This document shows, one piece after another, positions 1-40,839 of a DNA stretch of 40,839 nucleotides (position 1 is its first letter; each line of letters begins with the position of its first letter). The DNA comes from an uncultured Clostridia bacterium (lineage in GTDB: Bacteria > Bacillota > Clostridia > TANB77 > CAG-508). Below the pieces are notes generated by a model. It saw nothing but the letters and a program-made list of their open reading frames with translations, was not told the origin of the DNA and ran no database searches. The DNA lies in contig CANQMG010000003.1 of assembly GCA_947624925.1 (NCBI GenBank), forward strand, positions 1-40,839, given 5' to 3'. The position numbers and the translations under genes are program-made.

Positions 1-1
1 T

Positions 2-118
2 TTATTAAAATATCAAATCAATCCTAGATTAAAACAAGTTGCACAAAATATTATACAAGAGCAAAGTGAAGGAATAAAAGAATTGGAGAATGTACGAAGA
101 GATTTGTGTCACAATTAG
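2..118 (+). CDS. 3' end of a CDS running in from the left edge; possibly DUF305 (ferritin-like) family
   Basis: Open frame 2 reads LLKYQINPRLKQVAQNIIQEQSEGIKELENVRRDLCHN* (TAG 116-118). The L..A..II..Q..EI..L-like pattern resembles DUF305 C-termini. Confidence 0.5.
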   Translation, partial: LLKYQINPRLKQVAQNIIQEQSEGIKELENVRRDLCHN

Positions 119-169
119 TAAAATTAAGAACAGGTTGTTCTCAACATTTTAAAATACTATAAATCCATA

Positions 170-198
170 TTGAGAAATTGTTATTTTAATGGTAAAAT
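170..198 (+). promoter_or_regulatory. sigmaA-type promoter for the nuclease gene
   Basis: TTGAGA-17 bp-TAAAAT with a TG extension; GAGG RBS before ATG 226. Confidence 0.55.
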
Positions 199-225
199 AG
201 AAAAAATAAAACGAGGTAAAATTAT

Positions 226-984
226 ATGGGAAGAAAAAAGAAAAATAAAAAATTAAATATTTTGCAATACTTTTTTGCTATGGTAATATTAATTTTTATT
301 TCAATTTATGGATATATAAACCCAAATGCTACATCTGAAAATTCAGTAAATGATTATAATTTAAATAATCAAAATATTATATTTGATTTATCTACAATTC
401 CAGAGTATACATCAAGTCCTTATGTTGAAATCAATAATAATATTCCATATTTTACGGAAGAAGATTATACCACTGAGCCTTTTGAAAAATATAGCGATTT
501 GGGAGATGGTAAGGCAGGAGTTGCTTATGCAAACATTTGCAAAGAAATTATGCCACAAGAAGGAGAAGAACGTGGTGAAATAGGAAATGTTAAAGATTTA
601 TCTGGATGGGTGCAAAAAAGATATGATAATTTAATAAAGGATAAATATTTATATAATCGTTGCCATCTAATTGGTTGGCAACTTGCAGGAGAAAATGCAA
701 ATAAAAACAATTTAATAACTGGGACAAGATACTTAAATACAGAAGGAATGTTACCATTTGAAAATGAAGTGGCAGAGTATATAAATAAAAACGAAAATAA
801 TCATGTTTTATATAGAGTAACACCTATTTTTGAAGGAAGAAACCTTTTAGCAAGTGGAGTAGAAATGGAAGCATGGTCAGTTGAAGATTCAGGTAAAGGA
901 GTTCATTTTAATGTTTATTGTTATAATGTTCAGCCAGGAATAGTTATTGATTATACTACTGGAGAAAGTTATGCAGAAGAATAA
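226..984 (+). CDS. Membrane-anchored DNA/RNA non-specific endonuclease (EndA/DNA-entry nuclease-like, betabetaalpha-metal)
   Basis: N-terminal TM helix; LYNRCHLIGWQL His-metal motif; NLITGTRYLN; HVLYRVTPIF; FNVYCYNVQPG. Confidence 0.88.
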   Translation: MGRKKKNKKLNILQYFFAMVILIFISIYGYINPNATSENSVNDYNLNNQNIIFDLSTIPEYTSSPYVEINNNIPYFTEEDYTTEPFEKYSDLGDGKAGVAYANICKEIMPQEGEERGEIGNVKDLSGWVQKRYDNLIKDKYLYNRCHLIGWQLAGENANKNNLITGTRYLNTEGMLPFENEVAEYINKNENNHVLYRVTPIFEGRNLLASGVEMEAWSVEDSGKGVHFNVYCYNVQPGIVIDYTTGESYAEE

Positions 985-1131
985 ATTAATTAAATTTGAT
1001 AATTTACAGTAAAATTATTGTAAATTTATGAAAAACAATATATAATTACTATTAAGTTTAGTTCTTAATACTATTAAATCAGATAGTATATTTCCAAAAA
1101 ATAATGTAAAAAACGAAGGAGTGATTATATA

Positions 1132-1842
1132 TTGAATTTAGATTTAGTAAATAATTTATTAAATGATTTAAAGGAGAATCAATTTGTGCAAAATTTTATA
1201 AAAGAGTTATCCAATTATTTAGAAGATAAAAATAATTTAAATAGTGAAAATGAAGAAATTCCAATAATAGAAGATATATTGTCAAAAAACAATCTTACAA
1301 CAGGAAATAAAAATGCTATTAGATGGAATTTAGATGATGTTGTATTAAAATATTCACAAGAAAATTCGAGTAATGATGCAATATATTTTATAAAAGATAA
1401 AAAGGATAATGCTTATGCTGCACTAAAGGCAGAAAATGGTAAAATAGAAGAAATAGAAATAAGTAAAAAAGATGTTCCAAGTGAAGTAAAAATAAATGAC
1501 GTTTTAAGAATTAAGAATAATAATTGTGTAATTGATAGTATTGCTACTAAAGAATTGCAAGAAGATATAAGAAATATGGCAAAAGAAATACTAAATAAGC
1601 AGAACATAAATTTAGAAAAACATAGAAAAGAAGGACATTTATATATGGTAACTGAAGAATTAGGGAATAACAGATTCTTATTGGATTTAACGGATGCACC
1701 AAAAACAGAATTTGAAGAGACGGATATTCAAAAAGATTTACTAAGCATAGCAACAGAAGGTATGGTCCTTAAATACACTAATGGAAAATACGAATACTAT
1801 TCAGATGATGGATTTGAAAGAGCTGAAAAAATACATTCATAA
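1132..1842 (+). CDS. Hypothetical protein with DUF3006-like repeats
   Basis: TTG start after AAGGAGTG RBS. Two segments resemble DUF3006 (EIEISKKDVPSEVKINDVLRI..IDSIATKE and DIQKDLLSIATEGMVLKY). The stop overlaps the stop of the convergent ORF. Confidence 0.6.
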   Translation: MNLDLVNNLLNDLKENQFVQNFIKELSNYLEDKNNLNSENEEIPIIEDILSKNNLTTGNKNAIRWNLDDVVLKYSQENSSNDAIYFIKDKKDNAYAALKAENGKIEEIEISKKDVPSEVKINDVLRIKNNNCVIDSIATKELQEDIRNMAKEILNKQNINLEKHRKEGHLYMVTEELGNNRFLLDLTDAPKTEFEETDIQKDLLSIATEGMVLKYTNGKYEYYSDDGFERAEKIHS

Positions 1843-2694
1843 TCTTAAAGTTGGTTGGTATATTTTAAAATCCACACCAGAGATATTGGCTTTCCAACCA
1901 TCCGGAAAAGGTATATTATTATAATTATCTGAAATTAATTTTGCTTGGCTAAAAGCTGTAGAATCTTGTTTTATTTCACCAGTAACTAAATTAACACCAT
2001 CTGGATTAACCATTGGAACAATGTATAATGATATATTATTATATAAAAATCTTGTATTATATCCAAAGATAGTTTCATTATTTACAAAACTTAAACAATA
2101 ATTCTCAATAAAATTCATAAGTAAAGGAGTTGTAATCCATTCATTAGCATGGAAAGAGGCATTATAAAAAACTTCTTTTGAACCTCTACCAATTTTAATA
2201 TAAGGAATTCTATTATTTAATACACTATTTCCAATATACCCAATTTCTATAAAAGGATAAGTATTTTTTAAAGCAGATATATTCATTAAAAGAATAGAAT
2301 AAGAGTAAGAAATACTTGTAGGTACAATTTTATTAAAAGGTACTAATATTCTTTGACCAACAGAAATATTATTAATAGAGGAAATATTAGGGTTTGCAAA
2401 TATTATACGATTTATATTAGAATTAAATTTTTGTGATATAGAATATAAAGTATCTCCTGGTTTAGTTGTATAAATTGTATAACCATATATGTAAGGAAAA
2501 AGTTTATCCCATGTATTATTTCCAACTATACCATCCGTAGGTAAACCAAAGTTATATTGAAAAATTTTTACAGCTGTTTGAGTATTATCACTAAATAAGC
2601 CATCTATAGTGCCAAAATAAAATCCTAATTTTTTTAGAGTAGATTGTAAGAGTTCAACAATTGGGCCTGAAGAACCTAATTTTAAAACTTCCAT
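1837..2694 (-). pseudogene. PG-binding + LysM + M14 gamma-D-glutamyl-meso-DAP peptidase (YqgT/endopeptidase I-like), C-terminally truncated or split
   Basis: PG_binding_1 motif (LKLGSSGPIVELLQSTL...DGIVG..TW), LysM (YTTKPGDTLYSIS), Zn motif HANE and VPMVNPDG. WKANISGVD is followed by a non-homologous FKIYQPTLRL* where GVDLN is expected. Confidence 0.8.
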
Positions 2695-2968
2695 AATATC
2701 ACCTAAAATATTATATTTTAGTAATATACAAAGTGTGATAAAGTTATATACATATATTTTAATTTCTTAATAATAAATTCATATATATATAAACTATAAA
2801 AGTGTACCTAATAAATCATTAGATGATTGTAATTTAATAAAGGATAGTATTTATATAATTGTTATTATTTAACTGAATAGCAATTTATGGGAGAAAATAT
2901 AAATATAAAGCATAAATAATAAAACTTCACATATAAATATAATAAATTATTTATTTGTGAGGTTTTTT

Positions 2969-3679
2969 ATGTTTATATTAAGTAAAAAGAGAATCTTAAT
3001 TGTATTAATATGTTTATGTGTTTCAATATGTAGTACATATATTATAAAAGAAAATATAACAAATAAAACAGTTGAAACAGTTAGTCTTCCTGTTTCAAAT
3101 AAAGTAATTGTAATAGATGCTGGACATGGCAAACCAGATGAAGGGGCACAAAGTAGTAATGGTACAACAGAGGCACAAACAAATTTAAAAATTGCTCTAA
3201 AGGTACAGAATTTATTAGAACAAAGCGGATGTGAAGTTATTTTAACACGTTCTGATGATGAAGCTATATATGATTTAGATAGTAAAACTCTTAAAGATAA
3301 AAAAATTTCAGATATACATAATAGAGTGAAAATTGGAAATGAATCACAAGCGGACATATTTGTATCAATTCATTTAAATAAAATACCTGAGAACCAATAT
3401 TATGGTTGGCAGACATTTTATAAAAAAGATAATGTTGAAGGAAAAAAACTAGCTACATGTATACAAAATAATTTAAATACTTCAATACAAAGAGAAAATG
3501 ATAGAGTTCCTTTAACTATAGATAATGTATATATAATTAAACATGTAGAAATACCTACAGCTATAGTAGAATGCGGATTTTTATCAAATCCAGAAGAAGA
3601 AAAACTATTGTTAGATGATAATTATCAAAATAAATTAGCATGGGGAATATATACAGGAATTATTGATTATTTTATGTAA
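2969..3679 (+). CDS. cwlD: Germination-specific N-acetylmuramoyl-L-alanine amidase (Amidase_3)
   Basis: IVIDAGHG.PDEGA, SIHLN, IVECGFLSNPEE, YQNKLAWGIY; N-terminal TM. ATG 2969 follows GAGG (the ORF track starts at GTG 2957). Confidence 0.85.
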   Translation: MFILSKKRILIVLICLCVSICSTYIIKENITNKTVETVSLPVSNKVIVIDAGHGKPDEGAQSSNGTTEAQTNLKIALKVQNLLEQSGCEVILTRSDDEAIYDLDSKTLKDKKISDIHNRVKIGNESQADIFVSIHLNKIPENQYYGWQTFYKKDNVEGKKLATCIQNNLNTSIQRENDRVPLTIDNVYIIKHVEIPTAIVECGFLSNPEEEKLLLDDNYQNKLAWGIYTGIIDYFM

Positions 3680-3891
3680 AAATCTTTAAAAGCATTGAAA
3701 ATTTTGCCATTTTATAATACAATAATAAACATAATGTGATTACATACCTAAAAAGCTAAAAATAGGTAATAAAAAATCACAAATAGTAAAAAACTTTTTT
3801 AAATACTTGACTAAATGCGACAAACAATTTAAACAAAAATAATTATAATTTTTAATACTTAAGTTTATTTAAAAAAGTATGGGGTGGTAAA

Positions 3892-6369
3892 ATGTTTCAA
3901 AATATATCAGTAGATGCAGAAGTGGAGGAAGAATATAAAAGTTCTTCTAAAAATAAATTAAAAATTAAATTGGGTTTAATTTTAAAAAAACAAACAATTT
4001 TATTATATATAATTTCTTTTATGTTATCTATGGTGTCAGCTGGACAAGGAATAAATGTATTTTCAATTTCAATATTTGCAGCCACATGTAGTAATAATAT
4101 ACCTGTTGGTATTTTATATATTATTACATTAATAGGAACGCTAATTAAATTTGGAACAGCTGGATTATTAGATTATTTATTAAATAGTTTTTTATTTATG
4201 GTATTAATATTAATATTTAGAGCAAAGATTCCAGAAAGTACAGTTTTCAATGAAAAAAGAAAATTAGGAAAATACGTTTTTATATCTACTTTTTTAGTAC
4301 AAGCTATAAAAATGATATTTAGTGGTATTATGCTTTACGATGTATTAATTGCACTAATAACATCTATATCTGCATATATATTTTATAAAATATTTAGTAA
4401 TTCAATTATTGTAATAAATGAATTTAATATAAAAAAAGCATTTGCCATAGAAGAAATAATAGGTGCTAGTATATTATTATCAATAGCGGTATCTTGTTTT
4501 GGAGAACTTAGTATATTAGGGGTACATATTAAAAATGTAATAAGTATATTAATAGTATTAATATTAGGCTGGAAAAATGGAATATTAATTGGGGCAACAA
4601 GTGGTGTAGCAATAGGAACAGTACTTGGAATTATTACAAATAGTAATCCAATTATAATAGCTGTTTATGCATTGTCTGGAATGCTTTCTGGTTTACTTAG
4701 TAAATTTGGAAAAATAGGTGTAATTGTTGGCTTTATTGTTGGAAATTTACTAATTACATATGTAGTAAATGGTAATATTGCAGAAATAATTTATTTTAAA
4801 GAAATAATTATTGCTTCATTAGGATTATTACTTGTTCCTGAAAAAATTAAAATAAATATTGAAGATTTATTTGGAAACGATAATTTGTTAGAAGAAACTG
4901 GTAAATATAGATTAGAGAGTAGCAAAGAAACAATAGAAAAATTAAATAATGTATCTGATGTTATACAAGAAATATCAAATTCATATAAACAAGTCGCTTC
5001 AACAGTTGTTGAAAATGATATCGAAGTAGAAGAAAAAAATAAAGATATATTTATTGAAGAGTTTCAAAAAAATTTAAATGGAATAGAAGATAATATATTA
5101 TATGAAGATTTAACAAGTGTAGATGAAAATATAATAACAGATATTTTTAAATACATAAATCAAAATGAAAAAATTAATAAAGATAAATTAATAGAAATAT
5201 TTAAAAATCATAATAATTATATAGTTGGATTTGATGATTATAAAACGAATCAAAAAATTGAGCAAGACATTAATGAAATTACAAAAATAATAAATGAATC
5301 GTATAAAATTTGTAAGGTTAATTTTATATGGAAAAAGAAAATTAATGAAAATAAACAAGTAATGTCAGAACAGTTAAATGGAGTTTCTAAAGCGATATCT
5401 TCTATAGCACAGGAATTTGATGATAATAGTAAAAATATTTTTGATGATAAAAAGAGAGAAATAATAGCAAAAGCAAAAATTAAAAATATAAATATTTTAG
5501 ATGTAAATATTAAGAAATTATCAAATAATAGATTTATAATAAATATTTATACAGAAAAATGTGATACAAAAACAGAAGAATGTCCTAATAAAACAATTGA
5601 AAAAATTTTATCAGAGGTTTTAGAGGATAATATTGTAATACAAAAAGAAAAATGTGCAATAAAACAGCAAAGTAATATATGTAAACAAACGTATTTATCT
5701 AAGGATAAATATAGGTTGCAAATAGGAATGTCCAAAACAACAAAGGATAAATCAGTAGTTTCAGGAGATAGTTTTATACAAGCAAAACTAAATGATGGAA
5801 AAAATTTAATAGCTTTAAGTGATGGAATGGGTTCTGGTCCAGAGGCTAGGAAGTCTAGCCAAATAGCAATAAAGATGTTAGCCAGACTTCTTACTAATGG
5901 ATTTGATAAAGATACATCATTAGAATTAATAAATAGTACAATATATGTTAATTCAGAAAATGAAACATTTGCAACATTAGATGCAAGTATACTAGATTTA
6001 TACTCTGGAAATGTAGAATTTATTAAAAATGCAGCATGTCCAACATTTATAAAAAGCAAACGACAAGTGCAAATATTAAAAACATTATCATTACCGGCTG
6101 GAATTTTAAATAATATAGACTTAGTTGTATATGATAGAGATCTTGAAGATGGTGACATTATTGTAATGTGTACAGATGGGATTTTAGATTCAAATATGGA
6201 ATATAATAATAAAGAAATATGGATTAAAAACTTATTAGAAGAAATAGAAACAGATAATGTACAAAAAATTGCTGATATTATTATAAAAGAGTCTATAGAT
6301 AATAATTATGGTATACCAAAAGATGATATGACTGTTATTGTAATGAAAATAATGAAAAGTATTACCTAA
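3892..6369 (+). CDS. spoIIE: Stage II sporulation protein E (PP2C phosphatase)
   Basis: About 10 N-terminal TM segments; C-terminal SGDS, LSDGMGSG, FATLD, MCTDG and DDMTV motifs; 825 aa. Confidence 0.93.
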   Translation: MFQNISVDAEVEEEYKSSSKNKLKIKLGLILKKQTILLYIISFMLSMVSAGQGINVFSISIFAATCSNNIPVGILYIITLIGTLIKFGTAGLLDYLLNSFLFMVLILIFRAKIPESTVFNEKRKLGKYVFISTFLVQAIKMIFSGIMLYDVLIALITSISAYIFYKIFSNSIIVINEFNIKKAFAIEEIIGASILLSIAVSCFGELSILGVHIKNVISILIVLILGWKNGILIGATSGVAIGTVLGIITNSNPIIIAVYALSGMLSGLLSKFGKIGVIVGFIVGNLLITYVVNGNIAEIIYFKEIIIASLGLLLVPEKIKINIEDLFGNDNLLEETGKYRLESSKETIEKLNNVSDVIQEISNSYKQVASTVVENDIEVEEKNKDIFIEEFQKNLNGIEDNILYEDLTSVDENIITDIFKYINQNEKINKDKLIEIFKNHNNYIVGFDDYKTNQKIEQDINEITKIINESYKICKVNFIWKKKINENKQVMSEQLNGVSKAISSIAQEFDDNSKNIFDDKKREIIAKAKIKNINILDVNIKKLSNNRFIINIYTEKCDTKTEECPNKTIEKILSEVLEDNIVIQKEKCAIKQQSNICKQTYLSKDKYRLQIGMSKTTKDKSVVSGDSFIQAKLNDGKNLIALSDGMGSGPEARKSSQIAIKMLARLLTNGFDKDTSLELINSTIYVNSENETFATLDASILDLYSGNVEFIKNAACPTFIKSKRQVQILKTLSLPAGILNNIDLVVYDRDLEDGDIIVMCTDGILDSNMEYNNKEIWIKNLLEEIETDNVQKIADIIIKESIDNNYGIPKDDMTVIVMKIMKSIT

Positions 6370-6389
6370 AAAATAGGTAATACTTTTAT
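6355..6389 (+). terminator. Intrinsic terminator overlapping the spoIIE stop
   Basis: AAAAGTATTACCTA-loop-TAGGTAATACTTTT inverted repeat. Confidence 0.7.
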
Positions 6390-6458
6390 TATAATTAAAA
6401 ATACTATTGAAAAAAAAAGAAATATATAGTATTCTTTAAATATGGAGGTAGAATATAT

Positions 6459-7976
6459 ATGAGTAGAAGTAGAAGTAGAAAGCATGGCAGAAGATATAAA
6501 GATGAACCAAAATTAAATATAAAAAGAGTTATTGCTGTAGTTATAGCTATAGTAGTAATAATAATGTTTATTATTTTATTAAAAAAATTATTAACTTCTA
6601 ATTTCTCTAATTTACAAACTACTCAATATTTTTCACTATATAGTAATGATAGATGGGGAGTAATAGATAATACTGGAAAAATAATAATAGAGCCTACATA
6701 TGATGAAATGATTATAATTCCAAATAGCAAGCATCCAATATTTATAACCTCAACACAAGTAAATTATGATGTTGGAACATATACAACTAAGGTATTAAAC
6801 GAAAAAAATAAAGAAATATTCACAGAATATGATAAAATATTACCAATAGAAAACTATGATGAAAATAATACACTATGGTATGAGGAAGATGTATTAAAAG
6901 TTCAAAAAGACGGAAAATATGGATTAATAGATTATGAAGGAAAAGTTATACTTGAATGTGAATATGATAATATAAATTCATTAAAAGGAATAAAAAATAG
7001 ATTAATAATTGAAAAAGAAAATAAAAAAGGATTAGTAAATAATAAAGGAAATATAATAGTTAACATAGAATACAAAGATATAAAAGTACTTGGTAAAACA
7101 GTTAATTCATATATTGTTATAGATGAAGAAAATAAATATGGAGTATCTGATATATTAGATACAAAATATGACGAAATAAAGAATATAGATACTACTAATA
7201 TGTTTGTAGTAAAAGAAAAAGGAAAGTACAAAGTAATAGACAAAGAAGAAAAAGAAGTACTTACATCTGATTTTGATGATGTTGAAAACATTATAGATTC
7301 AAATATAATAATTAAAAAATCAGATAAATATGGGATAGTAAATGTAGAAACAGGTAAAAAAATTAATGCAGATTATGAAAAAATAGATTATATAGATGAA
7401 GATAAATTTATTGCAAAAAAAGATGGAAAATATGGAATTATAAATATAAATAATGAAACTTTACTTGATTTTAAATATTCAGATATAATATATTACAATA
7501 CTGCAAACCTTCTTGAGTTAACGTATGAAGAGGATGGAAATATAAAAAATGATATTTTAAATGAAAATTTAGAATTAAAGTCAAATGGAATATTATCAGA
7601 AATTAATAATGAAAAAAATTATATTAAAGTATGGACAGAAGATGGATACAAATATTATAATTTTAAATTTGAAGAAAAAGATGTTATTAATATTTTAAAT
7701 AATAATACAATTTTTGCAAGTAAAAAAGATGGGAAATATGGTTTCATTGATAAAAAAGGAAAAGTAATAGTAGATTATATTTATGATGATGTTATGGAGC
7801 AAAACTCTTTTGGATTTGCTTGCATAAAAAAAGATGGAAAATGGGGATGTATAGATAAGAACGGAAAAATAATACAAGAACCAAAATACGAATTAAAAGA
7901 TAATATATTAATAGACTTTATAGGAAAATATCATATAGGACAAGACTTAAATGCATATTATTATACAGACATATAA
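6459..7976 (+). CDS. Membrane-anchored WG-repeat (WG_beta_rep) protein
   Basis: Basic N-terminus plus TM helix; repeated K.GK(Y/W)G.ID..G..II...YD units. Confidence 0.85.
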   Translation: MSRSRSRKHGRRYKDEPKLNIKRVIAVVIAIVVIIMFIILLKKLLTSNFSNLQTTQYFSLYSNDRWGVIDNTGKIIIEPTYDEMIIIPNSKHPIFITSTQVNYDVGTYTTKVLNEKNKEIFTEYDKILPIENYDENNTLWYEEDVLKVQKDGKYGLIDYEGKVILECEYDNINSLKGIKNRLIIEKENKKGLVNNKGNIIVNIEYKDIKVLGKTVNSYIVIDEENKYGVSDILDTKYDEIKNIDTTNMFVVKEKGKYKVIDKEEKEVLTSDFDDVENIIDSNIIIKKSDKYGIVNVETGKKINADYEKIDYIDEDKFIAKKDGKYGIININNETLLDFKYSDIIYYNTANLLELTYEEDGNIKNDILNENLELKSNGILSEINNEKNYIKVWTEDGYKYYNFKFEEKDVINILNNNTIFASKKDGKYGFIDKKGKVIVDYIYDDVMEQNSFGFACIKKDGKWGCIDKNGKIIQEPKYELKDNILIDFIGKYHIGQDLNAYYYTDI

Positions 7977-7991
7977 AATGGAGAGAGAAAA

Positions 7992-9212
7992 ATGGAACTA
8001 AAGAGCAAATATCAATATACATATTTTATATATCCATATGTTATTGATGAATATAAATATAAAAAATATATTTTAAATTTATTAAAAAACAAAAATATAC
8101 ATATAAAAAATATTGAGCAAGAAAAAGATATAGAAATATATAATTACTTTTTGCCTAGTATAAAAAAATATATGTTTAGTAATTTTGAATTTACAAAAAA
8201 GAAAATAAATAATATAAAAAAACTAAATATAAAAACACAGGCAAATATTTTATCACAATATAATTGCGTTATGTTCGAATACGAACTAAACAAATCAATA
8301 CAAGGAAAAGCTGATTTAGAAAAATGCATATTTTTTGAAATTCAAAAAATTGAAGTAATATGTTTTAATACAGGAATATGTTTTTTAAATATAAAAACAA
8401 ATGTAGAAGGAAGTAATAATTTTTCGGATATATTAGATTTTAATTATAAATTTAAGGATATACAATCAAATAATAGCAAACTAAAAGATTATGAAAATAT
8501 AAAAATACAAACAAGTACATTTAAAGATATTGAAAGCATATCACAAATAATAACAACAATAACTGGAAATAAAAATTATTTAAAAGATTTAAATATACAT
8601 ACAAATAAATTCTTTACATATTCATATGTGTGCTTAGAACAAGATATGTGGAATAAAGAAAATGATTTTGAAAAAATAGAAAAAGATTATATAAAATATA
8701 TAGAACAAATGCCTAGTAATTGTAAAATAAATTATATGGTATTAGAAGAAATTACAAAAGGTGAATATATAAAAATAGGTGCTAATAATTTAGGAGTTGG
8801 TTTGATAACATCTGCTGTTGAATTGGAAAATTATACAAAGCTTCCATATGAGTTTGAAAATCAATATTTATATACATATATTATTGCTTTATATAAAAAA
8901 ATATATTTAGAAGTTATAAAGGACAAACTAGAAAATTACAAAAATATATATAATATTATAAAAAAAACAGAGAAATTTGAAAAAAGTTTTGAACAAAAAC
9001 AAATAACAGAAGATAAATTTGGAAATATATTTTTTGAATATATACAAGAAAAAATAGATTATAGAAAAACATTTGATGAAATAAATAAAATATATGAAAT
9101 AACAAATAAAAACAAGATATATAAGAAATTTCAAAGAAAAAATATTATATTAAAAATTGTATTATTAATATCAATAATAGTGAACATAATATTATTATGG
9201 AAACTTAATTGA
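7992..9212 (+). CDS. Hypothetical protein with C-terminal TM helix
   Basis: 406-aa ORF with GGAGAG RBS, 15 bp downstream of the WG-repeat gene; no family recognised. Confidence 0.7.
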   Translation: MELKSKYQYTYFIYPYVIDEYKYKKYILNLLKNKNIHIKNIEQEKDIEIYNYFLPSIKKYMFSNFEFTKKKINNIKKLNIKTQANILSQYNCVMFEYELNKSIQGKADLEKCIFFEIQKIEVICFNTGICFLNIKTNVEGSNNFSDILDFNYKFKDIQSNNSKLKDYENIKIQTSTFKDIESISQIITTITGNKNYLKDLNIHTNKFFTYSYVCLEQDMWNKENDFEKIEKDYIKYIEQMPSNCKINYMVLEEITKGEYIKIGANNLGVGLITSAVELENYTKLPYEFENQYLYTYIIALYKKIYLEVIKDKLENYKNIYNIIKKTEKFEKSFEQKQITEDKFGNIFFEYIQEKIDYRKTFDEINKIYEITNKNKIYKKFQRKNIILKIVLLISIIVNIILLWKLN

Positions 9213-9270
9213 TGTTTAAAATTTAAAAAATTTGTATATAACATAGATATCATAAATAGAGAGGTAAAAA

Positions 9271-9663
9271 ATGCAAATAACTTGTGGAACAGATATTATA
9301 GAAATAGAAAGAATTAAAGAGTCCATTGAAAATTTGAAAGATGCATTTACAACAAAAATATATACTCCAAAAGAAATAGAATATTGTGAAAGCAAAAAAA
9401 ATGCTAAATATGAGCATTATGCTGCAAGATTCGCAGCAAAAGAAGCAATATATAAAGCAATTTCTCCAATTCTAAATAACAAATACGAAATATCTTGGAA
9501 GGATGCTGAAGTAGTAAATGATATAAATGGAAAGCCATATGTAAATTTTATAAATTATAAAACAGATAAAATAGAAAGTATAGATATAAGTTTATCACAT
9601 TGTAAAAAATATGCCACAGCAAATGTAACTATTTTATTAAAAAATAATTTGGAGGAAAAATGA
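9271..9663 (+). CDS. acpS: Holo-[acyl-carrier-protein] synthase
   Basis: GTDIIEIERI, AARFAAKEA, GKP and SLSH motifs. Confidence 0.95.
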   Translation: MQITCGTDIIEIERIKESIENLKDAFTTKIYTPKEIEYCESKKNAKYEHYAARFAAKEAIYKAISPILNNKYEISWKDAEVVNDINGKPYVNFINYKTDKIESIDISLSHCKKYATANVTILLKNNLEEK

Positions 9664-10442
9664 AATTATATGATTCTCATGCACATTATAATGATGAAAA
9701 ATTTGACGAAGATAGAAAAGAAATAATAGAAAAAATATTAAATGAAAATATAAATTTTATAATTGCGGGATATAATTTAAAATCATCTGAGGATGCAATA
9801 AAAATATCTGAAAAATACAAGCAAATATATTGCACATGTGGAATTTCTCCAAATGATATTATAGAAGATAAAAATCAAATGCTAAAACAATTAAATAAAA
9901 TAGAAGAAATTTCACAAAATAATAAAGTAGTAGCAATAGGAGAAATTGGTTTAGATTATTATTGGAACAAAGAAAATAAAAAAATACAAGAAGAAATGTT
10001 TATAAAACAAATAGAAATTGCAAATAAATTAGATTTACCAATTGTTATACACACAAGAGAAGCAATAAATGATACCTTAGAAATAATAAAAAATAATCCA
10101 GTAAAAAATAAAGGAGTATTCCATTGCTGTCCACTAAATAAATATTTAGTAGAAGAAGCTATTAAAATGGGATTTTATATTTCTTTTTCAGGAGTAATAA
10201 CATTTAAAAATTGTAAAAATGCAGATGAAATAATAAAAATAATTCCTGAGGATAAAATATTAATAGAAACAGATAGTCCTTATTTGGCACCAGAGCCTAA
10301 TAGAGGGAAAAGAAATGATTCAAGAAATGTAAAATATGTAGCTAAAAAAATTGCGATGGTAAAAGGCAAAACAATAGAAGAAATAGCAGATATAACGTAT
10401 AATAATATATCAAAAATATTTAGAAAAATTAAAAGATGTTAA
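9660..10442 (+). CDS. tatD: TatD family DNase
   Basis: DSHAH, IGEIGLDYY, IHTREA, FHCC, ETDSPYLAP. Confidence 0.93.
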   Translation: MKLYDSHAHYNDEKFDEDRKEIIEKILNENINFIIAGYNLKSSEDAIKISEKYKQIYCTCGISPNDIIEDKNQMLKQLNKIEEISQNNKVVAIGEIGLDYYWNKENKKIQEEMFIKQIEIANKLDLPIVIHTREAINDTLEIIKNNPVKNKGVFHCCPLNKYLVEEAIKMGFYISFSGVITFKNCKNADEIIKIIPEDKILIETDSPYLAPEPNRGKRNDSRNVKYVAKKIAMVKGKTIEEIADITYNNISKIFRKIKRC

Positions 10443-10530
10443 ATTTTATAATTATTAATTATAAAATTACTTGAATATTTTAAAATAATGTGTTAATTTA
10501 AATATAAATAAAAAATAAGGAGGTTATATT

Positions 10531-11082
10531 ATGTGGATTGCATTAATAGTTATAGCTGTAATTGTTATAATTTTAATTGCTATTTATAATGGTTTAGTAT
10601 CTTCAAGATTAAAAGTAAAAAATGCATGGAGTCAAATTGATGTACAATTACAAAGAAGATTTGATTTAATTCCAAATTTAGTAGATACTGTAAAAGGATA
10701 TATGAAACATGAAAATGAAACATTAACTAAGATAGCAGAATTAAGAACAGCATGGGCAGGAGCAAATACAGTTGCACAAAAAGCAGAATTAGATAATCAA
10801 TTATCAAGCACATTAAAAACAATTATGGCAGTATCAGAAAATTATCCAGATTTAAAGGCAAATCAAAATTTTTCAGATCTACAAGAAGAACTAAGAAATA
10901 CGGAAAATAAAATATCTTATGCAAGACAATTTTATAATGATAGTGTAACAATGTATAATACAAAATTAGCAGTATTTCCAAATAATATAATAGCTTCAAT
11001 GTTTAGATTTCAAGAAGAAGAATTATTCAAAACAGATGATGATGAAGCTAGAAAAAACGTAAAAGTAGATTTTAATAACTAA
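10531..11082 (+). CDS. lemA: LemA family protein
   Basis: AWSQIDVQLQRRFDLIPNLV, ENYPDLKAN, ARQFYND. Confidence 0.95.
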   Translation: MWIALIVIAVIVIILIAIYNGLVSSRLKVKNAWSQIDVQLQRRFDLIPNLVDTVKGYMKHENETLTKIAELRTAWAGANTVAQKAELDNQLSSTLKTIMAVSENYPDLKANQNFSDLQEELRNTENKISYARQFYNDSVTMYNTKLAVFPNNIIASMFRFQEEELFKTDDDEARKNVKVDFNN

Positions 11083-11083
11083 T

Positions 11084-11111
11084 AATTTGGGCGTACATGC
11101 GCCCAATTTTT
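11084..11111 (+). terminator. Hairpin or terminator between lemA and htpX
   Basis: TTGGGCGT-ACAT-GCGCCCAA followed by TTTTT. Confidence 0.6.
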
Positions 11112-11153
11112 AGCTATATAATAATGTTTTAAGCAAATTAAAGGAGAAACTTT

Positions 11154-12050
11154 ATGTATGAAGATATAAAGAAAAATAAAATTAAATCAGGTTTTATTGT
11201 ATCAGGTTTTATATTAATGATAACAATAATAGTATATTATATATGTGCAGCATTTGACTTAGGTGCATTTTCAATTGTAATAGCATTAATAGTTTCAATA
11301 ATATCTGCATGGGCATCATATTATAACAGTGATAAAATAATATTATCAATAAGTAATGCACGACCTGCAACAAAAGAAGAATATCAAAAATTAGTTAATA
11401 TATTAGATGCATTAGTTGTAAGTGCAGGTATGACTGTAACACCAAGAATATATGTAGTTGAAGATAATCAGCCAAATGCATTTGCAACTGGAAGAGATCC
11501 AGAACATTCTGTAATATGTGTTACATCAGCACTATTAGAGAAATTAGATTACTATGAACTAGAAGGTGTTATTGCACATGAATTATCACATATATATAAT
11601 TATGATATTAGACTTTCTGCAGTAATAACAGTAATGGTAGGACTAATAGTTATGGTATCAGATATGTTTACAAGAAATATATTTTTTTCAAGAAGATCAA
11701 GTAGAGATGATGATAATAAATCAAATGGAATATTAATGATATTGGGATTGATATTTTTAATAATATCTCCAATATTTGCAAAATTACTACAATTATGTGT
11801 ATCACGTAGAAGAGAATTTTTAGCCGATGCTACGGCTATACAATTTACAAGGAATCCAGATGGATTAATATCTGCACTTGAAAAAATATCTAATGATCCA
11901 AATGAATTGCAAACAGCAAGTACATCAACAGCACATATGTATATAGAAGATCCATTTAGAAAAAATTTAAAAAGTGGTAAAAAAACGAGTATATTTTCAA
12001 CTCATCCTAGTACAGAAGATAGGATAGCAGCATTAAAAGCTTTAAGATAA
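11154..12050 (+). CDS. htpX: Zinc metalloprotease HtpX (M48)
   Basis: PNAFATG, HELSH (HExxH), SRRREFLADA, STHP..EDRI; follows lemA. Confidence 0.93.
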   Translation: MYEDIKKNKIKSGFIVSGFILMITIIVYYICAAFDLGAFSIVIALIVSIISAWASYYNSDKIILSISNARPATKEEYQKLVNILDALVVSAGMTVTPRIYVVEDNQPNAFATGRDPEHSVICVTSALLEKLDYYELEGVIAHELSHIYNYDIRLSAVITVMVGLIVMVSDMFTRNIFFSRRSSRDDDNKSNGILMILGLIFLIISPIFAKLLQLCVSRRREFLADATAIQFTRNPDGLISALEKISNDPNELQTASTSTAHMYIEDPFRKNLKSGKKTSIFSTHPSTEDRIAALKALR

Positions 12051-12125
12051 AAAAATAAAAAATAAAATAATATAAAAAATATAAAGGCAGGTCTAAGACC
12101 TGCCTAAAATATTAAAAAAAATTAA

Positions 12126-12154
12126 TCATATTTTTGTACAAGCAGGCATATAAT
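12126..12154 (+). promoter_or_regulatory. sigmaE-like sporulation promoter
   Basis: TCATATT-14 bp-CATATAAT, close to the B. subtilis sigmaE consensus. Confidence 0.55.
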
Positions 12155-12201
12155 TTACTAAAAGTATTTATTTTCTAAGGATATGGACGTGTTTCGAAAA
12201 T

Positions 12202-12230
12202 TTGACATATAATGTAATATATGGTAAAAT
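12202..12230 (+). promoter_or_regulatory. sigmaA promoter
   Basis: TTGACA-17 bp-TAAAAT with a TG extension. Confidence 0.75.
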
Positions 12231-12263
12231 ACAAATGTCACTTTAAGGAGGGATAAAATATTT

Positions 12264-13256
12264 ATGGGGAATAATGAAAAGGCATCTTTTCAAATAATAA
12301 AAATTGCAATAATTTTATTTATTTTTTTAGCAATATTTAGCATTGGATTTAGGGTTTTTGGTACACAAATAAACAATGTAAAAATAATATTATCAGACAA
12401 TTATGAAATGAATGTATTAACTTCTAAAAATAAAGTTTCAGAAATATTAAAAGAAAACCATATAATATTAATGCCAGATGAAAAAGTGTATCCTGGAGAA
12501 GATGAGAATATATTAGAAAATAATAAAATAGTAATATCTAAAAATAATAAAACAATAACACAAATTGCAGATGAAAGTGAAGAAGTAACATTAGATGAAA
12601 TAATGAATAACTACACACCAATAATAGAAAAAATAGTTGAAAAAGAAGAAGAAATACCTTTTGAAACAATAACTAAAAAATCAAGCACTACAGAAACACA
12701 AAGAGGAAATGAAGTTATTCAAGAGGGAAAAAATGGAATAAAGAAAACAACATACAAAATAAAGTATCAGAATGATGAAGAAATAGAAAGAACAATATTA
12801 AAGGAAGAAATTATAAAAAAACCAGTGAATAAAATTGTTCAAGTAGTATCTGTAGTTTCATCAAGAAGTGGAAATAGAACAAATATAGATGTTTCTAAAG
12901 CATCTGGTTCAATTGCTAAAAAAGTAGAAAATATTACTCCTATAGTAAAAACATTAAATACATCTGCTTATACTGCATCAACTTGTGGAAAAAGCCCAAC
13001 AAGCAAAGGCTATGGAGTCACAGCATCAGGAACAAAAGCGACAGCTTGGTATACAGTAGCAGCAGGAAAAGGATATCCTATAGGAACAGTAATATATATA
13101 CCATATTTTAAAAATAAGCCAAATGGAGGATGGTTTGTAGTACAAGATAGAGGTGGAGCAATAAGCAATAATAAATTAGATGTGTATATGAACACATATA
13201 ATGAATGTATTCAATTTGGTAGAAAAAACCTAGAATGTTATATTTATATGAAATAA
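12264..13256 (+). CDS. G5 and 3D domain cell-wall protein (YabE/Sps-like)
   Basis: TM helix, DUF348-like segment, G5 domain (EEIPFETI...VIQEGKNG) and 3D domain (SAY...GVTASG...QDRGGAI..NKLDVY). Confidence 0.85.
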   Translation: MGNNEKASFQIIKIAIILFIFLAIFSIGFRVFGTQINNVKIILSDNYEMNVLTSKNKVSEILKENHIILMPDEKVYPGEDENILENNKIVISKNNKTITQIADESEEVTLDEIMNNYTPIIEKIVEKEEEIPFETITKKSSTTETQRGNEVIQEGKNGIKKTTYKIKYQNDEEIERTILKEEIIKKPVNKIVQVVSVVSSRSGNRTNIDVSKASGSIAKKVENITPIVKTLNTSAYTASTCGKSPTSKGYGVTASGTKATAWYTVAAGKGYPIGTVIYIPYFKNKPNGGWFVVQDRGGAISNNKLDVYMNTYNECIQFGRKNLECYIYMK

Positions 13257-13290
13257 AAAAGAAAACCGATAACTGATGTTATCGGTTTTA
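13257..13290. terminator. Bidirectional intrinsic terminator between convergent genes
   Basis: AAAACCGATAAC-TGAT-GTTATCGGTTTT. Confidence 0.85.
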
Positions 13291-13309
13291 CATTAATTTT
13301 ATTTTAACC

Positions 13310-13657
13310 TTATATAGTTGCTAAATAGTCTAAATATGTATTTAAAAATTTTTCCAAATCATTTTGTTCTACTTCGCCCACTTTAAATTTTATTTCTTCT
13401 TCAGAAATTTCAATAAAGTCATCACATTTTACAATACTATCTTTGTTTAAATTATTCTTATTATTTTTTCTTAACATTTTATTATATGGATATTTAATTT
13501 GTTCCTGATTTGATGTTAATAAAAAACCAAAATAACTATCAATATCTATTGCCTGTCCATCATCTATTATTACTAAAAAATGATTTGCTCCTTCTTTTCC
13601 ACTTTTATAGAAATATTTAGATACAAAAACTATATCTCCAATATTAAAATTTTTCAT
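13310..13657 (-). CDS. PemK/MazF-like type II toxin
   Basis: GDIVFV...H.LVI...LLTS...NNLNKDSIVKCD...FKVGEV pattern of the PemK fold; 115 aa. Confidence 0.7.
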   Translation of the reverse strand: MKNFNIGDIVFVSKYFYKSGKEGANHFLVIIDDGQAIDIDSYFGFLLTSNQEQIKYPYNKMLRKNNKNNLNKDSIVKCDDFIEISEEEIKFKVGEVEQNDLEKFLNTYLDYLATI

Positions 13658-13658
13658 T

Positions 13659-13829
13659 TTAATTTGCTCCTTTTATTTTAGAAGTATAATAAATGACTTC
13701 TTTTTCTGATAAAGCATACTCTTTTGATTCTTTTGTATCACAAAAATCAGAATATTTTTTTATTAATCCTTTTTGTTGAGCTTTTTTAACCAATTCTGTT
13801 GCTCTTTTTTTATAATCTGAATCCACCAT
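13659..13829 (-). CDS. 56-aa protein missing from the ORF track; putative antitoxin
   Basis: MVDSDYKKRATELVKKAQQKGLIKKYSDFCDTKESKEYALSEKEVIYYTSKIKGAN*; AGGAGG RBS; stop 1 nt before the toxin ATG; its last codons contain the toxin RBS (AAGGAG). Confidence 0.75.
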   Translation of the reverse strand: MVDSDYKKRATELVKKAQQKGLIKKYSDFCDTKESKEYALSEKEVIYYTSKIKGAN

Positions 13830-13920
13830 TTCTTATACCTCCTATATATATTATTTCAACTTTCATAATATTAATACTATAATATGAAAAGCAAATAAAA
13901 ATGATTTAATTATTAAATTT

Positions 13921-13949
13921 ATTATAGCATAAATTTAACATAATATCAA
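13921..13949 (-). promoter_or_regulatory. sigmaA promoter for the small ORF/PemK operon
   Basis: Minus strand TTGATA-17 bp-TATAAT with a TG extension. Confidence 0.65.
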
Positions 13950-14003
13950 TTTTTATTTATAATTAATATATATTATTCTAAATCGTTCTGTCAAGAAAAA
14001 TCG

Positions 14004-14078
14004 TTCGACATTTTTGTCGAATTATGGTGGATTCAAATTTTAATTAATGTTATAAAAATTATTTTTTTTCTTGTCGAA
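14004..14078. promoter_or_regulatory. Three perfect Spo0A boxes (TGTCGAA)
   Basis: TTCGACA 14004-14010, TGTCGAA 14015-14021 and TGTCGAA 14072-14078. Confidence 0.65.
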
Positions 14079-14231
14079 AAATGTATTATTATAAAATAAA
14101 TAATTATCGTTTTCAAATTTCCGTAGGAGAAGCAAGTTTACATATAACTTTTTGTTTAAAATCCTTGAAAATATTGAAAAAAAGATATATAATATTGTTG
14201 TTAAAATTCAAAAGTGTAAACTGGAGGAATT

Positions 14232-14999
14232 ATGAAATTAATTTCGTGGAATGTAAATGGATTAAGGGCTGTGTTAAAAAAGGGATTTGAAGATTTTTTT
14301 TATAATGAAAATGCTGATATTTTTTGTATTCAAGAAACAAAAATGCAAGAAGGACAAGCTCAAATAGAATTTAAAGGATACAATATATATTGGAATAGCG
14401 CAGAAAAAAAGGGATATTCAGGAACAGCAATATTTACAAAAATAAAACCAAAAAATGTATTTTATGGAATTAATAAAGAAGAACATGATAAAGAAGGAAG
14501 AGTTATAACATTAGAATTTGATAAATTTTATTTAGTAAATTGTTATACTCCAAATTCAAAAAGAGAATTAGAAAGATTAGACTATAGGATGATATGGGAA
14601 GATGACTTTAGAAATTATCTAATAAATTTAGATAAGAAAAAAGCTGTTATCTTATGTGGAGATTTAAATGTTGCACATAAAGAAATTGATTTAAAAAATC
14701 CAAAATCAAATAGAAGAAATGCAGGATTTACAGATGAGGAACGAAATAAAATGACATCACTTTTAGAAAGCAACTTTATAGATACATTTAGATATAAATA
14801 TCCTAATAAAGAAAACTGTTACACATGGTGGTCTTATATGGCAAATTCAAGAGCCAAAAATATTGGTTGGAGAATAGACTACTTCATAGTATCAGATAAA
14901 ATTAAAAATAAAATAAAAGATGCAATAATATATGATTCAATAATGGGAAGTGATCACTGCCCAATAGGACTAGAATTGGAGGTTAAAAATGAAAAATAA
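14232..14999 (+). CDS. xth: Exodeoxyribonuclease III / AP endonuclease
   Basis: SWNVNGLRA, QETK, GYSG, EGRVI, CGDLNVAH, YTWWSY, GWRIDY, GSDHCP. Confidence 0.96.
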   Translation: MKLISWNVNGLRAVLKKGFEDFFYNENADIFCIQETKMQEGQAQIEFKGYNIYWNSAEKKGYSGTAIFTKIKPKNVFYGINKEEHDKEGRVITLEFDKFYLVNCYTPNSKRELERLDYRMIWEDDFRNYLINLDKKKAVILCGDLNVAHKEIDLKNPKSNRRNAGFTDEERNKMTSLLESNFIDTFRYKYPNKENCYTWWSYMANSRAKNIGWRIDYFIVSDKIKNKIKDAIIYDSIMGSDHCPIGLELEVKNEK

Positions 15000-16134
15000 A
15001 AATAACATATGGTGGAAATGGATATATTGGTTTTTATTTGCAGTAGCAGTTATAGCAGTTTATAAAACGATGGATAATTTTAATGAAATAATAGTTTTTT
15101 TTAAAAACTTATTTGGAATATTAATGCCATTTATTATAGGCGCACTATTAGCATATTTACTATATGTACCATGTAAAAAAGTAGAGAGTGCTGTAAAAAA
15201 ATCAAAATTTAAATTTGTAAGAAAGAGAGCGAGAGGTATTTCAATTTTAATTGTATATGTAATACTATTTCTAATATTAATAATAGCTATAAACTTTATA
15301 TTACCACCAATTGCAAAAAGTTTAATAGATTTATACAATAATTTACCATCATATTATGATGGAGCTGTAAAGAAAATAGATGAAATACCAGAAGATTCAA
15401 TATTAAATAAAATAAATATAAAGCAAATTGCAGAAAATTTAAAGCAAATTGATTTAGGCAAGTACATTAATATAGAAACATTAGGCTCATATGCTAAGGG
15501 AATAATAAATATCGCAAATGCAATATTAGATATTTTTGTAACTTTAATAATATCAATATATACATTATTAGAAAGAAAACAAATTTTAGAATTTTTTAAA
15601 AAAGTTCTTATGGCAATCCTAAAGAATGATACATATGTAAGCATTGGAAAATATTTAAAAAGAACAAATGAAATATTTTTTAAATTCTTATCAGGACAAA
15701 TATTAGATTCAATAATAATTTGGATATTAATATCAATTGCAATGTTAATTATGAAAGTAAGATATGGAGTATTGCTTGCATTTATGATTGGATTATTCAA
15801 TTTAATTCCTTTCTTAGGGGCAATTATTGCAGTAACAGCAGCAATAATAATAACTGTAATTACTGGTGGAATTTCTCAAGCAATATGTGTTGCAATTGTA
15901 GTGATAATATTACAGCAAATAGATGCAAATATTATAAATCCTAAAATAATAGGAACATCACTACAAATTAGTCCAATACTTGTAATATTATCTGTAAGTT
16001 TGATAGGATCATATTTTGGAATATTGGGAATGTTCCTAGCTGTTCCAATTGTTACAGTATTCAAATTAATATTAATGGATTATATCGATTTTAAAAATGA
16101 AAAGAATTTACATAATAAAAATATAAGCAACTAA
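14989..16134 (+). CDS. AI-2E family transporter
   Basis: Multi-TM; PFIIGALLAYLL, GQILDS, NLIPFLGAII, QQIDANIINPKIIG, GILGMFLAVP. Confidence 0.9.
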   Translation: MKNKNNIWWKWIYWFLFAVAVIAVYKTMDNFNEIIVFFKNLFGILMPFIIGALLAYLLYVPCKKVESAVKKSKFKFVRKRARGISILIVYVILFLILIIAINFILPPIAKSLIDLYNNLPSYYDGAVKKIDEIPEDSILNKINIKQIAENLKQIDLGKYINIETLGSYAKGIINIANAILDIFVTLIISIYTLLERKQILEFFKKVLMAILKNDTYVSIGKYLKRTNEIFFKFLSGQILDSIIIWILISIAMLIMKVRYGVLLAFMIGLFNLIPFLGAIIAVTAAIIITVITGGISQAICVAIVVIILQQIDANIINPKIIGTSLQISPILVILSVSLIGSYFGILGMFLAVPIVTVFKLILMDYIDFKNEKNLHNKNISN

Positions 16135-16351
16135 AATGAACTATAAAAAAATTTGTAATATAAATTTAATATATGATTAAAATAAATCATAAAATGCATA
16201 ATCCGTAAAAGAAGATATTATAAAAAAATGTCATAAAATTATTTGGTAAAATTTTCAGTATTGTGTTTTGAAAAAATGGTATTATAATATAAATTAGGAT
16301 AAAATGTATTAAAATGCAAAATAATAATGTTTTTAGTAAGGAGTTAAAACT

Positions 16352-19300
16352 ATGAAAAACAAAGACACTAAAAAAATTAATTTATTATTAAAAAAGGGAA
16401 AAGTAGCAATACCAATTGTATTAATTGCAATAGTAATGTTGCTTAGTTTCTTACTGTATAATGTAGGAAATAATAAGAATAATTTAATAAGTAAGGTAGA
16501 AGAAAACCAAGAGGCATTAAATTCAACTGAATATATATATAGAAAAAATTTAAAGGGATATATTACTAATAACAATATAACTATTTATCCTGATAGAACT
16601 CCTGGTATTATGGAATATAATGTAAGATATGTAGAATTGCAAAAAAAGAATGCTAAAGGGGAGTATGAAACATATTCAAATGCTGAGAATGGTAAGTATC
16701 AATATCTACATGGAGATGTAAATAATGATGGAGAAATAAATAAATATGATGCAGGATTAATATGGGGATATTTAGCTGGTCAAGCTAATCTTACTGAAGT
16801 TCAAAAGTTAGCAGCAGATATAAATGGAGATGGAATATTAAATAATATAGATTATCAAATTATATTATATACTACAGAGTCTAGAGAATATATTATAGGT
16901 AACCCTTCTACTAATGGAGATAATGACAAAATTAATGATAATTTTGATAATTATAATGAAATGAAATTTTTAAAGTCTGATGATGCTAGATTAGTGTTAA
17001 GAGCTTATGGAGGAATGTCAGAAGATGGTGAAAAGAATCCTCAAGAAAACAAAGAAACATTAGTTATTAGAATGTTGGCAGATATTGATTTTGATTATAA
17101 ATTTACATATGAAGAAGTAATATTATATTTAAGAGCATCAGCTAACTTAGAAGAAGATCCGTTAAAAGATGAATTAAAGGAATTATGTAATAAATTAGGA
17201 ATTTCAACTGAATATAGTGAAGGAGATGTAAAAACAGCTAAAGAATTTATAGCAGAACAAATATCTGGTATAATCGAATTAAAGAAAAAAATAAATAATG
17301 CATTATATTATTCAGATACTAATAACCAAGTTATGAAACTAAATATGAATAAAAATTTATTACCAGAGATAGTTGAAGAAGGAGAATATAAACTAGTAAC
17401 AAGAAGATTAAAAAATGCTAATGATGGTGGTAACATTAAATTAAGAGATAAAAATGGTTCAAAAACGCAAGATTTTATTTTGAATCATTCAGAAAATGCA
17501 GAAGAATATGAATTTGTAATAGATAAAACTGCTCCAACTGTTACTGGTACATCTCAAAATCCAAATTCTGATAAATGGACTAACAAAAATGTAACCGTTA
17601 CATTAACTTTTGATGAGGACGTTAAAAAATCAGGAGATAATGAATATAGTAAAAGTCAAGATATTACAATTACTGACAATGGAACTGTTAATACAACATT
17701 TTATGATAAAGCTGGAAATAGTGTAAATGTTCCAACAACTGTTACAAATATAGATAGAACACCAGCTGTGATTTCTGCTAGACCAAGTACTATGGAAGAT
17801 AGTAAAAATTTATTTTTATTAATAACAGCAAATGATGATGGAATTACACAAGAACAGTACATTACAAGTGACTTAAATGGTAACGGAAAAGGAAATGTTA
17901 CTGTTTATAAAAATACTGATAATACAGCTATGACTCTTAGTTCATGTGACAATAATGGAAATAAGGATGCATCTGATAAGAATTATACTAGATGTGATAT
18001 AACAGAAAATGGAACGTATGAGGTTAAAGTTACAGATAAAGCAGGAAATGTAACTAGAACAAGTATTGTTATAGATAATATAGATAAAACATCACCTGTA
18101 TATTCTGTAGTATATAGTACAGTAGACCCAACAAATGGAACTGTAACTGCAACAATATATTTTAGTGAAGAGGTAAAAAAAGAAAACACTAATGAATTTA
18201 ATACAGTATTTAAAGAAGACTTTACTTCTAATGGTACATCAAATAAAAAATTTACAGATAAAGCAGGAAATGAAATAACAGTAAATTTAACAGTTAATAA
18301 TATAGACAAAACTGAACCTAATTTAACAGTTACAAAAAAGATTGAAGGTAGCACAGAATGGACATCTGAAAATGCAACATTAAATATAGTAGCTACAGAT
18401 AGTGATATTGCATTTATAAAAGTAAATGGTGGAGTAATTTCTACTAATGAAACAGAAGTTAATGGTATAGATTACATCGTTACAGAAAATGGAGAATACA
18501 AAGTAGAAGTTATAGATAAAGCTGGAAATGTAAGTGCTAAAAAAGTTACAGTATCTAATATAGATAAAACACCAGCAGTTATATCTGTAAAGCCAAGTAC
18601 AACTAATAAAACAAAATCATTATATTTATTAATAACTGCAAATGATGATGGAATTACACAAGATCAGTATATTACAAGTGATTTAAATACTAGCGGAAAA
18701 GGAAATGTTAGTGTTTATAGAAATAGTGGTTCAAGTACTCTTACAGTTAACTCTTCAGATGGAAATGGTAATACCAGTGCATCTAAAAAGAATTATACAA
18801 AATGTGAAATAACGGAAAATGGAATATATGAAGTAAAGGTAACAGATAAAGCACAAAATATAACAAGAAAAACAATTTTAATAGACAATATTGATAAAAT
18901 TAATCCAACTGAAAAAGTTATATATAGTGAATATGGACCAACAAATAATAATGTAACAGCAACAGTATATTTTAGTGAACCAGTAAGTGTTAGTTTAGAT
19001 AATAAAAATAGTTATAGTAAACAGTACTTTACAACATATACATATGATTTTTCTGAAAATGGTACAAAAACATTAAATTATAAAGATGAAGCAGGAAATG
19101 AAAAGTCAGTAGAATTAAACGTTCAAAATATAGATAAAACAGCACCAAACGCACCTACTATTACAGGAAATCCTACAAATTGGACAAATGAAGATGCTAC
19201 ATTAAATATAACAGCATCAGATAATGATGGTGGATTAGGAATAGCAGAAATAAAAGTAAATGGTGCAATAGTATCAAATACTTCACCAGCTACATATGAG

Positions 19301-22300
19301 GTAGATAAAAATGGTGAATATGATGTAGAAATTGTAGACAAGGCTGGAAATGTTACATCACAAGCTGTTAATGTAACAAAAATAGATAAAGTTGAACCAA
19401 CTGTTCACGTAAATGTTCCAGATTTGAGAGCAAGTGTAGCAAAAACATTAACAGTTGATGCATATGATGGTTTATCAAAAGTAAAAAGTGTAACTGTAAA
19501 TGGAAATACACCTAACAAAGATAATGATAAATATACTGAAACAATAACAGAAAATGGAACATACAAAATTGCTGTAACAGATAATGCTGGTAATACAAAA
19601 ACTATAACTCAAACAGTAGAAAATATAGATCAATCTAAGCCAAATGTAACTATACAATCACCTGGAAGTAGATATATATTATCAAGTGAAAATGGAAAAG
19701 ATAGCAAAACATCAAAAATTACAGCAAAATTACATTCATATGATGAAAATGGAATATTAAAAACAATGTATATCTGGTGCCATGTAAAAGATGAAAAAGT
19801 TACATACCTTGGTAAAGATGGAAAAGAAAAAGATTTAACAGGAGTTACAAAAGGGGACGACGGAGCTTCAATTACTTCTGCAAATATATTAAAGGTACTA
19901 GATGCAGAAGGTGCAAGTGCTACTTGGCAAGAAGTAAATGAAATTACTCAAAACGAACTTGTGTTAGAGCAAGAATTTAAAGAAGCAGGATTATATGTTC
20001 TATTTGCTAAAACAAGAGATAAAGCAAATAACGAATATATTGCATATAAAGAATATGAAATTATAGATGAACCAATTACAAGTGTTACATATAAAGCAGG
20101 AACAGATGAAGAAACAACAGAAGATTTAAGTCAATTTACAGATAATAAGATAACAGAGCCTATGACAATAGAGTTAAAATATGATACTGCTGTAAAATCA
20201 AAAGAAGTAAGCTTTGACCATATAACATATTATGACCCAAATAAATTTGTAATAAGAAAAAATGGAACATTAGTGATAACTGTAAAAGACTGTAATGATA
20301 ATACATATGTAAAAACAGTAGATATTACTAAAATTGATGAAAATAGACCAATAGTTACAATTGAAGAAACAGGAAGAGAAGGAACAACTATTTCTTACAG
20401 ATTACATTGGAACAAAGAAGATATGAACTTTACAACTAATAATGTAATAGTTAAAAATGCAGAAAAATGTAATGGCGATGATGGATTTAAATTTGATGAT
20501 ACTGTTCAAAATGCTGAAGGTGAACCTGATGGAAAAACTGCTACATTAAAAGTTGACTATAAAAATAAAATAAAAAATAATGAGACAAAAGATGTAGAAA
20601 TATATATAAAAGCAGAAGATGCCTTAGATAATGATAGCTATTTAGCATATTATAGTTCAAGAGTAGATAGAAAAGTTCCAGAATTAAAAGAAATAAAGGT
20701 TTATGTTGATCCAAAAGTTGTTACTGTAAATTCAGATATAAGCAGAACAAAGAAAGATTACAACTCAGAAGAAACAATAACTATAGAGGCAATATTTGAT
20801 GAAGATGTTCAATTAACTGAAGATGGAAAATATCCAACATTAAATATATCTTTTGGTGATAATGAATCATTAGAAAAAGTACAAGACGGAGAAGTTCTAG
20901 GAAATGTAATAAAATATACTTATCAGATAAAATCTGGTGATAATGGAAAAATAAGCATAGACGAATTTTCAGGAAAAGTTAAAGATGATCAAGGAAACAT
21001 ATTAAACATACAAAATTATGGAAATATGAATGTAAATACAATAATTGCAGATACAATACTTCCATATGTTACAAAAGTAGATATAACAACAACTGATAAG
21101 AAAACAAACTTAAAAAATGATGATGAAATAACATTTGTAGTAAACTTTAATGAAAGTATCTATAAGAGAAATGAAAATAATGTAGAAAAAATAACTACTG
21201 TTCCTAATTTTAAATTTAAGTTAGGTGAGACAGAAAGAACGCTAAGTAATGGACAATTAAGTGAAGATGGAAAAAAAGTAACATACACATATAAAATAAA
21301 TAATGACAATGGAAAACTTTCATTAATGAGAGATACAGATAAAGCAAAAAATTCATTTGGAAGTTATGGAGATAGTATTGTTTCAGATATTGCAGGAAAT
21401 AAATTTACAGTTGAAAATAATGAAATAAATAAATATGGAATAACTTTAAATGGCGAAGATGTAACAGATAATGGAGATATTGATATTGAATCAGATTCAA
21501 CACCTGTAGCTATTGAAGATATAACAATGACAAATGCAAATGGACATGATGAATATCAAACTGGAGACAGAATAGATATAAAAGTTAACTTCACAGAGGA
21601 ATTATATACATCAGATGGAAAATTATTAACAGATGCTATAAATGAAGATGTAAATAAAAGAGCTTTAAATGGTGATATTAAATATGATGTAATAGATCCT
21701 GAAACAGGAAGTCTACTTGGATATATAATAGATCATGTTGATAGTGAAACTCGTAGAGAGATAAAAGACGAAGTAATATATAAATATCTACCTGACTTAA
21801 TATTAGATATAGATGGAAGAGATATTAAAGATGACCTTGAATTTGAAGATATAGAAAATATTGACGGAAAAACAGTTATAAGCTATTCATATGTAATAAA
21901 ATATGAAGATTATGGTGGAATAGAAGTTGAATCTTATGGAAATAAAGATATATATGATAAAGCTGGAAACAAAACTAATATAAATTATTCAGGAACAGAC
22001 TTTAATTATTATGAAAAAGATAAAGCAATATTTAATACTGGCTCAGTAAAAGTAAATAGAGTTAAAGCACCTTTTGTAAAATACATTGTAAAAGTACAAA
22101 ATGAAAGTGGAGAATGGATTGTAAAAGAAGGTGGAAATTACAAAAAAGGTGATAAAATTCAAATAGTTGCAGGATTTGATGGCTATTTAAGCAGTAATGG
22201 TGAAAAACCAAATGAAAAAAACAATTTAGAAGAATCATATAAAAACCATAATGCAAACTTATATTCACTTAAGATAACAGATGAAGAAGGAAACGAGCTT

Positions 22301-25300
22301 GATACCATAAGACCACTTACAGATGATCATAATCGTAATTCAAATGTTACATTAGCTGTAGGAAAAGAAAGACCAGCCAATAAAACTATTGACAAAAATA
22401 TGGTTATTACATATACATATGACTTAAATAAGGAGAATTTAGACTCAAATATTAAAGTAGGTATATATAACGAAGAAAACGGAAGTAAAGGTACATTAAG
22501 AAATTATAAAGATGAAACATATACTTATTCAAAAGATATATTAAGTAGTTTAGGAATTACTATAGATACAACAATGCCAAAAGCTACAGTAAATGATAAT
22601 GAACTAAAAGCAGGAGAAGAAGAAAACAGTAATAATACATTGGTAGATGAGGCAGATATAGAAGTTAAAGATATAGATATATCATCTTGGACATTAGAAA
22701 AACAGATAACAACTCAAGAAGGCCAAAAAGAATGGATAACAAGTAGAAGCGGAGCCGGAAATCCATATTACTTATATGTAACTACTCCAGGAAAATATAG
22801 ATTAACTTTAATAGATAAAGCTGGAAATACAACAATATATTATTTTGAAATAGTATCATCTAATGATGTTAAAGATGGAATAATAGGACAAAGCGAAAAT
22901 ACAGAAGATTATCCAAAAGAAGATGCACCACTTAAATTTACTGGATTTAATAAATACGAAGATGATGTATTAACTAAAAATGATGTTACAGTATCATTAA
23001 AAGAAGCAAACCATAAATTAAAAGGAGAAGAATCAGAAAATAATTCTTTACAATTACAAAATGGCTTAATAATATCAAAAGTAGAATATGTAGCTGAAGA
23101 TATAAGAATTCATTGGTATGAAGAAAATTATAATCCACAATATACTGAAGTAAAATTTGGTGAAACAACAACACTTTCAAATTTAGATGCAAGTAAAGAT
23201 TATACAGTAAAAGTAACAATAGTAGATACAGCAGGACAAAAACACGAAATTTACTACTATATAACAATAGATCAACAAAAGCCATTAGTAAAAGTAGAAG
23301 TTTCATTAGCAGATAGCACATTAAAAAATAATGATGATATCTATAAAGAAGGAACAAGATTAAATATTTCAGTAATAGTAAACGAGCCAATTTATAATGA
23401 GGATGAAAAAGCTGAAAAAAGGACTTTTGTTACAGCTCCTAAATTAAAAGTATATTTTGGAGAAGGAGAAGAGAAAAAACAAGGAACAGCAAGCAACGGA
23501 TATGCAGTATATCAATTTGGTTCTACATATATATATTCATATGCATATACAATTGGACAAGATGATAATGGACCAATAAGCTTAGAATTTGATAGTAAAG
23601 ATGTATATGATAAAGCTGGAAATAAAATTAATTTATTAGATGATAGTAAAGAGCCAGAACCTGTAGAAGAAGAACATCCAGAAGAGAAAAAAGAAGTTCA
23701 ACCAAGAGTAACATTTAAATATAATGATATTATAGCTGATGCAAAATTACCAACAGTAGATATTAAGTTATATAATGACGATGAAGAAATTACAACAGGT
23801 TATACAAACAAAGATGAACTTAAAGTAGAATTTATTTGGAGTGAAAATGTAACAGGATTTGATGTTTCAGATGTAAGCATTTATGGAATGGGAGAAACAT
23901 TAAGTGAATTTACAGGTCCTTCAGAAGACGGTACACATAAATACACAGCTAAATTAAATACAAGCAGTATTCAAGAGGGAACCATAAGAATTGGTATAGA
24001 ACAAAATGCAGTAAGAGATAAAGCTGGAAATTATAATGTAAGAAAAGAAATTTCTATTATAAAAGATAAAAAAGCACCTACTTTGGAATCACTTACAACA
24101 TATGCAGTAGAGCCATATAAAATTGAAGTAGATGATGAAGTAAGCCCATATAAAGAATACTATAAAGATGAAGAACAAGTTGTAGTTGAAGCTGTATTTA
24201 GTGAGGCAATACAAGATGAAGATCTTCCAACATTAAACCTAAAACTTGGAAAGGCAAATGTTAAAGGAGAAGTAGAAACAGAGGTTTCAGGAGATACAAT
24301 AACATATACTTATACTATAACAGATGGAGATAATGGAGAAATTTCAGTAGGAAAATTTGCAGGAACTGTAAAAGACTTAGCAGGAAACACTAAGAGAATT
24401 GCTGGTAAAGATATAGATGGTGAAACAGTAATTGCAGATACAACAGACCCAGTGCTAAAAACAGTAAATATTAAAACTCAAATAGATAGTACAACACAAC
24501 AACCAAAAACAAATGTAAAAGCTGGAGATACTATAACAATTGAGCTTGAATATAGTGAAAATGTGTATGATTTAGAAGAAAGTGAAGATAAACTTACAAA
24601 TACAATAATAAATTTGGCTAAAGATTTAATAAGTTCAGATTACTTTACATTATCAGATGAAGATGAAATAACAGTTGAAGAAAATAAAGTAATTTACACA
24701 GCTACAATAAATGATAATGTAAATGAAAAATTAAATACAGTAGGGTATAATGGAACTGTTTATGATATTGCAGGAAATGCTTTAACAGCAGAAACTCTAC
24801 CACAAGATACGAAAGTATTAGTAAATGGAAATGATGTAAATAATGATGGTAGTGAAGAAGGAAAAGGTGGAATAGTAGTAGATACTACAAAACCAACTGC
24901 AAATGAAAATTCAATAATAATAGATGCAGTATCAGATATACAAGGAACAGCACCATATTATAAAGCAGGAACAAACTTAACTATAAAAATTAGTTTAGCT
25001 GAAGATATTAAAGTTTGTGAAGGAAATGAATTACAAGGTGGAGTAAAAGTACAACCTATTACTCAATCTGAAATACACTTTGGAGAAGAAGTTTCTGAAG
25101 AAAATATAGGAAAAGGTAAACTAACATTTAAAGGATATGAAGATAAAACATTAATATTTGAATATACAATTGAAGATGGAGATAATGGAGACTTTAACTT
25201 AGTAATACCTGAAAATGCTATAGAAGATTTAGCAGGAAACTTAAATGATGAAATTACAATTGAATATGGAGAGCAAGCAGGAGATAAAAAAGGTGTTGTA

Positions 25301-27508
25301 GCAGATACAATAGCACCAACAATAAATTTACAAAGTGATATTCAATTAAGTAATGGTAGTGGTAATACATTTAATGTTACAGCAAACTTCTCAGAAGATT
25401 TGTATGATGTAAAAGATAATACTAGAACAACTTTAGATTTAGATAATGCTTTACAATTTATTTATACATATAATGGAACAGGAGAAAGAACATCTGTAAA
25501 AGCAAATTCTATAAATGGAAATAAAATTACATATACATTTAATGTAGAAGCTGATAAAGAAGTTGCTACAAGTAAAATAGAGAAAAATGGATTTACAGGA
25601 ACAGCATATGATAGAGCAGGAAATGGATATTCTATGAATCAAACATCTATATTTATAAGAAAAATTACAGTAAGTCTTGCAGATGATGAACAAACAAATG
25701 AATACAATAGATATAAAGCAGGAACAAAAATTAACATTGAAGTAGAATTAAATAAGGAAATTGCTAAATCACAGAATGATCCTACAATAAAAATAAAATT
25801 CGGAGATAGTGAAGAAGAACATGAATTAACAGGAAATATCTCTGATAATAAGATAACATTTGAATATACTATAGCAAATGGAGATAATGGAGAATTAAAG
25901 GTAACACAACTATCTGGAGTAGTAAAAGATGTAAGTTCAGGTAATGATGATACATTTGATTTGGAAGATATGTCTATAGACGGATTAGCAAGAGATACAA
26001 TTATAGCAGATACAACAGCTCCAATAGCCACAGTAACAGTTCAAAATGTTAATAATATAACAAATGCTGATACAATAACTTACAAGATTAAATGGAGCGA
26101 AGAAGTTATAGGATTTGAGGAAAATGATATCAAGGTACAAAATGGAACTATAATAAATTATAAATATGATGAAAATTCAAATGAAGCAACTATAGAAGTA
26201 TTAAAACAAAATGAAGGAAAACAGATTGTATTTATAGCTGCAAATGTATGTGAAGATCAAGCAGGAAATGAAAATATTAGAAGTGAAATAAATAATATAA
26301 CAATAGACACTACAGAACCTACAATAAGGGCAATAGTAAATGGTGGAAATTATGTTATAGATAGTAGTACACAAAAATCTAAGATAGAAACAAAATTAGA
26401 AATAAGTGAAGAAATATCTAGCTTAAAATACAAATGGTCAAAAGAAACTGCTGAAAATGTAGATATGTCAGATGCTACAGAAGTTGATTTAACAGACTTA
26501 GATATAAACGATATACCAATTGCAACAGAAATATCTGAAGAAGGAACTTGGTATTTATATATAACAGCAACAGATATTGCTGGAAATACTAAAAATGCTA
26601 AAACAAAAGCATTTAACGTAAAAGCATCAACAATTGAAATTACTCTAAGCAAGGAAGAAAAAACAAATACAGATATTGTAGCAAATGTAAAATACGGAGA
26701 ATATCTAACAGAAAAACAACTTCTAAGAATTGGAGAACAAGGCTCAGCAGATGCAAGTAAAATTACTGTTAAAGAAAATGGAACTGTACATGCAGAAGCT
26801 ACTGATGGACATGGAAATAAAGTAATAGCAGAAAAAGAGGTTACAAACATATTCAAAAATCCACCAGAAGTAAAAGTAACTGAAGATGCAGGAACAATAA
26901 CAGTAGAAACAACAGATAATGGAGCTGGTATAAAATCTACAACAGTAAAAGGACCAGACGGAGAAAATATAGAACAAAATGAGGACGGAACATATACTGT
27001 AACAGAAAATGGAACATATACTGTAACTGTAGAAGATGAAGCTGGTAATGTAGTAGAAAAGGAAATTGAAGTAAAAGATCTTGATTTACAAGTTGAAACA
27101 GATTATACTATAGTAGAAAAAGACTCTAAGAAATATATAAAGGTAAGTCCAAATACAACAGCTAGTGATATAATAAAGAATGTAAAAGTCTTGAAACAAG
27201 AAAATGCTACAAAAGAAGTTTATGACAAAGATAAAAAGGTTTCTGATAGTGATAAATTAAAAACTGGTGAAGTAATGAAAATTAATGGAGAAGAAACATA
27301 TATAATTGTTGTAAATGGAGACTTAAATAAAGACGGAAATATTTCAATATCAGATTTTGGTTTACTAAATGATTATATACTAGAAAGAAAAAAGAATTTG
27401 GAAACTGTAGTTTTAATTGCTGCTGATGTAACTAATGATGGTGAAATAACAATATCAGATTTTGGTAAATTAAATGCATACTTATTAGGAAGAAATGTAA
27501 GTTTATAA
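16352..27508 (+). CDS. Giant (3718 aa) secreted/surface Ig-like repeat protein with N- and C-terminal dockerin domains
   Basis: AAGGAG RBS; N-terminal hydrophobic helix; dockerin GDVNNDGEINKYD...AADINGDGILNNID (about 16706-16870); many IDKTxP...ENG.Y...DKAGN and Y.Y.I..GDNG...D.AGN repeats; terminal GDLNKDGNISISD...AADVTNDGEITISD dockerin (about 27317-27505). Confidence 0.88.
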   Translation: MKNKDTKKINLLLKKGKVAIPIVLIAIVMLLSFLLYNVGNNKNNLISKVEENQEALNSTEYIYRKNLKGYITNNNITIYPDRTPGIMEYNVRYVELQKKNAKGEYETYSNAENGKYQYLHGDVNNDGEINKYDAGLIWGYLAGQANLTEVQKLAADINGDGILNNIDYQIILYTTESREYIIGNPSTNGDNDKINDNFDNYNEMKFLKSDDARLVLRAYGGMSEDGEKNPQENKETLVIRMLADIDFDYKFTYEEVILYLRASANLEEDPLKDELKELCNKLGISTEYSEGDVKTAKEFIAEQISGIIELKKKINNALYYSDTNNQVMKLNMNKNLLPEIVEEGEYKLVTRRLKNANDGGNIKLRDKNGSKTQDFILNHSENAEEYEFVIDKTAPTVTGTSQNPNSDKWTNKNVTVTLTFDEDVKKSGDNEYSKSQDITITDNGTVNTTFYDKAGNSVNVPTTVTNIDRTPAVISARPSTMEDSKNLFLLITANDDGITQEQYITSDLNGNGKGNVTVYKNTDNTAMTLSSCDNNGNKDASDKNYTRCDITENGTYEVKVTDKAGNVTRTSIVIDNIDKTSPVYSVVYSTVDPTNGTVTATIYFSEEVKKENTNEFNTVFKEDFTSNGTSNKKFTDKAGNEITVNLTVNNIDKTEPNLTVTKKIEGSTEWTSENATLNIVATDSDIAFIKVNGGVISTNETEVNGIDYIVTENGEYKVEVIDKAGNVSAKKVTVSNIDKTPAVISVKPSTTNKTKSLYLLITANDDGITQDQYITSDLNTSGKGNVSVYRNSGSSTLTVNSSDGNGNTSASKKNYTKCEITENGIYEVKVTDKAQNITRKTILIDNIDKINPTEKVIYSEYGPTNNNVTATVYFSEPVSVSLDNKNSYSKQYFTTYTYDFSENGTKTLNYKDEAGNEKSVELNVQNIDKTAPNAPTITGNPTNWTNEDATLNITASDNDGGLGIAEIKVNGAIVSNTSPATYEVDKNGEYDVEIVDKAGNVTSQAVNVTKIDKVEPTVHVNVPDLRASVAKTLTVDAYDGLSKVKSVTVNGNTPNKDNDKYTETITENGTYKIAVTDNAGNTKTITQTVENIDQSKPNVTIQSPGSRYILSSENGKDSKTSKITAKLHSYDENGILKTMYIWCHVKDEKVTYLGKDGKEKDLTGVTKGDDGASITSANILKVLDAEGASATWQEVNEITQNELVLEQEFKEAGLYVLFAKTRDKANNEYIAYKEYEIIDEPITSVTYKAGTDEETTEDLSQFTDNKITEPMTIELKYDTAVKSKEVSFDHITYYDPNKFVIRKNGTLVITVKDCNDNTYVKTVDITKIDENRPIVTIEETGREGTTISYRLHWNKEDMNFTTNNVIVKNAEKCNGDDGFKFDDTVQNAEGEPDGKTATLKVDYKNKIKNNETKDVEIYIKAEDALDNDSYLAYYSSRVDRKVPELKEIKVYVDPKVVTVNSDISRTKKDYNSEETITIEAIFDEDVQLTEDGKYPTLNISFGDNESLEKVQDGEVLGNVIKYTYQIKSGDNGKISIDEFSGKVKDDQGNILNIQNYGNMNVNTIIADTILPYVTKVDITTTDKKTNLKNDDEITFVVNFNESIYKRNENNVEKITTVPNFKFKLGETERTLSNGQLSEDGKKVTYTYKINNDNGKLSLMRDTDKAKNSFGSYGDSIVSDIAGNKFTVENNEINKYGITLNGEDVTDNGDIDIESDSTPVAIEDITMTNANGHDEYQTGDRIDIKVNFTEELYTSDGKLLTDAINEDVNKRALNGDIKYDVIDPETGSLLGYIIDHVDSETRREIKDEVIYKYLPDLILDIDGRDIKDDLEFEDIENIDGKTVISYSYVIKYEDYGGIEVESYGNKDIYDKAGNKTNINYSGTDFNYYEKDKAIFNTGSVKVNRVKAPFVKYIVKVQNESGEWIVKEGGNYKKGDKIQIVAGFDGYLSSNGEKPNEKNNLEESYKNHNANLYSLKITDEEGNELDTIRPLTDDHNRNSNVTLAVGKERPANKTIDKNMVITYTYDLNKENLDSNIKVGIYNEENGSKGTLRNYKDETYTYSKDILSSLGITIDTTMPKATVNDNELKAGEEENSNNTLVDEADIEVKDIDISSWTLEKQITTQEGQKEWITSRSGAGNPYYLYVTTPGKYRLTLIDKAGNTTIYYFEIVSSNDVKDGIIGQSENTEDYPKEDAPLKFTGFNKYEDDVLTKNDVTVSLKEANHKLKGEESENNSLQLQNGLIISKVEYVAEDIRIHWYEENYNPQYTEVKFGETTTLSNLDASKDYTVKVTIVDTAGQKHEIYYYITIDQQKPLVKVEVSLADSTLKNNDDIYKEGTRLNISVIVNEPIYNEDEKAEKRTFVTAPKLKVYFGEGEEKKQGTASNGYAVYQFGSTYIYSYAYTIGQDDNGPISLEFDSKDVYDKAGNKINLLDDSKEPEPVEEEHPEEKKEVQPRVTFKYNDIIADAKLPTVDIKLYNDDEEITTGYTNKDELKVEFIWSENVTGFDVSDVSIYGMGETLSEFTGPSEDGTHKYTAKLNTSSIQEGTIRIGIEQNAVRDKAGNYNVRKEISIIKDKKAPTLESLTTYAVEPYKIEVDDEVSPYKEYYKDEEQVVVEAVFSEAIQDEDLPTLNLKLGKANVKGEVETEVSGDTITYTYTITDGDNGEISVGKFAGTVKDLAGNTKRIAGKDIDGETVIADTTDPVLKTVNIKTQIDSTTQQPKTNVKAGDTITIELEYSENVYDLEESEDKLTNTIINLAKDLISSDYFTLSDEDEITVEENKVIYTATINDNVNEKLNTVGYNGTVYDIAGNALTAETLPQDTKVLVNGNDVNNDGSEEGKGGIVVDTTKPTANENSIIIDAVSDIQGTAPYYKAGTNLTIKISLAEDIKVCEGNELQGGVKVQPITQSEIHFGEEVSEENIGKGKLTFKGYEDKTLIFEYTIEDGDNGDFNLVIPENAIEDLAGNLNDEITIEYGEQAGDKKGVVADTIAPTINLQSDIQLSNGSGNTFNVTANFSEDLYDVKDNTRTTLDLDNALQFIYTYNGTGERTSVKANSINGNKITYTFNVEADKEVATSKIEKNGFTGTAYDRAGNGYSMNQTSIFIRKITVSLADDEQTNEYNRYKAGTKINIEVELNKEIAKSQNDPTIKIKFGDSEEEHELTGNISDNKITFEYTIANGDNGELKVTQLSGVVKDVSSGNDDTFDLEDMSIDGLARDTIIADTTAPIATVTVQNVNNITNADTITYKIKWSEEVIGFEENDIKVQNGTIINYKYDENSNEATIEVLKQNEGKQIVFIAANVCEDQAGNENIRSEINNITIDTTEPTIRAIVNGGNYVIDSSTQKSKIETKLEISEEISSLKYKWSKETAENVDMSDATEVDLTDLDINDIPIATEISEEGTWYLYITATDIAGNTKNAKTKAFNVKASTIEITLSKEEKTNTDIVANVKYGEYLTEKQLLRIGEQGSADASKITVKENGTVHAEATDGHGNKVIAEKEVTNIFKNPPEVKVTEDAGTITVETTDNGAGIKSTTVKGPDGENIEQNEDGTYTVTENGTYTVTVEDEAGNVVEKEIEVKDLDLQVETDYTIVEKDSKKYIKVSPNTTASDIIKNVKVLKQENATKEVYDKDKKVSDSDKLKTGEVMKINGEETYIIVVNGDLNKDGNISISDFGLLNDYILERKKNLETVVLIAADVTNDGEITISDFGKLNAYLLGRNVSL
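17749..18900 (+). repeat. Internal duplication in the giant gene (810-bp offset)
   Basis: TPAVIS.(R/K)PST...LLITANDDGITQ.QYITSDLN..GKGNV...KNYT.C.ITENG.YEVKVTDKA occurs at about 17749-18090 and about 18559-18900. Confidence 0.85.
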
Positions 27509-27515
27509 TAAAATA

Positions 27516-27599
27516 TTGATTTTATAGAAATATTTGATTATAATATAGTTAATAATATTATAAAATAATTTAGGCAGGCATATTTTCTGCCTGCCTAAA
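27516..27599 (+). promoter_or_regulatory. sigmaA promoter plus 5'-UTR GC stem-loop upstream of the cohesin gene
   Basis: TTGATT-17 bp-TATAAT (27516-27544); 12-bp stem TTTAGGCAGGCA/TGCCTGCCTAAA (27569-27599) with no downstream U-tract. Confidence 0.6.
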
Positions 27600-27618
27600 C
27601 AAAGAAAAGGAGAGAAAT

Positions 27619-28440
27619 ATGAAAAAGACAATTAACGTAATATTATTTTTAATGCTCAGTTTAATTCTACTAACGACTACAGTATTAGCAGAAAACATAA
27701 CAGCTAGTATGAGCCCAAGTTCAAATTCTGTAAAAACAGGTGATACATTTACAGTATCTATTAATCTAAGTAATTCAGAAGGTTTAAATTCAGGAAAAGG
27801 AACAATAACTTATAGTAGTGATGTTTTAACCTTGGAAAGTATAAGTGCAGGAGATTCAACCGCATGGAGTCAACCTACTAAAGAAGATAATGGAAATGGA
27901 CAAGCTACATTTACAATAGCTAGGAATTCATATGATGTAAGTGGAAATAAAATTGTAACATTAACATTTAAGGTTAAGGAAAATGTAACAGTAGAACAAA
28001 CTGTTATTTCAGTATCTAATTTTACAGTATCAAACAGTAATTATGAAGATGTTGATGTTCCAGATGCAAATGTAACAGTTAAAATAACAAATGCTAATGC
28101 TGGAACTGGCAATGATACAGGAAACAATGGACAAGGTGGAAATACAGCAACTGTGGATCCAAGTGGTGTAGTAGATACAAATAGTGTAGCAGATCCAAAT
28201 AGTTCTGGAAATACACAAACACCATCAAATACAAACACAAATCAAAATGCAAATACAAATCAAAATGTAAATACAAGTAACAATAAAAATACAAATACAA
28301 ATTTAAATCAAAATAAGAATACAGCAAAAGGAAAATTACCACAAACAGGATTAAACTCAATATTACCAATACTTATTATTGCAGTAATAGCAATAGGAAT
28401 AGGAACATATGCATCATATAGAAAATATAAAAATATGTAA
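27619..28440 (+). CDS. Sortase-anchored single cohesin-like domain protein (LPQTG)
   Basis: Signal peptide; cohesin-like VKTGDTFTVSINL...ITYSSDVLTLESI...IVTLTFKVKEN; N/T/Q-rich linker; LPQTG, TM helix and basic tail RKYKNM. Confidence 0.8.
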   Translation: MKKTINVILFLMLSLILLTTTVLAENITASMSPSSNSVKTGDTFTVSINLSNSEGLNSGKGTITYSSDVLTLESISAGDSTAWSQPTKEDNGNGQATFTIARNSYDVSGNKIVTLTFKVKENVTVEQTVISVSNFTVSNSNYEDVDVPDANVTVKITNANAGTGNDTGNNGQGGNTATVDPSGVVDTNSVADPNSSGNTQTPSNTNTNQNANTNQNVNTSNNKNTNTNLNQNKNTAKGKLPQTGLNSILPILIIAVIAIGIGTYASYRKYKNM

Positions 28441-28451
28441 ATAAAATTTAT

Positions 28452-28492
28452 AATAAATGGGGGTAGATTATGATTCTACTCTCTTTATTTTT
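28452..28492 (+). terminator. Intrinsic terminator
   Basis: GGGGTAGA...TCTACTCT stem followed by a T-rich tract. Confidence 0.6.
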
Positions 28493-28570
28493 CTTATAAA
28501 ATTCTCTATTATTTTTTCAAGGCAAATCGCCCAAAATTTTCAAAAAAATAAAATATATTTTAGAAAGATA

Positions 28571-28599
28571 TTGAATTTAGATAACAAATGTGTTATCAT
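28571..28599 (+). promoter_or_regulatory. TA operon promoter with palindromic operator
   Basis: TTGAAT-17 bp-TATCAT; GATAACA-N4-TGTTATC (28580-28597) overlaps the spacer and -10. Confidence 0.7.
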
Positions 28600-28627
28600 A
28601 TAAATACAATATAAAAGGTACAATAAA

Positions 28628-28990
28628 ATGTATAAAATAATTTTTTATCAAAATATTAAAGGATATAGTGAAGTAGAAGAATATATCAAAGAGCTAAGAG
28701 ACAGTAAAAATAAAAATTGCAGAATACAGCTAACTAAAATAACAGCATACTTAAACCTTTTATCTGAAAAAGGGTTATCAATAGGAGAGCCATATATAAA
28801 ACATCTTAAAGGAGATATATGGGAATTAAGACCTATAAGAAATAGAATACTTTTTGCTAATTTTAATAATAATAAATTTATATTATTAAGCAAATTTATA
28901 AAGCAAACTCAAAAAACACCTAAAAAAGAAATCGAAAAAGCAGAAACCTATTTAAAAGATTATAAAACAAGGAGGCAAAATTATGAGTGA
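28628..28990 (+). CDS. RelE/ParE-superfamily toxin (Gp49/HigB-like)
   Basis: G..IGEPYIKHL.GDIWELRP...RILF...F.K.TQKTPKKEIEKA. Confidence 0.88.
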   Translation: MYKIIFYQNIKGYSEVEEYIKELRDSKNKNCRIQLTKITAYLNLLSEKGLSIGEPYIKHLKGDIWELRPIRNRILFANFNNNKFILLSKFIKQTQKTPKKEIEKAETYLKDYKTRRQNYE

Positions 28991-29288
28991 GAAAGAATTA
29001 ACTTGGGAAGAAGTTAAAAAAAGTTTAAAATTTACACCTAATGAAGAAGCTGAAATACAGCTAGAAATGGATATAATTGAAGCAACAATTGCAGCTCGTA
29101 AGGAAAATAATCTTACTCAAAGAGAGCTAAGTGCAAAAAGTGGTATAAAGCAACCGGTTATTGCTAGAATTGAAAAGTTTATTAATTCACCTCAAACTAA
29201 TACCCTTATAAAACTTTTATATCCAATGGGGTATACAATAAAAGTAGTCCCACTAGATAAAACATTAAAGAGTAAAAATAATAAATAA
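28983..29288 (+). CDS. XRE-family HTH antitoxin (HigA-like)
   Basis: ARKENNLTQRELSAKSGIKQPVIARIE..P...TLIKLL; overlaps the toxin stop; toxin-first order. Confidence 0.88.
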   Translation: MSEKELTWEEVKKSLKFTPNEEAEIQLEMDIIEATIAARKENNLTQRELSAKSGIKQPVIARIEKFINSPQTNTLIKLLYPMGYTIKVVPLDKTLKSKNNK

Positions 29289-29300
29289 TTTATAAAAAAA

Positions 29301-29716
29301 GGTTAAATAAAAAGTTAAATGCCCATTTAACATAAATAAAGGGAACTTAACACTGGATACTTATATTATATCTTGTTACTTTTCTTAAATGATATAAAAA
29401 CAAATTTTTAGATTGTTTGTAAATGGTGCCGATAGGCATTTATATACCATTTACAAATATATAAAAATTTGTTATAATATTATTCTAAAAGTATAATATA
29501 AAAATAGGTAAGCGGGAATTTATCTTTGAAAATATATCAATGCCTGCTTATTTGTCGTTTTTTAAATAAAATATTTTATATATGAAAAATTATAAAAATG
29601 AATAATTTAATATAATTTTTATCTAAAAATTAATACTTTTTTACAAAAAAACGGGCATTTAATCTCGGATTAGGTATAGTTACTATACAAAAGGGCATTT
29701 AAGTTTTAATTCAACG
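29301..29716. mobile_element. 416-bp MITE-like non-autonomous element
   Basis: Imperfect terminal inverted repeats (21/26 match; GGTTAAATAAAAAGTTAAATGCCC vs GGGCATTTAAGTTTTAATTCAACG) flanked by the exact 13-bp direct repeat ATTTATAAAAAAA (29288-29300 and 29717-29729); no ORF. Confidence 0.7.
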
Positions 29717-29797
29717 ATTTATAAAAAAATAAAAAACTATTAAACAAACCTATTTTCATTTTAGAAAAATAGGTTTATAATGTTATAGGGTGAAAAA

Positions 29798-30475
29798 ATG
29801 GATGTAAAAAATTTAGAAAAAGATTTAGGACTTGAATTCAATAATATAAATCTTCTAAAAAATGCTCTTACACATACATCATATGCTTATGAAAATAATG
29901 TAAAAAGCAATGAAAAATTAGAATTCTTAGGAGATAGTATTTTAGAATTTATAACAAGTAAATATTTATACAATAATTATTTTAATTTAAAAGAAGGAGA
30001 AATGACTAAAGTTAGAGCAACAGTTGTATGTGAAGATAGTTTATATAAGATTGCAGTAAAGCATAATTTTAGTGATTTTTTGTACTTAGGAAAAAGTGAA
30101 AGATATAATGAAAGTGGAAAAAAAAGTAAAGCAATACTTGCAGATAGTGTAGAAGCAGTTATTGCAGCTATATATTTAGACTTAGGAATTGAAAAAGCCG
30201 AAAAATTTATAATAGATAATTTAAAAGACGAAATAAAAATAGCAAGTCAAAATGTAGGAGAAAAAGATTATAAAACAGTATTGCAAGAGAAACTTCAAAT
30301 AAATGGGAATGTAACAATAAAATATACAATATTAAAAGAAGAAGGTCCAGACCACGATAAAAAATTTGTATCACAAGTAGAATGTGATGGAAAAGTGTTG
30401 GGAATTGGAGAAGGAAAAAGTAAAAAATCATCAGAAATGATGGCAGCAAAACAAGCATTAATGAAAATAAATTAA
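29798..30475 (+). CDS. rnc: Ribonuclease III
   Basis: ALTHTSY, NEKLEFLGDSIL, LADSVEAVIAAIYLD; dsRBD DYKTVLQE...GPDHDK...GEGKSKK. Confidence 0.96.
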   Translation: MDVKNLEKDLGLEFNNINLLKNALTHTSYAYENNVKSNEKLEFLGDSILEFITSKYLYNNYFNLKEGEMTKVRATVVCEDSLYKIAVKHNFSDFLYLGKSERYNESGKKSKAILADSVEAVIAAIYLDLGIEKAEKFIIDNLKDEIKIASQNVGEKDYKTVLQEKLQINGNVTIKYTILKEEGPDHDKKFVSQVECDGKVLGIGEGKSKKSSEMMAAKQALMKIN

Positions 30476-30486
30476 GAGGAGGGTAT

Positions 30487-31572
30487 ATGAAAAAACAATA
30501 TATAATACCAATATTTATACCACATTTAGGATGCCCTAATGATTGCACTTTTTGTAATCAAAAAAGCATAAGTGGTACAAAACATATGCCAACAAAAGAA
30601 GAAATAAAAAATGAAATTGAAAAAAATTTAAAATATTTTAAAGAAGAAGATAAAAATGTTGAAATTGCATTTTTTGGTGGAAGTTTTACAGGAATAGAAC
30701 CAAAGCTTCAAGAAGAGTTTTTACAAATTGCGAACGAATACATAATATCAAAACAAGTAAATAGCATTAGAATTTCAACTAGACCAGATTATATAAACAA
30801 AGACATTTTAAAAATGCTAAAAAAATATCACGTAAAAACTATAGAATTAGGTGTTCAATCTACAAATGACTATATTTTAAAAAAATGTAAAAGAGGACAT
30901 ACTTTTGAAGATGTAAAAAAAGCATCTAAATTAATTAGATGGTATGGATTTAAATTAGGACATCAAATGATGGTTGGACTCCCTGAAAGTACAAAATTAG
31001 ATGAAATAAATACAGCAAAAGATTTAATAAAACTAAAACCTAAAATTGTTAGAATATATCCGGTATTAGTAATAAAAGGAACTCAGCTTGAAAAAGAATA
31101 TGAGGAAAAAGAATATGAGCCAATAACTGTAAATCAAGCTGTAGAAAGATGTAAGGAATTAGTATATTTATTTAATAAAAAGAAAATAGAAGTTATAAGA
31201 ATTGGTTTGCAAAATACAGAAGAAATTACTGATCCAAATGATGAAAAAAGTAGTGTTACTGCTGGCCCATATCATCCTGCGTTTGGACAACTTGTAGAAG
31301 ATAGTATATGGTATGATAGTATTCTAGATAAAATAAAAGCAGTTAATGTTAAAGTAAAAGATGCTAAACTATATGTAAATCCAGATAATCTAAACAATGC
31401 AATAGGACATAAAAAGTCAAACATTATTAATATACAAAAAACATATGATGTAGACCTTAAAGTAGTCGCAGATGAAAAAATAAAACCTGGAAATTCAAAA
31501 TTAGAAATTGTAAAAACATATGATGATTACCTAGAAGAAATAAGAAAAAAACAAGAAAAAGTAAAAAGCTAA
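30487..31572 (+). CDS. Elp3/YhcC-like radical SAM protein
   Basis: IPIFIPHLGCPNDCTFCNQ (CxxxCxxC), FFGGSFT, STRPD, IELGVQS, GPYHPAF; usual neighbour of rnc in clostridia. Confidence 0.9.
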   Translation: MKKQYIIPIFIPHLGCPNDCTFCNQKSISGTKHMPTKEEIKNEIEKNLKYFKEEDKNVEIAFFGGSFTGIEPKLQEEFLQIANEYIISKQVNSIRISTRPDYINKDILKMLKKYHVKTIELGVQSTNDYILKKCKRGHTFEDVKKASKLIRWYGFKLGHQMMVGLPESTKLDEINTAKDLIKLKPKIVRIYPVLVIKGTQLEKEYEEKEYEPITVNQAVERCKELVYLFNKKKIEVIRIGLQNTEEITDPNDEKSSVTAGPYHPAFGQLVEDSIWYDSILDKIKAVNVKVKDAKLYVNPDNLNNAIGHKKSNIINIQKTYDVDLKVVADEKIKPGNSKLEIVKTYDDYLEEIRKKQEKVKS

Positions 31573-31581
31573 AATTTGTAT

Positions 31582-31623
31582 AAAAAAGCCTATAATGTAA
31601 ATAATTACATTATAGGCTTTTTT
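31582..31623. terminator. Long bidirectional terminator hairpin
   Basis: AAAAAAGCCTATAATGTAA-ATAA-TTACATTATAGGCTTTTTT. Confidence 0.85.
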
Positions 31624-31658
31624 CTGAAAATATAAATATTGAAATGTATATATATAAT

Positions 31659-31763
31659 TTTTCGTAATGAACGCTGTGGGGACCGACAAATTAGATACTG
31701 TTTCTGGCTAATGTAATTAGGCAGATTACAGTATCTATGCAGTTGGGGGTGATATGGAGAAAA
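31659..31763 (+). ncRNA. Candidate structured RNA (unassigned)
   Basis: GC-enriched intergenic island with nested stems TAGATACTGT/ACAGTATCTA, TCTGGCTAAT/ATTAGGCAGA and CCGAC/GTTGG. Confidence 0.4.
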
Positions 31764-31809
31764 ATTATATATATACATTTCTATAAAATAATATTTCTGT
31801 GAGGTATTT

Positions 31810-32676
31810 ATGCAAAGAAAAAATAAAAGAATAATATTAATCATAAAAAAATACATTTTTGAACTTATGCAAATCATATTAGGGACAGCATTAATGGCAT
31901 TAGGAGTTTCACAATTTTTACTCCCAAATCAATTATCATCTGGAGGATTTTCTGGAATTGCAACAATAACATACTATTTATTAAATCTGCCTATGGGTAC
32001 AGTTATTTTAGCTTTAAATATACCACTATTTATACTTGCTTTTTTTAGAATAGGAAAAATCTTTTTTGCAAAAGCAATTATTGGAACAGCTTTACTTTCT
32101 GTGTTTATTGATATGTTTGACAAATTTAATTCTTTAACTAATGATAGATTTTTAGCTTGTATATATGGTGGAATAATAACTGGTCTTGGAACTGCATTAA
32201 TACTAAAAGCTAACGCATCTACAGGTGGAAGTGACCTTTTAAGTTATATTATAAAAAGTTATAAAAAAACAGTAACTACAAGTAGCATTATTGTTATATT
32301 TGATACGATAGTAATACTATTAAATGTTATATTTTTTAAAAAATTAGAGGTAGGTTTTTATTCTGCAATTTCAATATATATTATGGGAAAAGTGCTAGAT
32401 ATAGCTTTTGAAGGAATAGATTTTTCAAAAATGATACTTATTGTTTCAGATAAGTATAAAGAAATTGCAAAAGAAATAGGAAAAGAATTAAAAAGAGGTA
32501 GTACAGGATTTTATTCTAAAGGAATGTACACAGATGAGGAAAAAATGACATTACTTTGTGTTGCATCAAGAAATGAAGTTGTCAAAATAAAATTAATTGT
32601 AAACAAAATAGACCATAAAAATTTTATGATAGTATCAAATGCAAGAGAAGTCTATGGTAAAGGATTTAAGACTTAG
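31810..32676 (+). CDS. YitT family membrane protein (DUF161/DUF2179)
   Basis: FLLPNQLSSGGFSG, LNIPLF, ASTGGSD, RGST..KGMYT, ID..FMIVS.AREVYGKGF. Confidence 0.92.
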   Translation: MQRKNKRIILIIKKYIFELMQIILGTALMALGVSQFLLPNQLSSGGFSGIATITYYLLNLPMGTVILALNIPLFILAFFRIGKIFFAKAIIGTALLSVFIDMFDKFNSLTNDRFLACIYGGIITGLGTALILKANASTGGSDLLSYIIKSYKKTVTTSSIIVIFDTIVILLNVIFFKKLEVGFYSAISIYIMGKVLDIAFEGIDFSKMILIVSDKYKEIAKEIGKELKRGSTGFYSKGMYTDEEKMTLLCVASRNEVVKIKLIVNKIDHKNFMIVSNAREVYGKGFKT

Positions 32677-32723
32677 GACCTATTATATCTTGATTTTTTG
32701 TTAAAATTATGTCATAATGTGAT

Positions 32724-33617
32724 ATGAAGGGTGATATTTCGAAAATGAAGGAACAAATATTTATACTAGAAAATTATAATTCATTCAATCCAAAGCACAT
32801 TTTTGAATGTGGACAATGTTTTAGATGGAATTTAAATAATGATGGTAGTTATACAGGTGTATTTAAAAATAATGTTTTAAATGTCAAAAAAGAAGATAAC
32901 AAAATTGTATTTAAAGGTATGTGTGAGGATAATATAATTAAAATATGTATAGATTATTTTGATTTAGATACAGATTATATAGATATAAAAAAAAGATTAT
33001 CAAAAATAGATAATAACTTAAAATTAAGTGTTGAATTTGGAGAAGGAATACGAATATTAAATCAAGATCTTTGGGAAGCATTAATTAGTTTTATTATTTC
33101 AGCTAATAATAATATACCTAGAATAAAAGGAATAATAGAAAGATTATCTAAAACATATGGAAAGCCAATTATTTGGAATGAATGTACATATTATACTTTT
33201 CCCACACCAGAAGAATTGTCAAAAGCAAGTGAGCAAGATTTAAGAAATTTAGGATTAGGTTTTAGAGATAAAAGAGTTTTTGAAACAACTAAAATTATTA
33301 ATGAAAATAAAGGCTTATTAGATGAGTTAAAACAAGAAGAAAATATTCAAATTCTAAGAGAAAAACTAAATAAATTTCCTGGAGTTGGTCCAAAAGTTGC
33401 AGACTGCATAATGCTTTTCTCATTAAAAAAATTTAATGTATTTCCTATAGATGTTTGGGTTAGAAGAGTAATGAATGACCTTTATATAAAAAATGAAGAT
33501 GAAACAAAAGTTAGCAAAAAACAAATAGAAAAATTAGCGCAAGAAAAATATGGAGATATAGCAGGACTCGCACAGCAATATTTGTTTTATTGGAGAAGAG
33601 AAAATGAAGCAGTATAG
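32724..33617 (+). CDS. ogg: 8-oxoguanine DNA glycosylase (HhH-GPD); the true start may be ATG 32745
   Basis: FECGQCFRW, GIRILNQD.WE..ISFIISANNNIPRI, GLGFRDK, PGVGPKVADC, FPIDVW, AGLAQQYLF. Confidence 0.93.
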   Translation: MKGDISKMKEQIFILENYNSFNPKHIFECGQCFRWNLNNDGSYTGVFKNNVLNVKKEDNKIVFKGMCEDNIIKICIDYFDLDTDYIDIKKRLSKIDNNLKLSVEFGEGIRILNQDLWEALISFIISANNNIPRIKGIIERLSKTYGKPIIWNECTYYTFPTPEELSKASEQDLRNLGLGFRDKRVFETTKIINENKGLLDELKQEENIQILREKLNKFPGVGPKVADCIMLFSLKKFNVFPIDVWVRRVMNDLYIKNEDETKVSKKQIEKLAQEKYGDIAGLAQQYLFYWRRENEAV

Positions 33618-33644
33618 ATATTAAATAATTATAAGGAGAACAAA

Positions 33645-34490
33645 ATGTTAGATGTAATTATAGAAACTTTAATAGATTCATTAAAATTAATACCCTTTTT
33701 ATTTGTAGCATTTATATTAATTGAATCTATTGAACATAAATTAAATAATAAAAAAATAATCAAAAAATCAGGAAAATTTGGACCACTTATAGGTAGTATT
33801 CTAGGAGCATTTCCACAATGTGGATTTTCAGCAGCAATGACAAATTTATATAGTACAAGGATTATTACACTTGGTACATTAATTTCTGTCTATTTATCTA
33901 CATCAGATGAAATGCTACCAATATTAATATCTGAAAAGGCACCAATTGCTGTAATATTAAAAATAATAGGTTTAAAAGTTTTAATAGGATTTATATCTGG
34001 TTTTATAATAGATTTTATTATACAAAAAAGAAAAAAAGCAGACTCCGAGGAAGAAACAATAGAACATTTCTGTGAAAAAGAGCATTGTCATTGTGAGAAA
34101 GGTATATTAAAATCTAGTGCTATACATACTTTAAAAATTACATTATTCATATTTATAGTAACATTTATACTAAATACAATACTTCATTATTTAGGAGAAA
34201 ATATACTTCAAAAAATTTTCTTAAAAGGAAGTATTGGAGGAGTATTTTTAGCAAGTTTAATAGGATTGATTCCAAACTGTGCATCTAGCGTAGCAATAAC
34301 AACTTTATATTTAGCAGATGCAATAACTTTTGGTGCAACAATGTCAGGATTACTTACTGGAAATGGAATAGGATTACTTTTATTATTCAAAACAAATAAA
34401 AATACTAAAGAAAATCTAAAAGTACTAGGACTCATTTATGCAATAGGCGTATTTTGCGGAGCTCTAATAGATGTAATAGGATTAAGGTAA
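33645..34490 (+). CDS. Putative metal (Mn) transporter / permease family membrane protein
   Basis: Two-fold repeats GAFPQCGFS and GLIPNCASS; YLSTSDE; His/Cys-rich loop EHFCEKEHCHC. Confidence 0.75.
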   Translation: MLDVIIETLIDSLKLIPFLFVAFILIESIEHKLNNKKIIKKSGKFGPLIGSILGAFPQCGFSAAMTNLYSTRIITLGTLISVYLSTSDEMLPILISEKAPIAVILKIIGLKVLIGFISGFIIDFIIQKRKKADSEEETIEHFCEKEHCHCEKGILKSSAIHTLKITLFIFIVTFILNTILHYLGENILQKIFLKGSIGGVFLASLIGLIPNCASSVAITTLYLADAITFGATMSGLLTGNGIGLLLLFKTNKNTKENLKVLGLIYAIGVFCGALIDVIGLR

Positions 34491-34550
34491 AATTTTAATT
34501 TAACACATAAAAATCACCTTTAGAAATATAATTTAAAAGGTGATTTTATT

Positions 34551-35819
34551 ATGAAAAAATCTATTATATCTATAATTTTATGCACATTAATTATAGTGCA
34601 AAATATATGCATTTTTTCAAACGATATAGAAGAAGAGTTAGATGGTAAAACTGTAGAAGAAATAATCCAAACCGTAAGTGATATTAAAGAAACACCCAAG
34701 ATAAATTCTAGAGCTGCTATAGTATTAGAAAGAAATTCAAAAAGAATATTATATGGAAAAAACGAAAATGATAAGAGACCAATGGCCTCTACAACAAAAA
34801 TAATTACGTCTCTATTGGTAATAGAAAAAGGAAATTTTGATGATACAGTTACAGTATCTAAAAAAGCAGCCGGAACAGGAGGATCAAGATTAGGACTTAA
34901 AACTAATGATAAAATTACTGTAAAAAATCTATTGTATGGACTTATGCTAATTTCAGGTAATGATGCTGCAGTTGCACTAGCAGAATATATTGCTGGAGAT
35001 GTTGCAAGTTTTGCAAATTTGATGAATGAAAAGGCTAAAGAAATAGGACTAAAAAATACGCATTATGTGACTCCGCATGGACTAGATTCAGAAGAACATT
35101 ATACTACAGCTTATGAGCTAGCAATACTTACAGATTATGCATTAAAAAATCAAACTTTTGCCAACATTGTAAAAACACAAAACTACACTATTACAATAAA
35201 TGGATATAGTAAATCATTAAATAATACTAACGAATTATTAGGGTACTTAGATGGAGTATATGGTGTAAAAACTGGATTTACAAATGGAGCAGGAAGATGT
35301 TTAGTAACAGCCACTAAAAGAGGAGATTTAGATATTATCTGTGTAGTTTTAGGTGCAGATACTAAAAAAGATAGAACACAAGATAGTATTAAATTAATAG
35401 AATATACATTTGAAAATTATAAAATGGAAAATTTAAAAAAAATAATACAAGATGAATTTGATAAATGGCAAAGAACCAATAAAATATCGGTATACAAAGG
35501 AGTAAAAGAAAATATAGATGTTATATTAGATGAAATTAATATACCATTATATCCTATGCGTATTGATGAAAAGATTGAAGTAAATATTACAGCAAATTAT
35601 AATTATGAAGCACCAGTAAATATAGGTACAATAATTGGAAAACTTACTGTTACATTAAATAAAGATAATATTTATGAATTTAATATAAAAGCAAAAGAAA
35701 CAGTAAGAAGAAAAATGATAAAAGATTATTTTAATCAAATAATTGGAAGTTACTGCGATATTTTAAGTAATTATTGTTACAGGATAATAGTTTTAGATAA
35801 AAAAATCCCTAAACCCTAG
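34551..35819 (+). CDS. D-alanyl-D-alanine carboxypeptidase (peptidase S11, DacB-like); the last 14 aa derive from the IS end
   Basis: STTK (SxxK), SGN (SxN), PHGLD and KTGFT motifs; PBP5_C-like tail. Confidence 0.92.
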   Translation: MKKSIISIILCTLIIVQNICIFSNDIEEELDGKTVEEIIQTVSDIKETPKINSRAAIVLERNSKRILYGKNENDKRPMASTTKIITSLLVIEKGNFDDTVTVSKKAAGTGGSRLGLKTNDKITVKNLLYGLMLISGNDAAVALAEYIAGDVASFANLMNEKAKEIGLKNTHYVTPHGLDSEEHYTTAYELAILTDYALKNQTFANIVKTQNYTITINGYSKSLNNTNELLGYLDGVYGVKTGFTNGAGRCLVTATKRGDLDIICVVLGADTKKDRTQDSIKLIEYTFENYKMENLKKIIQDEFDKWQRTNKISVYKGVKENIDVILDEINIPLYPMRIDEKIEVNITANYNYEAPVNIGTIIGKLTVTLNKDNIYEFNIKAKETVRRKMIKDYFNQIIGSYCDILSNYCYRIIVLDKKIPKP

Positions 35820-37685
35820 TTGTATGTAACATTTTTGTAACAAAATCTTCATATATTTTTTAAAATAAATATTTTTAAAAGTATATTACATCATATAAAC
35901 AGCTTCAATTTAAGTATATTTACTTAATTAAAGCTGTTTTTACATATTTTTCTAATAAAAAAAGAAATATATAATATAATCTTCTCTAAAATAATCCTAA
36001 TACTGTAATATCCTCGTAATGCTATTGTAACGTGCATTTTTAAAGAATATGTAGTATAATTATCACATCAAGAAAGGTGGTGATTTTACATGATATATTC
36101 TGAAAAACAATATAAAGAATTAGAAGAACAATTAAAGAAATTGAAAAGAGAAAATGAATTAAAAGAAAAAGAAAATAAATTATTGAAGCAACAAAATAAA
36201 CAAAAAGATGAAATTATTCATGATTTAGATAAAAACAACTACAAAGGGCAATATGAAACTTTAAAATTAGAAAATATAGAACTCAAAAAAAAACTAAAGA
36301 TATTCGAAGAAAAATTCGAGATGCAGAGAATCAGCTTAGGAAAAAATAGCAGTAATAGTTGTAAGCCATCATCAACAAATGGCTTTAAAAGAGTTGTTCA
36401 AAATAATCGTGTAAAATCTGGAAGAAAACCTGGTAGAGAAAAAGGTCATTTAAAGTCTACTCCGACTGTAAGTAAAACACCAGATGAAGTAGTAAAAGTA
36501 TCTAGAGTAGCAACATGTACATGTGGTCATAAGACAATAGAGAAAGAAGAAGTATCAAGAGATTTAATATCACTAGAAATAATTGTACATACTACACAGT
36601 ATAGAGGCAAGAAAACAGTATGTCCATGTTGTAATAAAGAATATATGCCTAAATTTCCAGAACAAGTAAAAAATATAATAAACTATGATGAAGGAATAAA
36701 GGCACTGATAGTATACTTAAATTCATATTGTAATGTGCCAAACCAAAAGACAGTAGAACTATTAGGTTTATTAAGCAACGATAAAATAAAGATGTGTCAT
36801 GGTACAGTTGGAAATACCATAGCTCAATTTAGTAAAAAAAGTAAGCCTATTCTAAAAAAGATGAAACAACAAATCTTAAAGACACCAGTAATTAATGAAG
36901 ATGAAACACCAATAAAAGTCAATGGCAAGCTTATGAGTGTAATAGGGGTATTTACAAAAGGAATATCATTACTAGAAGCTTTTGAGCATAGAACTCTCGA
37001 AAGTTTTGAAGAAATGGGTATTCTTAATAGATATATAGGAACAGTATGTCATGACCATAATAAAATACATGACTCATTTATACAATCAAAACAAGCAGAA
37101 TGTAATTTTCACATTTTAAGATATTGTAAAGCAGAATATGAAGTACATAAAAGAGAATGTATTAAAAAATTTATGGATTATCTGTTAAGCTTGAGGGATA
37201 AAGTTGATGAATATAAATTGGAAGGGAAAACATCTTTCACAGAGAAAGAATACGAAGAAGTAAAAACAAAATACTTAAAATTACTAGACATATGGGATAC
37301 AGAATTTAAAAAAGATTATGATAAAAAAGAATATTTTGATAGTGAGAGATGTTTAAAAACAAGGCTGAGAGAACGTGTTGATGATCATTTAAGATTTTTA
37401 ACAGATTTTAGAATTGATTTTACAAATAATTTAGCAGAAAGAGGATTAAGAAAAGTAAAAACGAAATTAAAAATTGCAGGAGGATTTAGGAAATTAGAAT
37501 TTTCTAGATATTATTGTGATGCAATAAGTATAATAGATACATGTAAGAAGCAAAATATGAATATTGGAGAAACCATAAAAAATATATTTAAAGGAAATAA
37601 AAAAATATTTGCTTTTTAAATTAAGCGAACCTTCCTATTTCAAGGAAAGCCCGCTATTTTTTATCTAAAACCTTTATCTTGTAAC
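35776..37685 (+). mobile_element. Complete 1910-bp single-ORF IS66-family insertion sequence
   Basis: Terminal IRs GTTACAGGATAATAGTTTTAGATAAAAAA and (reverse complement) GTTACAAGATAAAGGTTTTAGATAAAAAA; 8-bp target duplication TAATTATT at 35768-35775 and 37686-37693. Confidence 0.92.
36090..37619 (+). CDS. IS66 family DDE transposase (ISBst12-like, no TnpA/TnpB accessory genes)
   Basis: Coiled coil, KNSSNSCKPSS, GRKPGREKGH, CxCG...CPCC zinc finger, DET, ECNFHILR, FTNNLAERGLR.K.K.KIAGGFR. Confidence 0.92.
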   Translation: MIYSEKQYKELEEQLKKLKRENELKEKENKLLKQQNKQKDEIIHDLDKNNYKGQYETLKLENIELKKKLKIFEEKFEMQRISLGKNSSNSCKPSSTNGFKRVVQNNRVKSGRKPGREKGHLKSTPTVSKTPDEVVKVSRVATCTCGHKTIEKEEVSRDLISLEIIVHTTQYRGKKTVCPCCNKEYMPKFPEQVKNIINYDEGIKALIVYLNSYCNVPNQKTVELLGLLSNDKIKMCHGTVGNTIAQFSKKSKPILKKMKQQILKTPVINEDETPIKVNGKLMSVIGVFTKGISLLEAFEHRTLESFEEMGILNRYIGTVCHDHNKIHDSFIQSKQAECNFHILRYCKAEYEVHKRECIKKFMDYLLSLRDKVDEYKLEGKTSFTEKEYEEVKTKYLKLLDIWDTEFKKDYDKKEYFDSERCLKTRLRERVDDHLRFLTDFRIDFTNNLAERGLRKVKTKLKIAGGFRKLEFSRYYCDAISIIDTCKKQNMNIGETIKNIFKGNKKIFAF

Positions 37686-37767
37686 TAATTATTAAATTCT
37701 ATTCTCCTATTTATTGACATAAAAACGTATAATGTGATAATATACAGTAAAAATAGGAGAAATTTTT

Positions 37768-38607
37768 ATGTATAGTGTAAATAGTTTAGTGGAAACTAAT
37801 AAACCAAAAAAAAGAATTAAAATACTAGGAATTAGCATATACAAAATATTAGTTTATTTTATTATTTATAGTGTTGTAGGATACGTTTTTGAAACGTTAT
37901 TTGGAATTATAACAAAGGGAGTATGGGAGAGCAGACAAAGTTTTTTATATGGACCATTTTGTGGAATATATGGATTAGGAGCTGTTGTATTAATTTTATC
38001 TTTGCAATATTTTAATAAAAGTGCAAATAAGCTATTTGTTGGTGGATTTATAGTAGGCTCAATAGTCGAATACTTAGTTAGTTTAGTAGGAGAATTAATT
38101 TTTCATGTAAAATGGTGGGATTACTCTCATATGCCTTTAAACATAAATGGGAGAATATGTGTATACTATTCTATTTTTTGGGGACTTTTAGCAGTATATT
38201 TTATGATGTCCTTTCATCCCAAAGTAGAAAAGCTTGTTAATCAAATAGAAACTAAAAAACCAATGAAATCTTTAAAAATTATTACAATAGTTGTATCTGT
38301 ATTTTTACTATTAGACTTTTTAATTACGATGTTTGCATTAAAAGCATTTATTGTTAGAAAAGTATATGAGTATGACTTAAATGTATCAAATAAAGAATAT
38401 GTAATTAATGATACATATAGCAAAATATATGGTAATGAAAAAGTAGCTAATTTTATTTATAAATATTTTAGCGATAAAAAAATGATTAAGACATTTCCAA
38501 ATTTAAAAATCCAAGATGTAAATGGAAATATATTATATCTAAATCAATATGTTGGAAATATACAACCATATTATATGAAAATATTTGAAAAAAGAATAGA
38601 AAATTAA
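37768..38607 (+). CDS. Putative ABC transporter permease (DUF1113/CmpB-like)
   Basis: YFIIYSVVGYVFE, FLYGPFCGIYG.GA, EYLVS, WWDYS.MPLNINGRIC...FWG. Confidence 0.85.
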   Translation: MYSVNSLVETNKPKKRIKILGISIYKILVYFIIYSVVGYVFETLFGIITKGVWESRQSFLYGPFCGIYGLGAVVLILSLQYFNKSANKLFVGGFIVGSIVEYLVSLVGELIFHVKWWDYSHMPLNINGRICVYYSIFWGLLAVYFMMSFHPKVEKLVNQIETKKPMKSLKIITIVVSVFLLLDFLITMFALKAFIVRKVYEYDLNVSNKEYVINDTYSKIYGNEKVANFIYKYFSDKKMIKTFPNLKIQDVNGNILYLNQYVGNIQPYYMKIFEKRIEN

Positions 38608-38608
38608 T

Positions 38609-38814
38609 TGAATAATGAAAATTAAATGATGAATAATGAATAATTTCAAATATGCTTATCTATTAATTAGAAATTATTCATTTTTCATTATTCACTATTA
38701 AATATTAATTGCGGTATGAATACACCACACATTTGAATGCATACTCCAATTTGATATTTTTATAAAGCAAGTAATATCAATGTTTACAAGGCACAATATG
38801 CAAAAATTAATGTA
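38609..38814. repeat. Direct repeat copy 1 (about 206 bp) with 7-nt periodic hairpin
   Basis: Aligns without gaps to 40460-40665 (offset 1851); includes a 42-nt identical block. Confidence 0.9.
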
Positions 38815-38848
38815 GTATTAATGTAGATTTTAATATAAAGTGAATTTA

Positions 38849-40046
38849 TTAGCTAAGTAGAAAGTCTATTATATTTATTACTTCTATTCCTTCGATTTGC
38901 TTATTTTTTACTTTATCCATTGTTAAAATAACCTTTTTATAATTATCTTTTATAGCGAGCAGTGAATTTTTTTCTCGTTCTTCAACTTTTTCATCTAATA
39001 TACTTCTTGTTACTTGATAATATATTTTTTCATTTGGTTTAATTGCAATAAAATCTATTTCTATATCATTATATTTTCCTACATAAACTTCATATCCGTC
39101 TGCGAAGTAATTCGATATATATTAAATTTTCAAAGCTACTTCCACTATCATAGGATGAAAGTCCGTCTATAATGTTCTTTAATCCATTATCTACAAAATA
39201 ATATTTTCCTTGTGTTTTTAAAAGTTGCTTTCCCTTTAATTCGTATCTTGGAACTCTATATATAAAATAAGCATTCTCAATCATTCTTAAGTATGAATCC
39301 ACAGTTTCATTTGTAACTGTACTTCCATTCTTTTGCATAAATTCTGAAATATTATTAGGTGTAGTTAAGTTACCTATGCATGATGCCATATATTTTATCA
39401 AATTGTCCAAAAAAACAACGTCTTTTATTTTATTTCTACCTATAACATCTTTTTTTAGTACAACTTCTTTAATGTCCGTTAAATAGTTAATAATCATTTC
39501 TTCATTATCATTCATATTAACAATCATCGGCATTCCACCAAATTTTAAATATTTATCGAATTTATCATATTTATCTGCATCTTCTTTGAAAGGATATTCT
39601 TCTATAAATTCTTTGAAGGAAAATGGATATATTTTTATTGTTAAAACTCTACCAGCAAGTAATGTAGTTAATTCACTTGATAAAAGGTAAGCATTTGAAC
39701 CTGTAATATAAATATCACAATCAATATCAACCAATAATGAGTTTACTGCCTTTTCCCAGCTTTCTACATTCTGAACTTCATCTAACAAAATATAATTTTT
39801 ACCTTTTGAAATATGGCTTTTTATGTAAGAGTATAAATCTTTGTAGTTTTTTATAGCATACCAATCCGCACTTTCAAAATTCATAAAGATTATATTTTTT
39901 TCTGGTATTTTTTGTGAGATTAAATATTCTCTATATTGCAATAATAATGTGCTTTTTCCACTTCTCCTAACTCCAGTTATAACTTTTATTAAATTTAAAT
40001 CTTTACTTTTTATTAATTGGTTTAAATAATATTCTCTTTTTAACAT
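38849..40046 (-). CDS. AAA_14 + DUF4143 ATPase, interrupted by a +1 frameshift at 39098 (398 aa if corrected)
   Basis: Walker A GVRRSGKS, Walker B LLDEVQ, ITGSNA, GGMP, KYYFVDNGL. After ENLIYIELLRR the +1 frame continues GYEVYVGKYNDIEIDFIA...YYQV...IIDFLLS* to TAA at 38849. Confidence 0.88.
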
Positions 40047-40087
40047 AGTTTTCCTCCACTAAAATGTATATCAAATACTTTAATTTT

Positions 40088-40142
40088 ATTTTACAATACT
40101 ATTTTGATTTTGTCAAGTTTTACGTTTATAAACGTAAAACTT
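40088..40142 (-). promoter_or_regulatory. sigmaA promoter of the ATPase with an adjacent perfect 28-bp palindrome
   Basis: Minus strand TTGACA (40116-40111)-17 bp-TAAAAT (40093-40088); palindrome AAGTTTTACGTTTATAAACGTAAAACTT at 40115-40142. Confidence 0.75.
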
Positions 40143-40400
40143 ATAAAAATTACATTTTTTACGTTTATATATATTATATGTAAATTTTTTGCTTATTATT
40201 CTAAACTTAATTTCTGAAATAAAATCAGGTTTACTATTCGCATAATTTGCTTCATTAATATTTGAACCTATACTAGTAGCACTTTTAATAATTTGCTTAG
40301 AAATAATTGTTTCTTTCTTTTCTTTTAATAAAAATTTTTGTAATTTGATAATTTCAGATGCAAAATTTAATGACTGTTCTAGTAATGGATTTTCCTTCAT
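40113..40400 (-). pseudogene. Four-helix-bundle protein (23S rRNA IVP / TIGR02436-like), truncated
   Basis: S..FA..II.L...KKE.IISKQIIKSATSIGSNINEA.YA.SK.DFIS is typical of the family. Homology stops after DFIS (no K..IALKE..ET.YWL) and the frame runs into the ATPase promoter. Confidence 0.8.
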
Positions 40401-40459
40401 AGAATAAAACCTTTCTTTGAAAGTTGTATAAAAATATATATAGAATATTAAAAATTTAA

Positions 40460-40665
40460 TGAATAATGAAGATTGAATAATTAATAATGAATAATTCCAA
40501 ATGTGCTTCTCTATTAATTAAAGCTTATTCATTTTTCATTATTCACTATTAAATATTAATTGCGGTGTGAATACACCGCACATTTGGAGGCGTACTCCGG
40601 TTTAATATTTTTGAAGTTATAGTAATATCAACACTTTTAAGATACAGGAAGCAATTTTTAATGTA
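40460..40665. repeat. Direct repeat copy 2 (about 206 bp)
   Basis: Matches 38609-38814; contains the perfect hairpin TGCGGTGT-GAAT-ACACCGCA (40561-40580). Confidence 0.9.
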
Positions 40666-40713
40666 ACTGGGATTGCGTTTATATATTTTAAAAATATAAT
40701 TACTTGAAAAATA

Positions 40714-40742
40714 TTGACTACATATCGATATTTTGATAAAAT
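40714..40742 (+). promoter_or_regulatory. sigmaA promoter
   Basis: TTGACT-17 bp-TAAAAT with a TG extension. Confidence 0.65.
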
Positions 40743-40772
40743 ATGTATATAATATTTATGGGGGTGTTTAGT

Positions 40773-40839
40773 ATGCCAATTATTAGACCAAGTTCTGATT
40801 TGAGAAATAATTATAATGAAATTTCCACAATTTGCCATC
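40773..40839 (+). CDS. Phd/YefM-family antitoxin, 5' part only (runs off the window; not in the ORF track)
   Basis: MPIIRPSSDLRNNYNEISTICH..., a typical Phd/YefM N-terminus; GGGGTG RBS. Confidence 0.8.
   Translation, partial: MPIIRPSSDLRNNYNEISTICH

Follow-up and report, generated by a model that had tools for sequence, protein, structure and literature searches.

How a 3718-aa protein might be held on a cell when no LPxTG or SLH motif was found in it is the question raised by two neighbouring genes in G000, the 1.28-Mb genome of an uncultured gut Clostridia bacterium. In the window (the whole 40,839-nt stretch of DNA that was analysed), the giant surface protein is encoded by P0001 (16352..27508, + strand), an uninterrupted open reading frame and the largest of the genome, and the gene after it, P0002 (27619..28440, + strand), encodes a 273-aa anchor protein with a cohesin and an LPQTG motif. 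We consider it probable (roughly 0.68) that the two form a non-cellulosomal cohesin-dockerin pair for surface display.

The giant protein and its two ends

The preliminary description of this DNA had placed dockerins with duplicated Ca-binding loops at both ends of the giant, and searches with sequence models bore this out. Pfam Dockerin_1 matched the whole protein in two stretches (55.6 bits; cut-off 22.9), and in a phmmer search of the PDB the only matches to the whole protein were dockerins, at aa 118-171 and 3652-3714. When scored as separate fragments against the same cut-off of 22.9, the N-terminal dockerin (aa 120-171; 16709..16864, + strand) reached 43.8 bits (E 3e-11) and the C-terminal one (aa 3656-3712; 27317-27487, + strand) 39.0 bits (E 9.6e-10); the N-terminal module scored 46.6 bits in the genome-wide scan. 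Dockerin loops carry acidic or polar residues at positions 1, 3, 5, 9 and 12 and are followed by a helix. All four loop strings quoted in the preliminary description are present in the protein, and its four EF-hand-like loops, DVNNDGEINKYD and DINGDGILNNID of the N-terminal dockerin together with DLNKDGNISISD and DVTNDGEITISD, follow the duplicated loop-helix pattern as read from the sequence, with T at position 3 of DVTNDGEITISD. The loops DLNKDGNISISDFG and DVTNDGEITISDFG of the C-terminal dockerin are almost symmetrical. This dockerin and a conserved segment preceding it make up the C-terminal module (27221..27505, + strand), on the evidence of Pfam, the genome scan and alignment A2.

Between the two ends lies a body of approximately 3,200 aa (aa ~380-3600; 17489..27151, + strand) with Ig-like repeats, D.AGN motifs and non-repetitive stretches. 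Its earlier portrayal as D(K/L)AGN repeats was loosely right in that the giant has 19 D.AGN motifs (nine of them DKAGN), but the body is not one uniform repeat, since self-BLAST separated its Ig-like repeats into two classes and left stretches with no repetition. Pfam, NCBIfam, PDB sequences and, for aa 1100-2320, the protein Atlas were searched for catalytic or binding domains in the body and returned Ig-like families only. For the giant as a whole, no LPxTG-like motif was found by motif search, and no SLH or catalytic family was matched in Pfam, NCBIfam or the PDB, as had been described.

A Kyte-Doolittle scan revealed a single strongly hydrophobic segment in the giant, at aa 18-36 (16403..16459, + strand), which is conserved in alignment A3 and absent from the preliminary description. 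Either it is a signal peptide or it serves as a signal anchor that is not cleaved off; by eye it has no clear A-x-A cleavage site, and it might itself keep the N-terminal end of the giant in the membrane. A plausible I-M-A cleavage site is seen at the N-terminus of the G006 orthologue, and the other giants of the genus have cleavable-looking ordinary signal peptides ending in AYA or VYA. A dockerin was sought at the N-terminus of these other giants with no match. Farther along the protein, a tentative, degenerate dockerin-like helical segment (aa ~205-265; 16964..17146, + strand) was recognized as a pattern by eye only; the corresponding loop is cleaner in the G006 orthologue, and HMM searches gave no match to the segment. 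The AF2 model of the N-terminal 420 aa, built from the five-row alignment A3, had a mean pLDDT of 38, too low for use, so the folds of the N-terminal dockerin and of the aa ~205-265 segment are assigned from sequence alone. Comparison of the N-terminal 483 aa with public genome contigs yielded 57 pattern matches, none of which was confirmed.

The cohesin anchor protein and its genomic setting

The gene after the giant had been described as encoding a signal peptide, a cohesin-like domain, an N/T linker and LPQTG, and P0002 has this layout: a signal peptide (aa 1-24), a cohesin (aa ~28-157), an N/T-rich linker, LPQTG (aa 240-244; nt 28336-28350), a hydrophobic helix and an RKYKNM tail. Pfam Cohesin matched aa 33-147 with 39.3 bits (cut-off 24.1), and the cohesin scored 41.8 bits in the genome-wide scan. 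The AF2 model of aa 31-160 has block-mean pLDDT values mostly of 85-96, with one 10-residue block at 75. Foldseek found 157 PDB matches to this model at E <= 0.001, all of them cohesins among the matches listed, and the best match listed was 2vo8 (TM 0.89 on target, rmsd 1.7, 14% identity). We are confident that aa 31-160 adopt the predicted beta-sandwich cohesin fold, on which the proposed pairing depended. At the other end of the protein, NCBIfam LPXTG_anchor scored 15.9 bits, exactly its cut-off, and Pfam Gram_pos_anchor 13.4, under its cut-off of 20; the sortase motif and tail are kept in 9 of the 12 aligned relatives, with IAQTG and IPYTG as variants. The genome has nine sortase-domain matches, and P0002 shows the sortase-anchored architecture of anchoring scaffoldins of the ScaE / Sca2 type. 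Among metagenome contigs, a single one matched P0002 (31% identity); at 1118 nt it is too short to include neighbours.

The interval that separates the giant gene from the cohesin gene contains both a hairpin and a promoter-like site, and the two genes need not form one operon. The hairpin (27568..27600, unstranded) has a 13-bp stem, an MFE of -25.7 kcal/mol and a z of -4.6, and on the + strand it is without a U-tract. The promoter-like site, TTGATT-17-TATAAT (27516..27544, + strand), is a consensus match only, in a region that as a whole is not richer in such sites than its own shuffles. A sequence pattern 3' of the cohesin gene resembles a terminator, a hairpin with a T-run (28459..28483, + strand).

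In the genome as a whole, four dockerins were detected on three proteins, the giant and two GH73-like autolysins that have theirs at the C-terminus, along with three Pfam cohesin matches, each on its own single-cohesin protein. Overall there are four to five cohesin-like modules, those of the sortase-type proteins of 273, 333 and 277 aa and of the membrane-anchored proteins of 425 and, as a candidate, 446 aa. Behind each of the three dockerin genes lies a cohesin-like or candidate cohesin-like gene, so the earlier term "two-gene system" is too narrow; the candidate, a 446-aa protein, is encoded downstream of the C45 autolysin, and hhalign against alignment A1 gave it 81% probability over 52 columns, mostly signal peptide. 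No GH5 or GH9 was found in the genome, and a GH48 search gave 0 matches, as did its control. As the dockerins are confined to three proteins, none a plant-wall enzyme, and GH5 and GH9 were not found, the system can be called non-cellulosomal, in line with the preliminary description, and with neither a multi-cohesin scaffoldin nor dockerin-bearing plant-wall enzymes we rejected a cellulosome. At the family level, dockerins occur in 23 and cohesins in 18 of the 24 sampled genomes. Four genomes of the genus have a dockerin without a Pfam-detectable cohesin, and thus the dockerins of this lineage may not always need a recognizable cohesin partner.

Joint inheritance and divergence of the two genes

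Consistent with the earlier expectation that the pair would be linked in relatives, seven genomes of the genus (G000, G002, G004, G005, G006, G009 and G010) share the gene order AI-2E transporter, giant, small LPQTG cohesin, RNase III, and in four (G001, G003, G007 and G008) the transporter and RNase III genes are direct neighbours, 83-272 nt apart. The 11 genomes therefore have both genes in seven cases, neither in four, and one alone in none. Identity matrices of the cohesin and the C-terminal dockerin were closely correlated across these related, non-independent genomes (Mantel r 0.93, with 6 of 5040 permutations as high; r 0.91 without G000, with 6 of 720 as high), and correlations with RNase III were 0.29 for the cohesin and -0.01 for the C-terminal dockerin. 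Comparison of G005 with G009 located the divergence on the DNA: identity is about 90% (78-98% per 300-nt window) over the transporter gene and over the giant's body, 60-75% across the last ~420 nt of the giant and the cohesin gene, and again 83-88% in rnc. Between these two genomes the dockerins are 49% and the cohesins 56% identical. Joint presence and joint divergence could come from linkage alone, since adjacent genes are inherited and recombined together.

For the N-terminal dockerin, the pattern was different. It is common to G000 and only one relative, G006, between which it is 70% identical whereas the adjacent cohesins are 33% identical, and it shows no co-variation with the adjacent cohesin. 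This disparity in sequence argues for a partner other than the adjacent cohesin, and the N-terminal dockerin would be another plug, unlike the C-terminal one. A search of five genus relatives gave no partner candidate common to G000 and G006, the latter genome being only 83% complete. The candidates tried and rejected were a 333-aa LPKTG cohesin on contig C5, with a homologue in one of the five relatives (G004), and a 277-aa C68 protein whose cohesin part has a homologue in none of them.

Across 41 genomes, 19 of the 46 Pfam cohesin matches lie 132-338 nt downstream of a same-strand Pfam dockerin, and these 19 are spread over 14 genomes; four of the 46 have a dockerin downstream only, and 23 have none within 1 kb.

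We infer from the sequence comparisons that the P0002 cohesin binds the C-terminal dockerin of the giant, and infer likewise that this binding depends on Ca and that the giant has a fibre shape and an adhesive role. Complex prediction was run on aa 25-162 of the cohesin protein (alignment A1) and the last 95 aa of the giant (A2); the scores were 0.22 and 0.07, where the mark was 0.32, an outcome counted neither for nor against binding. In the mechanism that we propose, the 273-aa protein would be secreted and joined covalently to peptidoglycan by a sortase acting on LPQTG, with its single cohesin held out on the disordered N/T-rich linker. The giant would be exported, and Ca-dependent docking of its C-terminal dockerin in that cohesin would fasten some 30 Ig-like domains to the wall, where they would make an adhesin-like fibre, possibly on the order of 100 nm long if extended. 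The two GH73-like autolysins would be served by a similar arrangement, in which a dockerin gene precedes a cohesin-like anchor gene of its own.

The hydrophobic segment at aa 18-36 bears on this mechanism, as a giant held in the membrane at its N-terminal end and tethered to the wall at the other would form an odd loop. The giant might instead be membrane-held with its C-terminal dockerin engaging cohesins of neighbouring cells, or might dock at both ends, giving cell-cell cohesion or looping. We regard this as unlikely, even though the single 19-residue segment has no obvious cleavage site and is conserved in the subfamily, and although the giants with cleavable-looking signal peptides are those with no N-terminal dockerin match; the plausible cleavage site in the G006 orthologue speaks against a membrane-held giant. 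With four dockerins and four to five cohesin-like modules in the genome, it is also conceivable, at rather long odds, that the adjacent cohesin actually serves the N-terminal or autolysin dockerins, that the C-terminal dockerin binds elsewhere, and that adjacency reflects co-regulation only; R. bromii Sca2 binds several unrelated dockerins (PMC4611034). Yet it is the C-terminal dockerin that co-varies with the P0002 cohesin, within the same divergent cassette, while the N-terminal dockerin has stayed 70% identical despite the divergence of that cohesin, and each autolysin has a cohesin-like gene, in one case a candidate, of its own downstream.

The excess of dockerins over cohesins in the wider sample (33 versus 21 of the 41 genomes, and 116 versus 46 rows among the matches listed), including genomes with a dockerin and no Pfam cohesin, would fit dockerin-like modules that are Ca-stabilized structural or ligand-binding units with no cohesin binding, next to an unrelated wall protein of cohesin fold. 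This we consider very improbable, as the giant and cohesin genes occur together or not at all and co-vary, and only about 0.1 of the 46 cohesin matches would be expected to have an adjacent dockerin (a rough estimate assuming ~4 dockerins per 1.3-Mb genome) compared with the 19 observed. Beyond the wall-tethered pair, the preliminary description had suggested looping, bridging or exchangeable tips for the N-terminal dockerin, all of which we treat as speculation. One broader, doubtful extension is that cohesin-dockerin is a general surface mount in this lineage of 1.1-1.7-Mb genomes, with a private, fast co-diversifying pair per cargo, and that the two-ended giant is a bridge, its C-terminal plug in its own wall and its conserved N-terminal plug in another socket on a sister cell, another bacterium or an exchangeable tip protein. 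If true, this would describe a modular, swappable attachment organelle of a possibly partner-dependent organism.

Relation to known cohesin-dockerin systems

Few cohesin-dockerin pairs are known to work outside polysaccharide-degrading complexes (PMC4611034). Here, the modules are retained across a family of uncultured gut Clostridia whose genomes are very small, with no cellulases found, and in the present genome they go with the largest protein and autolysin-like enzymes; a cellulosome connector has apparently been reused to mount a long fibre on the cell. Joint divergence is sharply bounded around the dockerin end and the cohesin gene, a natural specificity-swap experiment that yields matched and mismatched pairs for the study of how cohesin-dockerin specificity evolves. 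If the binding is true, wall display of adhesins and autolysins would be a main, possibly original, use of these modules, and the lineage a source of new orthogonal connector pairs.

In C. perfringens, cohesin modules have a role in enzyme-enzyme complexes. The cohesins of this non-cellulolytic clostridium (PDB 2vo8, 2jh2 and 2w1n) are the closest solved folds to that of P0002, but by their PDB titles they are modules within secreted glycoside hydrolases and not stand-alone sortase-anchored proteins. The classical cellulosome (C. thermocellum CipA with SLH anchors) uses the same two module families and likewise plugs dockerin cargo into a cohesin anchor, whereas here there is no multi-cohesin scaffoldin, SLH, CBM or dockerin-bearing plant-wall enzyme.

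Of the systems already described, R. flavefaciens ScaE-CttA and R. bromii Sca2 come closest. In the former, the CttA XDoc binds CohE, which is wall-anchored via a sortase motif (PMC4266597), and a sortase-anchored one-cohesin protein thus holds the C-terminal dockerin of a non-enzymatic adhesin, as we propose here (PMC4266597, PMC11557425). CttA differs in carrying cellulose-binding modules as part of a cellulosome, whereas no cellulases are detectable in the present genome, and the Ig-repeat protein of 3718 aa that would be the cargo has another dockerin at its N-terminus. The likeness of P0002 to ScaE is one of architecture, its best structural match being a C. perfringens cohesin and not CohE. 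A limited literature search, which is no proof of absence, turned up, in the titles and abstracts listed, no description of a giant with dockerins at both ends or of this lineage. In the R. bromii amylosome, Sca2 is described as a general surface anchor (PMC4611034), similarly a sortase-motif cohesin in a non-cellulolytic gut Firmicute, but its cargo is mainly amylases, whereas the present system is divided into separate gene pairs, dockerin first and cohesin second, and one pair includes the putative giant fibre. [quoted passage not shown]

The giant protein and its probably wall-anchored neighbor

The longest ORF of the genome (16352-27508, + strand) encodes a giant protein of 3718 aa with a Pfam Dockerin_1 match near each end, at aa 120-171 (43.8 bits, E 3e-11) and aa 3656-3712 (39.0 bits, E 9.6e-10; cut-off 22.9 bits). 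A PDB sequence search with the entire protein matched dockerins only, at both of these sites. The two dockerins share 38-42% identity; the halves of the C-terminal one are near-identical (…ISISDFG… / …ITISDFG…) and the N-terminal domain lacks this symmetry (…NKYDAG…W… / …NNIDYQ…), so that the differing recognition residues noted in the preliminary description are correct by inspection. The ~3,200-aa region that separates them carries Ig-like repeats, with Class A repeats at aa ~380-1100 and ~3430-3580, Class B repeats at aa ~1440-1700, ~1830-1940 and ~2310-3320, and repeat-free stretches interspersed among both; the D.AGN motif occurs 19 times in the protein. Pfam families found in this body were Big_12, a weak BiPBP_C and Filamin, and the protein Atlas gave Big_12, Big_13 and Big_3 clusters only. 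Searches of Pfam, NCBIfam and PDB sequences found no catalytic family or SLH domain in the giant protein, nor does its sequence contain an LPxTG motif. Its single hydrophobic segment (aa 18-36), which the preliminary description did not mention, lacks an obvious cleavage site and may serve either as a signal peptide that is removed or as an anchor in the membrane.

P0002, the product of the gene directly downstream (27619-28440), is a 273-aa protein in which a signal peptide and a cohesin domain (Pfam 39.3 bits, cut-off 24.1) are followed by a disordered N/T-rich linker, LPQTG, a hydrophobic helix and RKYKNM. Block-mean pLDDT of its AF2 model is mostly 85-96 over aa 31-160, and in the PDB Foldseek gave 157 matches with E <= 0.001, led by the C. 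perfringens GH33 cohesin 2vo8 (TM 0.89 on target, rmsd 1.7). The cohesin fold proposed for P0002 is thus upheld by profile, model and structural match, and Pfam, PDB, AF2, Foldseek and the LPQTG tail together confirm a double-dockerin giant beside a single cohesin with a sortase-type anchor, their modules being members of the dockerin and cohesin families. Database relatives of P0002 number only 15 at E <= 0.001, with a best identity of 49%.

A strong hairpin without a U-tract (27568-27600; 13-bp stem, z -4.6) and a promoter-like site separate the two genes, and a terminator-like site lies 3′ of the cohesin gene. Six relatives from the same genus (L030-L035) carry instead a conserved double hairpin of another kind (GGGGCAAG / CTTGCCCC in its second stem), also without a U-tract, and then a promoter-like TTGAT…TATACT. 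Transcript processing, stability and partial termination are all possible roles for these hairpins; given this arrangement of sites, the cohesin gene may also be transcribed independently.

Joint occurrence and co-divergence of dockerin and cohesin

The genes flanking the pair are unrelated housekeeping genes: an exo/endonuclease-phosphatase family gene and an AI-2E transporter upstream, and a Gp49/HTH pair, RNase III and a radical SAM gene downstream. Among 11 genomes of the genus, seven (G000, the source genome, and G002, G004, G005, G006, G009 and G010) share the order transporter, giant (1869-3718 aa), LPQTG cohesin (229-273 aa) and RNase III, and in the other four (G001, G003, G007 and G008) the transporter gene is directly adjacent to the RNase III gene, 83-272 nt away. 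With seven genomes holding both genes, four neither and none one alone, the linkage of giant and cohesin genes holds in relatives. The Gp49/HigB-like gene (PF05973) and HTH_3 gene at 28628-29288, which resemble a toxin-antitoxin pair, are inserted between the cohesin gene and rnc (RNase III) in the source genome only; in the five relatives for which rnc was observed (G002, G005, G006, G009 and G010), it directly follows the cohesin gene.

We extended the comparison to 41 genomes: the source genome, 24 others of its family and 16 from four sister families. Dockerin_1 was found in 23/24, 9/16 and, overall, 33/41 of these; Cohesin in 18/24, 2/16 and 21/41; and P0002-like proteins in 19/24, 0/16 and 20/41. 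Of the 46 cohesin matches, 19 (in 14 genomes) are preceded on the same strand, at a distance of 132-338 nt, by a dockerin match, against a roughly estimated chance expectation of about 0.1 that is to be read with the kinship of the genomes in mind; for four the only dockerin lies downstream, and for 23 there is none within 1 kb.

Identity matrices of the cohesins and C-terminal dockerins from the seven genomes give the same groups ({G005, G006, G010}, {G002, G004}, and G009 and G000 each by itself) and correlate at r 0.93, a value reached by 6/5040 permutations (r 0.91 and 6/720 when the source genome is left out). RNase III is not tracked by either (r 0.29 for the cohesin and -0.01 for the dockerin). 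Between G005 and G009, transporter and RNase III are 96% and 91% identical, the cohesins 56% and the C-terminal dockerins 49%. A DNA identity profile of these two loci in 300-nt windows stays near 90% (single windows 78-98%) across the transporter gene and the giant's body, falls to 60-75% over a tract that starts ~420 nt ahead of the giant's stop codon and takes in the whole cohesin gene, and returns to 83-88% in rnc. The drop is confined to the dockerin end and the cohesin gene, and plug and socket therefore diverge, or are exchanged, as one unit. Because these two adjoin, a single recombination tract could also give this pattern; the edges of the divergent tract coincide with module edges. 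Overall, the co-divergence is strong circumstantial evidence, though not proof, of a matched dockerin-cohesin pair, and we estimate a probability of about two in three that the adjacent cohesin is the docking site of the C-terminal dockerin. The proposed display pair is well supported at the level of comparative sequence data, while the plug-and-socket interpretation as a whole stands in part.

The N-terminal dockerin

The entire N-terminal module (aa 13-474) is shared only with G006, at 42% identity. Among 1.84 billion representative proteins it is covered by just one further full-length relative (P0022, 2600 aa) plus three fragments, the rest being generic dockerins; many of the matches to its dockerin hold 5-13 dockerin-like stretches apiece. 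Between the source genome and G006, the N-terminal dockerins are identical at 38/54 positions (70%), whereas identity is 35% for the C-terminal dockerins and 33% for the adjacent cohesins. Because of this 70% versus 33%, we infer that the N-terminal dockerin has a conserved partner other than the neighboring cohesin; a search for a candidate present in both the source genome and G006, the latter only 83% complete, found none.

Other dockerin and cohesin genes, and known systems

The source assembly (1.28 Mb in 98 contigs, of which the window is one, C3; GC 25.8%) is rated at 100% completeness and 4.2% contamination. A Pfam scan found four Dockerin_1 matches on three proteins, the giant and two of ~540 aa, and three cohesin matches, each in a separate small protein whose tail is of the sortase type: LPQTG in P0002, LPKTG on contig C5 and TPKTG on C68, the last scoring below the cut-off. 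With so few dockerins and no GH5 or GH9 found in the genome, a cellulosome was rejected; a GH48 search gave no match, as did its control. Sortase domains gave nine matches, an unusually heavy investment in wall-anchored proteins for a 1.28-Mb genome, and two of them lie beside the cohesin genes of C5 and C68, at C5:10980-11240 (possibly truncated) and C68:3373-3891.

The N-terminal part of one ~540-aa protein matches S. aureus Atl and AtlE glucosaminidase structures and is joined to SH3 and a dockerin; the other, on C5, has SH3, two Big_2 domains and a dockerin, and its gene appears split by a frame change (overlapping ORFs 10221-10916 and 8618-10243). Both are autolysin-like: GH73-like glucosaminidases with SH3 and a C-terminal dockerin. 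The gene of each forms a pair with the anchor gene that directly follows it (the pairs span C45:332-3356, L002, and C5:7341-10916, L001, both on the - strand); such pairs are also present in G004, G005, G006, G009 and G010. The two anchor genes encode proteins of 425 and 446 aa, each with a signal peptide, a small beta domain, two cadherin-like domains and a membrane helix. By hhalign the beta domain of the 425-aa protein is cohesin-like (94.6%); for the 446-aa protein, encoded after the C45 enzyme, the probability was 81% over 52 columns, mostly signal peptide. The four genomes of the genus without the giant have one dockerin match each (frames of 557-654 aa) and no Pfam cohesin match; a cohesin-like partner may have diverged beyond the reach of the profile, as may hold for the 425- and 446-aa proteins of the source genome, or these dockerins may function on their own.

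Non-cellulolytic examples of cohesin-dockerin use are described as few in number (PMC4611034); one noted there is R. bicirculans, where a GH73 enzyme is linked with one dockerin and one cohesin. A 2024 genome survey lists non-cellulolytic 'scaffoldin-containing' microbes (PMC11557425). In R. flavefaciens, the sortase-anchored cohesin ScaE holds the adhesin CttA through its C-terminal X-dockerin (PMC4266597), and Sca2 of R. bromii is described as a general surface anchor (PMC4611034). The logic of a wall-anchored cohesin with surface cargo held by a C-terminal dockerin is that of ScaE/CttA, as is the cohesin as surface anchor that of Sca2, and by analogy P0002 may work like the ScaE type of anchor. 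The present system differs from these in its uncultured host lineage with a very small genome, its giant Ig-repeat cargo with a second, N-terminal dockerin, its one gene pair per cargo, and the joint presence or absence and cassette-like co-divergence of giant and cohesin.

Elsewhere in the family, cohesin and dockerin matches share one open frame at G013:C82:5840-6811 (1795 aa) and G019:C17:16261-17665 (1055 aa), which may be fused cohesin-dockerin adaptor proteins. A 2336-aa protein of G009 (C1:389921-396931; L037 422..7432) has eight Ca-loop motifs, several Pfam dockerin matches within its first half, a PPTG-type tail and a sortase-like gene after it.
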